Positions 1 to 64,000 of a DNA stretch of 64,000 nucleotides are shown here, piece after piece. Numbering within the stretch: position 1 is the stretch's first letter; every line of letters begins with the position of its first letter. Location: NCBI GenBank assembly GCA_026647365.1, contig JAPKGW010000006.1, positions 8,977 to 72,976 on the forward strand, given 5' to 3'. Origin of the DNA: Phycisphaerales bacterium. GTDB lineage: Bacteria; Planctomycetota; Phycisphaerae; Phycisphaerales; UBA5793. The notes below the pieces were generated by a model, which did not search any database, was not told where the DNA came from, and saw only the letters and a program-made list of their open reading frames with translations. Both the position numbers and the translations under genes were made by a program.

Positions 1-108
1 GCATCGACATTGCATAGCCGGATTGGCGGCGCTGGCGGTGCAGCCCCGCCATGCCTGTGCCGGGTTTCGTCGGCTCTCACTTACCCCCAGATTCCGGAGA
101 AGCGGTCC

Positions 109-1803
109 ATGGCCACCAAGGAACTCTCGTTCGATGTTGAAGCCCGTCAGCAACTCCTCGCCGGCGTGCAGAAACTTGCCGCAGCAGTCAAGAGCACCCT
201 CGGCCCGCGCGGCCGCAACGCCGTGCTCGACAAGTCCTGGGGCGGGCCGACCGTGACCAAGGACGGCGTGACCGTCGCAGAAGAGATCGAACTCCGCAAC
301 AGGTTTGAGAACCTCGGCGCCCAACTCGTCAAGGAGGCCGCGAGCAAAACCAGCGATGACGCCGGCGACGGCACCACGACGGCGACCGTGCTGGCCGAGG
401 CTCTGTTCAAGGAAGGTCTCAGGTTCATCGCCGCCGGCGCCGACGCCAACGCCCTCGTGCGCGGCATGCGCAAGGCCGTCGAAGCCGTCACCGTCGAGAT
501 CGGCAAACTCTCCAAGCCGGTGCGCGGCAAGGAAGACATTCAGTCCGTCGCCACGATCAGTTCCAACAACGATCCCGAAGTCGGCAAGATCATGGCCGAC
601 GCCTTTGAGAAGGTCGGCAAGGACGGCGTCATCACCGTCGAGGAAGGCAAGAGCCTCGAAACTTACGTCGACGTCGTCGAAGGCATGCAGTTTGACCGCG
701 GCTACCTCTCGCCCAACTTCGTCACCAACGTTGACGAGATGAAGGTGCAGTTTGAGAAGGCGCTCGTTCTCATCTACGAGGACAAGATCGATTCACTCAC
801 CAAACTGGTGCCCTTCCTCGAAAAGGTCCAGCAGGCCAAGAAGCCGCTGGTCATCATCGCCGAGGACGTGACGGGCGAGGCGCTGAGCACGCTGGTCATC
901 AACAAGTTGCGCGGCGTGCTCAACGTCGCCGCGGTCAAGGCGCCGGGCTACGGCGACCGGCGCAAGGCGATGCTGGGCGACATTGCCGTCCTTACGGGCG
1001 GCACGGCCATCATGAAGGACCTCGGCATTGACCTCGACCAGGTGCAGATCAGCCAGCTTGGGCTCGCCAAGAAGATCGAGATCGACTCCGAAAACACGAT
1101 CATCATCGAAGGCGCCGGCTCGACAAAGGACATCCAGGCCCGCATCCAGCAGATCAGGACCGAGATCGGCAACACGACCAGCGATTACGACCGCGAAAAA
1201 CTCGAAGAGCGCCTCGCCAAACTCGCCGGCGGCGTGGCGCAGATCAACGTCGGCGCCGCCTCTGAAGCCGAACTCAAGGCTCGCAAGGCGATGGTCGAGG
1301 ATGCGCTGCATGCGACCCGCGCCGCAGTCGCCGAGGGCATCGTCCCCGGCGGCGGCGTGAGTTACATCCGTGCCATCCCCGCCCTTGAGAACGTCCGCGC
1401 CTCCTGCAGGGGTGATGAGGAACACGGCGTCGATCTCGTCCGCAACGCGCTGAGCATCCCGCTGCGCACCATCGCCGACAACGCCGGCCGGAAGGGAACC
1501 GTCGTTGTCGCCAAGGTCGCCGAAGGCAAGGGCAGTTTCGGCTACAACGCCCTCACCGAAGAGTACGGCGACCTGCTCAAGATGGGCGTCGTCACGCCGA
1601 CCAAGGTCGATCGCACGGCACTCCAGAACGCCGCATCGGTCGCGTCACTCCTGCTCACCACCGACTGCATCATCACCGACAAGCCGGAAGAAAAGGACGA
1701 ACATGCCCACGCGCATGGCGGCGGCATGGGTGGTATGGGCGGCATGGGTGGTATGGGCGGCATGGGTGGAATGGGCGGCGGCATGGGCGGAATGGGGTTC
1801 TGA
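109..1803 (+). CDS. groL: Chaperonin GroEL/Cpn60, paralog 1 (His-rich plus GGM-repeat tail)
   Basis: ORF 10..1803. The internal ATG at 109 gives the canonical N-terminus [14 protein letters not shown]. GroEL hallmarks [21 protein letters not shown] and [12 protein letters not shown] are present. The tail reads [15 protein letters not shown]. Confidence 0.97.
1717..1797 (+). repeat. Tandem 9-nt coding repeat (ggc atg ggn) forming the GGM tail of GroEL1
   Basis: Read directly: ggcggcggcatgggtggtatgggcggcatgggtggtatgggcggcatgggtggaatgggc. In frame with groL. Confidence 0.85.
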
Positions 1804-1841
1804 AACCACGCTTGACCAGCAGCCTGAGTTGAAAGGAGTTC

Positions 1842-2354
1842 ATGCCCCGCAGCGGAACCGCAAAGTCGAAGAAGAAAGCGCCTCGAGCAGCGCCGGGCCG
1901 CAGAGTGAAGGCGTCGGTCCCGCCCCTGCTGCTGCTGCCCCCAGGCCAGATCGACTGGACCGAAGAGATCGAGCATCTTTACACCGACCTCGCCCGCGAG
2001 ATGTGCGACTCTCCGGAGAAGTGCAAGATGCTCGTCCTGCGGCTGACGCTCCGCGACGGGTCGGAGTACCTGATCTCCGGCCACGGCAAGCGCGTCGCGC
2101 AGCGCGGCGATGGGTCGCAGGAGATCATCTGCATGCACTTCATCGGTCAGGACTCGCGCAAGCGCCACATTGCACTTTCCATCCGCCCGGAGGATGTGTT
2201 CAAGATCGAACTTGTCGATGTGCCGGAGAAGGAGGAGCGTCCTCCCTTCGGCTTCGCCACGAAGATTCACCGCGACGGCCCTCATCGGAACGGGCCGCGC
2301 CAACTGCCTAACGCCAGAGAAGGAGTTACCGATCATGCAGATCAAGCCTCTTGA
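1842..2354 (+). CDS. Hypothetical 170-aa protein embedded between groEL1 and groES
   Basis: ATG preceded by aaaggag. Strong G/C third-position bias and a balanced, protein-like composition (DWTEEIEHLYTDLAREMCDSPEKCKMLVLRL...). The 3' end overlaps the groES start by 20 nt. I recognise no family. Confidence 0.55.
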   Translation: MPRSGTAKSKKKAPRAAPGRRVKASVPPLLLLPPGQIDWTEEIEHLYTDLAREMCDSPEKCKMLVLRLTLRDGSEYLISGHGKRVAQRGDGSQEIICMHFIGQDSRKRHIALSIRPEDVFKIELVDVPEKEERPPFGFATKIHRDGPHRNGPRQLPNAREGVTDHADQAS

Positions 2355-2625
2355 AGATCGCGTCCTCGTCAAGCCGAGCGATCCGGAAGAGAAGACCGCC
2401 TCGGGCCTGTACCTGCCCCAGGGCGCCAAGGAAAAGCCGCAGCAAGGCACCGTCATCGCCACCGGCCCCGGCCGCCTGCTCAAGGACGGCAAGCGCGCGC
2501 CCGTCAACGTCAAGAAGGGCGAGACCGTCGTTTACGGCAAGTACTCGGGCAGCGAGATCGAAATCAAGGGCGTCAAGCACGTCATCCTCGAAGAGAACGA
2601 CCTGCTCGGCGTGATTGAAAAGTAA
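2335..2625 (+). CDS. groS: Co-chaperonin GroES/Cpn10
   Basis: ATG at 2335 inside ORF 2110..2625, preceded by gaaggag. Sequence [14 protein letters not shown]...GTVIATGPG...[12 protein letters not shown] is typical GroES, 96 aa. Confidence 0.95.
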
Positions 2626-2681
2626 GCCTCGAATCCGCGGCGCCACACGAAAATCACACCCTTCAACCGAGAGCATTCACC

Positions 2682-4295
2682 ATGTCCACCAAGCAGATGA
2701 TGTTCGGCAACGAAGCGCAGGTCGAGATCCGCAAGGGACTGACCCGCCTGGCCGACGCCGTGCGCGTAACGATGGGCCCTGTCGGGCGCAACGTGCTCAT
2801 TCAGAAGTCCTACGGCGGTCCGAGCGTGACCAAGGACGGCGTGAGCGTGGCCAAGGAAGTCGACCTGCCCGAGGCGTTCGAGAACATGGGCGCCAAGCTC
2901 GTCATGCAGGTCGCCAAGAAGACGGCCGACAAGGCAGGCGACGGCACCACGGCCGCGACGGTGCTCGCCGAAGCGATCTATGGGCAAGGGCTGCGCTACG
3001 TCGCCGCCGGGCACAACGCCGTCGAACTCCAGCGCGGCATCACCGCGGCAGCCGAGGCCGCCTGCCAGGCGGTCGAAGGCATGGCGATCAAGTGCAAAGG
3101 ACGAGACGATTACGAGAAGGTCGCCACCGTCTCCGCCAACCACGACCGCGAGATCGGCAGGCTCATCGCCGAGGCGATCGACAAGGTCGGAGCCGAAGGC
3201 GTTGTGGAAGTTGAGGAGGGGAAGACTTCCGAGACCACGCTCGAGTACGTCGAGGGCATGCAGTTCGACAAGGGCTACATGAGCCCGTATTTCATGACCG
3301 ACCCCGCAACGGCCGAGTGCGTGCTCGAAGACGTGTCGATCCTGATCCACGAGAAGAAGATCAGCAACCTCGCTGACCTGCTGCCCTTGCTCAACAAGGT
3401 GGCCGGCAGCGGCAAGCCCCTGCTGATCATCGCAGAAGACGTTGAGAACGAAGCGCTGGCCGCGCTGGTGGTCAACCGTCTGCGCGGCGCCCTGCGGGTC
3501 TGCGCCGTCAAGGCGCCGGGCTTCGGCGATCGGCGCAAAGCCATGCTCGGCGACATCGCCGTGCTCACCGGCGGGACGTTCTTCTCCGAGGATCTCGGCC
3601 GCACGCTTGAGTCGATCGAGTTGACCGATCTCGGCACTGCCAAGAAGATCGTGGTGGACAAGGACAATACGACGATCGTCCAGGGCGCCGGGAAGAAGAA
3701 GGACATCCAGGCCCGGGCCGAGCAGATTCGCACCCAATATGACCGCTCCACGAGCGACTACGACCGCGAGAAGCTCATGGAGCGCCTCGCGAAACTGACC
3801 AGCGGCGTGGCGATCATCAATGTCGGCGCCCCCACGGAAACCGCGATGAAGGAGCGCAAGGACCGCGTCAAGGACGCGCTCCATGCGACGCGGGCCGCGG
3901 CCAAGGAAGGGTTCGTCGCCGGTGGAGGCGTCGCCCTCATTCGTGCCATCGAGGCGGTCAACGACGCCCGCAAGAAGGCCAAGGGCGATCAGAAGTTCGG
4001 CTACGACATCGTCGCCGCCGCGCTCGAGGCCCCCGCCCGTCAGATCGCTGAAAACGCCGGCGAGGACGGAGACGTCGTCGTCGAGAAGATCCGCGAAGGC
4101 AAGGGGCACCTCGGCTTCAACGCGACGACGGGCGAGTTCACCGACCTCGTCAAGGCCGGCATCATCGACCCCGCGCTGGTTGTGCGCACGGCGCTGCAGA
4201 ACGCCGCCTCGGTCGCGGGGCTGATGCTGACCACCGACGTTCTGGTTGCCGAGGTCAAGGACAACAAGGAGCCGGTCGAGGGCGCCGTGGCGTGA
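2682..4295 (+). CDS. groL: Chaperonin GroEL/Cpn60, paralog 2 (no GGM tail)
   Basis: 537 aa with [34 protein letters not shown]. Ends ...[12 protein letters not shown] without a Gly-Met repeat. Confidence 0.96.
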
Positions 4296-4325
4296 TCGCG
4301 GCGCGTTGGTGATGCGACCTGCCGT

Positions 4326-4360
4326 GCCCACGGAGCGCCGACGCGCGTCCGTGGGCTTTC
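4326..4360 (+). terminator. Putative intrinsic terminator after groEL2
   Basis: 9-bp stem gcccacgga / tccgtgggc (4326..4334 and 4348..4356) followed by tttc att. Confidence 0.5.
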
Positions 4361-4386
4361 ATTGACGTTCCGGCCCGGAGCGACGC

Positions 4387-5544
4387 ATGGCCACGACGCG
4401 CGACTACTACGAAGTTCTCGGTGTGGAGCGCACTTCAAGCGCCGAGGACATCAAGCGCTCCTATCGCCGGCTCGCGATGAAGTTCCACCCCGACCGCAAC
4501 CCCGGAGATGCGCAAGCCGAGGCCAAATTCAAGGAAGCCGCCGAGGCCTACGAAGTGCTCAGCGACGACGGCAGGCGGAAGTTGTATGACCAGTACGGCC
4601 ACGCGGGCCTGCGCGGCACGCCCGGGCACGACTTCCGCTCCATGGATCCGCAGGACATCTTCTCGATGTTCGACGAGATCTTCGGGGCCGGCTTTGGCGG
4701 CGGCGCACGCGGCGGGCGGCGGCGGCAGGGCGTGGCGCGCGGATACGACCTCGAAACGCAGGTCGAGATAACTCTCGAAGAAGTGCTCACCGGCACCACC
4801 GCCGAAGTCGACTTCACGCGCCTTGACGTCTGCGAAACCTGCAAGGGCGAAGGCGCCAGGCCCGGCACCTCGCGATCGCCTTGTCAGACCTGCGGCGGGC
4901 ACGGGCAGGTCGCGCAATCCGGCCTCGGCGGCATGTTCCGCATGGTCACCACGTGCCCGGCCTGCCGCGGCGCCGGTTCGGTCATCACCGATCCCTGCGA
5001 GACCTGCCGCGGCCAGGGGCGCGTGCCCAGGCGCCGGCGGCTGGAAGTGAAGATTCCGCCGGGCATCCGCGCCGGCCAGGCCGTGGCGGTCCGCGGCGAA
5101 GGCGAGCCGCCCCCCCCTGAAGCCTCGCCCGGCGGACAGGGCATTCGCGGCGACCTCCACGTCGTCGTCCGCGTCGCCGCCCATCAACTGTTCGAACGCG
5201 ACGGCGATCACCTGACCATGCGCGTGCCCATCAGTTTCACACAGGCCGCGCTCGGCGCGAACGTGAAAATCCCGACGCTCGACGGCGAACATGAACTCAC
5301 CATCCCGAGAGGAACTCAGCACGGACGCGTCATCAAGGTCGCCGGTCGCGGCCTGCCCAATCTGCGCACCGGACGCCGCGGCGACCTGCTCGTGCTCATC
5401 AGCCTCGAAATACCGCAGAAACTCACCGCGAAACAGGAGACGCTCCTTCGCGAATACGCCGACACCGAAGACCACTCGGTGCTGCCCGAAACACAGGGCT
5501 TCTGGAACCGCATCAGGGACTTCCTCGGAGGCAAGGAAAGCTGA
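4387..5544 (+). CDS. dnaJ: Molecular chaperone DnaJ (type I)
   Basis: J domain (DYYEVLGV...HPDRNPGD), G/F-rich linker, and four CxxCxGxG zinc-finger repeats (CETCKGEG, CQTCGGHG, CPACRGAG, CETCRGQG). Confidence 0.96.
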   Translation: MATTRDYYEVLGVERTSSAEDIKRSYRRLAMKFHPDRNPGDAQAEAKFKEAAEAYEVLSDDGRRKLYDQYGHAGLRGTPGHDFRSMDPQDIFSMFDEIFGAGFGGGARGGRRRQGVARGYDLETQVEITLEEVLTGTTAEVDFTRLDVCETCKGEGARPGTSRSPCQTCGGHGQVAQSGLGGMFRMVTTCPACRGAGSVITDPCETCRGQGRVPRRRRLEVKIPPGIRAGQAVAVRGEGEPPPPEASPGGQGIRGDLHVVVRVAAHQLFERDGDHLTMRVPISFTQAALGANVKIPTLDGEHELTIPRGTQHGRVIKVAGRGLPNLRTGRRGDLLVLISLEIPQKLTAKQETLLREYADTEDHSVLPETQGFWNRIRDFLGGKES

Positions 5545-5547
5545 GCC

Positions 5548-6084
5548 ATGGCCGAATCGGACGCCCACGACCACGACATCGACGAATCGACCGACGATCG
5601 CGAATCGCCGGACGAGCCGGCCGCCGCGGAGATCGACCGCCTTACGCTCGAGCGCGACGAGGCGCTGGCGAAGTATCAGCGGGCGCTGGCGGACTTTCAG
5701 AACTTCCAGCGCCGTTCGTATGCGAACGAAGAGACGGCTCGCCTGCGCGCCAAGGCGGACGTGGTGCGCGACCTCGTGCCCGCGCTGGAGAATCTCGATC
5801 TCGTGCTCGAACACGACGCCGCAGACGATGCCGCCCGCGCCATTCAGCAGGGCGTCAGGATGGTGCGCGACGAGATGCTCAAGGCTCTCGCGGGCCACGG
5901 CGTCGCGCGCATCGAGCCGCAGCCCGGCGACGAGTTCGACGCCAACCGCCATGAGGCGCTCATGCATATCGAGGCGCCGGAAGTCGCGCCTGATCACATC
6001 GCCCAGGTTTTCAAGGCCGGTTACGCCCTCGGGCAAATCATCATTCGCCCCGCCAAAGTCACGCTCGCCCGCGCCGCGGAGTGA
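5548..6084 (+). CDS. grpE: Nucleotide exchange factor GrpE
   Basis: 178 aa starting 3 nt after the dnaJ stop. The pattern ALADFQNFQRR...HEALMHIE...VFKAGYALGQIIIRPAKV is GrpE-like. Confidence 0.9.
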   Translation: MAESDAHDHDIDESTDDRESPDEPAAAEIDRLTLERDEALAKYQRALADFQNFQRRSYANEETARLRAKADVVRDLVPALENLDLVLEHDAADDAARAIQQGVRMVRDEMLKALAGHGVARIEPQPGDEFDANRHEALMHIEAPEVAPDHIAQVFKAGYALGQIIIRPAKVTLARAAE

Positions 6085-6111
6085 ATGGACGAAAGGACTC
6101 TGGAATCAGCC

Positions 6112-6468
6112 ATGCCGACCTACGACTACGTCTGCCGTGCCTGCAATCACCAGTTCGAACTCTTCCAGTCGATGAACGACCCGGTGAAGCGCAAGTGCCC
6201 GAAGTGCGGCAAGTCAAGACTCGAACGTCTCATCGGCACCGGCGCCGGCGTCATCTTCAAGGGCAGCGGCTTCTACCAGACCGACTACCGCTCCGACGGA
6301 TACAAGAAGGCCGCCGAGGCGGAAGCCAAGCCCGCGGAAGCGAAGCCTGCGGCAGACAAGACCTCGCCAGAAGGCCAGGCCGGCTCCTGCGCCTGCGGCG
6401 ATGCGCCCGGAACATGCGCCTCGAAGCCGGCTCCCGAGAAGAAGGCTGCCCAGAAGAAGGCCAAGTAA
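6112..6468 (+). CDS. FmdB/CxxC_CxxC_SSSS family zinc-ribbon protein
   Basis: MPTYDYVCRACNHQFELFQSMNDP..KCPKCG. Start chosen at the ATG at 6112 within ORF 6085..6468. Confidence 0.85.
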   Translation: MPTYDYVCRACNHQFELFQSMNDPVKRKCPKCGKSRLERLIGTGAGVIFKGSGFYQTDYRSDGYKKAAEAEAKPAEAKPAADKTSPEGQAGSCACGDAPGTCASKPAPEKKAAQKKAK

Positions 6469-6510
6469 CCCCGCACCGCGCCCAGGCGTGCGGCGCAGAA
6501 AGGTCGAACC

Positions 6511-7197
6511 ATGCCCGTGCGTGCGCTCGCGTGGTTGGCGGCAATGACGACAGCGGCCATGCTCCTGCTCGGCGGCTGCGCCTCGAATGGAACAACACCG
6601 CCGGAGGGCTTCACCTCCCTCTTCGACGGCCGCACGCTCCGCGGCTGGCGGCCGTTCGTCGGCAGTCCGCCGGAGATCGCGCAGATGGACGCTTCGCGAT
6701 ACGCCGACGCCCTCCGCCGAGGTTACGAAGAACTCAAGCTTCACTGGAAGGTCGAGGACCGCGCCATCGTTACCGACGGCAAGGGGACCAACCTCTGCAC
6801 CGCGCAGGACTACGGCGACTTCGAACTTCTCATCGACTGGAAGATCAGGCCCGGCGGCGACGGCGGCATTTACCTCCGCGGCAGCCCGCAGGTGCAGATC
6901 TGGGATCGCCCCGACATCGGCTCGGGCGGACTCTACAACAACGAGAAGCATCCGAGCCGGCCGCTGGCCATCGCCGACCGCAGGAGCGGCGAGTGGAACA
7001 CCTTTCGCATCCTGATGGTCGGCGAGCGAGTAACGGTGTTTCTCAACGACGTGCTGGTCGTCGATGATGTCGTGATGGAGAACTACTGGGAGCGCGACAG
7101 GCCGATCTACGCCAGCGGCCCGATCGAACTCCAGGCGCACGGCAGCACGGCGATGTTCCGCAATGTCTTCGTGCGGCGGCTTGATGCGGCTCGCTGA
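6511..7197 (+). CDS. Secreted DUF1080 (3-keto-disaccharide hydrolase-like) domain protein
   Basis: Signal peptide, then FTSLFDGRTLRGW...W.VEDRAIV...YGDFELLIDWKI..GGDGGIYLRG...WN.F.I...G..V...LN...IELQAHGS...FRNV, which is the DUF1080 pattern. Confidence 0.85.
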   Translation: MPVRALAWLAAMTTAAMLLLGGCASNGTTPPEGFTSLFDGRTLRGWRPFVGSPPEIAQMDASRYADALRRGYEELKLHWKVEDRAIVTDGKGTNLCTAQDYGDFELLIDWKIRPGGDGGIYLRGSPQVQIWDRPDIGSGGLYNNEKHPSRPLAIADRRSGEWNTFRILMVGERVTVFLNDVLVVDDVVMENYWERDRPIYASGPIELQAHGSTAMFRNVFVRRLDAAR

Positions 7198-7224
7198 GAT
7201 CGTCAGACACACCCAAGCCCATGT

Positions 7225-8550
7225 TCATTGAACCCGGGCTTCAGCCGCCGGCGCGCGCCCTCGCGGATAGAGCGCGAGGAGCACCACAAAGCACGCGATC
7301 GCGATCCACATGGGCACACTGAAGAGGAAGGTGTAGTCCATCTTGCCCGATTCACGGGCCCAGTCGCCGACATAACCTGCCACGATGCTGCCCGCGATGA
7401 TCCCGACGCCGAAGATGACCAGCCCGAAGAGCGACTGGGCGCTGGCGCGAACGTCGGCGGTCGTGTTCTCGTCGACAACCATGAAGGCGACGAAGATGAA
7501 GCAGCCGAAGCACACCCCGTGCATGGCGATGCCGACAATCAGCGTGAGCATGGCGGGCAGAGGCAGCACATCGACGTAAGCGAACAGCGCCATGCGCAGC
7601 GCATAGGCGACGACGCCGGTGAGCAGCAGCGACTTGCGCGAGAACTTCTTCGCGAGAACCGGCATGAGCGCGAGCACGACGATCTCGGCCATCTGCCCGA
7701 TCGTCATCAGCCCGGCGCCGCCCACGCCGAAAATCGCATTGATCGCCTTCTGCAGGTTCTCGATGCTCTCGGCGCCGGCCTGATAGGTGTTCAGAAACGC
7801 GCTCGTGTGCACGAAGTAGAACTGGTGGATGCACGAAATGGGCACGGCGATCAGGAACAGTGTGATCAGCGGCTGGCGGCGCACTTCGCCCAGCGCTTCG
7901 AAGGTCGCGTTCGACCTCGCGCCGCGCGCCGGGGGCGTCGACGGCAGCGTGAGACAGAACATTCCCATCACGACGCCGAGTATCGCGCTGAGGCGGAATG
8001 CGTCCATAATGCCTCTCGCCTGCGCGCTCAACGCCTCGGCTTCAGTCGCGTTCTCCGGCGTATGGTGATGCAGCAGCCACTGGCCGATGCCGATGCCCAC
8101 CGCGATCCAGCCGATGGTGCCCCACACCCGCACCCTGCCGAAGTCTCGGTCGCGGTCGGGCAGGTGGTGAAACGAGAGCGAGTTGGTCAGCGCGAGTGTG
8201 GGCGAGTAGATCAGCGAGTACAGCAGCGAGAACGCGAAGAAGAGCCAGTAGGACTCGATCCAGGCGAGTTGCCATACGAGCACCCCGCCGACGAGGTGGC
8301 TGATTGCCAGGTACTTCTCGGTATTGAAGTATCTGTCAGCGACCTGCCCCGCGATGAAGGGCGCAAAGACCGCTCCCACGCCGCCGATCATGAAGAGGTA
8401 GCCGATCTCACCGTCGGCAAAGCCGCGATGTTGGCTCAGGAACTGGTACATCAGCGGCAGCCACGCGCCCCAGATCGCGTACTGCAGAAACATCATCACC
8501 GAAAGGCGGATCATCAGCGGACGCTGCGATCGGGCTGCGAGTTCACTCAT
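7225..8550 (-). CDS. MFS transporter, nucleoside:H+ symporter-like
   Basis: 441 aa, about 12 predicted TM segments. The N-terminus MIRLSVMMFLQYAIWGAWLP resembles the NupG/XapB-type family. Confidence 0.8.
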   Translation of the reverse strand: MSELAARSQRPLMIRLSVMMFLQYAIWGAWLPLMYQFLSQHRGFADGEIGYLFMIGGVGAVFAPFIAGQVADRYFNTEKYLAISHLVGGVLVWQLAWIESYWLFFAFSLLYSLIYSPTLALTNSLSFHHLPDRDRDFGRVRVWGTIGWIAVGIGIGQWLLHHHTPENATEAEALSAQARGIMDAFRLSAILGVVMGMFCLTLPSTPPARGARSNATFEALGEVRRQPLITLFLIAVPISCIHQFYFVHTSAFLNTYQAGAESIENLQKAINAIFGVGGAGLMTIGQMAEIVVLALMPVLAKKFSRKSLLLTGVVAYALRMALFAYVDVLPLPAMLTLIVGIAMHGVCFGCFIFVAFMVVDENTTADVRASAQSLFGLVIFGVGIIAGSIVAGYVGDWARESGKMDYTFLFSVPMWIAIACFVVLLALYPRGRAPAAEARVQ

Positions 8551-8627
8551 CCGGGCGCCTTTCTGCTCACGGGATGAAACTGGATCGGCACCGCGATCCG
8601 GCGGCCCGCGGGCGACCGACGATTCCC

Positions 8628-9491
8628 TTACGGCTGCTCACCCACTTCGATCGGCTCGTCCGCCTCCGCCTCGCAAATGATTCGGAATCCGACAAAGTTG
8701 CAGTCCGACAGCCACCACGTGCTCTTGGGCATCTGCGGATCGGTGATGTTCCAAAGGGCGGTCTGCCGGTCGCGGCGCTTGAGCGTCACATCCTCGGGCT
8801 TGTTGAGAAAGGCGCCGCCGCAGGCGACAGGCTGTCCGTCAAGCCCGATGCACCACTCGGCAACATTGCCGTGCACGTCGTAGACGCCCCACGCATTGAC
8901 TCTCTTCTTGCCGACCGGCTGCGTCTTGCGCTTCGCGTTGCCGCTGTGCCAGGCATAGTCGTCGATGAGCGAAGCGTCGTCGCCGAAGCAGTACGGGGCA
9001 TCCGCCGCGGCGCCGGCGCGCGCCAGATACTCCCACTCCGTTTCAGTCGGCAATCGGTACTTGCGCCCTGTCTTGGCGGAAAGCCACTTGCAGAACTCCT
9101 CCGCACCCTTGAACGAGAGGGAGATGGCCGCATAGCCGGCGTGTCCGTAGCCGCGATCGGGCGGGATGTAGGGCTTGGTGGGTCGTGTGATGGCGTCGGG
9201 CCCGTCGGCAGGCGGCTCGCCATCACCCCCTTTGCCCTCCGGAACATCAAGCCTGTAGACGAAGATGTCGTACGCGTCCCACGTGATCTCGGTCGTGCTC
9301 ACCCAGAAGGGACCGATATCAACCGTCTTCGTCGCGCCAGGCTTGTCCGGGTCGGGAATGCGCACCGAGCCGCGCGGAATCGGCACGAGGTCAATCGTCA
9401 CGACCGTTCCGCTGATCTCTTGCGTATAGGGTTCGAGAGGGGGGCCGGCCGCCGCGACCGTGTCGATGGTCTGCCCACCCGCGTCGAACAC
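8628..9491 (-). CDS. Formylglycine-generating-enzyme (SUMF1/FGE-sulfatase) family protein
   Basis: YRLPTETEWEYLARAG...NAWGVYDVHGNVAEWC is an FGE-domain signature. The only in-frame start is GTG at 9491 with no SD, so the start is uncertain. Confidence 0.8.
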   Translation of the reverse strand: MFDAGGQTIDTVAAAGPPLEPYTQEISGTVVTIDLVPIPRGSVRIPDPDKPGATKTVDIGPFWVSTTEITWDAYDIFVYRLDVPEGKGGDGEPPADGPDAITRPTKPYIPPDRGYGHAGYAAISLSFKGAEEFCKWLSAKTGRKYRLPTETEWEYLARAGAAADAPYCFGDDASLIDDYAWHSGNAKRKTQPVGKKRVNAWGVYDVHGNVAEWCIGLDGQPVACGGAFLNKPEDVTLKRRDRQTALWNITDPQMPKSTWWLSDCNFVGFRIICEAEADEPIEVGEQP

Positions 9492-9521
9492 GAGCGGCAG
9501 GACAAACGCCAGATGTGAAAG

Positions 9522-9604
9522 TGGGCAGGGGAGGATTCGAACCTCCGAAGGCTTAAGCCATCAGATTTACAGTCTGACCCGTTTGACCGCTTCGGTACCT
9601 ACCC
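9522..9604 (-). tRNA. tRNA-Tyr (anticodon GTA), long variable arm, no encoded CCA
   Basis: Folded by hand. Acceptor GGGTAGG/CCTGCCC, anticodon loop CTGTAAA, variable arm GGCTTAAGCC, T arm GGAGG-TTCGAAT-CCTCC. 83 nt, closely parallel to E. coli tRNA-Tyr. Confidence 0.93.
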
Positions 9605-9810
9605 GATGATCGGGATGAGAAAGATAGCCGTGCCGGCGGCGTTGGTCCACGACGAAGAACACCCCGGATCGCTCAAGCCCCGCGGCAGACTGTGTGGGGG
9701 GCGAATCCCCTGATCTGCCGCAGATGCTCTGGAAATTCTGCATCGCAAGCCCCGGATCCCGCGTATCGTCTGGTTCAGTCCGCGCGACAGAGAGTGAGGT
9801 TGCAGGACCC

Positions 9811-11001
9811 ATGAGAACTGCTCCGGTTACTCCCCTTCAAGTCCCTCCGTCCCTGGTTGCCGCCCTTGCCCTGTTCCTGGGCTGCGGCGGCGCCCTCGCC
9901 CAACCCTTCACCGTCGAGGCGGCGCCGGAGTGGACGAGTCTTTTCGACCGCCGCGAAGGCTGGACCGGCGCGGACGGCATCTACTCGATCCCGCTCGATG
10001 GAAAGGAACTGTACCGCTTCCAGCCCAACCGCCGCACAGCGTTCGTGTTCAGTGACACCTTCATCGGCCGGGTCGATGAGAACGGGCGGCGCCTGAGCGG
10101 AACGACGATGGTCAACAACACCATGGCCCTGCTGACCGGGCCGGCCCCGGACCCGACGAAGATCCAGTTTTTCTGGGGCCGCAACAACCAGGGCCGCGCC
10201 GATGCGCTCTTCAAGCCCGACACGCCCAACTCACGCCCCGGCGAGTGGTACTGGCTCGGCGACGGCGTCGCGCTTGATGGGAAGTTTCGCGTCTTCGGCA
10301 ACCGCATCCGCCGGACCGACGGCGGCGTCTTTGGCTTCGAGGGCACCGGCCTCGCCCTGCTCTCGACGCCGCTCAACTCGCCGAATCCCTTCGAGTCCTT
10401 CGTGCAGGTCGACTGCCCGGCCTACATCAAGGAGCCCAGCGGCAACCGCGGCGAGATCATCTTCGGCGGCGCGATCATGGTCAACACCCAGGCCGCCGGC
10501 GCGCCGCGCCCGGATGGCTTCGTCTACATCTACGGCATCCAGAACGATCCGTGGATCAAGAAACTCCTCGTCGCGCGCGTGGCGCCCGAACAGTTCGAGG
10601 ACTTCAGCGCTTGGCGCTATTGGGACGGGGCCGAGTGGAATGAGGACGTGGCGGCGTCGGCCGTGCTCACCGGTCGCGTCTCGCCTGAGTGCAGCGTTAC
10701 GCCGATGCCCAACGGCAAGTTTCTGCTCGTCTACCAGGAAGACACGCTTGGCCCGTGGGTCGCGTGCAAGGTCGGCGATTCGCCGACCGGCCCCTTCGGC
10801 CCGGCGACGCGCCTGTGGTATTGCGACGAAGTCAACAGCATCCCCGACGCCTTCGTGTACAACGCCAAGGCGCATCCGCACCTCTCGCCGCCCGGCGAAC
10901 TGCTCATCAGTTACAATGTCAACTGCGGCGACTTCTGGTACCACTTCGAAAACGCCGCCGCGTATCGGCCGAGGTTCATTCGCGTCCGCTTCGGTAGGTG
11001 A
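9811..11001 (+). CDS. Secreted protein, possible glycoside-hydrolase-like beta-propeller (DUF4185/DUF5005-like; product uncertain)
   Basis: ATG at 9811 gives the signal peptide MRTAPVTPLQVPPSLVAALALFLGCGGALAQ. Good GC3 bias throughout. The family guess rests only on a weak motif impression. Confidence 0.8.
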   Translation: MRTAPVTPLQVPPSLVAALALFLGCGGALAQPFTVEAAPEWTSLFDRREGWTGADGIYSIPLDGKELYRFQPNRRTAFVFSDTFIGRVDENGRRLSGTTMVNNTMALLTGPAPDPTKIQFFWGRNNQGRADALFKPDTPNSRPGEWYWLGDGVALDGKFRVFGNRIRRTDGGVFGFEGTGLALLSTPLNSPNPFESFVQVDCPAYIKEPSGNRGEIIFGGAIMVNTQAAGAPRPDGFVYIYGIQNDPWIKKLLVARVAPEQFEDFSAWRYWDGAEWNEDVAASAVLTGRVSPECSVTPMPNGKFLLVYQEDTLGPWVACKVGDSPTGPFGPATRLWYCDEVNSIPDAFVYNAKAHPHLSPPGELLISYNVNCGDFWYHFENAAAYRPRFIRVRFGR

Positions 11002-11009
11002 AGCGCGCG

Positions 11010-11927
11010 TCAGTTCACGTTCGGTGGATCTTCATTACGCGCTGTGCCGGAGAAGAGCGTGTTCGTCGCGCCCTGGCCGTTGAAGGCGATCGAGCCGTCC
11101 CCGTTCTTGAGGTAGCCCATCTCCTCGGCGCTCATCGTCTTGACGTGGCCGTCGCAGAAGGAGACGTTCGCCTTGCCGAGGTGGCGCTCGTCGGGGCCGG
11201 AGCGGTGCTCGGGGCTGGAGAGGCGCGAGTCGGCGAAGTCGCTCGTCGACGTGAGGCGAGGCGGGTCGAGCGCATAGCCGTGCCCTCCGCGGGCGCGGCC
11301 TTCGGGGTCGCGGCTGCCGTCGGGCCGGTTGTCGGTGCGCATGGCCTCTGGCTTGCCCGCCGCGGTCCCGAGGCAGTCCGCCGCCATCACCGTCTGCGAG
11401 AACGCGATGCGCGACATCTGCACGGGATGATTGATCGACCCGCGCGTCTCGTTGTCGCCCCTGAAGCGCGAGTTGCCGAGGAACTGATAGTTGTAGCCGT
11501 AGGGGTAGTTGCGCGTGTTCGTCCACGTCGGAACCTGCGGGCACAGAAAGACCTCGTTGTTGACCGTCATGGTGTGCTCGTTCGCGGGATCGGGGCTCGG
11601 TTCGGTGAAGGCGTAGAAGCCGGCCGAGGCGCCCATCTGTGCGAACCAGCGCGGCCGATACTGGTACCCGTTGCCCACCCAGTAGACGTTCCTGGACTCG
11701 TCGGCGTATCGGCCCGCCTGGCCCGGCACGATGACGCCGCGATTCTCCGTCGCGTAAACCATCCACCCCACGCCGACCTGCCGCATGCGGGCAGCGCAGA
11801 GCGAGCGCATCGACGCCTGCCGCCCCCGGCTCAGGGCGGGCAGCAGCAGCGCCAGCAGGATGCCGATGATGCTGATGACGACCAGCAACTCGACGAGAGT
11901 GAAGCCGTTTGTTGTGCGGCCGTTCAT
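11010..11927 (-). CDS. Prepilin-type N-terminal cleavage/methylation domain protein, DUF1559 (H-X9-DG) family
   Basis: [32 protein letters not shown] is a class III signal. The C-terminal [13 protein letters not shown] matches the H-X9-DG motif. Start at the ATG at 11927. Confidence 0.9.
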
Positions 11928-11967
11928 GGCAGTTCTAACCCTCGAAAGGAACCAGTTTGTTCCCTGA

Positions 11968-12954
11968 TCAACACTTTGGAACCGCGGCGCGGTCAAGCCG
12001 GTCATTGATCGCCAGGCCCAGGCCACGGTCCGGGAAACGGTCGGCAATGATCGCGTCGAGGCCAAGTGCATCGAGGCGACGCATCGAGGCGAACACCCCG
12101 GCCGCGGCCTCGCGCAAGTCGCCCGACGCCGAGAGAATCTCTATTGCGCGATACTCCTTCGCATCGGCCGGCGCCGTCAGGCTCAGCCGTCCACAGCGCC
12201 CGCGATCGAGCCACCGAGGCGCATCGCCCGCGAAGTACAGAGGCGTCGCCGTCGCGTAGTGGCGCTCGAGCATCCCCGGGGCCGCCGCCGGCGCGCCGGG
12301 CGCGAGGCGACGCTGCGGGCGGCCGACTTCGCCGATGATCGACTCAATCTCTTCGATGCCGATCGCTCCAGGCCGAAGCAGCGTCGATCCCTCCGGTCCG
12401 AGGGCGATGATTGTGGACTCGATTCCCGCGCGGCACGGCCCGCCGTCGAGGACCAGGTCCACCGCCGCACCGAGCGACTCGCGCACGTGCGCGGCCGTCG
12501 TCGGGCTGACCGAGCCGAAACGGTTGGCGCTCGGTGCGGCGATCGGCACTCCGGCGCGGCGAATCAACTCGATGGCGACAGGGTGATCGGGCACGCGCAC
12601 CGCCACCGTCGTCAGCCCCGCCGTCACGATGTCCGGGATGGTCTCCGCGCGGCGCGGCAGGACGAGGGTGAGAGGACCCGGCCAGAATCGCTCCGCCAGC
12701 CGCGAAGCCTCGACGGGCCAGTCCGACACAATCGCCTGGGCCGCGGCGGCGCTCTCGACATGGACGATGAGCGGATCGAATCGAGGCCGGGCCTTGATCT
12801 CAAAGATGCGTGCGACGGCTCTGGGATTCGTCGCATCGGCGCCGAGTCCGTAGACCGTCTCCGTCGGGAATGCGACAACTCCGCCCGCCCGGACGAGTTG
12901 CACTGCCTCCGCGAGTTCGGATTCCAGCGGCCGGGCTGAAGGGTGTGCGCTCAT
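11968..12954 (-). CDS. tsaC: L-threonylcarbamoyladenylate synthase (Sua5/TsaC, long form)
   Basis: [29 protein letters not shown] and a C-terminal Sua5 domain. Start at the ATG at 12954. Confidence 0.9.
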
Positions 12955-13069
12955 GCGTCGTCGCAATGGTAGCGATGCGCCTTGTGCTGCTGCGCCGGAA
13001 GACTCAAATCTCGAATCTCCGAGTGAAGGCAACCACAGGCTGGCGCCTGCGGCTGGTGCTCAACCTCAA

Positions 13070-13110
13070 GCACAAAAGGAACGGGAGCGCGGCTGGGCCG
13101 CGCTCCCGTT
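13070..13110 (-). terminator. Intrinsic terminator downstream of 13138..14151
   Basis: Perfect 14-bp stem aacgggagcgcggc / gccgcgctcccgtt (13080..13110), followed on the minus strand by CCTTTTGTG. Confidence 0.7.
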
Positions 13111-13137
13111 GAGATTCAAGACAGAGAATCGGTCAGA

Positions 13138-14151
13138 TTACGGAACCTGAGCGACGTTGCTGGTCTGGCAGCCGGGGACCTGGATCAACTGCACGAAGCC
13201 GCGGCAAGCGCCCTGACCGGCCTGGGCGTTGACCGAGCCGGCGCCGCTGCCGGTGCCGATGGTGTTGTAGAGTTGCAGCTGGTTGGTGCCGAGGCCGAGT
13301 TGCGTGCCCTGGCAGGGACCGGACTGGATGGTGTAGTTGCCCGTGTTGCGGGCGAAGAGAATGCCCTGGTTGCGGTTGGGCTGCGCGCCGCTCCAGGAGA
13401 GTCGGACCGTGCCGGGGCAGGTGCCCGTGATGGAGCAGGTGTAGCCGCCGCCGGAGGTTCCGTTGATGATGATCGGCAGCTCACAGGTCGCGCCTTGGTC
13501 ACGAAGCATTGAAACCCAGCCCTCAGTGTTAATCTTCTGCATCGCGTTGCCGGGGCGGGTGACAGGGTTGTTCGGGTCGTTGGGATTGATATCCATCACG
13601 AAGGGTGCCCACACCGAGGCGCCTCCGAACCCGCGCCAGTCGATCCAGTATGTTCCGGGGCCGAGTTGCACGCCGCCCATGTCAAATGTGATCCTGTTGA
13701 CGGCGCGCTGATTGTTCTGAAGATTGCCGACTCCATTGAAAACTCGGTACATGTTGGTAAACGTCCAGGACGACGATGTCGAGGTCGAGCCGCGCTGTGT
13801 GCCCTGCTCAGGACCAGGACCATCGAAGATGCGCAGTTCTGCGTGCGTCCAGCCGGGGCTTCCTGGAGCCGAGCCCGTCTCATAGGCGTGGACGACGATC
13901 GAGGTGACGGTCCAGTTCTGGTTGGGCGGAACCGTGAAGTCATCAGCAACGCGATAGTACTCGAACGGGCTGTCGGCGAACCAGCGGGCGTTGGATCCCG
14001 CGACGTTCGGATTGATGGAACACATGCTCACGTCCGCCCCGCCGAAGCCTTGCCCGGGGTGGGTGATCATCGGGCCGTTGCTGTACAACTGCCCGATCGC
14101 CGGCGCGGCAACGAGCGCCAGACCGGCAACTGCAAACACACACTTCTTCAT
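13138..14151 (-). CDS. Secreted protein A with shared C-terminal Cys domain (...C-x-T-S-N-V-A-Q-V-P end)
   Basis: ATG at 14151 preceded by aggagac. Signal peptide MKKCVFAVAGLALVAAPAIGQ. The last 97 aa are ~55% identical to the tail of 46861..47874. Confidence 0.88.
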   Translation of the reverse strand: MKKCVFAVAGLALVAAPAIGQLYSNGPMITHPGQGFGGADVSMCSINPNVAGSNARWFADSPFEYYRVADDFTVPPNQNWTVTSIVVHAYETGSAPGSPGWTHAELRIFDGPGPEQGTQRGSTSTSSSWTFTNMYRVFNGVGNLQNNQRAVNRITFDMGGVQLGPGTYWIDWRGFGGASVWAPFVMDINPNDPNNPVTRPGNAMQKINTEGWVSMLRDQGATCELPIIINGTSGGGYTCSITGTCPGTVRLSWSGAQPNRNQGILFARNTGNYTIQSGPCQGTQLGLGTNQLQLYNTIGTGSGAGSVNAQAGQGACRGFVQLIQVPGCQTSNVAQVP

Positions 14152-14448
14152 TCTCGGTCTCCTGTCCTTGAAATGAGGAGAACAACCCGCCGAAGCCACG
14201 ACCATCGTGGCTCGATCGCGTCGACGGATCAACACAAAGCCGCGCATTGCTCGTCAGCAGTTTGCGCAGCGCTGTTGCGAAACTCAGGAGACCTCCACTT
14301 CAGATCTCCTACCCACATAGGCTCCGATCCAGTCGTGTCATTCAGCAACGCTTGGCGTGCATCGCATCGCTGAAGATTCAGTGTCCCGTCTCCAAGATAC
14401 TCGCACGCCGCCAGTTGGCAAATGCTATTCGTTCAGGGCGTTGTGTGA

Positions 14449-15441
14449 CTAGCCTGCCGTGAAGTCGGGGTACTGGGGGACGTAGTTGTACGACACGGCC
14501 GCGAACGAATGACCAACGCAGTCGCCGGCGCCATTTTGGCCTCCCTTCTCTGTCCGAATGGTGAAGGAATCGGAATTGCCTGGGATCAAGGAGCCGATAT
14601 CCCCTTCGGCATGGTCATAGAAGTTTGCATGCTGATTCGCGCCAAGGAGCCCCTGCCATGCATCGGTCGTCGAGCCAGTGCCGCCGAGCGTACCGCCGAT
14701 ATTCGTATTGTTGATGAAGAATTTGTCCGTCCAATCCCCCTGCTGCGTGTCCTGTTCACCATCGATTGCATTGATTAAGAAGTGGACGGATCCACTGTTA
14801 TAGGTTGTGCTGAACGAGAGTGTCGCATTCGCCTGATAGGGCACGCTCCCAGAGGCGTTGGAGATGTAGCCAGCGTACAGATCAACGGATTTCACCGTTA
14901 ACTCTCCTGACGACTCGCTGAAATCGTAGACCAGGAGCAGCGTCACACCCTCCGCGAGCGGGCCGCACCCGGAGGAATTAGTCCCCGTAGTTCCGCCGAT
15001 GGTGATGGTTGAACCAGGAGTGACATCGACCTCCAGCACATACGCGCTTGTCAGTATTGTGTTGAAGCACAGGCACCCCCCGACGTGGCACAGATCGGGT
15101 GTGCCATAGCCGACGAGGCCTCCAAAGGACTCGTTGCTGTCGATCTCGATTGCAGAGCTCGAAGGCGGCAAGGCGCATTCGTCATACGTCCACATGATGA
15201 ACGCTGCGATCAGAGTCGCATCCTGCGGAACCTGCGGAACCTCCAAGTCGAACGGTTCAGATTGCTGGATCGTGACATCATATCGGCGCGTGAAGTCGCC
15301 GGTCACGATGAAGTCCGCTCCGGAGCCGGGGTGCGTGAAGAACGGTTCCGGACCAAGGCCCGTCTCGCAATCCGCAGCGGCGGACTCGATCAGCAACAGA
15401 CTCATGACGATGGCGAAGAAGAAGTAGTTCTGACGATTCAT
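14449..15441 (-). CDS. Secreted hypothetical protein (lower-GC gene)
   Basis: ATG at 15441 preceded by ggaaggagac. Signal peptide MNRQNYFFFAIVMSLLLIESAAAD. T/S/G-rich beta-type sequence. Family not recognised. Confidence 0.8.
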   Translation of the reverse strand: MNRQNYFFFAIVMSLLLIESAAADCETGLGPEPFFTHPGSGADFIVTGDFTRRYDVTIQQSEPFDLEVPQVPQDATLIAAFIMWTYDECALPPSSSAIEIDSNESFGGLVGYGTPDLCHVGGCLCFNTILTSAYVLEVDVTPGSTITIGGTTGTNSSGCGPLAEGVTLLLVYDFSESSGELTVKSVDLYAGYISNASGSVPYQANATLSFSTTYNSGSVHFLINAIDGEQDTQQGDWTDKFFINNTNIGGTLGGTGSTTDAWQGLLGANQHANFYDHAEGDIGSLIPGNSDSFTIRTEKGGQNGAGDCVGHSFAAVSYNYVPQYPDFTAG

Positions 15442-16129
15442 GGATTGTCTCCTTCCATCTTGGAGCAGCCATTTGAGGGTGCACCGCGTACCAATTGCAC
15501 CATAAGGGCGCTCCGACCAGGCAGTCTGCATGTGCGAAGCGATCGCATCGAGCGATGCCGCGAAGCAAAGTCGCTTTAGCACCGACCTGGTCCGATGCGG
15601 ACTCAGGTATTGCTGAGTGCCATCAACTCAGTCAATCAAGCACCTCCCTCCTCCGTTGGCTCGTCTCATGACCGGGAGCTCTTTCTGAGACCCCCACTCC
15701 GGACTTCCCACCTCACACGGGCCATCGACCGGCCCGGTCGAGACACCACGACACGCAGTCCACACGCAAACCTCAGCCGGTAGCGGGAAGCGCGGAGGCG
15801 CGGCCGAACGGCCGTCGCTTCTCCTCTAATCATACAGGCAGTCCGAGTTCGTGCAAGCCGACTATTCCGCATTTCTTCACTTTTCTCCACTTTTCTTTCC
15901 GCTCTTGGCGTACCGCAATCCTTCCTTTCGAACCCCGACTGACAGCGAGCGAGCCGGCGCGTCTGGACCGGGGCGGCGCTACAGTCCCGGGCCGCGATGA
16001 CAGCAGGCCGGGAGCCGCCATGGTTCCCGCCGCCGCAACCCGCCGCGACCCGAGCGACCGCAGCCTGCAATCCCGAGACTCGGATCAGAGCAGGCCATCG
16101 GCCGCACCATCACCCACAGGAGTCTTCAC

Positions 16130-17581
16130 GTGCAGAGTCCATGCCCATCAGACCGCCGCCTGCTCTTCGGATCCGTGGTTCTTCTCTGCCTTGCGGCAGG
16201 CACAGGCCGGACCGCGCCGTGCCTCGCCCCGGCCCAGCCGCCCGATGCGCCGGCCCTGCCCGACCTCACGCAGATCAAGGCGGACCTTACGGAACTCCGC
16301 TCACTCGAGTTCAAGAAGGAGGTTCCGGCGGAGAAGCAGTCGATCGAGGACTTCGAGAAGTACCTCCAGGCGGAACTGGACAAGATGTTTCCCCCCGGCA
16401 AGGCGGATGATGTACAGGCGGCCCTGATGCGCCTCGGAATGCTGCTCAAGCCCATCGATCTCGGCCATGAGTTCAAGAACGCCCTGCTCAGCCAGGCGGG
16501 CGCCTACTACGACCCCGCCAGCGGCAAGTTCTTTTACCTGATGACCAACGTCTCGGAGATGATCCTCCAGACCATCGCCTCCCACGAACTGGTCCACGCG
16601 CTCCAGGACCAGCACTTCCAACTGGGCCCGATGATGGAGAAGTTCGAGAAGGAGTATCTCGAGGGAACGAGGAACGATGACCGTCTTCTTGCGCTTCGCT
16701 TCCTCGTCGAGGGCGAGGCGACCTACGTGCAGACGCTCTGGCAGATGAAGTCGATGATGGGCATGGACCTCGCGGCCAACCCCGCGATGGAGAAGATGTC
16801 GCTCAAGGCGATGGCGGACATGGATTTCGCCACGATCATCCAGATGAGCCGGGGAATGGCGGGCGAGTTTGCCGCGGCGGGCGACGCCGACGACATCGTG
16901 CGCGCCATCGAGGGGATGGGCGACATTCCGCCCTACATCATGCAGCCCCTTCTTGCCGCCTACCTCAAGGGCGCCTACTTCGTCATGTCGCTGCGGCAGG
17001 AGGGCGGATGGGATTCTGTGGCGAAGGTCTACAACAGCCTGCCCGCGAGCACGGAGCAGACGCTGCATCCTGAGAAGTACCTTGCGCAGCGCGACGATCC
17101 GACGCCGCTCTCGCTTCCGGATCTGCCGTATTTGGAGCAGGAAGGGTGGCGGCTGGTCGACTCGGCGGTTCACGGCGAGTTCTACCTCGAACTCCTTCTG
17201 CGCAACCACGGCGCCTCCGCGCAGGCGGCCAGGCGGGCGTCCGTCGGATGGGACGGCGACATCTACCGCGCATGGCGCCACGAGGACGGCCGGGTTCTCA
17301 TCGCCCTCGCGACGACCTGGGACACGGAGAAGGATGCGCGCGAGTTCTTCGAGGCCTACCGATCCATCGTTCCCCGCAAGTTCAGGATCGACAAGCCCGG
17401 CGGGGATGAGCCCGGCGCGCCGGCGGACCGCGCGGAGTACCAGTGGGGCGCGGCCGTCCTTGAGTCCGGCCTGACTCTCCTGCGCGGCCGGGAGGTGTTC
17501 ATCGTCGAGGGCGCGGCGCCGGCAATGGTGAAACGCATCGTGGATGATGCGGCCGCCGTGAAGATCGAGCATGTGCAGTGA
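16130..17581 (+). CDS. Secreted HExxH protein, putative zinc metallopeptidase
   Basis: GTG start preceded by caggag at -7. Signal-like N-terminus LLFGSVVLLCLAAG. Contains IASHELVHALQDQHF (an HExxH motif). Confidence 0.8.
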   Translation: MQSPCPSDRRLLFGSVVLLCLAAGTGRTAPCLAPAQPPDAPALPDLTQIKADLTELRSLEFKKEVPAEKQSIEDFEKYLQAELDKMFPPGKADDVQAALMRLGMLLKPIDLGHEFKNALLSQAGAYYDPASGKFFYLMTNVSEMILQTIASHELVHALQDQHFQLGPMMEKFEKEYLEGTRNDDRLLALRFLVEGEATYVQTLWQMKSMMGMDLAANPAMEKMSLKAMADMDFATIIQMSRGMAGEFAAAGDADDIVRAIEGMGDIPPYIMQPLLAAYLKGAYFVMSLRQEGGWDSVAKVYNSLPASTEQTLHPEKYLAQRDDPTPLSLPDLPYLEQEGWRLVDSAVHGEFYLELLLRNHGASAQAARRASVGWDGDIYRAWRHEDGRVLIALATTWDTEKDAREFFEAYRSIVPRKFRIDKPGGDEPGAPADRAEYQWGAAVLESGLTLLRGREVFIVEGAAPAMVKRIVDDAAAVKIEHVQ

Positions 17582-17621
17582 AGCGCATCGGGCGCGGGCC
17601 GGAGGCAGGCGGGAGGCCGCG

Positions 17622-18938
17622 ATGAGGCGAATGCGGCGAGGCGCGCCGCTCATTGCCCTGGCGCTGCTGGGCCTGTGGTCGTGCGCCTCGGTGCCGGATC
17701 ACCGCGGCAGCGCGGAGTCGACTGATGAGCAGAGGCTGGCGCGCGTTCACGCGATTCTCCGCGACACGCCCCTCATCGACGGGCACAACGACATTCCCTG
17801 GCAGTACCGGCAGCGCGCCGCCAACAACCTCGACGGCCTCGATCTCACCGCCGACCTCACCCGGCTCGACAACCCGACCCACACGGACATTCCACGACTC
17901 CGCGCCGGCGGCGTCGGCGGGCAGTTCTGGTCCGTCTACATTCCCATCCGCCGCCCCGGCGGAACCGACGGCGACGCCCGCATCGTCTTCGAGCAGATCG
18001 ACCTCGTGCATCGTATGGTCGATCGCTACAGCGACACCTTCGAGATCGCCCGCACCGCCGACGATGTCGAGCGCATCCACAAGGCGGGCAAGATCGCCTC
18101 GATGATCGGCATGGAGGGGGGGCACTCGATCGAGAACTCCCTCGGCGTGCTGCGCATGCTCTACGCGGCGGGCGCGCGATACATGACGCTCACGCATTCG
18201 CTGGGCCTCTTCTGGGCCGACTCGGCCACGGACGAAGCGCGCGTGGACGGACTCAGCCCCTTCGGCGTCGAGGTCGTTCGCGAGATGAACCGCCTCGGCA
18301 TGCTCGTCGATCTCTCCCATGTCTCAGCCGCGACGATGCACGATGCGCTGGATGCGGCGCAGGCGCCGGTGATCTTCTCGCACTCATCCGTCTTCGAGGT
18401 CTGCCGCCATCCGCGCAACGTGCCCGATGACGTGCTCGCGCGCCTGCGCGACAACGGCGGCGTGGTGATGGTCACGTTCTTCCCGTGGTACGTTTCCGAG
18501 GAACTGCGCGTGTGGATGGAAGGGGAGCGGGCCGAGCGCGACCGTCTCAGTGCCGCCCATCCCGATCCGGCCGAACGCGCGCCGGTCGAGGAGGGGCTGG
18601 AAATGTGGCGGGCGGCGAATCCGCGCCCGTGGCCGACGCTTTCGCAGGTCGCCGACCACATCGACCACGTGCGCCAGGTCGCAGGCATCGACCACATCGG
18701 CATCGGCTCAGACTACGACGGCATGCCCCCCGGCCCGGCCGGCCTCGAAGACGTGTCGAAGTACCCTGCACTCTTCGTCGAGTTGCTGCGGCGCGGCTAC
18801 AGCGAGGACGACCTGCGAAAGATCGCCGGCCGCAACGTCCTGCGCGCGATGCGCGAGTGCGAGCGCGTCGCCGCGCGCCTCCAGCAGGAGCGTGAAGCGT
18901 CAAGCGCAACGCTCGAACAACTCGACGGCGCTCGATAG
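17622..18938 (+). CDS. Membrane dipeptidase, peptidase family M19
   Basis: IDGHNDIPWQYR, GGVGGQFWSVYIP, GMEGGHSIENSLGVLR, DLSHVS, GIGSDYDG. Signal or lipoprotein-like N-terminus from the ATG at 17622. Confidence 0.92.
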   Translation: MRRMRRGAPLIALALLGLWSCASVPDHRGSAESTDEQRLARVHAILRDTPLIDGHNDIPWQYRQRAANNLDGLDLTADLTRLDNPTHTDIPRLRAGGVGGQFWSVYIPIRRPGGTDGDARIVFEQIDLVHRMVDRYSDTFEIARTADDVERIHKAGKIASMIGMEGGHSIENSLGVLRMLYAAGARYMTLTHSLGLFWADSATDEARVDGLSPFGVEVVREMNRLGMLVDLSHVSAATMHDALDAAQAPVIFSHSSVFEVCRHPRNVPDDVLARLRDNGGVVMVTFFPWYVSEELRVWMEGERAERDRLSAAHPDPAERAPVEEGLEMWRAANPRPWPTLSQVADHIDHVRQVAGIDHIGIGSDYDGMPPGPAGLEDVSKYPALFVELLRRGYSEDDLRKIAGRNVLRAMRECERVAARLQQEREASSATLEQLDGAR

Positions 18939-18957
18939 CAAATGCGGGCGTCTTGCC

Positions 18958-19478
18958 TCACCCCCAGACGATCCGCGCCGAGTAAAACTGCTCGACGGTC
19001 AGTGAGATCGGCCACGGTATCAGCAGACCCGTCCCGTCGTAGACGATCACCGCCTTGTCGCCGGACATGGCGATGCAGATGTCGTCGCCGATGAAGTCCT
19101 GCTGCTGAAGCAGCGCCGTGTCAATGGCGACTTCGTCCACCAGGTGTTGCTGATCGTCTGCCCGCCGTCGGCGCTATGGCCGCAATAGAGGGAGACTTCG
19201 CAGAGGACGTTCGGGTCCGTCGGGTCGGCGGCCATCTGGAGGTTGTGGCCCACGCGGAAGTCGCCGGCGATGTAGTTGCCGTACATCTTGACGTTGTTGG
19301 AGAAGGTGAACGCGATACGGGAGTGACCTGCGGCAAGACTCGTGTACTGGCCAGAGCACGCGCTGGGATTCGCCACGACGTTGATCTTCCGGGCGCTCGT
19401 ATTCGTGTCGTCGTGGCAGGCGACGTAAAGAGTACCATCTGTCGCCACCGCTGGACCTTGAAGCGCAACAGATTCCAC
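18958..19478 (-). pseudogene. Frameshifted gene or gene remnant (two abutting frames of one protein)
   Basis: Frame 1 (19047..19478) keeps high GC3 only up to ...GGQTISNTW. From ~19145 the coding-like GC3 switches to the frame of 18958..19140 (LVDEVAIDTALLQQQDF...). No signal peptide, and the start codon is an unclear GTG. Confidence 0.45.
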
Positions 19479-19552
19479 GACATGATGGTTCTCCTCGGGA
19501 GAAGGTTGCTACTCTCAGGATTTGCGCCTATGGACAGGTGGAGGAGGGTCGT

Positions 19553-20578
19553 ATGTCAAGTCGCGGTTGCCACAAAAATCGGGTGGTGCTGGTCGGGGTG
19601 GGTCTTACCCTTTCGATTGGCTCCGCTCGCGCCCAAGTTCAGGAGTGTCGGCCATTTGGTAATACGGCGATCGTAACCTACCAGGCGAACGCACAGGAGG
19701 TTAATGTAACTCCCTTTGCAGACAAGGTCTTCGGCCGTTTCTACGGCATGCGCCTGACCGTTGATCTCTCCGCATCCAGCATTGTCCTGCCGCGCGGGGT
19801 GTGGTGGGTCAACGCCCAGCCAATGGACTTGGGTCCATTCGGCGACGTGTTCTACCAGATCTGGGACTACGACCTCCTTGTCGGAGGTGACTCCCATTTC
19901 AAGCATGGCGCCTACGAGCACCGATGGCGCTACTCCGACTTGGGACACGCGTGGGATTGGAACCCTATGCGAGGGGTGACCCAACCAGGCGATGCCGGGA
20001 TGCAGGTCGTGACGACGGAAGGCCGCGTGATCCACGACACGCTTTTCATGGCCGACGAGCAGACCTACGACAACGGCTACACCAACATGATCAGCGGACG
20101 CGGCGTGTACGGGATCATCTGGGACGGCCAGTTCGCCGATGATTTCGTCGTGCGCGAGCGAGAGGCGCGGATCGGCACGGTCGTCGCCGACTTCCTCACT
20201 CACCTCGGCAATCCGCCCGCCGACGGGGTGTGGGTGCAGTTCTACGCCAACGTGTGCCCGACGCCGATCCTCGATCCGCCCGTTCCCGGCAGCGCGGGTG
20301 AGGTGAATGAGTGGCGCATCACGGGCCTGCGCCCAGCGGACGTGGTCCACTTCGTCTACGGTCTCGCGCCCGGCGAGTTCTCCATCCCCGGCTGCGGCAG
20401 CATCAGTATTAACATCGACAGCCCGGCCTACATGGGCCGCGTGATTGCCGACACGGAAGGCAACGCCGTCTTCGCGCGCTTCGTGCCCGCCCAGGCGCGT
20501 GGCCGGACCATCCTCATCCAGGCCCTGCAGCGCACGACCTGCCTCATGAGCAACGTGGTCGTGCACACATTTAAGTGA
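19553..20578 (+). CDS. Secreted protein B with shared C-terminal Cys domain (...TC-LM-SN-VVVHTFK end)
   Basis: ATG at 19553 preceded by ggaggagg. Signal peptide MSSRGCHKNRVVLVGVGLTLSIGSARAQ. The last 86 aa align with the tail of 28003..29841. Confidence 0.85.
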   Translation: MSSRGCHKNRVVLVGVGLTLSIGSARAQVQECRPFGNTAIVTYQANAQEVNVTPFADKVFGRFYGMRLTVDLSASSIVLPRGVWWVNAQPMDLGPFGDVFYQIWDYDLLVGGDSHFKHGAYEHRWRYSDLGHAWDWNPMRGVTQPGDAGMQVVTTEGRVIHDTLFMADEQTYDNGYTNMISGRGVYGIIWDGQFADDFVVREREARIGTVVADFLTHLGNPPADGVWVQFYANVCPTPILDPPVPGSAGEVNEWRITGLRPADVVHFVYGLAPGEFSIPGCGSISINIDSPAYMGRVIADTEGNAVFARFVPAQARGRTILIQALQRTTCLMSNVVVHTFK

Positions 20579-20607
20579 GTTGTGACTACGGAAGGGTGGC
20601 GCTTGAG

Positions 20608-21585
20608 TCAGCGCCGCCGGCGGTTCCGCGCGAGTTCCGCTTCGGCGGCGATGGAGCCGAAGGCGGGCCAGGCGTCTTCAGCCGACATCATGTCGTTGAA
20701 GATCTCCATCGCCCGGTCGCGGCGGCCGCTGACCAGGTGCCATGCGCCAAGGCCGTAGGCATAGGTCATCGCGTCCACGGATGAGAGATCAGCGCCAGGC
20801 GGCGCGAGCGGGTCGCCGGACTCGGGCGCGATCTCGCCCTTGAAGAGCAGGATCAGGCGCAGGTAGGCAGTGTTCTCGATGACTTCTGTGCCCGCGTTGA
20901 AGGCGCTGAGGTAGTGCGCGGCCGAGTCTCCTTCGCCGAGGCGCTGCAGGGCGAGCCAGAGCCAGTAGGACGTGGCGACGAACATGTCATTCGTGCGGCA
21001 ATGCGGGAGGCAGCGCTGCCAGGCGTCGCGGGCGGCGGTGAACTCGCCGCGCAGGTAGTGCGCCAGGCCGAGGTGGTACTCGATGTTTGACTTCACTGTG
21101 CTCGTGGGGATGTTCCGCGCGTTGGGCAGGCCGTCGGGCTCGATCTCGTCAGGATGGTCCGCGGCGAGGCGCGCGGCGTGAGAGAGGTCGGCGACGGCCC
21201 GATCAAACTGCCGCAGCGTGATCCACCGATGTCCGCGGTGTCGCAGGAGGCGGTAACTGTCGGGATGCTTCGCCAGCGCTTCAGTGTAGATTCGCACCGC
21301 CTCGTTGTACCGGCCCAGGTAGGCGGTGCGGCGGCCGAGCCAGATCGCCGCCTCTTCGCTTTCCGGGTCCGCCTCGAAGGCGCGGAGCGCATCGGCGTAT
21401 TCCTCGATGCGCACGGCGAGCACGGCGCGCGGCAGATCAGGCCGGACCACAGGCCGGCCCAGCAGGGACCATCCTTCGATCCGTTCCGCCGGCGGCGCCT
21501 CTGCATCGGGAGGCGCCGTGCGCGGCGCACACGAGGCGAGGAGAAGGACAGCGACGAGCGCGGGCAGTGTTCGCATGTGCTGCAT
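20608..21585 (-). CDS. TPR-repeat lipoprotein
   Basis: Lipobox LLLASC after MQHMRTLPALVAV. Repeated A..Y..AL...P TPR-like helices. Confidence 0.85.
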   Translation of the reverse strand: MQHMRTLPALVAVLLLASCAPRTAPPDAEAPPAERIEGWSLLGRPVVRPDLPRAVLAVRIEEYADALRAFEADPESEEAAIWLGRRTAYLGRYNEAVRIYTEALAKHPDSYRLLRHRGHRWITLRQFDRAVADLSHAARLAADHPDEIEPDGLPNARNIPTSTVKSNIEYHLGLAHYLRGEFTAARDAWQRCLPHCRTNDMFVATSYWLWLALQRLGEGDSAAHYLSAFNAGTEVIENTAYLRLILLFKGEIAPESGDPLAPPGADLSSVDAMTYAYGLGAWHLVSGRRDRAMEIFNDMMSAEDAWPAFGSIAAEAELARNRRRR

Positions 21586-21738
21586 GGATCATCCTTGCCG
21601 CCGCGTGTCCCCCGTCAAGCGGCAGGTCGGGCCATGGCTCGGCGCCCGCCCGCCAATTCGACGCCGATGAGGAATGACGTCTACCTTCCGCGGGTTCCCG
21701 GCTTGCTGCCGGGCCGCGCCCAAAGCGGCGGGCCCGAC

Positions 21739-22854
21739 CTACTCGACCGGCGCGTCGCCGAAGCAGGTGCCCACCGCCCGCGCGGCGGCAAGGAGCGGGC
21801 TGTCGAGGGGCACAAGGCGCTGCTTGTCGGCTGCATCGAGCAGATCGATGTCCGTCACCTGGTGGTTGCGCATCACCACGAGCCGGTTCCGCGCCCCGCC
21901 CATGAGCAACTCGATCGCGTGGTAGCCGAAGCGCGTCGCCAGCAGGCGATCCGAGTGGATCGGCGTCCCGCCTCGCTGCACGTGCCCGAGCACGGTGACG
22001 CGGCTCTCGGCGCCGGTGCGCCTCTCAATCTCTTCGGCAACGACCTTGCCGATGCCCCCGAGGCGCACGGGATCGGGGCTGGTGGGATCGAGATGGTTGA
22101 CCACCTGCTTGCCGCCAACCGGCCGTGCTCCCTCGCTCACGCACGCGATCGTGCAACTGCGGTGGTGCAGATGGCGCTGGGCGATGAACGCGCAGATCAC
22201 TTCGTAGTCGAAGGGAATCTCGGGAAGGAGGATGACGTCCGAGCCGGACGCGACGCCCGCGTGCAGGGCGATCCACCCCGCATTCCGGCCCATGACTTCG
22301 ACGACCATCGCACGATGGTGGCTGGCGGCCGTCGTGTGAATGCGGTCGATGGCGCACGTCGCGGTCTCGACGGCGGTCTGAAAGCCGAAGGTGATGTCCG
22401 TGCCGATCAGGTCGTTGTCGATGGTCTTGGGGACACCGATGCAGTTGATGCCGCGCCGGATGAAGTCCTTGGCGCAGCTCATCGTGCCGTCGCCGCCGAT
22501 GACGACGAGGGCGTCGAGGCGCCAGTGCCGGAGGTGGTCCATGCAGCGGTCTGTAACATCCTTGAAGATGAGTTGGCCGCGCTCGTCAGTGCCGGTGCAG
22601 TAGCGGGCGGGATTGCACTTGTTGGAGGTGCCGAGGATGGTCCCGCCGACGGTGAGGATGCCCGAGACGTCCTCGGGCCGGAGTTCCTTGATGCGGTTCT
22701 GCACGAGGCCGAGAAACCCGTCCTCGATGCCGAAGACCTGAACGCCGTGGTTCATGATGGCGGTCTTGGTGACGGCGCGGATGACGGCGTTGAGGCCGGG
22801 GCAGTCGCCCCCGCCGGTGAGCACGCCGATGCGCCTGATGCCGTTGGAAGCCAC
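21739..22854 (-). CDS. pfkA: ATP-dependent 6-phosphofructokinase
   Basis: IGVLTGGGDCPGLNAVIR, VVIGGDGT, GVPKTIDND, VMGRNAGW. GTG at 22854 is preceded by gagaggagg at -9, while the ATG at 22956 lacks an SD. The rest of the 828-aa ORF is antisense to the ATPase gene. Confidence 0.92.
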   Translation of the reverse strand: MASNGIRRIGVLTGGGDCPGLNAVIRAVTKTAIMNHGVQVFGIEDGFLGLVQNRIKELRPEDVSGILTVGGTILGTSNKCNPARYCTGTDERGQLIFKDVTDRCMDHLRHWRLDALVVIGGDGTMSCAKDFIRRGINCIGVPKTIDNDLIGTDITFGFQTAVETATCAIDRIHTTAASHHRAMVVEVMGRNAGWIALHAGVASGSDVILLPEIPFDYEVICAFIAQRHLHHRSCTIACVSEGARPVGGKQVVNHLDPTSPDPVRLGGIGKVVAEEIERRTGAESRVTVLGHVQRGGTPIHSDRLLATRFGYHAIELLMGGARNRLVVMRNHQVTDIDLLDAADKQRLVPLDSPLLAAARAVGTCFGDAPVE

Positions 22855-22992
22855 GAAGGCGTACCTCCTCTCGTGCGGCGGGCAGCCTCGCAGTTCGCTG
22901 AATTGCGTAGGCCGGCGCCGCCGGAACAGATCGAATAATATCGGCACAGTGCGCATCCGAGCGGGAGTCCGCGGCGGAACTGCCTGGAATCG

Positions 22993-25047
22993 GTGGAAAG
23001 CAAAGGAATCAATCCCTTCGTGCGTTCCCGCCGAGTACACTTGGGCGTGACGCCGCTGATTGCGCCTGACCAACCCGTGCTCAGATCGCCGGCCTGGCAC
23101 ACGCGCATCGCCGGCAGCCATGAACTCATCGCGGCCGTGCTCGCGGGCGCGTTTCTGGCAATCGGCTTTGCGCTGATTAGGTGGGCGAGCGCAGGCGGCG
23201 GCGGGCCGGGCCGCGACGCTCTGGAAGTCCCCGGCCTGCGGCTGCCGAGGACGGGCGGCGAGTGGCTCGTGTGGATCAGCCTGGCCATCGGGCTGGTCTA
23301 CGGCGGGCGTGCAGCAATCGACGCGATCCGCAATCTCGAGTTCAACATCGACGTGCTGATGGTGGTGGGCGCTCTGCTGGCGGCGTGGCTGGGCCATCCC
23401 GAGGAAGGCGCGCTGCTCCTGTTTCTCTTCGTCCTCTCGGGCGCGCTCGAAGACCTCGCGATGAAGCGCACGACGTCGGCCGTGACCGCCCTCAACCGCA
23501 TGATCCCCACCGAGACGCTCGTGCAGCGCAACGGGCAGTGGACGCCGATTCGCCCCGAGGAGGCAGTCGTCGGCGAGACGATCCTTGTACGGCCGGGCGA
23601 GCGCGTTCCGACTGACGGCGTCGTGGCGTCGGGGGCGACGGAACTCAACCAGGCGTCGCTCACGGGCGAGTCGCGGCCGCGCGCGGTCGCCGAGGGCGAT
23701 GAAGTCTTCGCCGGTACGATCAACGAGGGCCACCCCATCGAAGTTCGGGTGACGCGGCACTCGTCCGATTCGAGCCTCCAGCGCGTGCTCAACCTCGTGC
23801 TCAGCGCGCAGGAGAGGCGCCAGCCGGTGCAGCAGTTGATCGACCGCCTCTCGATGCCCTACAGCGTCAGCGTGCTGGTCCTGTGCGTCGTTACGCTTGT
23901 CGTGCTGCGCTTCGCGCTGGAAAGGGAGTGGTCGAGCGCGGCGTACACGGCGATCACGCTGCTGATCGTCGCCAGTCCCTGCGCGCTGATCATCGCCACG
24001 CCGACGGCGACGCTCTCGTGCATCAGCCGCGCCGCCCGCGCCGGCGTGCTCTTCAAGGGGGGCGAATCGATCGAACGCCTCGCCTCGTTCCATTGCGTGG
24101 CGCTGGACAAGACGGGGACGCTGACGATGGGCCGCCCGCGCCTTCAACAGGTGCATCCGGTGGCGTGGTCGGATTCGCAGACGCTCCTGGGCCTGGCGGC
24201 CGGGCTGGAGCACGGGTCCACCCACCCTTTCGCGCAGGCGATCATCGACGAGGCGCAGCGGCGCGGCGCGGCGCCGATCTTCTGCGAGAGACAGGCATTC
24301 CAGCCGGGCCTGGGCGTGTCAGGCGTGTACGAAGGCTCAGAGGTGCGCCTGGGACGCTTTCCCCACGTGCGCGAGATCATGCCCATCTGCCTGCACGCGC
24401 GCGTGCACGAGGTGATGGAGGCTCTGCACGACCGCGGCAGTCTCGCGGTGGCGCTGGCGTGGCGCGACCAGGCGGGCGTCTTCGTGCTGCGCGATGAGCC
24501 GCGGCCCGGAGGCGAGGCGATGGTCCGTGAGTTTCACGAACTCGGCATCCGGCCGATCGTCATGCTCACCGGCGACGTGCAGGGCGTCGCGCAGCGCCTC
24601 AGCGAGCACCTCGGCCTCGACGGCCATCACGCCGAACTCCGGCCCGACGAAAAACTCGAGCACGTCGAGCGCATGCGAGCAGAGCACGGCCGTGTCGCCG
24701 TCGTGGGCGACGGAGTGAACGATGCGCCTTCGCTTGCGGCGAGCGATGCCGGCATCGCCATCGGCGGCATCGGCTCCGACGCGGCGCTGGAGACCGCGGA
24801 CGTCGTGCTGATGAATGAGGATCTGCGGGCCGTCACATGGGCCGTGCGCCTCGCGCGTCGCACGCGGAGGACGATCATCGCCAATCTCACCTTCGCCATC
24901 GGAGCGATCATCCTGCTCATCGTCGGCACGCTCGCGGGCTGGGTAAACCTCTCCCTGGGCGTGCTCGGACACGAGGGCGGCACGCTGCTTGTGGTCGCCA
25001 ACGGCCTGCGCCTGCTGCTCGCGCCGGCCCCGCGGACGCGCGAGTAA
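22993..25047 (+). CDS. Heavy-metal P-type ATPase, P1B-4-like (SPC motif, no N-terminal metal-binding domain)
   Basis: VASPCALIIATP (SPC), DKTGTLT, MLTGD, VGDGVNDAP, HEGGTLLVVANGLRLL. Few TM segments precede the actuator domain. The GTG start at 22993 is uncertain. Confidence 0.92.
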   Translation: MESKGINPFVRSRRVHLGVTPLIAPDQPVLRSPAWHTRIAGSHELIAAVLAGAFLAIGFALIRWASAGGGGPGRDALEVPGLRLPRTGGEWLVWISLAIGLVYGGRAAIDAIRNLEFNIDVLMVVGALLAAWLGHPEEGALLLFLFVLSGALEDLAMKRTTSAVTALNRMIPTETLVQRNGQWTPIRPEEAVVGETILVRPGERVPTDGVVASGATELNQASLTGESRPRAVAEGDEVFAGTINEGHPIEVRVTRHSSDSSLQRVLNLVLSAQERRQPVQQLIDRLSMPYSVSVLVLCVVTLVVLRFALEREWSSAAYTAITLLIVASPCALIIATPTATLSCISRAARAGVLFKGGESIERLASFHCVALDKTGTLTMGRPRLQQVHPVAWSDSQTLLGLAAGLEHGSTHPFAQAIIDEAQRRGAAPIFCERQAFQPGLGVSGVYEGSEVRLGRFPHVREIMPICLHARVHEVMEALHDRGSLAVALAWRDQAGVFVLRDEPRPGGEAMVREFHELGIRPIVMLTGDVQGVAQRLSEHLGLDGHHAELRPDEKLEHVERMRAEHGRVAVVGDGVNDAPSLAASDAGIAIGGIGSDAALETADVVLMNEDLRAVTWAVRLARRTRRTIIANLTFAIGAIILLIVGTLAGWVNLSLGVLGHEGGTLLVVANGLRLLLAPAPRTRE

Positions 25048-25125
25048 ATGCGCGAAACGGCGCGAGACCGCCCGTGTACGGCGATTCCGTGATGGCTTCA
25101 CGGGCCGAAGAGGTCATAATTGGGC

Positions 25126-26658
25126 ATGATGCACCTCGCCGCCGCCATCGTCGCAGTTGCAGCCTCGACCTTCGCCGCCGGACCGCGAATCGCCTCGCCG
25201 ATCCTCGGAGCGCTTCGCGAAGCACCTCTCACCATCAAGGGCAATGGCTTCGGCGGGCCTGGTCCCGGTACCAGCCTGATCATCCGCATCGGCGAGCAGC
25301 GATCCACCATTCCGTCTACTTCCGACTCCATTCTGCACTGGGAAGACACGAAGATCGTTCTCGCGGTGGATGCGGCGGCCCGCAGCGGAGCGCTCCGGGT
25401 CCGCACGCCGCAGGGCACCAGCCCACCGGCGATCGTGGAGGTCTATCACTACGAGTGGTTCGACATTCCGCCGACCCCCAACACCAACGCGCTGCCTCTC
25501 TCCATCGCCGTTGATGATGACTCGCAGGTGTGGATCAATCAGGAGTTTCATCGCGATTTCCAGCACTTCGATCCAGGCACCGGCGTCGTGCAGGGGCTGG
25601 CGATTCCGCGACCGCCCGATCCGGGACCGTTCGCCTCAACCATCTTCCGAGACCACCGAACGCAGACGAGCGTGCTCGGCGAAGATGTCATCGTCGATCC
25701 GCAGGGCAAGGTGTGGTTTACGCAAGGAGGCGGGTACCTGTATTCCGGTGAGCATCCCAATCACAGCCGCATTGTCCGCTATGACCCGGAAGCGCCGCCA
25801 GGTCAGGAGTGGCGCGTGTACAACATGCCCGGCGATTGGAACGAGATCATCGGCCTGGCGTGGGATGCGCGGCGCGGGCGGATGTGGGTGGCGCAGGGCG
25901 GCCTTGAGGCGGGCCCGAAGATCGCCAGTTTCGATCCCGAGCGGATTCCATTCGACAATCACTTCGACTTCAGCCGGCCGCTGCTGCATCAGATCTGCGA
26001 GGAGGGCCAGCCGACGGACGACTGCTATCGTGTCTATCGCCTGCCGGAACGTTCCCTTCAGCCGGCGCATCTCCTCGTCGATCGGCGCGGCCTGGTGTGG
26101 TACACGGCCTTCTGGGGCAACCGTATCGGCGTGCTCGACCCCGACACGGGGCGGGTGATCGAGTACCCGCTGCCGCCCGCCATCGGCCTGGGCGATCCGG
26201 TCTGGCTCGTCGGCTCGGGGCCGTGGCAGATCGTCGAGTCAGCCACCGGCGACATCGTCTTCAACGAGTACTTCGACAGCACGATCGGCAGTTTCAACGT
26301 GAGCCGCCTGCTTGATCCGGCCTGCCGGTCGCTCGACGCCCAGGGCCGCAATCCCTGCATCCGCGAGTGGGTTGTACCTGACGCCGATCTGCGCGATCAG
26401 ACGGTGCACTCGATCGCGTTTGATGGTCGCGGACGCCTGTGGTTCACGCAGGACGCGACGAAGGAGACGGCCACGGACGCCTCGCTCGGCTTCATCACGG
26501 CGGACGGGCGGCACGTGGTGCGTCTTCCCTCGCTGGGGCACTTTCCGGCAAACGCCGTCAACGCCTCGACCGGCATCGCCATCGACCGCTCCACGGGCGA
26601 CATCTACTTCTGCGAGTTTCAGCGCAAGCGCCTGGGCCGCCTCCGCCTGATGGAGTGA
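25126..26658 (+). CDS. Secreted IPT/TIG-like plus beta-propeller repeat protein (streptogramin-lyase/NHL-like repeats; product uncertain)
   Basis: Signal peptide MMHLAAAIVAVAASTFA. An IPT-like segment PLTIKGNGFG...ALRVRTPQG. Repeated VWFTQGG / MWVAQGG / LWFTQD blades. Confidence 0.85.
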   Translation: MMHLAAAIVAVAASTFAAGPRIASPILGALREAPLTIKGNGFGGPGPGTSLIIRIGEQRSTIPSTSDSILHWEDTKIVLAVDAAARSGALRVRTPQGTSPPAIVEVYHYEWFDIPPTPNTNALPLSIAVDDDSQVWINQEFHRDFQHFDPGTGVVQGLAIPRPPDPGPFASTIFRDHRTQTSVLGEDVIVDPQGKVWFTQGGGYLYSGEHPNHSRIVRYDPEAPPGQEWRVYNMPGDWNEIIGLAWDARRGRMWVAQGGLEAGPKIASFDPERIPFDNHFDFSRPLLHQICEEGQPTDDCYRVYRLPERSLQPAHLLVDRRGLVWYTAFWGNRIGVLDPDTGRVIEYPLPPAIGLGDPVWLVGSGPWQIVESATGDIVFNEYFDSTIGSFNVSRLLDPACRSLDAQGRNPCIREWVVPDADLRDQTVHSIAFDGRGRLWFTQDATKETATDASLGFITADGRHVVRLPSLGHFPANAVNASTGIAIDRSTGDIYFCEFQRKRLGRLRLME

Positions 26659-27039
26659 TCACGCGCTGGCATCAGGGGGCGGCGGCTTCGCTTCCGGCGA
26701 CTTCTTGCGCTGCTCTGCCTCGGCCTCGATCTGCTCGATGCGCTGAATGATGTAGTCCATCGAGCCGCGCTTCTCGAGAAACTCGGAGAAGTGAGTGTAG
26801 TTCTCGTACGACTGCTGGCGGAGGATGGCCCAGAAGCCGGGCTGAAAGAAGTGCATGGTCTGGGCGGCGATGTAGTTCAGCGGCCGCGTCATCTCGAGAA
26901 ACATCAGGCCCGGCGTGGTCAGGCGCCGACGCGCGATCTCGAGGCAGACCCATTCCACGACCGGCTTCTGTTGCTCGGTCGGCTCGACCGGCCCGGGCGG
27001 ATCGACAGCGAACGCGTTCCTGAACCAACCTCTGCCCAT
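26659..27039 (-). CDS. Hypothetical 126-aa protein
   Basis: ATG at 27039 preceded by gggaggg. Good GC3 bias. Sequence MGRGWFRNAFAVDPPGP...IQRIEQIEAEAEQRKK. Confidence 0.7.
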   Translation of the reverse strand: MGRGWFRNAFAVDPPGPVEPTEQQKPVVEWVCLEIARRRLTTPGLMFLEMTRPLNYIAAQTMHFFQPGFWAILRQQSYENYTHFSEFLEKRGSMDYIIQRIEQIEAEAEQRKKSPEAKPPPPDASA

Positions 27040-27192
27040 CGCAGACCCTCCCGAACCAGTGGGACGACATCGGTATTGTAAGACTCCGGCCTGACTTGCT
27101 CTGGCATGCCTGGGCCGCAGTGCCGATTCAGGATCATTGAAACAGGCGGGGCGCACCTGAGCCCTCATCCTTGTCGACCGGTTGTGCCTCCG

Positions 27193-27966
27193 TCACCGCC
27201 CTGCCCGGTCGAGCAGAAACGCGAAAGCCGCCTTCATGCGCGGATACAGCGCGCCGCGCCACCCGTGTCCGCCGGCATAGGTCACGAAGCGGACTTTCGC
27301 GCCGGCAGCCGTCAGGTCGTCGCGCGCCTTCTCCGCGAGGTCGGGCGGGCAAGTGCGATCATCCGGCGAGTGCTCGATCACAACGCGCCGGCTCCGCGCA
27401 TTCTCGATCGGCGGCATCTGATCGGGCTTGAACACGGACATGCAGACGTAGAAGCCGTCGAAGGGCGTCTGCTCCGCACAGAGCATGTTGTACACCACCG
27501 GACCGCTCGAAGACCAGCCCATCAGCAGCAGACGATCCTCGTCAACCTCGTGGGCAGCGCGCACGTCGTCAAGCACTGCCGCGATGAACTGCTCCGTCGT
27601 GAACTGCTGGTCCTTGACGGGCGCGCGTTCGCTCGGCCAGACGATGAACTGATCTTCGGCCCATCTCGGTGCGACGGGTTGAACGACCAGAGAGCCGGCC
27701 GGCGCCGCGTACATGGCGATCCGCTGCACGAAGGGATTGAACTCGGCGCTGCCGTCGCCGCCGGGCAGGACGACGAGCAGCCCGTAGCCGTTCTCAGGCG
27801 CCGGTTCAGTCGGCGCGGCGTTGATGAGGAAATAGGACTGCCGCTCGTTGCCGCCGACGGTGTGGCGCGTCGATGCGACGCCGTCAATGTCGCTCTGGGC
27901 GCTCGCCCCTGTGGGCAATAGCGCGGCCGAGACAAGCGCAAGCAATCGTCGCCACGAGCGATGCAT
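27193..27966 (-). CDS. Secreted alpha/beta hydrolase (esterase/dienelactone-hydrolase-like)
   Basis: Signal peptide MHRSWRRLLALVSAALLPTGASAQ. Nucleophile elbow GWSSSG, LLVVLPGGDGS, and a late DD...H (GGHGW). Confidence 0.85.
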   Translation of the reverse strand: MHRSWRRLLALVSAALLPTGASAQSDIDGVASTRHTVGGNERQSYFLINAAPTEPAPENGYGLLVVLPGGDGSAEFNPFVQRIAMYAAPAGSLVVQPVAPRWAEDQFIVWPSERAPVKDQQFTTEQFIAAVLDDVRAAHEVDEDRLLLMGWSSSGPVVYNMLCAEQTPFDGFYVCMSVFKPDQMPPIENARSRRVVIEHSPDDRTCPPDLAEKARDDLTAAGAKVRFVTYAGGHGWRGALYPRMKAAFAFLLDRAGR

Positions 27967-28002
27967 GCCGCGATCGTAGCCGGCTTCTTTGCTTCGCGAC
28001 GG

Positions 28003-29841
28003 TCAGAACAGCCGCAGAATGCGGTTGCTCACTCGGCACGTGGCCCGATCAACCGCCTGGAAATAGATGTACCGGCCCGCCGCCGCCTCGGGCACCATGC
28101 GCGTGATCGCCGCTTCGCCCTGGCCGTCGGCGCGTGCGCTGCCCATGATGGTCGGCTGGCGGATCGTCACTGAAACGCCGGGGCAGCCGGGCACGTTGGT
28201 GCTCCCGCCGTCGAAGCCGTAGACGAAGTACACCGGCCTTCCCGGTGCGACGCCGCCCGCGCGCCACGTGTTGCTCGCATTGGCCCAGCCGGGCGTCGGA
28301 CGCGTCAGGACGAATCCCGTCGTACGTCCCTGAAACTCGTAGCATCCGAGATCGGCCGTCAGCGCACCGCCTTCGCCGGTGCCGGGCATGCCGAGGTCGT
28401 TGGCGAAGCGAGGCGAGCCGTCGAGGTCGACCTGTGTGCCGGGCAGGAAGCGCGCGTTGTCGGCCGCGTCGATGCACGGCGAGGCGGGGCGCAGGCGGAA
28501 GTCGTCGTCCATCGTACCGCCGCGATTGTCAGATCCGTCGGCATCGACGAACATCGGATTCTCATCAATGCAGCCGGGGTAGCTCCGCGGGTTGGGCGGA
28601 TCCTCGTTGGGGATGCGCTCGAAGACCCCCTCGATGCACGAGTAGGCGAAGGCGACCGTGCCACCGGCGTTGTGAACCTGCTGCTTGAAGCGCGTCTCGC
28701 CGACGCCCGTGTTGCCCCAGAGGATGGAGTTGTGAAACTCGATAACGCCGTTGGTGGAGTTGGAGACGGCCCCGCCGTCCTCGGCGTCGTTGAAACTGAA
28801 AGTCGAGCCAACGACGAGCGTGCCTGCGGCGACGAAGTTGACAATCGCTCCGCCGACCAGCGCCTTGTTGCCGGTGAAGCGGGTGTTCTCGAGGCGCGCC
28901 GGCCGGCCGATCCACAGGGCGCCGCCTGTATCCGCCCGGTTGCCGACGAAATCGCTTTGCGTGATGGTCAGACCCTGGCCGAGACTGCAGATCGCGCCGC
29001 CGTTCGAGTAGAACGGATAGTTCGGCTCGGCGACATTACCGGTGAAGGTGCTCCGCTCGATCGTGGTCGGGGCGTCGAACTCGATGAACATGCCCGCGCC
29101 GTCGGCCACCGCCGCGCCCCCGCCGTGCACAGTGTTGCTCGAGAAGAAGCAATCGGCAAACGTCGGGCTGCTGCCGGCGGCGATGTACGCGCCCGCGCCG
29201 CGCGAAAGCCAGACATAGTTGCCCGTGAACTCGCACGCCTCGAAGCGCGGCGAGCCGCCGATGATCACGCACCCGGCGCCGGGACTGAAGTCGGCGATGT
29301 TACCCGTGACTTTGCACTGCGAGATGACGGGCGAAGCGCCGACAATCCGAAGCCCCGCGCCGGAAGACTGCGTGCAGCGGCCGGCCCTGATCGTGAAACC
29401 GTCGAGAACCGCCGTGCTGTTCACGCCGTCGGCGGTGATGATGTGGTCGGTGTTCTCCGTCATGTTGACCCAGTTGGGCAGATCGTCGCCGTTGAGGTCG
29501 CCGCTGAGAATCGTGACGTGTGTCGCCGGATCGCGCTGCGCGCGATGCGTCTCGACGCCGGAGAACCCGCCGTAGATGCCGAGGTTGTTGCGCAGCGTGA
29601 AAGTTTCTGCGGCGCTGCCCTGCGGAGGCGCGGGGCAATAGGTCCCTTCCGCGACCCAGACCTCAATCCCCCAGCCCGCCTGGAGCGCCGTCTGGAGCGA
29701 GGTGTAGGCATTGGCCCAGTCGACGCCGGTGTTGTTCCCGGTCGCATCCTTGTCGACGTAGACAATCTGCGCCGACGCGATTCGAGGAAGCAATGCAAAT
29801 GAGACAACCGTCATGCACAGAACTGGAATTCGCATTCTCAT
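28003..29841 (-). CDS. Secreted right-handed parallel beta-helix repeat protein C with shared C-terminal Cys domain
   Basis: ATG at 29841 preceded by ggagtggagag. Signal peptide MRMRIPVLCMTVVSFALLPRIASAQ. VYVDKDATGNNTGVDWANAY and many GGA..N / F..N beta-helix rungs. The tail ends ...DRATCRVSNRILRLF. Confidence 0.9.
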   Translation of the reverse strand: MRMRIPVLCMTVVSFALLPRIASAQIVYVDKDATGNNTGVDWANAYTSLQTALQAGWGIEVWVAEGTYCPAPPQGSAAETFTLRNNLGIYGGFSGVETHRAQRDPATHVTILSGDLNGDDLPNWVNMTENTDHIITADGVNSTAVLDGFTIRAGRCTQSSGAGLRIVGASPVISQCKVTGNIADFSPGAGCVIIGGSPRFEACEFTGNYVWLSRGAGAYIAAGSSPTFADCFFSSNTVHGGGAAVADGAGMFIEFDAPTTIERSTFTGNVAEPNYPFYSNGGAICSLGQGLTITQSDFVGNRADTGGALWIGRPARLENTRFTGNKALVGGAIVNFVAAGTLVVGSTFSFNDAEDGGAVSNSTNGVIEFHNSILWGNTGVGETRFKQQVHNAGGTVAFAYSCIEGVFERIPNEDPPNPRSYPGCIDENPMFVDADGSDNRGGTMDDDFRLRPASPCIDAADNARFLPGTQVDLDGSPRFANDLGMPGTGEGGALTADLGCYEFQGRTTGFVLTRPTPGWANASNTWRAGGVAPGRPVYFVYGFDGGSTNVPGCPGVSVTIRQPTIMGSARADGQGEAAITRMVPEAAAGRYIYFQAVDRATCRVSNRILRLF

Positions 29842-30129
29842 GGCTCTCCACTCCGAAGGGCGCCGGGGCGGCGCCGCGCAGCGATCAGCGCCGCGCGAAC
29901 GCTGCCTCTCGATGCGCTGCATCTTAAGAATAGTGCACCATTGGAACTTCGCCGCCCATTCTCGTCGAACAGGAGCGGGATTCTGCGGAACAGGGTGATT
30001 TCCCGCCCCTCGTGACACCCTCTGCTGGGGCGATGCTGGTCTCCGGAGCCGCTCGCCTGCGGCAAGGACCCGCGTGGCATCTGCGGGATCTCGCCGCCAG
30101 TTGCTGGATCACTTGCGCAAGGCCGAGGA

Positions 30130-30492
30130 TCAGTCGTGCCGGCCGCGCGCGTGGCGAAAGGCGCGGTAGATCATCAGCGCCACTCCGCTGAGCAGCAGGC
30201 CGGCGATCAGCCCGCACACGCCGCCGACAGCAGCGCCCGTGATGCGGTCGCGCGGCGAGAGCAGGGCCCCGGCGCCCACGCCAAGCGACAGACCGACCAC
30301 CACGGCGAGCAACTGCGCCAGATTGTCCCAGGGCCTGATGTTGATGCCGATGATCGTGTCGCTGACGACGTTGTAGGCTTCCAGGCCGGTGACGGGATCG
30401 GTTCGACCCCTCGCCTCGTGCCTGGCTGCCGGCGGAGGCGAAGGCGGCGGGACGGGTCCAGTCCGTGACGGCGGGTCCGCGTCGTCGATCAT
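30130..30492 (-). CDS. Small membrane protein (2 predicted TM)
   Basis: ATG at 30492. The Pro-rich N-terminus is followed by LAQLLAVVVGLSLGVGAGALL and GGVCGLIAGLLLSGVALMIY. The longer ORF version would run into the 5S terminator. Confidence 0.55.
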   Translation of the reverse strand: MIDDADPPSRTGPVPPPSPPPAARHEARGRTDPVTGLEAYNVVSDTIIGINIRPWDNLAQLLAVVVGLSLGVGAGALLSPRDRITGAAVGGVCGLIAGLLLSGVALMIYRAFRHARGRHD

Positions 30493-30621
30493 GGTGCATG
30501 GTACCAGATTCGGCGGCGCGGGGAAAGTCCGGAGGCCGTGGCAGATTTCCCCGGCGATTCGCCGCAGCGGCCCCGGCCCTTGGCGACTTCCCGCCCGCCC
30601 GGGTCGCCTGGGCTGGAGGTC

Positions 30622-30660
30622 GAATGAAACAGCCCCGCCGCCTTTAGGGCGACGGGGCTG
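30622..30660 (-). terminator. Intrinsic terminator of the 23S-5S unit
   Basis: Minus strand CAGCCCCGTCGCC-ctaaa-GGCGGCGGGGCTG (one mismatch) followed by TTTCATT, located 5 nt after the 5S 3' end. Confidence 0.7.
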
Positions 30661-30664
30661 AAGC

Positions 30665-30770
30665 GTCGGCAATGACCTACTTTCCCGCTGAGCAGTATCA
30701 TCGGCGGCCTGGGCTTAACTGCTGTGTTCGGGATGGGAACAGGTGTGGCCCCAGACCTTTGGTCACCGAC
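30665..30770 (-). rRNA. rrf: 5S rRNA (short, about 106-110 nt; ends +/-3 nt)
   Basis: The minus strand reads GTCGGTGACC...CCCATCCCGAACACAGCAGTTAAGCCC...GGGAAAGTAGGTCATTGCCGAC, with conserved loop/helix motifs and a terminal helix GTCGG/CCGAC. Confidence 0.9.
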
Positions 30771-30978
30771 AATGCACCGGCCGGGCCTTTCGGCCCGACC
30801 GGACGAAGTGACAAGGAAGAGAGTTGAGAACGCGCGTCATCGAAGAACGAAATCGCGGATGACCATTTGCACGCGATGGGCGTGCGGCCTTCCGGCTCCG
30901 GTCACTCCTGCGCTGAGGGAGGGCTGCAACGAGGCAGGCCTCACTGAGGCAGGGAGCGTGACACGGGCGCGGGTCGGC

Positions 30979-33794
<2,816 letters not shown>

Positions 33795-34119
33795 AGACCG
33801 ACCTGGACCCGTGCCGAATCACTCCGACACGAAAACCGGATCGCCCGCCAGCGCGGAGGCTTTTGCGCACCTCCGCTGTCTCGAACCATCGCCCCGCCGA
33901 CGCTTTCGCGCCGCCGAACCGATGCTCCAGGACCGCCCACCTGTCGTGCAATGACAGGTCATCTCGAGATTTCAGAACTCGATGATCTTGATCGCAGCGC
34001 CCGGAAAAAGCGCTGCAATCCACGCGTTCTCAAACTCACTTGTCAAAGAGCGACTGAAGCCTTCGACCGCCTTGCGGCCGTGCTTCAGGACATTCCCGCC
34101 CCGTTCAGGGGCAGAAGAG

Positions 34120-34147
34120 ATAATAGCCCCCTCCCCGCTGCCGTCAA
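34120..34147 (-). promoter_or_regulatory. Sigma70-like promoter for the 23S-5S unit
   Basis: Minus strand TTGACG (34147..34142), 16-nt spacer, TATTAT (34125..34120). A second TTGACT lies 20 nt further upstream. About 325 nt upstream of the mature 23S 5' end. Confidence 0.55.
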
Positions 34148-34230
34148 GCCCGGCAGGAAAGTCAAGCGGCGGATTTCTCTCTGCCTTCACCGCCGTCGCA
34201 GAGCCCGGCACTTCGCCTCCCAGGGAGCCG

Positions 34231-34270
34231 AAAAGTGGCCCGAGGCCGGCGGAAATACCCGTCGGCCTCG
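34231..34270 (-). terminator. Possible terminator between the pilMN-type operon and the rRNA promoter
   Basis: 8-bp GC stem CGAGGCCG/CGGCCTCG (34241..34270) with a 14-nt loop, followed on the minus strand by GGCCACTTTTC. Confidence 0.35.
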
Positions 34271-34294
34271 GCGCAAGTCCTTGTGGCGCAAGGA

Positions 34295-36292
34295 TCAAGT
34301 GCGGGTTGCCAGCGACCGCAGTCGCTGCCGCTCCTCCTCTCGCCTCGGGTCGCTCGGGTCGATTACCTCGATCGACCCGTCGGGCATAGCAACCACGACA
34401 AGCACCTTCTGATTCAGGGCTGAACCCCCATCGACCAGCACCACGTCAAGGAGCGTGGCGCCGGTGAAGAAGTCCACCTCGAGAGGCTGCCCGCCCGGCT
34501 CAGCAGAGGGAAGTGTCCTCCGCTCGCCGATCTGTTCGCCGGGCCGGCACGAAACGGCGATAACGCGGTGTACGCCTCGCGTGAAGGAAAAGACCTCGAA
34601 ACTGGCGCTTCGCTCGTCGATCTGCTCGTTGTGAATGCCGTTGACGGCGAAGAACTGCTGCGGCAGCGTAACGCGCACCGGCTCGGACCACGCGGACCAT
34701 TCCGAGGTGACGATGGCCGACCGGGCGAGGTCCTGCTGCGACTCCGAGAGCCGCGACTCTCGCCCGAAGAACGGGTTGTAGAGTCCGACGGCGAGGCGAT
34801 AGCGATAGGTCGTGCCAGGCTTGGCGGAGATGTCGTGCCACCAGACGCGAACCGCAGGGTTCTCGAAAAGCCCCTTGACGGCCGCGATCTGTCCAGGCGA
34901 CTTTCCGCCCGATGGTGGAGGCGGAGCCTTGCCGCCGCCGCCTCCCTCCATGCCCCAGCCTCCCCCTTCCCCATGCTCGGTACTGGGCTGGGGGGGCTGG
35001 TCAGGTCGAAGCGGCCCCTTGCCGTCCGGCGGAGGACCGAACGGAGAAGGGCCGGTCGAGCCAGTGGGCGATGCCACGGCGTCCGGGAAGCCGGTGTAAT
35101 CCGGATCGAGATCGAGAAGCGACTTCTTGGCGGCCTCATAGGTCTCGCGTGCTTTGGCGATGCGCTCGTCGAGTCGTCGTCGAGCGGTCTCCTCCGGCGT
35201 TTCGCGCGGCCGCAGCTCCTTGTCGGGTTTTTCCGGCGCGGAGGGGACGCCGCCGCCTTCCATGCCGCCGCCCTTGCCCGGGCCACCTCCTGAATCGGTC
35301 GGCCGACTGGTCGGCTGCGATTCCTTCTGCTTGAGAAAGCGATTCAGGCTGTCCTGAGCACGCTCGACCTCACGCCAGGCGGCCCTCATGCGCCGCTCGG
35401 CATCGAGCACCTCGGGACTCTTCGGAACCGTTCGCTTGACCAGGTCAAAGGACCACGGTGTGCCGTCCGCAAGACTGTAGAAGCCCGGCTGGTAGAGCGA
35501 TGCGCCGTAGGTTACGGTCTCGGCCAGCAGTTCGTCCTTGGCGCGCGTGGCGGCGGCAAGCGTGGCGAGGCGGTCACGCACACTTACCTGCCCCGGAATA
35601 GGACTGAGGACTTCGGCGCTCGACCACGTTCCATCGGGAAGCAGGTGCTGGCGCTCGACGACGACGTCGAGGATCGCCATGTCCTGGTCCACCCACTGGG
35701 CCGGAATGGGCTTGCGGCCCTCGACGAATCCGGAGAGGGATGAGCGCAGTGCGGTTCCGTCAAACTCCGCGGAGATGTGCACGGCATTGAGGTCGAAGGG
35801 AGGCGATGACGCAAAACGACGAGCAAGGTCAGGCTGCGCCTCGACCTCCACGGGATCGATTGTGTAGTTGACCGAGGAGGCCTGGAGATTGACGGGTGCC
35901 GGAGCGCGTACTTCGGCGTACATCTCAGTCGCGGTACTGATGATGCTGTTGCCTTCGGCGCCGAGTTTGAAAGCGACGGGCGCGACGAGTGCAATGGAGG
36001 GCGCCCTGTCGTCCCCGCGCTGCCGGTACTGTCCCTCAAGCCAATCGGTGAGGCGGTCCGGCGCCGGGACATCGAGCGAAGTCGGGCTTTCGATCTTCGC
36101 CTTGAGGTTTCTCGCCTTCTCCGCGAGCACCTGGTCCACGGCCGAAGGGCTGTGGGACGCGGTGCCAAGGGTAACTGCATTGGGATCGGTGAAGAAGGCC
36201 TTGCCGGCGATGGCGATGACAATGACGCCCGCGACGCCGATGACGACCTTCTCCACGTGCTGCTCGAAGAAGTTGATGCCTTTGGGTTTCAT
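34295..36292 (-). CDS. Bitopic envelope protein, 665 aa (gene 3 of PilMN-led operon), unknown family
   Basis: ATG at 36292. N-terminal TM VVIGVAGVIVIAIAG. Charged helical segments, two G/P/M/E-rich linkers (GKGGGMEGGG and GGGWGMEGGGGG), and a beta-rich C-terminal region (VRVWWHDISAKPGTTYRYRLAV). Confidence 0.85.
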   Translation of the reverse strand: MKPKGINFFEQHVEKVVIGVAGVIVIAIAGKAFFTDPNAVTLGTASHSPSAVDQVLAEKARNLKAKIESPTSLDVPAPDRLTDWLEGQYRQRGDDRAPSIALVAPVAFKLGAEGNSIISTATEMYAEVRAPAPVNLQASSVNYTIDPVEVEAQPDLARRFASSPPFDLNAVHISAEFDGTALRSSLSGFVEGRKPIPAQWVDQDMAILDVVVERQHLLPDGTWSSAEVLSPIPGQVSVRDRLATLAAATRAKDELLAETVTYGASLYQPGFYSLADGTPWSFDLVKRTVPKSPEVLDAERRMRAAWREVERAQDSLNRFLKQKESQPTSRPTDSGGGPGKGGGMEGGGVPSAPEKPDKELRPRETPEETARRRLDERIAKARETYEAAKKSLLDLDPDYTGFPDAVASPTGSTGPSPFGPPPDGKGPLRPDQPPQPSTEHGEGGGWGMEGGGGGKAPPPPSGGKSPGQIAAVKGLFENPAVRVWWHDISAKPGTTYRYRLAVGLYNPFFGRESRLSESQQDLARSAIVTSEWSAWSEPVRVTLPQQFFAVNGIHNEQIDERSASFEVFSFTRGVHRVIAVSCRPGEQIGERRTLPSAEPGGQPLEVDFFTGATLLDVVLVDGGSALNQKVLVVVAMPDGSIEVIDPSDPRREEERQRLRSLATRT

Positions 36293-36336
36293 GGTGGAAT
36301 CTGCCTTTCGGAGGCATTTGATGCTATTGGTTTGAC

Positions 36337-37782
36337 TCAGCCTTGCGGCGACTTCTCCTGGATGCCGAAATGCTCCCGCACGATCGGGGGCATGAGATCG
36401 ACGGTCCAGTCGCGCAGCCAGAGCGATTCGATGTCGAGTTCAACCAGAATGACGGGATCGGCGCCGTAGTAGAAGCCTTGTGCCAATTCCGCCGTCACGT
36501 CCACGGGCATCGACCGGAACCCGACGACGCTCATGAAGTTGGTGGTGTGAAAGGCGTCGAAGAGGTGCTGAAGACGACGGCTGTCCACCACGAGCGTGAC
36601 CTTGACAGTCCGCATGTCGTAGAGGCCTGTCCGGGCCGACCGTCCGCTGATCGACTTGGAGTAATCCGTCGGGAAAGGCTGGTTCGGATCTGCATAAGAG
36701 GTCGCGCTCGGGGCGGCAGCAGAGCCGGATGAACTCGACCCTCGCTCATTCGAAGGCGTTTCGAAAGCGCCCATCTTGGAAAACGAGACGCCCTCCATGC
36801 CGCCTTCCATCCCGCCGAAGCCGCCTTCCATTCCGCCAAAACCGCCTTCCGGAGCGCCGGAGGGCGCCTGCTCGGTGGCGCGGCGGACGCTCTCCTCGGT
36901 CACCGAAGTCGGATAGAGGCGTTCGGGAAGGATGTTGACAATGCGCTTGACGACGCTGGACGGATCGCCGAATACGGGCGTTCGCTCTCCATCGACGGTG
37001 TTGGCGCGGCGGATGGCGGCCATGATGTCCGAGTTGAGCCAGTAGGTGTGCTGCCACTCATACCAGCGGAACTTGTCGGGCGCCTTCTGATCAGGCCAGG
37101 GGTCGAGGTTGAAGACGCGGATGTCGGCGAAGACGGAATGCTCCTGGGCCGCCTGGGCGTAGATGGCCAGGCGCCGTGCCGTCATCGCCTCGCGCAGTTT
37201 TGTGCGCTCCGTGTCCGTGAGCGTGACTTCGGACCCGACGTTGAACTGCGTCCGCCTGAAGTTGCGCTCGAACTCGATGAGTTGCTCCTGAACGAGTTCA
37301 GGCGCGAGGGGCATTCCGGCGCCGCTGTTGCGGAGCAGATCTTCGTGCGAGCGGATGTACGCGCCGTGGATGCGGAACGGCAGTTCGTTCATCTGAACGC
37401 GCGAAGGCTCGGGCAGCAGTCCGGGCACGAGTTGCGTCTCCTTGCCGGCGCGGTTCACATCGACGACCCAGCGCTCCAGAGCAGTGGCGTCCGCCTTGAT
37501 CGCCTGCCGGACCGCCTGGTACTCCTCGAGCATCCGCGCATTGAGCGCCATGCTGGTTTCGACCGACCGAGCGCCGGGTGCGAGCGGCTTGACGACGATC
37601 TGCGCCGATGAGACGCGAGTCATCCGCTGGTCCTGCTCGTTGACGCGCTTCTTGATTTCGTTGGCGATCGAAGCATTCCACGAACTGCTCGCGTAGAGCA
37701 CGACGGGAAGGACGATTACGGCAATGGCGCACATGATCACGATGATCAGATGGGCCTTGATCCAGTTGAGAATCGGTGTCAT
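36337..37782 (-). CDS. Bitopic envelope protein, 481 aa (gene 2 of PilMN-led operon), unknown family
   Basis: ATG at 37782, 3 nt after the upstream stop (TGAccATG), with gaggaggg upstream. TM IKAHLIIVIMCAIAVIVLPVVLY. Linker EGGFGGMEGGFGGMEGGMEG. Confidence 0.85.
   Translation of the reverse strand: MTPILNWIKAHLIIVIMCAIAVIVLPVVLYASSSWNASIANEIKKRVNEQDQRMTRVSSAQIVVKPLAPGARSVETSMALNARMLEEYQAVRQAIKADATALERWVVDVNRAGKETQLVPGLLPEPSRVQMNELPFRIHGAYIRSHEDLLRNSGAGMPLAPELVQEQLIEFERNFRRTQFNVGSEVTLTDTERTKLREAMTARRLAIYAQAAQEHSVFADIRVFNLDPWPDQKAPDKFRWYEWQHTYWLNSDIMAAIRRANTVDGERTPVFGDPSSVVKRIVNILPERLYPTSVTEESVRRATEQAPSGAPEGGFGGMEGGFGGMEGGMEGVSFSKMGAFETPSNERGSSSSGSAAAPSATSYADPNQPFPTDYSKSISGRSARTGLYDMRTVKVTLVVDSRRLQHLFDAFHTTNFMSVVGFRSMPVDVTAELAQGFYYGADPVILVELDIESLWLRDWTVDLMPPIVREHFGIQEKSPQG
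36787..36850 (-). repeat. Imperfect tandem 21-nt coding repeat (FGGMEGG units)
   Basis: Plus strand gccgccttccatcccgccgaa (36799..36819) and gccgccttccattccgccaaa (36820..36840), plus partial copies on each side. Confidence 0.75.
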
Positions 37783-37784
37783 GG

Positions 37785-39800
37785 TCAGTTGCCCTCCTCG
37801 TTGGAGCCGGCTGATGAATCGGTCGCCGCCTTGGACAGGTCGACGAGTTGAATGGTCCACGCCACCTCGACCTGGTAGTACTCGGTGTCGGGAGGAAGAG
37901 TGGCGGCGGGCTGGGGCAGTGGCGCAAGCGAGTCCAGGTTGAGGCCGCCGCCGAAACTGCGCATTCCGGGCGACTGGAAGCCTTCTCCCATGGGAGCGAA
38001 CCCTTCTCCCATGGGCGTCTCCATGCCGCCCTTGCCCAAGCCGCCATGCTCGAAATCGCGCTCGCCGCCGCCGGGGCGGGCGCTCGGGCGGCCTGCGCCG
38101 CCGGGAGTGTCGACCGCCGGCGGGGTGCGGAACGAGTCGCGGCGCAACGTCTCAGGCCGTGCGCCCGGCTCGTCCTTGCTGACGATCCGATAGGGCAGGC
38201 CGGGCCGCTCGGCATTCTTCTCGAGCCACTGAATGACCGAACGGTTCACCAGCGCGACGCTGTCGCGGTTGCTCGTCTCGACCCTCATGCGCAGGCGAAG
38301 GCGAGGCATGGCCTCATCGCCGCGAGGCGGAATGTAGGTGTACTCGAGGCTCTTGAGTTCGAGCAGCTGCCTCTGGGCAGGCGGAATCGAGTTGATCTTC
38401 TCGGGATCGCCGCTGAGCAGTTCGGGCTGAGGCTTTGCCTCCGCCAGCATGGCCGCGACGTCGGCGAGGACGTTGGGCCACACATCGCGGCCCGCGATCA
38501 TCCCGCGGATGTTGAGCGGCTTGGCCGTGATGTCCGTCTCCTGCGTGATCTTGTCGAAGTCCGTCTTCAGGTTCGTCGCCTCGCGGATGATCGGCTCGAT
38601 CTGATCGCGGTACTCCGTGGGCTGGCGGGTGTACTTGCCGTCCAGCATCGGTTGCGCGAAGGCGATCATCGAGCCGAAAACCACCATGGCGGCCGCGGCG
38701 CCGAACCACTTGATCTTCTGCCCCCACAGGCGGTCCCGTACGACGCTGACCGGGATGAGATTGACGTCGATCGCGGCCATTCCCAGGCCCTGGAGCGCCA
38801 GGCCGTACGCCGTCGCCATGTTGAGAATGTGCTCGGCAAACTGTGGATTGTCACCGGTCCTGAGGCGCTTGAACTCGTCAAGGCGGGAGATGTCCATCTG
38901 CACCTGCTGGCTGAGGAACTTGCGCAGGCCGGGAAGGCGGAAGGTCGAGCCGACGCCGATGAGGCGCGTCAGGTTCGCTTCGCGGTGCAGAGACTGGTAG
39001 TACCCGATCGACCGCTGCACATCCTGCGCGAGGTCGGCGAAGACGGGGCGCATGGCTGAGAGGATCTGCCGTCGATACTTGCTCGTCTGCGCCTCGGACT
39101 TCAGTTTCTCCGCCTTGCTGTAGGTGAGTTTGAAGGAACTGATGAGCGCTTCGGTGAAGTTGTGCCCGCCGATGGGGAATGTGCGGATCCACGTGCGCCC
39201 GCCCTCGGCAATGATGAGGTCGGTGCTCGTCGTGCCGATGTCGAGAATGATCGTGCCCGGCGATGAAGGCCCGAGGTCGAGGTCATATTGAAGGGCGTTG
39301 AAGACGGCGACGGGAGAAATCGTCAGGCCGTCGGGTGCCAGCCCGAGTTCGCCGTAGAGATTGAGGCGGGCCTGCACCGCGCCCTTGGTGATGGCGAAGA
39401 TGCCCACTTCAACTTCGGGAGTTTCCTCGCTCGTGAACGTTTCATAATCCCACTCCACTTCCTCGATGGGGAAGGGAATCTGCTGCACCGCCTCGAACTT
39501 GACGATGTCGGGAACTTTCTTCGGCTCGACCGGGGGCAACTTGGCGAATCGGGCAAACGCGCCATTGCCGGGAACCGAGATCAGGATCGGCCCCTGCCGC
39601 ATGTCCGGCTGCTGGCTCATGAACTGTCCGATGGCGAGGCGGATCATTTCATCCGAATCGACATCGGGCGTTGAGAGCACTTTCTTGTGCGGGATGAAGG
39701 CGAAGTCCGCGAGGGTCACGTCGTCGCCGCTGCGCTCGAGGCGCACGGCTTTGAAGGCATGAGAGCCGATCTCGATGCCCCAGGCGCTTGAACTGGCCAT
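37785..39800 (-). CDS. pilM: PilM (actin-like ATPase) fused to a PilN-like TM/periplasmic region
   Basis: ATG at 39800 preceded by aaggag at -7. WGIEIGSHAFKAVRLE and ILDIGTTSTDLII (actin-fold phosphate motifs), then VNLIP plus TM KIKWFGAAAAMVVFGSMIAF (PilN signature), then ~290 aa more with a GGMETPMGEGFAPMGEGF linker. Confidence 0.88.
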   Translation of the reverse strand: MASSSAWGIEIGSHAFKAVRLERSGDDVTLADFAFIPHKKVLSTPDVDSDEMIRLAIGQFMSQQPDMRQGPILISVPGNGAFARFAKLPPVEPKKVPDIVKFEAVQQIPFPIEEVEWDYETFTSEETPEVEVGIFAITKGAVQARLNLYGELGLAPDGLTISPVAVFNALQYDLDLGPSSPGTIILDIGTTSTDLIIAEGGRTWIRTFPIGGHNFTEALISSFKLTYSKAEKLKSEAQTSKYRRQILSAMRPVFADLAQDVQRSIGYYQSLHREANLTRLIGVGSTFRLPGLRKFLSQQVQMDISRLDEFKRLRTGDNPQFAEHILNMATAYGLALQGLGMAAIDVNLIPVSVVRDRLWGQKIKWFGAAAAMVVFGSMIAFAQPMLDGKYTRQPTEYRDQIEPIIREATNLKTDFDKITQETDITAKPLNIRGMIAGRDVWPNVLADVAAMLAEAKPQPELLSGDPEKINSIPPAQRQLLELKSLEYTYIPPRGDEAMPRLRLRMRVETSNRDSVALVNRSVIQWLEKNAERPGLPYRIVSKDEPGARPETLRRDSFRTPPAVDTPGGAGRPSARPGGGERDFEHGGLGKGGMETPMGEGFAPMGEGFQSPGMRSFGGGLNLDSLAPLPQPAATLPPDTEYYQVEVAWTIQLVDLSKAATDSSAGSNEEGN

Positions 39801-40468
39801 GAGCCAACTCCTTTGCGTCAAGGTTGCGTATGAAGCATGGGCTGCGGCCCCGAGGGCTGCATGGACCTGCTTCGCATGGCCGGCACGACCACGACGCGGG
39901 TTCAGTTTTTCTGTGAATCACACCGTCTTTCAGCCTCTGCCAGAGGTCAGACATTCGTCGTCGAGTTGGCTGGGAGCCGAATCCGATCCACCGGCTGCTG
40001 TTCACCTGGGCATCGGCCAAAGGCCGACGGGCAGGGCAGAGGCAGAGGGCGAATCACATGTTCGGCGGGCAGCGCTCGAGAAACTCCTGTCGGAGGTCTG
40101 GATGCCGGGAGGCCCGTACCGCGTGGGCAGGCCCGGAAACGATCCGGGGGACCCACTACCAGGATCACCACGCATGGTGATCGGTCGCACATCCTTTCTG
40201 GCCCGCACGGCGCGACTCTTGAATCGCCTCGGGCCGCTCGTCCGCCGCCCAGAGGTTCCCGCAACACACGGAAAAGGCTGGTCGGCCCCGAAACCCACAT
40301 GCACGCTCGCCGAGAGGCGGGCGAACACCTGGGGGCTGTCTTCTCACTATTAGAACGGCCTCGACCGCCGGTTGCAAGCGATTCCCGAAGAAAATCTGCA
40401 AAATCTGCAGGAGCCAGGACGGCTGGACGACTCCGCCACCCGTTCTCCTCGTGGCACACCCGCTGCCT

Positions 40469-41350
40469 TCATCGCTCGGCAATCACGTATGCGACCCACC
40501 CGGCGCAGACCTCGCCCCTGGAGGTCGGGCGGAAGATGCCGTTGCCTTCGCCCTTCCTGTCGGACCCTTCCCAGTAGACCGTACTACGCGCAAAGCCGGC
40601 CTCGAGAAGGAGTTCGCGTATCTCGGCGATCGACCAGAGGCGCCAATCGTACGTGAACGCCCTGTTCAACGCGGTCCCGTCGGGAAAGCGGAAGTGAATG
40701 TGGCAGAGAGTTTCGCTGGTGATGGGATTGAAGGCAGCCTGATCCCAGACGTAGGTGAAGCCGGCGAACTTGCGCGGCTCCTCCATGACGTCCTGCGCTT
40801 CGTACCCGCCGTAGCAATCAAGATACAGCACGCCGTCGGAAACCAGTGCCCGCCGCGCCGCGCGGAAGTATTCGAGAAGCCGCGCCCGCGTCTTGAAGAT
40901 GAAGTAACTGAAGTTGAAGGCGGCAACGAGATCGACTTCGCCTGCCCGCACGCGCGTCACATCATCACGGATCAGCTCGACGCGAGTGCGCTCTTCAGGC
41001 GTAAGCCAGGAGAGGTTGTGGGCGATGGCCCAGGCGAGAGTTCCGGCGTCGAGATCGACGCCGATGGCCCGGCGCGTTCGGCGGCTGCGGGCCCACGTGC
41101 ATGCGAGGAATGCCGTGCCGCAGAAGTCTTCACGCAGAACCTCCGGCGATCGGCCTCGCAAGGTGCGGAAGGTGCGATCAATAAATGCGACCTCGGCCTC
41201 CGGGCTTTGCACGGCCCGTTCGTAGAGTTGATGCGGGTCCGCCGTCGCCGCCGTCTGCACAGCACGGCGCCGGCTTCGGCCCGGTCGCCCCCGACGTCGC
41301 CCGCGCGATCGCACCGATTCTCGCCCGCTCGTTCGGCTCTCCTGTGGCAT
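40469..41350 (-). CDS. Class I SAM-dependent methyltransferase
   Basis: Only the C-terminal 293 aa of the 827-aa ORF is used (ATG at 41350). VLREDFCGTA.. / AIGVDLD (motif I region) / LVAAFNFSYF / GVLYLDCYGG. The upstream part of the ORF is antisense to smc. Confidence 0.8.
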   Translation of the reverse strand: MPQESRTSGRESVRSRGRRRGRPGRSRRRAVQTAATADPHQLYERAVQSPEAEVAFIDRTFRTLRGRSPEVLREDFCGTAFLACTWARSRRTRRAIGVDLDAGTLAWAIAHNLSWLTPEERTRVELIRDDVTRVRAGEVDLVAAFNFSYFIFKTRARLLEYFRAARRALVSDGVLYLDCYGGYEAQDVMEEPRKFAGFTYVWDQAAFNPITSETLCHIHFRFPDGTALNRAFTYDWRLWSIAEIRELLLEAGFARSTVYWEGSDRKGEGNGIFRPTSRGEVCAGWVAYVIAER

Positions 41351-41737
41351 GGGGGGCAAGTGTAGCCCACATGCCTTTGAAACACGGCGAGGCGAAGCCG
41401 CGCGTGAACGGATGCGTGGCGCCGCGCCGTGGCACGTTGACAGGATGCCCAGCGGGCGATCGGAGACGATCAAGGGAACGGAACATGTCGGCAGCCGCGG
41501 CGGGTCGGCCGCTTGCGCCATCGCATCCCGCACTGCTCTGCTCCAGTGAAGTCGAAGCGCCGAGGCGTCGACGCTGCGGGTCTTTTTGTGTTGTGGAACG
41601 ACCTCGGACCGATACCATATCCTCTGGGGCGGCTCGCCCCGGCGCGGCAGGGAGGGCCGGTGGAGTTGCCGGCGAAAGCCAATCCCCCGCAGGTCATTGA
41701 ACGGCCGACGGTTGGACATGGAGGTCTTACCACAATC

Positions 41738-44700
41738 ATGCGACTGGCCCGACTCAGAGTCCACGGCTTCAAGTCCTTTGCCGACCCGACCGAGTTCCGC
41801 TTTAACGACCCGATTACCTGCATCGTCGGGCCCAACGGCTGCGGCAAGTCCAACGTCGTCGACGCCATCAAGTGGGTCCTCGGCGAGCGATCTGCCAGGA
41901 GCCTCCGCGGCGAGCAGATGATGGATGTCATCTTTGCCGGCACGACCAGCCGCCAACCCATGAACATGGCCGAAGTCGTGCTCACCTTTGAGAACCCGCT
42001 TCTTGACGCGGCGACGGGAAAGCGCGAACTGCCCGTCAAGAGTGAACTCGTCGACGTCGGCCGGCGGCTGTACCGCGACGGAACCAGCGAATACCTCATC
42101 AACAGCGCGAGGGCGCGCCTCAAGGATGTGCGCGACCTGTTCCTTGACACCGGCATCGGCGCCGATGCCTACTCGATCATCGAGCAGGGCAAAGTCGATG
42201 CGATGCTCACGAGCAATCCTGTCGAGCGGCGCGCGATCTTCGAGGAAGCCGCGGGGGTCGCCAAGTTCAAGGTGCGGCGCATTGAGGCCATGCGCCGCCT
42301 CGAACGCACGGAGATCAACCTCGCCCGCTGCCGTGAGCAGCTCGACAACGCCGAGAGGCGGCTGCGGATCGTCAAGGGACAGGCCGCCAAGGCGCGGACC
42401 TTCAAGGGACTTGATGACGAGTTGCGGGCGCTTCGCACCGCCCATCTCCTCGACCTTTACCACGAACTGCACGAGACGATTGACGGGCTGACCTCGGAAC
42501 TCTCCCGCCTCGACGCCGACCGCGCCGGCGTGATGCAGCGCGTGCAGGAACTCGAAGAAGCGAGGCAGGACGCGAACATTGACCGCGACCGCCTCCAGAA
42601 GCGCTGCACCGAGATCGAGCAGGACCGATTGCAGTTGCAGGCCAGGCGCGATCAGGCGCAGCAGCGGCGTACGATGACGATCGCCAGCCGCGACGAAGCG
42701 CAGCAGGAGATCGCGGCCGAGCAGCGGCGGCTGGGCGAACTCGACGATCGTATCGGGAACCTGCGCGCAGGCGTCATCGAGCACGAGCGATCGCACGAAG
42801 GGCTGGCGCAGGCGCGGAGCGACGCGGAGCGCGCGGTCGAAGCGGCGCTCGCGCGGCGGGCCGAGGCAGATGCCGCGGTCAACCGGCTCAACCGCCTCAT
42901 CAGCGAGGCTCAGCGGGCTCTGGCGGGCATCGAACGCGAAGTCGTCTCGCATTCCGCGTCAATCGAAGCGATCGATCTTCGCCTCGGCGAACTCGACGGC
43001 CAGACGGCGCAGATCGAGGCGCGTCGCGGCGAGATCGAGTCGCGGTTGGCCGCGCTGGCCGGGCAGGGCGAATCGGCGGCGCAGAAGGCCGTCGAGGCTG
43101 AAGCGCAGATCGCGCATCTTCAATCACAGCAGGCTGAGCACGAGCAGCACGCCGCGACGCTCAGCGGCCGCCAGCGGGCAATCAGCGGGACGCTCGGCCT
43201 GCTTGAGCAGGAGCGAGCGGGCCTCGACGCGCGGCGCCGGACGCTCAAGGAAATGCTCGAAAGCGGCACGGAACTCGGCGAGGCCGTCCGCCACGTCCTG
43301 CGCCAGCGGCACGAGGGCACGCGCTTCGCCTTTGTGCGCGGCCTGCTCGCGGATGGAATCGAGACGGACGTCGAGAATGCCGCAGCCGTCGAGGCGGCGC
43401 TCGGGCCGCTGCTTCAGGCAATGGTGGTCGAGCACCCCGCGGATGTGATCGATGCACAGACCGATCTCGAAGCGCTCAGCGGCCGGATCACCTTCCTGCC
43501 CCTGCGGGCGGCGGGTGGCGACGTGGATGCACGGACCTCCTGGCACGAGTTGATTCCAGGCGCTCGCCCGCTTCTCTCGCTGGTGCGCGTCCCTGAAGAG
43601 TGGCGCGAACTGGCGAGCCGCTTGTTCCAGAAGACAATGCTTGTAGAGACGCTCGACCAGGCCCTGCTGCTCGGCGCCGGACCGCTGCGCGGGTGCCGGT
43701 TCGTTACCGTCTCGGGGACCGTCCTCGAGGCCGACGGGCGCATCGTCGCCGGGCCCAACTCGGCCGAGGGAACGGGCGCGGGCCTGATCGTTCACCGCGT
43801 CGAGATGAACAGCCTCGCCGGGCAGGTCGAAGCACTGACGGGGCGGATCGAGACGCTCCGCGCCGAACTCAAGGCGCTCGATGATGAGGCGGCGGCGCTC
43901 GATCAACGCCGCTCTGAACTCGATCATCGCCTCTTTGAGACGCGACACCATCGCGACAAGACCATTCACGAGATCGAACGCCTCGATGCCGAACGCCAGC
44001 GGGCACAGCGTGACGGCCAGCGCCTCGAAGAAGAGACGATCGCCGCGCGATCGCGCCGCGATGAACTCGTCGCCGCCCGCACGGGCAGGCAGGAGCATCT
44101 CGATTCGCTCGAACGCCTGCGCATGGAGCAGGCGCAGGCACAGTCGAGCCTCGCGGAGCAACTGTCTTCGGCAGAGGCGGACGCGGCCCGGGCGTCCGAG
44201 GGCGTCACCACCGCGCGCGTTGAAGCAAGCCAGGCGGCCGAGCGGCTCGCCGCATCTGATCGTGAGCGCCGCCAGATTGAGGCCGCAGTCGATGAGCAGC
44301 AGCGGCAGCGCGACGCCCTCGATTCCAGCCTGCGGCAGCGCTGCGCCCGCCTCATCGACTTCGAGCGGATCATCGACGAAGCGGTTTTCGAGGCCGAAGA
44401 GTGTTCCGGCGCGCTCCAGGCGTCGGAAGGCGATCTGGAGCGCCTCGCCGGCGAGCACGCGCAGTGCCAGGCTCGCGTCGTCCAACTCGGCGAGGAACTC
44501 AACGCCGCCCGGCAGCGCCTCGCCATTGTCGAGCGGAACTACCACGCCGTCGAACTGAGCAAGCGCGAAAGCGAAGTCAAGCGCGAGCATCTTGATCAGA
44601 GCGGAGCCGAGGACCTGTCCCTTGACTTGCGCCGCGAGTACGCGCAGTATCGGGAAGTAATCCTCACCGGCGAAGTAGAGCCCGTCGATCGCACGCAGGC

Positions 44701-45493
44701 GGCGGCACGCATCGACGAACTTCGCGGCGCGATCAGGCGCCTGGGCAACGTCAACCTCGACGCGATCGAAGAAGAGAAGGAACTCGTCGGCCGCAACGAG
44801 GATCTCGTGCGCCAGGTCGGCGACCTTGATGCCGCCCGCGAGCAGCTCATCGGCCTCATCGAGGAACTCAACAACCTCAGCCGGGACCGCTTCCGGGAAA
44901 CTTTCGAGACGATCCGGGAGAATTTCGCGGGCACGAACGGGATGTTCCGAAGGGTCTTCGGCGGGGGCAAGGCCGAAGTGCATCTCGTCCCCGACGAGGA
45001 GACGGGCGAAGTGGACTGGCTCGAGTCGGGCATCGAGATTGTCGCCAAGCCGCCCGGCAAGGAACTGCGCTCCATCAAACTCCTCAGCGGCGGGGAGAAG
45101 ACCATGACTTCCGTCGCCCTCGTCATGGCGATCTTCCAGAGCAAGCCCAGCCCCTTCTGCGTGCTCGACGAAGTCGACGCCGCACTCGACGACGCCAACG
45201 TCGAGCGATTCTGCGGCGTGCTGCACACCTTCCTCGACCGCAGCCACTTCGTCATCATCACGCACAACAAGCGCACGATGCAGGCGGCCGACCAGTTGTA
45301 CGGCGTGACGATGCAGGAGCGAGGCGTGTCGCGGCGCGTGGCCGTGCGCTTCGACCAGGTTGGAAACGACGGCCAGATCTCCAAGGACGCCCTCGAAGAA
45401 GCCGAGGCAACCGTCTCCGTGGAGATAAGGCCCGCGCGGCTCGCGGACGCGATGGCGGCGTGGGGCGGCGAGCGAGCCGTCAAGGCCGGTTGA
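41738..45493 (+). CDS. smc: Chromosome partition protein Smc
   Basis: [50 protein letters not shown] (Walker A), long coiled coils, a hinge, [18 protein letters not shown], and [11 protein letters not shown] (Walker B). Confidence 0.96.
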
Positions 45494-45542
45494 CTTGCCC
45501 CGCCGGACGGTCTGCGATACTCCCGTGGCCGAGGACGAGCGT

Positions 45543-46730
45543 ATGACGGGTGCGGAAGTCGCGGGTCGGCCGTCACCCCCTGGCATTCTCTTTACCGCAT
45601 TCGAGCCGAGCGGCGATGCGCATGCCGCGCCGGTTATCGCCGAGTTGCGCCGCCGCCGGCCGGACGTGCCTGTCTGGGCGTGGGGCGGGCCGAAGATGCT
45701 CGCCGCCGGCGCGACCGTCGTCGAGGCGACGGGCGCCGACGCGGTCATGGGCGCCGGATCGCTCAGCAAGGTCCTGCATCATGCACGTATCAACCGGCGC
45801 ATCCGCCTGTGGCTGGCGCACCATCAAGTGGCCGTTCATGTCGCCGTCGACTCGCCGGCGGCGAACTTCCCGATCTGCAGGATCACGCGCGCGGCAGGGC
45901 TGCGCATCGTCCACCTCGTCGCGCCGCAGATCTGGGCCTGGGGTCCGTGGCGCATCGCAAAACTCAGGCGCCTCACCGACCACGTCCTGTGCCTGCTGCC
46001 TTTTGAGGAGGAGTATTTCCGCGGGCGCGGCGTGCCGGCGACCTTCATTGGCCACCCTGTGATGAACGAGGCCCTGCCCCCCCTTCCGCCCCCCCCCGAG
46101 GAGGGAGAGGAAAGCCCTGAGGCTCTGCCCGACGGCCTGCCGCGCGTCGCCCTGCTGCCCGGCTCGCGCCCGGCGGAGATCGCGCGCAACCTGCCCTCGA
46201 TGATTGCCATCGTGGACGGCCTGCGGCGGGAGAAATACCCGGACCTTTCGGCCGTGGTCATCAGCGCCGATCGCAGGGCCGCCGACCTGGCCCGGGCGAG
46301 CATGGCTGCATGGCCGGGCTTTGTCCGCATCGAAATCGATCGGCTTCACGACGCGCTGCGCTGGGCGGATGCGGCCCTGGTGTGCTCGGGTACGGCGACG
46401 CTCAACGTCGTGCGCCACCGCGTGCCGATGGTCGTGATGTTCCGCACCGCCGCGCTGCCGTGGCTGCTGTTCGGCCGATGGGTGCTGCGCTCGCCGAATC
46501 TCGCCCTGCCCAACATCGTCGCGGGCGAGCGCATCGTGCCCGAGTTCATCCCCCACTTCGGCTCCGATGAGCCGATCGCCGCAGCGCTGGACAAGGTGCT
46601 GACGGACGCTCTCGTGCAGGAAGGGCAGCGCATCGCCTTCGCGCGGATCGCCGCCTTGTATGAGAGCCGCCGCCCTGAGCAGACCGCGGCGCGGATCATC
46701 GAGGATTCTCTGCCCAGGGATCCGCGATAA
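45543..46730 (+). CDS. lpxB: Lipid-A-disaccharide synthase
   Basis: ILFTAFEPSGDAHAAPVIAELRRR, VAVDSPAANF, VAPQIWAWGPWR, LLPGSR, ALVCSGTATL. Start at the ATG at 45543 (alternative TTG at 45495). Confidence 0.9.
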   Translation: MTGAEVAGRPSPPGILFTAFEPSGDAHAAPVIAELRRRRPDVPVWAWGGPKMLAAGATVVEATGADAVMGAGSLSKVLHHARINRRIRLWLAHHQVAVHVAVDSPAANFPICRITRAAGLRIVHLVAPQIWAWGPWRIAKLRRLTDHVLCLLPFEEEYFRGRGVPATFIGHPVMNEALPPLPPPPEEGEESPEALPDGLPRVALLPGSRPAEIARNLPSMIAIVDGLRREKYPDLSAVVISADRRAADLARASMAAWPGFVRIEIDRLHDALRWADAALVCSGTATLNVVRHRVPMVVMFRTAALPWLLFGRWVLRSPNLALPNIVAGERIVPEFIPHFGSDEPIAAALDKVLTDALVQEGQRIAFARIAALYESRRPEQTAARIIEDSLPRDPR

Positions 46731-46794
46731 GGCGATTCCCGGCGCGACACGCGGACAGCGGCGACGCGGTGGCGCGGCGAGGATCGCAGAAACG

Positions 46795-46829
46795 GCCGCA
46801 CCCCGCGACAGATGGTCGCGGGGCGCGGC
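46795..46829. terminator. Strong hairpin between convergent lpxB and 46861..47874
   Basis: 15-bp stem gccgcaccccgcgac / gtcgcggggcgcggc with one A-C mismatch and loop agatg. Only weak T tracts (cgtttctgc on the minus strand). Confidence 0.4.
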
Positions 46830-46860
46830 GATCGAGGCGATCAGAGATCGGGTCGCGGCG

Positions 46861-47874
46861 TTACGGAATCTGTGCCACGTTGCTGGTGGTGCAGGGGCTG
46901 GCGTCCACGACGACCAGTTGCAGGTAGCCGCCGCAGGCGCTGGTGCCCGCCAGGCCGTTGACGCTGCCTGACCCGCTGCCCGTGCTGATGGTGTTGACGA
47001 GCCGGAGGTTCTGCGTCCCGAGGCCGAGCGCGGTTCCTGCGCAGGGGCCGCCGGGAACGACGAATGCGCCCTGGTTGCGGGCGAAAACGATTCCCATCGA
47101 ACGATTGGGCGTCGCGTTGCTCCAGGTAATCGTGAGCGTGCCTGGGCAAGGTCCGGTGATCCGCAGTCGGAAACTGCCGGCGGCGCCGAGAACGTAGTTG
47201 AGCGCGTTGGCCATCATCACGCCGCCATCGGTGCTGCTCTCCCAGAAGTCGGCGCGGGAGAGGTTCGAGGGCGGATAGAAGTTCAGGCCGATGATCGCCG
47301 CGGCAAATCCTGGCATCTCAGCGACCAGCGGACGGGCATTGGACCAATCGGCGATGAGGTCGGCGCCGGATGCGACTGTGCCGGTGTTGTGGTAACTCGA
47401 CTGGCCGCCGTTGAAGTTGGTCACGCCCGCCATGACCGGATGGCTTGGATTATGGACGGTGCCGAGTGTCAGGGGAGTTCCCTGCGCCTGCCCGGCGGTG
47501 GTGAACGGGGAGTAACCGCCGGAGAACCAGCGGCCGCCGGGACCGACATTCCATGAGAACGTGGATTGCACCACGCCGCCGCCCGCGTCCACGAAGTCCG
47601 CGAGGGCGTTGCCCCATGCGTTCGGGTCGATCGGCGAACCGTCCGTGAAACTCAGCACCGCGTCATAGCCGGAAAGGCTCGGCGTGCTCGTCCGCAGGTC
47701 GGCCACGGAGAGCGTGTGACCCCCGAGCAGGCCGGTGGCGATGAGCGTGGTGCGCACTTCATTGATCCAGTCCGCATTTGCGGCACCGGCAATCAGGATG
47801 TCGTCCGCGAGCGCCGCTGTCGAGCAGCCGCACGCAGCCGCGATGCAGAGAAGGCCCTTGTTGAACGTTCGCAT
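46861..47874 (-). CDS. Secreted protein D with shared C-terminal Cys domain (...C-T-T-S-N-V-A-Q-I-P end)
   Basis: ATG at 47874 preceded by gaggagagaac. Signal peptide MRTFNKGLLCIAAACGCSTAALA. The N-terminal half looks like a ThuA/GATase1-like alpha/beta fold (weak). The last 99 aa are homologous to the tail of 13138..14151. Confidence 0.88.
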   Translation of the reverse strand: MRTFNKGLLCIAAACGCSTAALADDILIAGAANADWINEVRTTLIATGLLGGHTLSVADLRTSTPSLSGYDAVLSFTDGSPIDPNAWGNALADFVDAGGGVVQSTFSWNVGPGGRWFSGGYSPFTTAGQAQGTPLTLGTVHNPSHPVMAGVTNFNGGQSSYHNTGTVASGADLIADWSNARPLVAEMPGFAAAIIGLNFYPPSNLSRADFWESSTDGGVMMANALNYVLGAAGSFRLRITGPCPGTLTITWSNATPNRSMGIVFARNQGAFVVPGGPCAGTALGLGTQNLRLVNTISTGSGSGSVNGLAGTSACGGYLQLVVVDASPCTTSNVAQIP

Positions 47875-48219
47875 GTTCTCTCCTCACTTGAAGACTGGGT
47901 TCATGTGTTCACCCGCCCGACGACGCTCGCCGGACCAAAGGTTACGACCATGTCCATTCGAGGCGGCCTGACCGCCTTAGCGCCGTGAAGTGGCGCAGCC
48001 ATCTTCGCCAGAGTACATCCGCGACAGGACAACCCTGGCTCGACGAAGCCGGTCCGCGCTTCACCCTCGTCGCCTCATCATACAGCCGGCGACAGGATTT
48101 GCAAGCCCAAGTTGCACCAGAACAGTGCAAAGAGAGGTAATGCCCGCCCCGCAGGTTCGACCGCAGGTGTTGACCTTACGGCTCCCGGCAGCCCGATAAG
48201 ATGGCCCGCTGCATGCTCC

Positions 48220-49626
48220 TCACGCGCCACGGCTGGAGCGGATGCGCTCGCCGCTGCCTCCGCCGCCGAGGAATCCCGCGTAGTTGCGCATGAGCAGGTT
48301 CGCCTCAATGCGCTGCACGAAGTCCAGGCCGACGCTGACGACGATGAGCAGACCCGTCCCGCCCAGGAAACTTGACACGGTAAACGGAATGTCGAGCGCG
48401 CGAGCCACAACGGTGGGGATGACCGCGATGATTGCAAGGAAGCCGGCGCCGACGTACGTCACCCGCTCCAGCACCGTTTCAAGGTACTCCGCGGTGCGCG
48501 GGCCGGGACGCAGGCCGGGGATGAACGAACCATGGTTGCGCAACTGCTCGGACATTTCCTTGGGATTGAACTGCACCGTCGTCCAGAAGTAACTGAAGAA
48601 GTAGATGAGGAGGATCTCGAGGACGACGTAGGGGTAGTTGCCCATGGACATCGAGCGGCCGAGGAAGTCGGTGAAGGTGCCCCACCACTTGACTTCGCTT
48701 CCGGAACTCACGCCTGCAAGGCTGGCCAGTCCGACTGAGGGGAAGATCATCAGTGACTGCGCGAAGATGATGGGCATGACGCCGCCGTGGTTGATGCGCA
48801 GAGGGAGGAAGGCTTTCTGCCCGCCGTAGACTTTTCGGCCACGGGTGTGCTTGGCCTGCTGGATGGGAATGCGGCGCTGGGCGACGGTGATCACGATCGC
48901 CCCGGCAGTGACGGCGACGAAGGAGCAGATGAGGAAGATGACCGACAGCGGGCCGTACTTCGCGTTGCTCGTGGCGTCGAGGCTGAAGTCGCTGACAACG
49001 AGATTGACGGCGGTGGGCATGCGTGCGAGGATGCCGGCGGTGATGATGAGCGAAACGCCGTTGCCCAGCCCGTACTTGTCGATCTGCTCACCCAGCCACA
49101 TGAGAAACGTCGTGCCCGCCACGAGCGCCAGCACGCCCTGGATGCGGAACGACCACAGCAGCGCGGTGTTGTCCGCGATTGCCGGGTAGATCATGTGCTG
49201 CGACTGCATGTAGGTGAGCCAGCCGAAGCCCTGGAGGATGCACAGGCCGATGGTGGCGTAGCGCGTCCACTCCTGTATCTTCTGGCGTCCCGTCGGGCCT
49301 TCCTTCTGGAGCTTCTTGAGCGGCTCCCAGGCGGAGGCGAGGAGTTGGAAGATGATGGCGGCGGAGATGTAGGGCATGACGCCCAGGCCGAAGATCGTGG
49401 ACTGCCCGAGGTCGCCGCCGGTGAACGTGGAAATGTAGAGCGCGAGTTTGCCCGCGGGACCGGTGTCCGAGCCCTGCGTCTGGAAATACTCCGCCAGTTT
49501 CGACTGGTCCACGCCCGACAGGGGAATCCAGAACCCCACCCGGTAGATCGCGAGCATCGCGATCGTGAAGAGCAGTTTGTTCCTCAGTTCGGGAATGCGG
49601 AAGACATTGAGGAAGGCCTGGAGCAT
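48220..49626 (-). CDS. secY: Preprotein translocase subunit SecY
   Basis: MLQAFLNVFRIPELRNKLLFT..., 10 TM pattern, GVMPYISA, NHGGVMPIIFAQS. ATG at 49626 (ORF track TTG at 49635). Confidence 0.95.
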   Translation of the reverse strand: MLQAFLNVFRIPELRNKLLFTIAMLAIYRVGFWIPLSGVDQSKLAEYFQTQGSDTGPAGKLALYISTFTGGDLGQSTIFGLGVMPYISAAIIFQLLASAWEPLKKLQKEGPTGRQKIQEWTRYATIGLCILQGFGWLTYMQSQHMIYPAIADNTALLWSFRIQGVLALVAGTTFLMWLGEQIDKYGLGNGVSLIITAGILARMPTAVNLVVSDFSLDATSNAKYGPLSVIFLICSFVAVTAGAIVITVAQRRIPIQQAKHTRGRKVYGGQKAFLPLRINHGGVMPIIFAQSLMIFPSVGLASLAGVSSGSEVKWWGTFTDFLGRSMSMGNYPYVVLEILLIYFFSYFWTTVQFNPKEMSEQLRNHGSFIPGLRPGPRTAEYLETVLERVTYVGAGFLAIIAVIPTVVARALDIPFTVSSFLGGTGLLIVVSVGLDFVQRIEANLLMRNYAGFLGGGGSGERIRSSRGA

Positions 49627-49719
49627 GGTGTGCAAACCGATCTGGGAATGAAGCAGAGGCGAAGATGCCGGCAGCCCCGCCTGATCGAAGGGCGTCGCCG
49701 CTCATGGTCGATCCATCAA

Positions 49720-50214
49720 TCAGGCGGAGGTTTTTTTCGCGGTCGCCGGCCGCGTCCACGCGGCGGGCATGTACACCTCGATCGTCCCTCCGGCTTTCTC
49801 AATCTTTTCGCGCGCGGCCTGCGAGACCTTTCCGGCGGAGACCTTGAGGCGCCGGCTCAGCTCACCGCAGCCGAGCACCTTGACGGGAAGCGTTTCGTCG
49901 CGCACCAGGCCCTTGGCAATGAGGGACTGGGCGTTGACCGCCTCGCCGTCGGCGAAATGTTTCTCGAGGTCGCGCACGTTGATGACGTGGAACCGCGTGG
50001 CGAAGACCTTATTGGAGAATCCTCGCTTGGGGATTCGCCGGAAGTAGGCGAGTTGGCCGCCCTCGCGGGCGAGTTTCTCGCTCCAGCCGCTGCGCGACTT
50101 CGCGCCCTTGTGTCCCCGCCCGGAGGTCTTGCCGAGGCCGGAGCCGCGGCCGCGACCGACTCGCTTGCGGTCCTTATGTCGTTCGACGAGGCTTGTGATC
50201 TCATGGATCATCAT
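49720..50214 (-). CDS. rplO: 50S ribosomal protein L15
   Basis: RKRVGRGRGSGLGKTSGRGHKG motif. Positioned before secY. Confidence 0.93.
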   Translation of the reverse strand: MMIHEITSLVERHKDRKRVGRGRGSGLGKTSGRGHKGAKSRSGWSEKLAREGGQLAYFRRIPKRGFSNKVFATRFHVINVRDLEKHFADGEAVNAQSLIAKGLVRDETLPVKVLGCGELSRRLKVSAGKVSQAAREKIEKAGGTIEVYMPAAWTRPATAKKTSA

Positions 50215-50294
50215 TGTGGCAACTCACTTTCGACGGGGCGGATTTCAGCAATGCGGCCCCGAAACAACTTCAGTTCTTTCGCGCGCCCGAGGCC

Positions 50295-50972
50295 TCACTC
50301 AGGCGCGGAGGCGGCGTCGGCGCCTGCGGTTTCACTCTCGCCGGCTCCGCCGCGGCGCGGTCGACGTCCTCCGCCGCGGCGCCCGCCCCGTCCGCCGCCG
50401 GCCTGCTTCTCTTCGCGCTTGGGCTCCGGCTTTCGCACGTACTCGACTTCGGGCGCGTTTGCGGTGAACTCCTCGACGTGCGTCGTCTCGATCGAAACGC
50501 CGCGCAGCGCCTCGACCTGACTCTTGGAGCGGAGTTGCTTGAGTCCCTCCAGAGTGGCCTTGACGAGGTTCTTCTTGTTCGTCGAGCCGTAGCACTTGGT
50601 CAGGCAGTCGCGCACGCCCGCGAGTTCGAGGACGGCACGGACGGTTCCGCCCGCGACGACGCCCGTGCCTGGACTGGCGGGGAGCAACCGCACCTCGCTG
50701 GCGCCGAAGCGCCCGAGGACGGAGTGAGGAATGGTGCCCTTGATCAGCCTGACGTCAATGAGGCCGCGCCGTGCGTCCTTCTCGGCCTTTTCGATCGCGG
50801 GGGGCACTTCCTTGCCCTTGGCATAACCGAAACCGACTCGGCCGCGCCGGTCTCCGACAACGACGAGCGCGCCGAAACTGAAGCGTCGGCCTCCCTTGAC
50901 GGTCGCGGCCGTGCGGAACACGCCGACCGTGCTCGACTCAAAGCCCTGTGATTCGCTGGATTCGTCGATCAT
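50295..50972 (-). CDS. rpsE: 30S ribosomal protein S5 with Arg/Gly-rich C-terminal extension
   Basis: [41 protein letters not shown]. The tail reads [18 protein letters not shown]. 225 aa, against my recollection of a typical ~165 aa. Confidence 0.93.
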
Positions 50973-51032
50973 GTTCCTGTATCCGATTCTCAGTGTGCCG
51001 CCGTTGCAGGCCTGACGGGTGCGGTTGAATGT

Positions 51033-51395
51033 TCAGAACTGGAGTCCGCCTTCGCGCGCGGCGTCGGCCATCGCCTTGACTCGGCCGTGATAACGAAGCC
51101 CGTTGCGGTCGAACTGGACCCGGGTGACGCCGGCCTCGACGGCACGCCGGGCGAGCAACTTGCCGACTTCCGAAGCGGCCGCGCGGTTGCATCGAGACTG
51201 GCCCGCGAAGTCGGCGTCGCGCGAACTCGCGGCCGCGAGCGTCCGCCCCGCGACGTCGTCGATCACTTGCGCGTAGATGTACTTGAGCGAGCGATAGATG
51301 GACAGGCGCGGACGCTGCGGCGTGCCGAAGATCCGGCGGCGCAGACCCCGCTTGCGGCGCGTCCGACGAAGCACTCTCTCTGATGTTCGACTCAT
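51033..51395 (-). CDS. rplR: 50S ribosomal protein L18
   Basis: [20 protein letters not shown]...[23 protein letters not shown]. Confidence 0.94.
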
Positions 51396-51450
51396 GTCCC
51401 ATTCCTCCCGGGCCGCGGCCCGAGTCAGTCTTCTTCACGGCGCCGAGGCC

Positions 51451-52005
51451 TCAGCGGCCGACGACCGTCTTGCCTTCCTTGCGGATAATCTGTTCGTTGG
51501 CGTACTTCACTCCCTTGCCGTTGTAAGGCTCGGGCTTGCGCTGAGCACGAATCGTGGCGGCGAACTGTCCCACGACCTGCTTGTCGGCCGAGGAGAGCGT
51601 GATGAACTGCCTCTCGACCGCGACCTTGACGCCGGGCGGAACGGGCAACTCGACGGGCTTCGAGTAGCCGAGGTTCATCACCAGCTTGTTGCCCTGGAGC
51701 GAGGCGTTCCAGCCTACGCCGACGACTTCAAGTTTCTTCTCGTAACCTTTCGTCACGCCGCTGACCATGTTCTGGATGAGCGATCGCGTGGTGCCCCAAT
51801 AGGCGTTGCACGCCTGGTCCTCCGCCCTCGACTCGGGAAGAGTGCAGACGATCTCGCGCTTCTCGGCATTCCACCGGACCTCGATCTCCGGCCGATGCGT
51901 GAACTGGAGTTTGTTGGCGCCCTTCTCGATGGCGACGTGGCGATCGCTGATGGCGACATTCACGCCGGCGGGCACGGCAACAGGCTTCTTTCCGACTCGA
52001 GACAT
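51451..52005 (-). CDS. rplF: 50S ribosomal protein L6
   Basis: ATG at 52005 gives MSRVGKKPVAVPAGVNV. EPYNGKGVKYANE lies near the C-terminus. Confidence 0.94.
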   Translation of the reverse strand: MSRVGKKPVAVPAGVNVAISDRHVAIEKGANKLQFTHRPEIEVRWNAEKREIVCTLPESRAEDQACNAYWGTTRSLIQNMVSGVTKGYEKKLEVVGVGWNASLQGNKLVMNLGYSKPVELPVPPGVKVAVERQFITLSSADKQVVGQFAATIRAQRKPEPYNGKGVKYANEQIIRKEGKTVVGR

Positions 52006-52034
52006 GACGCTTGCTCCTGCGAGGTCTGCGGCGG

Positions 52035-52433
52035 TCAATCGACCGTGGCCAGCAACTCGCCCCCGACCTTGAATTCGCGGCACTTGCGATCACTGAGCAC
52101 GCCCCGGCTGGTGGAGACGATGGCAATGCCCAGCCCATCGAGGGGCCGCTTGAGACTCTGGACACCGGTGTAGACGCGCTTTCCAGGCTTGCTCTCCCGC
52201 CGGAGCGTGTGCAGGACGGTCTCCCCCCTCGGGCCGTACTTGAGGTGGACGCGGATCAGTCCGCCGAGGCCGTTGTCGATCACGTCGTATCCCGCGATGT
52301 AGCCTTCCTCGCGCAGGACGTCGCAGACGCCTCTGCAGACGCGGCTGTTCACGCAGTTGACCGTGGTCGCGCGGTTCTGCAGCGCGTTGCGGATGCGGGT
52401 GAGCATGTCGGAAATCGGGTCGTTGAATGACAT
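52035..52433 (-). CDS. rpsH: 30S ribosomal protein S8
   Basis: MSFNDPISDMLTRIRNA.... Confidence 0.95.
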   Translation of the reverse strand: MSFNDPISDMLTRIRNALQNRATTVNCVNSRVCRGVCDVLREEGYIAGYDVIDNGLGGLIRVHLKYGPRGETVLHTLRRESKPGKRVYTGVQSLKRPLDGLGIAIVSTSRGVLSDRKCREFKVGGELLATVD

Positions 52434-52516
52434 CAGTCAAACCCTCGTCTTCGTTCCTGTGAGGCGGCCGGCCCGGCGTGGTTGCAAGGCAGGGAGGCAC
52501 GCCTGTTCATGGCGTT

Positions 52517-52702
52517 CTACCAACTCGACTTTCGCATTCCGGGAATCAGCCCCTGGTGGGCGAGTTCGCGCAGCATGATGCGGCTGATGCGGAACTTTCG
52601 GTAAACGCCCCGGGCGCGGCCGGTGATCTCGCACCGGCGCACCTTGCGCGTCGAGAACTTCGGCGGTCTCTTCATACGGGCCATCTGTGCCTTTGTCGCC
52701 AT
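52517..52702 (-). CDS. rpsN: 30S ribosomal protein S14, short (61 aa) form with only one Cys
   Basis: [61 protein letters not shown]. Colinear with type-Z S14, but 3 of the 4 Zn-ligand Cys are replaced. Confidence 0.93.
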
Positions 52703-52749
52703 CGGGTCTTTCCTTCGCGGCCGGGCCGCGCCTGATCGTGTACCTGTCC

Positions 52750-53343
52750 TTACGAGTCCGCCCGCTTGAAGGGCCAGCCGAGTTCCGCGAGCACGAAGCG
52801 GCTGATCTCGGGGTTCGAGTTGCGGAAGGAGATGTTGATGTGCATGCCGTGCGAGTGCGTCACCTTGCCCATGTCAATCTCGGGAAAGACGGCCTGCTCG
52901 CTGAATCCGAACGAGTAGTTCCCTTGCTTGTCGAAGGAGGAGTCCTTGAGGCCGCGGAAGTCCTTCACGCGCGGAATGGCGAGGTGGATGATGCGATGGA
53001 GCAGGCTCCACATGCGGTCGCGCCTCACGGTGACCATTGCAGCCGAAGTCGCCCCCTCGCGCACCTTGAAGTTCGCCACCGACTTCTTCGCGGTCAGGAG
53101 CACGGGCTTCTGCCCCGTGATGGTCGAGAGGGTGCCGACGATCGTGTCGCGGACCTCGGGCTTGAGTTTGTTGTTCTCGAGCTGCTTGCCCATGCCGGTG
53201 TTGACGACGACCTTCTCGAGGCGCGGAAGCGCCATCGGGTTGGCGATGCCGAACTTCTCCTTGACCTTGGGGAGAACTTCCTTCTCGAACTTCTCCTGAA
53301 GGGCGGTCCGGGCTCGGGTTGGCGTGGTTGCGGTTGCTGTCAT
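52750..53343 (-). CDS. rplE: 50S ribosomal protein L5
   Basis: [18 protein letters not shown]...ITGQKPV.T.AKKS.A.FK.REG...RG. Confidence 0.94.
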
Positions 53344-53390
53344 GGTCGTTCATCCAGTCGAATGGGTCGGTCGCGGACACCGTGCCTGGG

Positions 53391-53897
53391 TCAGGTCTTC
53401 CTTCCGGTGCCGGTCTTCTTGGTGCTGCTGGCGGCCTTGCGGCCGGCGGCCTTTCCGCTCCCGGCCTTGGCGGCGCCCTTCTTCGCGCCCGCGCGGGCGC
53501 GGGTGTGCTTCTTCTTCGGTGAGATTCTCCTGGCGTGAGCGGTCCGGGCGCCTGCGGCGCCGTGCGACTCGCGCGGGCCGTGAACCGGTCCGAGTTCCCC
53601 GCCGCCGCGCGCCGCGACGCGCACCTTCGATCCGTCGTCCTTCACAAGAAAGCGGACGCGCGTCGCCCGGCCGTCCACAACGGGACTGACGTTGGAGAGG
53701 TGAATGGGCATCTCGCGCGTGATGACGCCGCCCTGCGGATTGGTCTGCGAAGGCTTGAGGTGCTTGATGCGGGTGTTGAGGCCCTGCACGATCACCGCAC
53801 TGCGCTTGGGAATCACTTTGAGCACGGTGCCGGTGCGGCCGCGGTCGGACCCGGCCGTCACCATCACGGTGTCACCCTTTCGGACATGAGCGGGCAT
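53391..53897 (-). CDS. rplX: 50S ribosomal protein L24 with Lys/Ala/Gly-rich C-terminal extension
   Basis: VRKGDTVMVTAGSDRGRTGTVLKV (KOW motif), plus a ~70-aa basic tail. 168 aa, against my recollection of a typical ~105 aa. Confidence 0.92.
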   Translation of the reverse strand: MPAHVRKGDTVMVTAGSDRGRTGTVLKVIPKRSAVIVQGLNTRIKHLKPSQTNPQGGVITREMPIHLSNVSPVVDGRATRVRFLVKDDGSKVRVAARGGGELGPVHGPRESHGAAGARTAHARRISPKKKHTRARAGAKKGAAKAGSGKAAGRKAASSTKKTGTGRKT

Positions 53898-53899
53898 GG

Positions 53900-54286
53900 T
53901 CAGAGCACCTCCGTGGCGAGCGAGACAATTTTGAGGTAGTTCTTCTCGCGGAGTTCGCGGGCAACGGCGCCGAAGATGCGCGTGCCCTTGGGATTGCCGT
54001 CGTCGTTGATGAGGACGACGGCGGAGTTGTCAAAGCGGATGACCGAACCATCTGGCCGGCGCGTGGGATAGGCGGTGCGGACGACGACGGCCTTCACCTT
54101 GTCGCCGGCCTTCACGTCGCCGCCGGGCAGCGCCTTCTTGACGGCGCAGATGACGCGGTCGCCCACCCCCGCGGTGCGGCGGGTGAAACGGCCTTTGGCC
54201 GTCGATCCACCGAGCACGCGGATGATGTAGGCGATCTTGGCGCCGGTGTTGTCCGCGACTTCGACTCGTGCTTCTTGCTGGAGCAT
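53900..54286 (-). CDS. rplN: 50S ribosomal protein L14
   Basis: [17 protein letters not shown]...GDVKAGD.VKAVVVR...IRFD.NA.V. Confidence 0.95.
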
Positions 54287-54347
54287 GACTTGATCCGTTC
54301 CGTCTCAAACCGCCGGTCCGTGGACCGCACGGCAACCTCGAGCGCCG

Positions 54348-54665
54348 TTACTGGGCGAGGGCCTGACCCTCATCGTGCAGCCGAACCTCCGCCACCGCCG
54401 AGGCGACCACCCGCACGACCTTCCAGCGCTTGGTCTTGCTCATCGGACGGCAGGGCATGATCTCCACGCGGTCCCCCAATGCGCTGACGTTGGCCTCATC
54501 GTGTACCGTGCGGTAGGCGCGGCGGCGGATGATCTTTCCGTACTTCGGATGGCGCACCTGGAACTCGATGCAGACACGGCGCGTCTTGTCGGTCGAGGCG
54601 CGGTCGACGATCCCCTCTTCGAGAGGACGGACGCGCCGGCGCGGGATGGCGACTTTCGTACTCAT
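54348..54665 (-). CDS. rpsQ: 30S ribosomal protein S17
   Basis: GIVDRASTDKTRRVCIEFQVRHPKYGKIIRRRAYRTVHDE. The ATG overlaps the rpmC stop (ATGA). Confidence 0.93.
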   Translation of the reverse strand: MSTKVAIPRRRVRPLEEGIVDRASTDKTRRVCIEFQVRHPKYGKIIRRRAYRTVHDEANVSALGDRVEIMPCRPMSKTKRWKVVRVVASAVAEVRLHDEGQALAQ

Positions 54666-54868
54666 GCCTGGGACTGCCTTTCGATCTCGCGGCGACGACG
54701 CTCGGTCAACAGGCGAGCCACGTCGCGGCGCACCTTGCCGAACTGGGAAGAATCCTCGGTTTTCTCGGTAACGGCCTGCGTGCGCAGGTCGAAGAGGTGC
54801 CGGCGCAGGCGGACGACCTCCTCCTTCACTTCCTCATCGCTCAACTTGTGTGCTTCCTTGGCCTTCAT
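54662..54868 (-). CDS. rpmC: 50S ribosomal protein L29
   Basis: MKAKEAHKLSDEEVKEEVVRLRRHLFDLR. 68 aa, in syntenic position. Confidence 0.92.
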   Translation of the reverse strand: MKAKEAHKLSDEEVKEEVVRLRRHLFDLRTQAVTEKTEDSSQFGKVRRDVARLLTERRRREIERQSQA

Positions 54869-54922
54869 GTGTTCATTCCATGTGTTCGGGCGGTCCAGGC
54901 CGCTCCGGGGTTCGTCGGTTCG

Positions 54923-55342
54923 TCAGACCGTCAGGCGCCTCGCGATCATGCGGCAGCGGACGGGCATCTTCATGGCGACGCGGGCGAGGGCGCCCTGCGC
55001 TGCTTCGTGGGGCACGCCGGCGATCTCGATGAGCACCGTGCCCGGCTTGACGCGCGCGGCCCAGTACTCCGTTTCCGCCTTGCCCTTGCCCATGCGCGTC
55101 TCGATGGGCTTCTTCGAGATCGGCTTGTCAGGGAAGACGCGAATGAAGACCTTGCCCTCGCGCTGGAGGAAGTGGGAGCAGGCGACGCGGCCCGCTTCGA
55201 GTTGCCGGGCGCTGACCCAGGCGTGTTCGAGGGACTGAAGCCCGAAGTCGCCGTAGGCCACGTAGTTGCCGGCCGTCGCGTTGCCGCGCAGCCGCCCGCG
55301 CTGCTGCTTGCGGAACTTGGTTCTCTTGGGCATCCGGGGCAT
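54923..55342 (-). CDS. rplP: 50S ribosomal protein L16
   Basis: MPKRTKFRKQQRGR...GDFGLQSLE..W.SARQLEA.R.A. Confidence 0.95.
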   Translation of the reverse strand: MPRMPKRTKFRKQQRGRLRGNATAGNYVAYGDFGLQSLEHAWVSARQLEAGRVACSHFLQREGKVFIRVFPDKPISKKPIETRMGKGKAETEYWAARVKPGTVLIEIAGVPHEAAQGALARVAMKMPVRCRMIARRLTV

Positions 55343-55414
55343 CGGGGTTCATCCTTCCATTCGTCTCGTCGCGCGGGGCGCATGCCCGACGCGCATCGTC
55401 ACTTCTCAATTCAA

Positions 55415-56113
55415 TCAGCGTCGCCCGCGCGCGCGGGCCCTTCCGCCCGCGGCCGTCGATTCCGCCTCTTCCGTTGCTTCGTAGAGTCCCTTGTAGACCC
55501 ACACTTTCACGCCGATCGTCCCCGACTTGGTGAAACTCGGCGCGAAGCCGTAATCCACATTGGCCTGGAGCGTCTGAAGGGGAATGGAACCGAGGCTTAC
55601 GGTGAGCGTGCGGCTCATTTCGGCGCCTCCGAGGCGTCCTGAGACCGTGATCTTGACGCCCTTGGCTCCGGCCTGCATCGCCCCCTCGGCCCTCATCTTG
55701 AGAATGCGGCGGAAACTGGCACGCTTCTTCAACTGCTCGGCAATCCCCTCAGCGATCAGCTTGGCGTTCGTATCGGGGCTCTTGATCTCGACGATCTTGA
55801 TCGAGACCTGCCGGCCGGTCATGGTCTGAAGATCCTGCTGGAGTTTCTCGACCTCGGCGCCGCGCGGCCCGATGACCAGCCCGGGGCGAGCCGTCTTGAG
55901 GACGATCGAGAGTTCCTGCCGCGTCCGCTCGATGTGAATCTCCGAGACGGCGGCGAAGGGGGGCGTGCGGTTGAGGCGCTTGTCCACATATTCGCGGATG
56001 CGGTAGTCCTCGACGAGCAGCTCGCCGTAGAGCGCCTTGGGCGCATACCAGCGGCTTCGATGCGGCTCGGTGATGCCGACGCGGAATCCGAGAGGATGAC
56101 ACTTCTGTCCCAT
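55415..56113 (-). CDS. rpsC: 30S ribosomal protein S3
   Basis: MGQKCHPLGFRVGI...W.SRWYA, a KH domain, and GRLGGAEMSR. Confidence 0.96.
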   Translation of the reverse strand: MGQKCHPLGFRVGITEPHRSRWYAPKALYGELLVEDYRIREYVDKRLNRTPPFAAVSEIHIERTRQELSIVLKTARPGLVIGPRGAEVEKLQQDLQTMTGRQVSIKIVEIKSPDTNAKLIAEGIAEQLKKRASFRRILKMRAEGAMQAGAKGVKITVSGRLGGAEMSRTLTVSLGSIPLQTLQANVDYGFAPSFTKSGTIGVKVWVYKGLYEATEEAESTAAGGRARARGRR

Positions 56114-56193
56114 GGTTGACTCAGTCCGTTTCGGGGCAGTTCGCCCCGCGTCTCATTGGGCCGGCCGGCGCGGTGCGCCGGAGCGGCGGTTTG

Positions 56194-56727
56194 CTACGCC
56201 TCCGCCACTGCCACGCGCACGTGGCTGGTTCGTTTCATGATGGGGTGCGCCCGCCCGCGGTCCTTGGGCTGGAAGCGCTTCATCGTCGGTCCCGCGTCCA
56301 CGCGCGACTCGCGGACGACCAGGCGCGTGACATCGGCGTCGTTGTCTGCAGCCGACGCGATCGCCGACTCAAGGGCCTTTCGCACGAAGATCGCCGCTCG
56401 CTTGCGGCTGAACTTGAGCATCGTCAGGGCGGTGTCGATGTCGCGCCCCCGGATGAGGTCGGAGAGCAACCGGACCTTTCGCGGGGAGATGCGAGCCCAC
56501 TTGTGCGTGCCGTCAAAGTCCGCGATCTCGCCCACGCCGACATTCAATGCGGCGGCGAGCGCGCGGATGTCCTCGCGGCGGGGCGCGGGCTTGAAGTTGC
56601 CCTTCGTCCAGTTGCGGACGGCGGAGAGCGCGTTGATCCCCGGCCGGCGAAGCACCGACGCGAGTTGGGAGTCGCCGGCCCCCGAGGCCTTCACTCTCTC
56701 CCGGAATCGTTGTGCGTTGAGAATCAT
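56194..56727 (-). CDS. rplV: 50S ribosomal protein L22 with ~65-aa HTH-like N-terminal extension
   Basis: Core ARISPRKVRLLSDLIRGRDIDTALTMLKFS..KRAA..V.K.L.SA.ANA...RV.V is L22. The ATG at 56727 lies 25 nt after rpsS, and GC3 bias is continuous through the extension. Confidence 0.9.
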   Translation of the reverse strand: MILNAQRFRERVKASGAGDSQLASVLRRPGINALSAVRNWTKGNFKPAPRREDIRALAAALNVGVGEIADFDGTHKWARISPRKVRLLSDLIRGRDIDTALTMLKFSRKRAAIFVRKALESAIASAADNDADVTRLVVRESRVDAGPTMKRFQPKDRGRAHPIMKRTSHVRVAVAEA

Positions 56728-56752
56728 GTGGTCCCAGCCTCTGCGCTCGGTC

Positions 56753-57043
56753 TCAGGCCTTGGCGCCCGAGACGATGCCTTCCTTCTTGTTGGTATGGCC
56801 GCGGAACTGGCGGGTCGGGCTGAACTCGCCGAGTTTGTGGCCCACCATGTCTTCCGTCACGAATACGTCGAGGAACGTGCGACCGTTGTGCACCTTGAAC
56901 GTGTGCCCCACGAACTCGGGGACGATGGTGCAGCGGCGCGACCAGGTCCTGATCGGCTCGCGCCGGCCGGACTGCGACATCCGCATCACCTTCACGAAGA
57001 GATGCTCTTCGACGAACGGCCCTTTTTTCAATGAACGAGCCAT
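56753..57043 (-). CDS. rpsS: 30S ribosomal protein S19
   Basis: [15 protein letters not shown]...[25 protein letters not shown]. Confidence 0.96.
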
Positions 57044-57055
57044 GATTCACGCTCC

Positions 57056-57910
57056 TCACAAAGTCAACTGGCCGTATCGCTTGCTGCGACGGCGCCGAAT
57101 GATCCGCTTGGTCGAGGCGAGTTTGCGCTTGCGCGTGCGCCCACCCTTGGCGAAGACGCCTGTCTTGCCTGCGGGCGCGCGTCCGCCCTTGGACTTGCCC
57201 TCGCCCCCGCCCAGCGGGTGGTCGTAGTGATTGCGCACCATGCCGCGCGTCTTGGGCTTGCGCCCGCGGTGCCGGCTGCGGCCGGCCTTGCCCAGCCGCA
57301 CCTGCTGATGATCCGTGTTTCCAACCTCGCCGATCGTGGCGCGACACTCGACCGACACCTGCCGGATCTCGCCCGAAGGCATCACCAGCGTGGCCCACTT
57401 CTCCTCGCGGTTGGTCAGGCGGGCGGACATGCCCGCGGCGCGGCAGAGTTGCCCGCCCTTGCCCGGCACCATCTCAAGACAGTGCACGTTCAGGCCGGTG
57501 GGGATGAACTTGAGCGGCATGCAGTTACCGACCTTGGGCTCAATGCGCTCGCGGCTGCTGAGCAGGACTTCGCCGTCCCTGATTCCCCTGGGGGCAATGA
57601 TGTAGCGCCGCTCGCCGCCGGCGTACTCCAGCAGAGCAAGGTGGGCAGAGCGGTTGGGGTCGTACTCGACGCCGACGACCTTGGCAGGCACATCGTCGAT
57701 GTGCCGCTTCCAGTCAATGGCGCGATAGCGGCGCTTGTGCCCTCCGCCGCGGCCCCACACGGTAATCTTGCCCTGGTTGTTGCGCCCGGCCGACTTCGTG
57801 TAATGGCGCAGCAGCGACTTCTCCGGCGTGTGCTTGGTCACTTCCGCATGGACGTTGACGGAAGAGTTCCGTCGCCCGGCGCTGGTTCGTTTGTAAACTC
57901 GAATCGGCAT
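57056..57910 (-). CDS. rplB: 50S ribosomal protein L2
   Basis: ATG at 57910 gives MPIRVYKRTSAGRR (ORF track TTG at 57916). GRNN.G.IT.W.RGGGHKR.YR.IDF and MVRNH.DHP.GGGEG are present. Confidence 0.95.
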   Translation of the reverse strand: MPIRVYKRTSAGRRNSSVNVHAEVTKHTPEKSLLRHYTKSAGRNNQGKITVWGRGGGHKRRYRAIDWKRHIDDVPAKVVGVEYDPNRSAHLALLEYAGGERRYIIAPRGIRDGEVLLSSRERIEPKVGNCMPLKFIPTGLNVHCLEMVPGKGGQLCRAAGMSARLTNREEKWATLVMPSGEIRQVSVECRATIGEVGNTDHQQVRLGKAGRSRHRGRKPKTRGMVRNHYDHPLGGGEGKSKGGRAPAGKTGVFAKGGRTRKRKLASTKRIIRRRRSKRYGQLTL

Positions 57911-57964
57911 GGTCAAGCCCTTGTCGCACCTCCGCGGTCGCCGATGCGACCCGGAGCCGTTTCC

Positions 57965-58240
57965 TCAGAACAGTTCGATCCGGTCCTCCGCGTGAACGCG
58001 CACGATCGCTTTTCGCAGGTCGCTGGTGCGCGTGTAACCCAGGCGCGTGCGGCGGATCTTGCCCGGGCGCCGGGCGGTGTTCACCGCGACGACTCGCACC
58101 TTGTAGAGTTCCTCAACCGCCCGCTTGATGTCCTGCTTGCTGGCGCCGCGATCAACCTCGAACACGTAACGGTTCTGCTCCTGGGCCGTCGTATTCTTCT
58201 CGGTTACCAGCGGTCGTCGTATCACGATGGTGGCGTCCAT
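57965..58240 (-). CDS. rplW: 50S ribosomal protein L23
   Basis: [11 protein letters not shown]......YVFEV...A.K.DIK.AVE.LY.V.V..VNT. The ATG shares one base with the rplD TGA. Confidence 0.93.
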
Positions 58241-58917
58241 CAGCGGCCTCCTTTCGTGGCGGCGCTGCGGTTCTTCGCTTCGCCCGTACAGTGGCTGCCG
58301 TCGAGAAAGGCCTGGAGATTCGCCTTCTCGATCACGAGGTAGCGATGGTTGAGCAGTTCAAACGCGTTCAACTGCTCCCACCGGATCGTGTCCACTCCGT
58401 CAAGGTTGCGGGCGCTTCGGCGAGCGTTGACGTTCTTTGAGTCCAGCGCGACGAGGCAGGAGCGGTCAATGCCCACCTTGTCGAGCAGGCTCTTGAACTC
58501 GGCCGTCTTGGGCGCCTCAAAGTCGATGCGGTCGATGATCTTGATTTCCTGATCGACGGCTTTGGCGAGCAGGGCGTTGCGATTGGCGAGGCGACGCATC
58601 TTGCGAGGCATATCCTTGCGGAAGTCCTCGCCGGTGCGCGTCTTGGCGAAGGCGACGCCGCCGCCTTTCATGACGTTGGTGCGCACGGTGCCGCGGCGGG
58701 CGTTGCCCGTGCCTTTCTGCTTGAAAAGTTTGCGCGTTGAGCCTTCGACGCGGGAGCGGTTCTTCGTGCGCGCCGACCCCTGCCGGCGGTTGGCGTGCGA
58801 TCGCACGTAGGCCTGCTTGAGCAGTGCGGGGCGGATTTCGCCGCCGAGCAGAGCCTCGTTGACACTGAATGTGTCAACCTGCTTTCCCTTCAGATCATAA
58901 ACAGGCAGTTCGATCAT
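58240..58917 (-). CDS. rplD: 50S ribosomal protein L4
   Basis: [32 protein letters not shown]....GGGVAF. In syntenic position. Confidence 0.94.
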
Positions 58918-59164
58918 GATGGTGTTTCCTGGCCTTCCAACCGTGCCGCGCCGACAGGGGCCGGCGCACAGGGGTTGAAGACTCGTTTCGCCTATCCTCC
59001 GACGCCATCCATTGATGTTCCGGCGTGGCAGGAATCGACTCGGTTCGCTGCTGCTTGAGCCGCACCACTTTCTGTCGTCGCCGGGCAGTACCCTTCAGTC
59101 GTCGGGCTTCTCCGGCCGGGGGGGACGCTCGCCCCGCCCGCAATCATTCAATCACTCGCCTGGG

Positions 59165-59854
59165 TCAGTGTTTCTTCTTGCCGCTCGCCTGCAGTTGCTT
59201 GGAGCGGCCGAGACGCCGCGAAGTGCGGACGAAGAGTAGGCCGCCATTCGGCCCGGGAACAGCCCCCTTGACCAGCAAAATGTTCCGCTCCGGCTGGATC
59301 TCGACCACGTCGAGGTTCCGCGCCGTGACACGTTCAGCCCCCATGTGGCCGGCCATCTTCTTGCCCTTCTTGGGCTTGGGACCCGTGCCGCGATTGGTCG
59401 CATGGCCGGCGATCGAGCCGGGCGAGCGGTGCTTGCGCTCCGTTCCGTGAGAAGCGCACAGACCCTTGAAGTTGTGTCGCTTCATCGTTCCCTGGAAACC
59501 CTTGCCCTTGCTGACGCCGATCACATCCACGAACTTCGTGTCCGCGAAGACTTCAACGGTCAGCGCCTGTCCCAACTCGGCGTCGCCGGCGTCCTCATCA
59601 AGCCGGATTTCACGATGGTGCTTCTTGGGAGTGAGGCCGGCCTTGGCGTCGTGGCCGATGAGCGGCATTGTTGTGCGTCCCGGCTCCACGTCCTCGAAGG
59701 CGATCTGAATCGCGCTGTAGCCGTGGTCGTCCTTCGACTTGATCTGCGAAACGTAGCACGGCCCCGCCTGAATGACCGTTACAGGGATATTCCTTCCCTC
59801 CTCGGTGAAGTAGCGGGTCATGCCGATCTTTCGGCCCAGCAGTGCCTTGCTCAT
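59165..59854 (-). CDS. rplC: 50S ribosomal protein L3
   Basis: ATG at 59854 gives [33 protein letters not shown] and PGSIG......[12 protein letters not shown] are present. Confidence 0.95.
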
Positions 59855-60045
59855 GGCGACGTTGCTCCGTCTCGGGTCAGAGGTTGCGCGGGAGGAGTCG
59901 GCGAACGATCGCCGCTGTCGCCGGGCAACATGGCCGGTGCTGAAAACTTCCTGTCTTTCCGGGTGATCGACGCCGCCGCGGCGGAATCGACCGGCCCACC
60001 AATGCAATCGGCCGCCCTCTCAGGCGACCGCAGCGAGAACTCGTA

Positions 60046-60354
60046 TCACGCTTTGATCTTCACGAAAACACCCGCCGGGACAACGAGGCGATTGAGCGCT
60101 TCGACCGTGCGGGCATTGGGTTCCTGGATGTCAATGATGCGCTTGTGTGTGCGGATCTCAAACTGCTCGCGGGACTTCTTGTCGATGTGCGGCCCGCGCA
60201 GCACGGTGTAACGCTCGATGCGCGTGGGCAGCGGAATCGGGCCCGACACGCGGGCGCCGGTGCGCTTGGCGTGATCGACGATCTCGCGGGCCGAGGCGTC
60301 AAGCGCCTGGTGGTCGTAGGCTTCCATGCGGATTCGAATCTTGGCTTCAGTCAT
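60046..60354 (-). CDS. rpsJ: 30S ribosomal protein S10
   Basis: ATG at 60354 gives [19 protein letters not shown]......I......[11 protein letters not shown]...[26 protein letters not shown]. Confidence 0.95.
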
Positions 60355-60506
60355 TGAGTCACCTGGGATCAACTGGAATCATTCAACTGCGACATCGGAG
60401 ACGGCCCGCTTGCGCCGCTTCCCCGCCGCCGGCCCGCACATCTGCCTGGCCCACCACTCCCGGATTGCGCCCGCCCCCATGGCCGGCGCGCGGTGAAAAG
60501 TCCCAC

Positions 60507-60534
60507 AGTATACGATTCCGCCTTGACCGGTCAA
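60507..60534 (-). promoter_or_regulatory. Sigma70-like promoter of the S10 operon
   Basis: Minus strand TTGACC (60534..60529), 16-nt spacer, TATACT (60512..60507). It would give a ~150-nt leader before rpsJ. The -35 lies inside the 12-nt palindrome TTGACCGGTCAA. Confidence 0.5.
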
Positions 60535-60645
60535 CTGCGTTGATTCGGGGGCATCGAAGCACACGAAGGGCGGATTGGTTCCCGGCGCGGGAGCGGCGGG
60601 GCGTTGAATCAGGCACGCAACCTCCACCTCCCTGACGCATGCCCC

Positions 60646-62013
60646 TCATGCCTGGCGCGGCGGATGGGCCTCGGGAAACCTCAGCGTGAATGTCGCACCC
60701 GCGCCCGGGCGGCTTTCCACCTCCAGCCGGCCGCCATGACGCTCCACGAGACGGTACGAGATTGAAAGACCAAGGCCCGTCCCCTTGCCAACTGGTTTGG
60801 TCGTAAAGAACGGCTCGAAAATTCGGCTGAGGTGCTCCGGCGCGATTCCTGTCCCAGTGTCGGTTACGCGGAGCACCACGCAGCCGTGATCTCGGCTTGC
60901 AGCAAATGTGAGCACGGGATCGGGCGCCTCGGCCATCGCGTCGATCGCGTTGATTGCCAGGTTCACGAGCACCTGCTGCATCGCGAGGGGCAGGGTGCAG
61001 GTGCGCGCCAGCGGCTCGGGCACATCACGCACGATGCGCACGCGGTCGAGGCGGCGGTCGAGATCGACGACCTGGATCACGCGATCGATGAGTTGCCCGA
61101 GCGGGATGGGCGTGCCCGAGGGCGAGTCGGGCCGCGCGAATGAGGTCATCTGTCGCACGATCGTGTGGATGCGTTCGATCTGCTGGCGGAGCGTGAGGAG
61201 GGCGCCGGAGCGTGGGGCTTCCGGGTTGCGCTGCATCAGCTGGAGAACGCTGTCCATCGAGGCAAGGGGGTTGGCGATCTCGTGGGCCAGTCCGGCGGCC
61301 ATCTGCCCCAGGGCGACCATCTTCTCGTGCTGAACCATCGCCTGCTGCTGATCGCGCAGGCGGCGCGACATTTCGAGGATGCGGCCGTGGTGCACGAGGA
61401 CGCGGCGCTCATCGTCGCGCAGGCGACGCGTGATGCGGTTGACGATCAGGACAGTGACGTAGAGGGTGAGGACGAGGCCGGCGGCCTGGAGCCACTCGTC
61501 CCGAGTTGCCGGCGCCTCGCCCGCCAGGGCCAGAAGAGCAAGAAGGAGAGCGGCGGCGAGCGTCGCGGCGGCGCACGCCATGATCGGGCCCAGCAGCAGG
61601 CTCGCAAAGACCATGTGAAAGACGAAGAAGCCGGTCATCGGGCTGCTCAATCCGCCGGTCCACAACACGAGAAGGGACAGCATGAGCAGGTCAACGGCGA
61701 TCTGGGTCCATATGACGGCCAGGAGCCGCCGCGGCCGGCGCAGAAGCGCTGCGCCCCGGCGAACCCACTGCTGGATTGCGGCGTTGGCGGCAAGAAGCGC
61801 TGCGCCGACCAGTATCCCGCGCCAGGTGTTCGGAAACCACCCGAGAATCTGCCAGTCAATTACCGACCCGGCAAGGACCAGCGCTCCCGCGATCCAGCGC
61901 AGCGTCATGAACCAGCGCACCTGCTGCACGAGGAGGCGAGGATGCGCCGCACCTGAAGCCGTACTCGATCGAACGATCCTGGATGCGTGCTGCTGCAAGA
62001 GCCGATCACTCAC
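60646..62013 (-). CDS. Sensor histidine kinase with multi-TM membrane-embedded N-terminal domain (HisKA + HATPase_c)
   Basis: H box [13 protein letters not shown] box [13 protein letters not shown] boxes DTGTGI and GKGTGLGLS. About 6 TM segments at the N-terminus. The GTG start overlaps the upstream stop (GTGA). Confidence 0.9.
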
Positions 62014-63068
62014 GCTGTGGGAGTTTCTTCAGGGCCTGAGACGACGCCGACGGAGCGCGGCAGGTCGAGCATTTTCTGGCCGGGCACATAGTCGGTCAAA
62101 ACGATGCGTCGCACGTGCTGAAGCGCCTCGATCGTTCCGTTCATGCGGGCCAGGCAGGATCGGATGCGGGCGAGACGGTCGGGCAACTCGGCCGCGGCAT
62201 CAGCGCGGCGGTGCAGCAACTGGACCTGGAGTTCGATGATAGCCAGGGCGTTGTTGAGTTCGTGGCTGAGCGTCCGGGCCGCCTGGTGGAGCGTTTCGAC
62301 CTTGCGCTGCTCGTTGGCGGCGAGCTGCTCGGCGAGGTGGTTGTAGGTTGCCGCGAGCAGACCGAACTCGCCGGGCAGATCCGTCGGGACACGGTAATCG
62401 AATCGCTCGCGCGCCCATTCTCCGCTGGCGCGCCGGAGCAGGTCCACCGGGCGCAACACCATCCCCGTAATGCGCAGCACGACGAGAACGGAGATGTTGA
62501 CCACGACGATGGCGGCGACAGCAATGCCCAGCACCACCCATCGGAAATAACCCGTGATCTCCACCTGCCGCGAGGAGGCCAGCGCCCGGGCATTGCGCGT
62601 CAGGGCGAGGATGTCCGCCTGCATCGCGCCCTGCTCCGCCAGCAGTTCATGACCGAGTTCCACCTCTTCACCTCTGTCGAGCGCATCGGCCAGCGACCCC
62701 AACTCGTCGGCGAGGATCGGAAGGTTGTCGCCAAGTCGGTCGCGGATGGCCGGGCCGGGCGAGTCTGCGGGCCAGTCGAGGTCTTCCGCGAGGAGGCGCT
62801 CCAGGCTCAGACGGATCTCGCCGGCCCCTCGGCGCAGGTCTTCGCTGCAGGGCCGTCCGCCCGCCTCCCGGGCAAGGACCATGCGAGTCTCAATGTCAAT
62901 GACCAGCCCGCCCAGGTCGTGCAGCCGGGCGATGTAGGCGGTCGTTACGGCCCGGCTCTCGTCGAGGCGCTCCAGGAGCCGCTCGAGGAGGACCACGGCA
63001 CCAATGGCCAGGACCGCAAAGAGGGCGATCAATGAGCCAAGCCCGAGAAGAAGTTTGCGACGCAGCAT
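62010..63068 (-). CDS. TM sensor - HAMP - DHp (HisKA-like) protein lacking an ATPase domain
   Basis: TM1 LLLGLGSLIALFAVLAIGAVVLL, a ~170-aa extracytoplasmic helical region, TM2, a HAMP-like segment (LRPVDLLRRASGEWA...LLAATYNHLAEQL), and an H box TLSHELNNAL. It ends ~75 aa later with no N/G boxes. The start (ATG at 63068) is uncertain. Confidence 0.8.
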   Translation of the reverse strand: MLRRKLLLGLGSLIALFAVLAIGAVVLLERLLERLDESRAVTTAYIARLHDLGGLVIDIETRMVLAREAGGRPCSEDLRRGAGEIRLSLERLLAEDLDWPADSPGPAIRDRLGDNLPILADELGSLADALDRGEEVELGHELLAEQGAMQADILALTRNARALASSRQVEITGYFRWVVLGIAVAAIVVVNISVLVVLRITGMVLRPVDLLRRASGEWARERFDYRVPTDLPGEFGLLAATYNHLAEQLAANEQRKVETLHQAARTLSHELNNALAIIELQVQLLHRRADAAAELPDRLARIRSCLARMNGTIEALQHVRRIVLTDYVPGQKMLDLPRSVGVVSGPEETPTA

Positions 63069-63153
63069 TCCTCCGGCACCATGCAAGCGGCGCGCCGCGA
63101 AGAGGCGGCACGCCGATTGCACCCGCATTTCGAGTACCCGGACGGAAGCCACC

Positions 63154-63591
63154 ATGTCGAATCTGATCGAAACTCCGATCCCGTTGCCGCAATCCCCGCG
63201 CCCGACATTACCGGCCTCGGGTCGGGTGCCCGAGACGCCCGCGGACCGCCGCCTGAGGCGCGATCTGCGGACACTCTCTCTGTTCATCGAAACCTGGTGC
63301 CGCGCACATCACGCCCGCCGGCGAAATTCCCCGGTGCGGATGAAGTCGCATGATGTGCCGGCCATTGCGGGCTGCGAAGTCTCGCTCTGCGCGTCCTGCA
63401 GGAAACTGCTGCAGCACTCGTGGGTGAAGCGGACGACCTGCCCTCTTGACCCCAAGCCCGCGTGCAAGCACTGCCCCTCGCACTGCTACCACCCGCACTA
63501 CCGGCGGCGGATCAGGATGGTGATGCGCGACTCGGGCCGGCGCTTGCTCATGCGCGGCCGACTCGACTACCTGCTGAAACTGCTCTTCTGA
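63154..63591 (+). CDS. Nitrous-oxide-stimulated-promoter family (YgbA-like) Cys-rich protein
   Basis: CASCRKLLQHSWVKRTTCPLDPKPACKHCPSHCYHPHYRRRIRMVMRDSGRRLLMR matches, from memory, the YgbA pattern ...C..C....A..R...CP....KPAC..CP.HCY.P..... Confidence 0.8.
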   Translation: MSNLIETPIPLPQSPRPTLPASGRVPETPADRRLRRDLRTLSLFIETWCRAHHARRRNSPVRMKSHDVPAIAGCEVSLCASCRKLLQHSWVKRTTCPLDPKPACKHCPSHCYHPHYRRRIRMVMRDSGRRLLMRGRLDYLLKLLF

Positions 63592-63609
63592 GAGACGGAC
63601 CGCGACGGC

Positions 63610-64000
63610 TCATTCGTCCGACTTGGCGATCCCGAGTTCCTCCATCTTTCGATAGAGTGAGGAGAGGCCGATGCCGAGGTGGCGCGAGCATTCGTTCTTG
63701 TCGTAGCCGTGGCGGCGGAGCGAGTAGAGGATGTGCTGGCGTTCGAACTGGCGCAGGGCTTCGCGGAGTTCCTCCCCGCCTTCGCCGGTCGCCTCGCCGC
63801 CGCCGAAGGGCAGATCGGCGACACCGATCTCATGGGAGTCGGCGAAGATGACGGCTCGCTCAACGACGTTCTCGAGTTCGCGGATGTTGCCCGGCCAGTC
63901 ATGGCTCAGCAGGGCGCGCATGGCGCCGTTTGTCATGCCTGGCACGGGCTTGTTCATCTGGCTCGCATACTTCCTGAGGAAGTGATGCGCGAGAAGCGGG
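63610..64000 (-). CDS. Sigma-54-dependent transcriptional activator, C-terminal part (5' end outside window)
   Basis: ...LLSHDWPGNIRELENVVERAVI (end of the AAA+ sigma54-interaction domain), plus a Fis-type HTH (NKNECSRHLGIGLSSLYRKMEELGI). The reading frame stays open to the window edge. Confidence 0.88.
   Translation of the reverse strand, partial: PLLAHHFLRKYASQMNKPVPGMTNGAMRALLSHDWPGNIRELENVVERAVIFADSHEIGVADLPFGGGEATGEGGEELREALRQFERQHILYSLRRHGYDKNECSRHLGIGLSSLYRKMEELGIAKSDE

Follow-up and report, generated by a model that had tools for sequence, protein, structure and literature searches.

The three adjacent, co-transcribed genes g1, g2 and g3 in the analysed stretch of Phycisphaerales DNA (64,000 nucleotides, hereafter the window) probably encode an alignment platform, set in the inner membrane and spanning the periplasm, that serves a machine of the type IV pilus or type II secretion kind; they would belong to the PVC-type lineage represented by Amuc_1101/1100/1099 of Akkermansia. 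On the best reading they form an alignment module like pilMNOP(Q)/GspLMC, with the genes for the secretin, ATPases and pilins located elsewhere; one of the three proteins is recognisable, and the other two represent unannotated families. Because distant relatives keep a secretin gene adjoining the triad, we consider it an atypical version of a machine already known and not a new type of system.

All three genes lie on the minus strand at the coordinates given in the preliminary description, flanked by a divergent SMC gene and 23S-5S rRNA. g1 (37785-39800) encodes a 671-aa PilM-PilN-type fusion with GspL-like architecture and starts at the ATG at 39800, with AAGGAG 5' of the start. g2 (36337-37782) encodes 481 aa with one N-terminal TM helix and a predicted PilO/Amuc_1100-like fold, while g3 (34295-36292) encodes 665 aa with an N-terminal hydrophobic helix; its family is unannotated, and its place in the gene order is that of PilP/GspC/Amuc_1099. 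The same product lengths were reproduced by independent gene calls (identical Logan contigs). The junction of g1 and g2 reads AAC TGA CC ATG and 44 nt separate the g2 stop from the g3 ATG, in agreement with the coupling proposed earlier; translational coupling of g1 and g2 also holds for the majority of relatives, with a 4-nt overlap of the two genes in most related loci. The order g1-g2-g3 is colinear in 80/80 related loci (as far as contigs allow). Their conservation in this order in loci from other species shows that the three genes are real.

The cytoplasmic part of g1 is an actin-fold PilM domain (aa 8-337; 38790-39779, minus strand) that matches the whole PilM_2 profile (PF11104, E = 7e-29). 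It also scores above the cutoff of the TIGR01175 pilM model (141.9 versus 133 bits), and PDB matches to PilM in a profile search range from 1.5e-31 (3jc8_M) to 2e-19. Among the 4056 homologs found at E <= 1e-10, those named by their source are PilM, and an alignment of 36 homologs shows more than 100 invariant residues in this domain, including DIGT and GxGST. FtsA was tried as an alternative identity and rejected (TIGR01174, only 22 bits versus a cutoff of 176; PDB FtsA, E = 0.006-0.015 versus 1.5e-31 for PilM). Judged by its sequence matches, g1 is a true PilM and not an FtsA.

A periplasmic domain is joined to the PilM domain in cis through VNLIP and a single TM helix, as the preliminary description had proposed. 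The PilN-type N-terminal motif VNLIP (aa 346-350; 38751-38765, minus strand) has N347 and P350 invariant in the 36 homologs, and the g1 profile aligned to the P. aeruginosa PilM:PilN chimera 5eou up to residue 369/372, inside the appended PilN segment. A TM helix follows (aa ~364/365-384; 38649-38708, minus strand), seen in the alignment as a conserved hydrophobic KWF(A/G)AAAA, and then a periplasmic part of ~287 residues (37788-38648, minus strand), which in the alignment of homologs consists of a conserved domain (aa 385-545), a Gly-rich linker and a conserved C-terminal strand motif. Comparison of g1 aa 432-531 with the PilO-like domain of g2 by hhalign gave a weak, non-significant match. 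The best family match of g1 is NF045709 (Amuc_1101_fam; 1.2e-59), covering aa 1-454; this match runs through the TM region, so the fusion is not unprecedented. The score to this model, 'Amuc_1101 family PilM-like pilus complex protein', is 203 bits and thus far under the equivalog cutoff of 650. Across 74 loci, the cytoplasmic domain of g1 has a median identity of 61%, against ~27% for its periplasmic part and for g2 and g3.

Both g2 and g3 are, as previously described, large proteins with one predicted N-terminal hydrophobic helix each, and neither gives a Pfam or NCBIfam match at E <= 1 or a sequence-level match in the PDB, whether searched as sequences or as profiles. Scanning every family member likewise revealed no sequence link of either to PilO, PilN, PilP, GspM, GspC or Amuc families. 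The g2 family counts 2149 representatives at 50% identity. Its predicted structure (model pLDDT 77) has a long N-terminal helix (H12-56), helical regions, low-confidence Gly-rich linkers and a beta-containing C-terminal domain. The top PDB match of this model in Foldseek is PilO (2rjz; E = 4e-3, prob 1.0), and ranks 1 and 3-13, at prob 0.63-1.0, are all PilO (2rjz, 3jc8_Oa, 5uvr) or Amuc_1100 (6laf, 6lad, 6kny), rank 2 being a phage connector chain. The PilO matches span only 71 columns at an rmsd of 2.3-3.6 A, and their E-values, from 4e-3 to 0.1, are weak. From their length, we place them tentatively on the C-terminal alpha/beta domain (aa ~385-465; 36388-36630, minus strand), a putative PilO-like core predicted as strand-helix-strand-helix-strand at pLDDT >90, which is the best-conserved stretch of the g2 family. 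The earlier statement that no PilO partner is recognisable hence fails at the level of the fold, where PilO (2rjz, 3jc8_O, 5uvr) and Amuc_1100 are the best PDB matches of g2.

The model of g3 (pLDDT 80) has coiled coils and Gly-rich linkers of low confidence in addition to an N-terminal helix (H8-34), an alpha/beta domain and a beta-rich C-terminal region (aa ~478-645; 34358-34861, minus strand) with 12 predicted strands at pLDDT >90. A fold search of the PDB gave no meaningful match and no PilP/GspC-like fold in the top 50, and g3 has no lipobox. The C-terminal region holds an invariant W.HD...G..YRYR...NP motif (D487, Y496, R497, Y498, R499 and N506), and BLASTP still recognises this region in the distant secretin-linked clade.

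In that clade, the order g1-g2-g3-secretin is found in every locus with room for it (L085, L087, L088 and L089; 77% identity for L088 and 50% for L089). The L085 triad is homologous to that of the window (A1 profile, 7.7e-33; A3 profile, 3.4e-159), and its g3 homolog, P0068, was retrieved by the window g3 at 7e-8. A 1063-aa secretin begins 370 nt after the L085 triad (pIV, 6.4e-11; RcpA and GspD; PilQ 3jc8_Q, 9e-7), and a gene for a 389-aa T2SSE-family ATPase, which may be PilT-like to judge from its length, lies 2.2 kb upstream. The separation from canonical pilus genes reported earlier therefore holds for the window and 80 related genomes, where no secretin, ATPase, PilC or pilin gene was found within +/-10 kb of the triad, but not for these distant relatives, which have the secretin after g3 and, in L085, a putative PilT/PilB-type ATPase nearby. 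Within the window, a scan of ~40 ORFs likewise turned up none of the secretin, T2SSE and T2SSF families and no other pilin family, in line with the preliminary description; an N_methyl/DUF1559 protein (11010-12071, minus strand) is its sole prepilin-type gene, and the trio is surrounded by housekeeping genes (SMC, LpxB and SecY).

Downstream of g3, a strong GC-rich, terminator-like hairpin is predicted 3' of the stop codon (34238-34274, minus strand; -35.6 kcal/mol and z = -3.25 for a 76-nt segment containing it), followed by CACUUUUCGG; a consensus scan did not report it. Between this hairpin and the 23S gene (30979-33794) lies the rRNA promoter-like site (34147-34120), so that the operon does sit upstream of an rRNA promoter as noted before, with the 5S gene (30664-30770) beyond, all on the minus strand. 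The 23S gene is downstream on the same strand in 53/59 loci with at least 1.5 kb of room, and the 23S-5S operon with its promoter-like site (30664-34147) is a conserved neighbour outside the module.

A structured, conserved leader of ~540 nt was also observed upstream of g1, in a non-coding region (39801-40377, minus strand) that shows 83-88% nucleotide identity to L001-L005, is conserved in part in L006, and contains a promoter-like TTGCAA-17-TCTAAT (40377-40349). No 3-base periodicity was apparent by eye in alignment A4. In the consensus structure 95.6% of cells pair, with compensatory changes at 15 pairs versus 2-5 in slid controls, and no Rfam family was matched.

For the alignment platform, we propose that g1 would form a cytoplasmic ring docking a PilB/PilT-type ATPase and a PilC platform, and that its periplasmic domain would pair with g2 as PilN does with PilO. 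g3 would take the PilP/GspC role, held by its conserved N-terminal helix, with coiled coils and long Gly-rich linkers that could span a wide periplasm and a conserved beta-rich C-terminal region that may touch the secretin. In the window's clade, the genes for the secretin, the ATPases, the platform protein, the prepilin peptidase and the (pseudo)pilins would lie away from the triad, and DUF1559 prepilin-like proteins, which are abundant, are candidate (pseudo)pilins. Operons of the pilMNOP(Q) type are normally unlinked to ATPase and pilin genes, and pilMNOPQ usually lies apart from pilBCD, pilA and pilT. The 23S rRNA operon as a conserved neighbour is atypical for pilus genes and counts against the platform reading.

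This neighbour, the only conserved one, together with the housekeeping surroundings and the missing secretin and pilus genes, would suit an ancestral pilus platform that was uncoupled from its secretin in the window's clade and repurposed as a secretin-independent, actin-like trans-envelope scaffold, serving for instance FtsZ/FtsA-independent binary fission, envelope growth or a surface/uptake structure. The strong constraint on the cytoplasmic domain of g1 points the same way, as does the size of g2 and g3, far above the ~200 aa given for PilO and PilP in the preliminary description, although machines of this kind may commonly diverge faster in their periplasmic than in their cytoplasmic parts, and the separation from ATPase and pilin genes is normal for pilMNOP(Q) anyway. 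Binary fission takes place in Phycisphaerae although ftsZ, ftsA and ftsB are missing there (PMC12283558, PMC5147048). However, there is no positive sign of a division role, g1 is PilM in every test, the sister branch keeps the secretin, and a related cluster coexists with FtsZ/FtsA in Akkermansia and other Verrucomicrobia. The division or envelope role suggested earlier thus has circumstantial support but is not the best reading, and we regard it as unlikely. That the missing secretin marks a non-functional operon decaying after its loss is extremely improbable and contradicted by the conservation of the triad: three intact, translationally coupled ORFs are colinear in 80 species-level genomes, motifs stay invariant at ~25% overall identity, and the g2 family is large.

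It is also rather improbable that the triad corresponds to GspL/GspM/GspC in a type II secretion-like or uptake platform, exporting or importing polymers with a short pseudopilus of DUF1559-type pseudopilins. The single-chain architecture of g1 is that of GspL, the predicted N-terminal helix and beta-rich C-terminus of g3 seem nearer to GspC topology than to the lipoprotein PilP, and the window's only prepilin-type gene encodes a DUF1559 protein. The order M/N-O-X-secretin, however, is that of pilMNOPQ and not of a gsp operon. The models that g1 matches are those of PilM and not of GspL, a GspM match in one g2 family member only (E = 0.3) is noise, and the T2SSE-family ATPase of L085 may, to judge from its length, be PilT-like. 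Polymer transport of this kind has been proposed for the mucin-utilisation (MUL) genes of Akkermansia. These genes, pilus genes among them, have been implicated in mucin acquisition (PMC13174399, PMC12418764), which would favour an uptake function.

Compared with known systems, g1 shares with FtsA the actin-fold ATPase superfamily and a weak PF14450 'FtsA' SHS2-type match that is common to PilM, but it has a TM anchor and a periplasmic domain instead of an FtsZ-binding tail or amphipathic helix. GspL likewise combines an actin-like cytoplasmic domain, a TM helix and a periplasmic domain in a single chain; GspM is PilO-like, and GspC is bitopic and bridges to the secretin. The triad nevertheless has no sequence match to GspL, GspM or GspC models, and its operon order and context differ, with gspE/F/G-K not nearby. 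The type IVa pilus PilM-N-O-P(-Q) (P. aeruginosa; M. xanthus 3JC8) is similar in that g1 scores above thresholds of the PilM family and retains an INLLP-type motif as in PilN, PilO is the top fold match of g2, and the distant branch has the pilMNOPQ gene order with the secretin. Unlike in that system, PilM and PilN here form one polypeptide, the Pfam PilN, PilO and PilP models give no match to the triad, g3 is neither a lipoprotein nor matched by a PilP fold, and the locus lacks a secretin in the window's clade.

The Akkermansia cluster comprises Amuc_1101 (PilM-like), Amuc_1100, Amuc_1099 and Amuc_1098 (type II/III secretion-family, secretin-type), proteins found in abundance in envelope fractions and attributed to a pilus-like system (PMC5332112, PMC13174399). 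It differs from the module described here in the low score of g1 (203 versus 650 bits), in the lack of similarity of g2 and g3 to any NCBIfam model, and in that the window and 80 relatives have no secretin after g3 and no prepilin-motif gene beside g1. The likeness to Amuc_1098-1102 (MUL2) is as follows: Amuc_1101_fam is the best family match of g1, Amuc_1100 crystal structures match the predicted fold of g2, and the order 1101-1100-1099-1098, taken from locus-tag numbering, parallels g1-g2-g3-secretin of L085 and L087-L089. Both Akkermansia and this Phycisphaerales lineage belong to the PVC superphylum.

The three genes of the triad lie one behind the other on the reverse strand of the window (34295-39821 in the ORF scan), and the ORFs and independent gene calls agree with the coordinates, spacing and sizes proposed for them in the preliminary description, the products of 671, 481 and 665 aa also being predicted on identical public contigs. 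The first gene, g1 (37785-39800, -), starts at ATG 39800 with the ribosome-binding site AAGGAG before it. Two bases separate its TGA from the ATG of g2 (TGAccATG; 36337-37782, -), and 44 nt lie between the stop of g2 and the start of g3 (34295-36292, -). A hairpin sequestering the SD sequence at the g1 start was considered and rejected, as its energy is indistinct from that of shuffled sequences (z = -0.56). The triad was also correctly placed upstream of an rRNA promoter: a strong hairpin downstream of g3 is followed by a promoter-like TTGACG-16-TATTAT and then by a locus of 23S and 5S rRNA only (30664-33794, -), with no 16S gene in the 64-kb window. Upstream of g1 there are a non-coding stretch of ~580 nt, a small SAM-methyltransferase-like gene on the same strand (263 aa; 40469-41260, -) and a divergent SMC gene. 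Since the methyltransferase-like gene takes this position only in the closest relatives (L001 and L002; it is found elsewhere in L050), we do not count it with the module. An ORF of 827 aa, the longest at the same site (40469-42952), overlaps SMC on the opposite strand and is an artefact.

No secretin, PilB/PilT, PilC or pilin gene had been noticed in the window, and our survey agrees: among ~40 further ORFs, neither a secretin nor T2SSE/T2SSF nor a pilin was detected, save for one prepilin-type N_methyl/DUF1559 protein (11010-12071), the sole match of a regular-expression scan for class III signal peptides. The G+C content is 63-68% in most 2-kb stretches. Two adjacent histidine kinases are encoded at 60646-62013 (-) and 62010-63287 (-), the sensor domain of the first being PilS-like with six TM segments (PF25323, 7e-8), and two Cpn60/GroEL-family genes near the window start (1-1803, +; 2682-4295, +) flank an ORF of 170 aa without family.

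We identify g1 as a PilM joined in cis to a PilN-type segment, because it matches PilM families and keeps the order of VNLIP motif, TM helix and periplasmic domain. PF11104 (PilM_2) covers aa 8-337 (101.3 bits, above 27; profile positions 1-338 of 340) and TIGR01175 (PilM) scores 141.9 bits, above its curated cutoff of 133, while the ftsA, mreB and eutJ models stay far under their own cutoffs (for TIGR01174, FtsA, 22.2 bits against 175.85). When the g1 family profile was compared with the PDB, the PilM proteins of M. xanthus, Thermus and Pseudomonas were retrieved at 1.5e-31 to 2e-19 and FtsA at only 0.006-0.015. With the engineered PilM:PilN(1-12) chimera 5eou, the aligned part extends into the PilN peptide. 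The best family match, at E = 1.2e-59, is NF045709, 'Amuc_1101 family PilM-like pilus complex protein', which aligns with aa 1-454, through the TM segment, over model positions 1-463 of 608, at 202.7 bits against an equivalog cutoff of 650. As judged from these scores, g1 is related to the Amuc_1101 family of Akkermansia, in which this type of fusion is already recognised, and is not an equivalog of it.

The cytoplasmic domain is extremely conserved across the alignment of 36 g1 homologs, with G8/E10/G12, D187-I-G-T190 and G282-x-G284-S-T286 invariant; the predicted nucleotide-binding motifs of the actin fold are hence conserved. PilM binds the conserved INLLP peptide at the N-terminus of PilN, a protein with one TM helix and a periplasmic coiled-coil/ferredoxin-like domain. 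Immediately after the PilM domain of g1 follows VNLIP (aa 346-350), which reads (V/A)NL(I/V)P in the 36 homologs with N347 and P350 invariant, then a TM helix with KWF(A/G)AAAA, a periplasmic domain conserved as far as ~aa 545, and at the C-terminal end a Gly-rich linker and a short conserved strand motif. The PilN profile PF05137 does not match g1 at E <= 1, and comparison of the periplasmic domain with the PilO-like domain of g2 is not significant (hhalign probability 5%), the alignment ending in a common WLR motif. Among the g1 matches listed, the best 120 are all from one clade, and Verrucomicrobia and Planctomycetia are not among them.

The suggestion that g2 and g3 belong to no recognised family stands at the level of sequence: Pfam and NCBIfam searches with the window proteins and every member of both families gave coiled-coil and low-complexity noise, and no confident PilO, PilP or GspM match. 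For g2, its 23 aligned homologs and their profile, no match was found in Pfam, NCBIfam or the PDB sequences, apart from GspM in NCBIfam for one member at E = 0.3. We reject membership of g2 in the PilO/GspM sequence family, as PilO (PF04350) and T2SSM (PF04612) match 0 of 23 members in Pfam and the profile search of the PDB for PilO and GspM is empty, phmmer and profile searches yielding Gly-linker and coiled-coil artefacts only. The family is large: a profile search of 1.84 billion representatives recovers 2149 relatives (representatives at 50% identity), 945 of them at E <= 1e-30. Lengths among the best 150 range from 409 to 530 aa, most of these being aligned over almost the whole profile, and the named relatives are entries from Phycisphaerales or Planctomycetota MAGs called 'hypothetical protein'.

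At the level of fold the same suggestion does not hold for g2, whose top matches are PilO and Amuc_1100. In its AlphaFold model (pLDDT 77), a long helix at the N-terminus is followed by a helical region and, beyond a disordered linker of Gly, Met and Glu, by a confidently predicted C-terminal domain of the form strand-helix-strand-helix-strand; this fits the PilO/GspM architecture of a single N-terminal TM helix, a helical region and a C-terminal ferredoxin-like alpha/beta core. Foldseek against the PDB ranks P. aeruginosa PilO first (2rjz; E = 4e-3, prob 1.0, 71 columns, 2.3-3.6 A) and a phage chain second, and further matches are M. xanthus PilO (3jc8_Oa), PilO 5uvr and Amuc_1100 (6laf/6lad/6kny), some of them aligned over ~335 columns. 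The scores of the PilO and Amuc_1100 matches are weak (prob 0.63-1.0, E only 4e-3 to 0.2, target-normalised TM-score 0.26-0.48), but because their ranking is coherent and the gene takes the position of PilO/Amuc_1100, we accept a PilO/Amuc_1100-like fold for the modelled g2.

The third protein remains a family without recognised relative. Its 45 homologs are all of one lineage, and neither Pfam and NCBIfam on all family members nor phmmer and profile searches of the PDB gave a match. The model (pLDDT 80) begins with a helix at residues 8-34 and then has an alpha/beta domain at about 120-290 and long helices at 293-325 and 366-395; two Gly/Pro-rich linkers are disordered, and a 12-strand beta-rich region (478-645) has a helix at its end. 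Invariant residues cluster at the N-terminus (K4, G5, E10, H12 and E14) and in W.HD...G..YRYR...NP. Foldseek against the PDB finds generic Ig/FN3 tandems only, at probability below 0.25, with no PilP or GspC chain in the top 50 and no Pfam match to either. PilP is marked by a lipoprotein signal, and GspC by a TM helix with an HR beta-sandwich domain that binds secretin N0; the N-terminus of g3 lacks Cys and a lipobox. Since K4, G5 and E10 are nearly invariant, g3 was also considered as a giant prepilin. A type IV prepilin would carry G-[FMILV]-[ST]-L-[ILV]-E with an uninterrupted hydrophobic stretch and match the N_methyl profile; g3 starts MKPKGINFFEQHVEK, the polar residues Q, H, E and K follow E10 and N_methyl does not match, and the candidate was rejected.

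Some features are common to the three proteins. Conserved motifs precede the TM helices of g2 (ILNWIKSHL; aa 1-15, 37738-37782, -) and g3 (GINFFEQHVEK; aa 1-17, 36242-36292, -). The two are alike and also bear a loose resemblance to the PilN INLLP motif carried in cis by g1. Neither this likeness nor a 14-column PG..Y.Y match is significant (hhalign probabilities 5-12%); the motifs may be docking peptides for a PilM ring. Disordered Gly-rich linkers are seen in g1 (aa ~575-625), g2 (aa ~305-356) and g3 (aa ~334-355 and ~409-469), with G-M-E and G-F-G repeats (GGFGGMEGGFGGMEGGMEG) in the window and close relatives. Depending on which of the three proteins is taken, 36-70% of loci have a 30-aa stretch with at least 50% G+M+P. 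Met-rich linkers were rejected as a family trait, the Met richness being confined to close relatives of the window and the Gly richness more widespread.

A scan of a genome collection with the g2 alignment gave 249 relatives, and the best 80 of these 249 loci (L001-L080) were fetched and read over +/-10 kb to either side of the genes; nearly all carry the label Phycisphaerae, Phycisphaerales or Planctomycetota. The order g1-g2-g3 is colinear wherever the contig allows, with a 4-nt overlap of g1 stop and g2 start in most loci and a g2-g3 spacer of median 66 nt. The upstream neighbours differ (Memo-like, ribosomal protein S1-like, UDG, epimerase, CusF-like and HlyIII), and a same-strand 23S rRNA lies downstream of g3 at a median of ~500 nt in 53 of the 59 loci that leave 1.5 kb or more of room; the others have unrelated housekeeping genes there. 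The 23S-5S linkage is unusually stable and holds in relatives with g2 only ~25% identical, while the other neighbours all vary. No pilus-related gene is among the recurrent flanking Pfam families, and class III signal-peptide motifs are missing from all fetched loci. In ~20 loci a conserved small membrane protein of ~120 aa without Pfam family is encoded ~255 nt ahead of g1 in the same orientation (for instance, L029 2106-2471, +); within its sub-clade this gene may be accessory to the operon. One locus (L002; WYBR01000112.1), with a triad 69% identical and the same leader, was deposited as 'Vicinamibacteraceae bacterium' (Acidobacteriota) and is probably a mislabelled or mis-binned MAG. In the literature on PilM, type IV pili, crateriform structures and cell division in Planctomycetes and Phycisphaerae, we found no description of the triad operon.

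The leader upstream of g1 (39801-40377, -) is more conserved in L001-L005 than coding DNA, over ~540 nt from an invariant promoter-like TTGCAA-17-TCTAAT (40377-40349) to the g1 start. Its counterparts (L001 2597-3194, L002 7379-7973, L003 7387-7989, L004 7383-7986 and L005 7370-7975) have 83-88% nucleotide identity and invariant runs of up to ~70 nt, and that of L006 (7496-7855) is partly conserved. Codon periodicity is not apparent by eye, and RNAalifold predicts a multi-helix structure. In the 3' domain 95.6% of cells pair, and compensatory changes occur in 15 of 68 pairs (2-5 in slid controls; reached by 0 of 500 shuffles). Rfam gave no match, and nhmmer iterations and a covariance model (R1) did not find the leader outside the window and L001-L006. 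It seems to be either a structured operon leader specific to the clade or an RNA independent of the operon.

Canonical pilus neighbours are absent from L001-L080, but a secretin follows g3 in a sister branch. On the contigs of the most distant g3 and g2 homologs, one locus (L085) has a triad of 705, 445 and 584 aa, with homology established by the triad profiles A1 and A3 (the latter of g1) and, for g3, by the original phmmer match. Its PilM domain is 46% identical to that of the window, at the edge of the range of the 80 loci. A 1063-aa protein is encoded 370 nt after the triad on the same strand (12125-15316, +), and its C-terminal half matches secretins (f1 pIV 6.4e-11, RcpA 1.8e-8, GspD ~1e-6; also M. 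xanthus PilQ at 9e-7 and Neisseria PilQ); 2.2 kb upstream of the triad there is a gene for a T2SSE-family ATPase of 389 aa. The precomputed Pfam record gives this type of secretin no family, yet phmmer matches PDB secretins up to 6e-11, and its long non-secretin N-terminal half has a TPR-like helical region, an acidic low-complexity stretch and a poly-Gly tract. A metagenome scan with the L085 secretin found six loci, and the order g1-g2-g3-secretin is present in all with upstream room: L087 (secretin 5322-8510), L088 (8001-11396; 77% identity), L089 (7938-11144; 50%) and, partially, L090. Because distant relatives show this order, the triad is homologous to a module that is linked to a secretin, its genes following the canonical pilMNOPQ order. 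Most of the lineage lacks this adjacency: no secretin was detected in the window or L001-L080, either by tblastn with that of L085 or by Pfam of the flanking families, and L084, as distant as L085, has none after g3.

The best-supported reading is that the triad encodes the alignment platform of a type IV filament. In such a platform g1 would act as PilM plus PilN, in the manner of GspL, and would pair physically with g2 as the counterpart of PilO, GspM and Amuc_1100. The third protein would bridge to a secretin in the place of PilP, GspC or Amuc_1099; that its gene precedes the secretin in L085 and L087-L089 supports functional analogy to PilP/GspC only. ATPase and pilin genes are normally encoded elsewhere, and the remaining parts of the machine, secretin and ATPases included, would be at unlinked sites in the genome of the window.

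The preliminary description, whose interpretation is supported in part, had suggested a role other than a pilus. A repurposed scaffold independent of a secretin, for example in fission without FtsZ and FtsA, is suggested by the rRNA adjacency of the triad, its housekeeping gene context, a cytoplasmic domain under strong constraint and the finding that Phycisphaerae have lost ftsZ, ftsA and ftsB (PMC12283558). It draws no direct support, and both the identity of g1 as PilM, not FtsA, and the secretin-linked relatives weaken it; we regard it as unlikely. Less probable still is a more elaborate form in which most Phycisphaerales cut the platform from its secretin and kept it by the 23S operon as an autonomous, growth-coupled, actin-like trans-envelope scaffold with g3 as a new periplasm-spanning connector. 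Examples would be a part of a fission machinery independent of FtsZ and FtsA, or an envelope or uptake pore with the flexible Gly-rich linkers lining or spanning an enlarged periplasm.

The alignment platform would provide a working role for two unannotated families, that of g2 alone counting 2149 representatives. It would also extend the PilM-led system of the Akkermansia type to Planctomycetota, the link being weak similarity in both sequence and fold, in a phycisphaeral version with no adjacent secretin in 80 of the 80 related species-level genomes fetched. Moreover, g3 is large and confidently modelled with no structural relative in the PDB, and may show how the unusually wide planctomycetal periplasm is bridged. 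Should the platform be independent of secretin and ATPase, it would be a candidate for division without FtsZ, which the present evidence does not favour.

Among known systems, the Amuc_1098-1102 cluster of Akkermansia is related to the triad through the Amuc_1101 family, the best match of g1, below the equivalog cutoff. This cluster is abundant in envelope fractions and has been interpreted as a pilus-like system with roles in attachment and mucin acquisition (PMC5332112, PMC13174399, PMC12418764). GspL follows the same logic as g1, with actin-like, TM and periplasmic parts in a single chain. Compared with the pilMNOPQ operon, the clade of the window differs in having no secretin beside the platform genes, whereas the distant branch of L085 and L087-L089 is alike in carrying it there.
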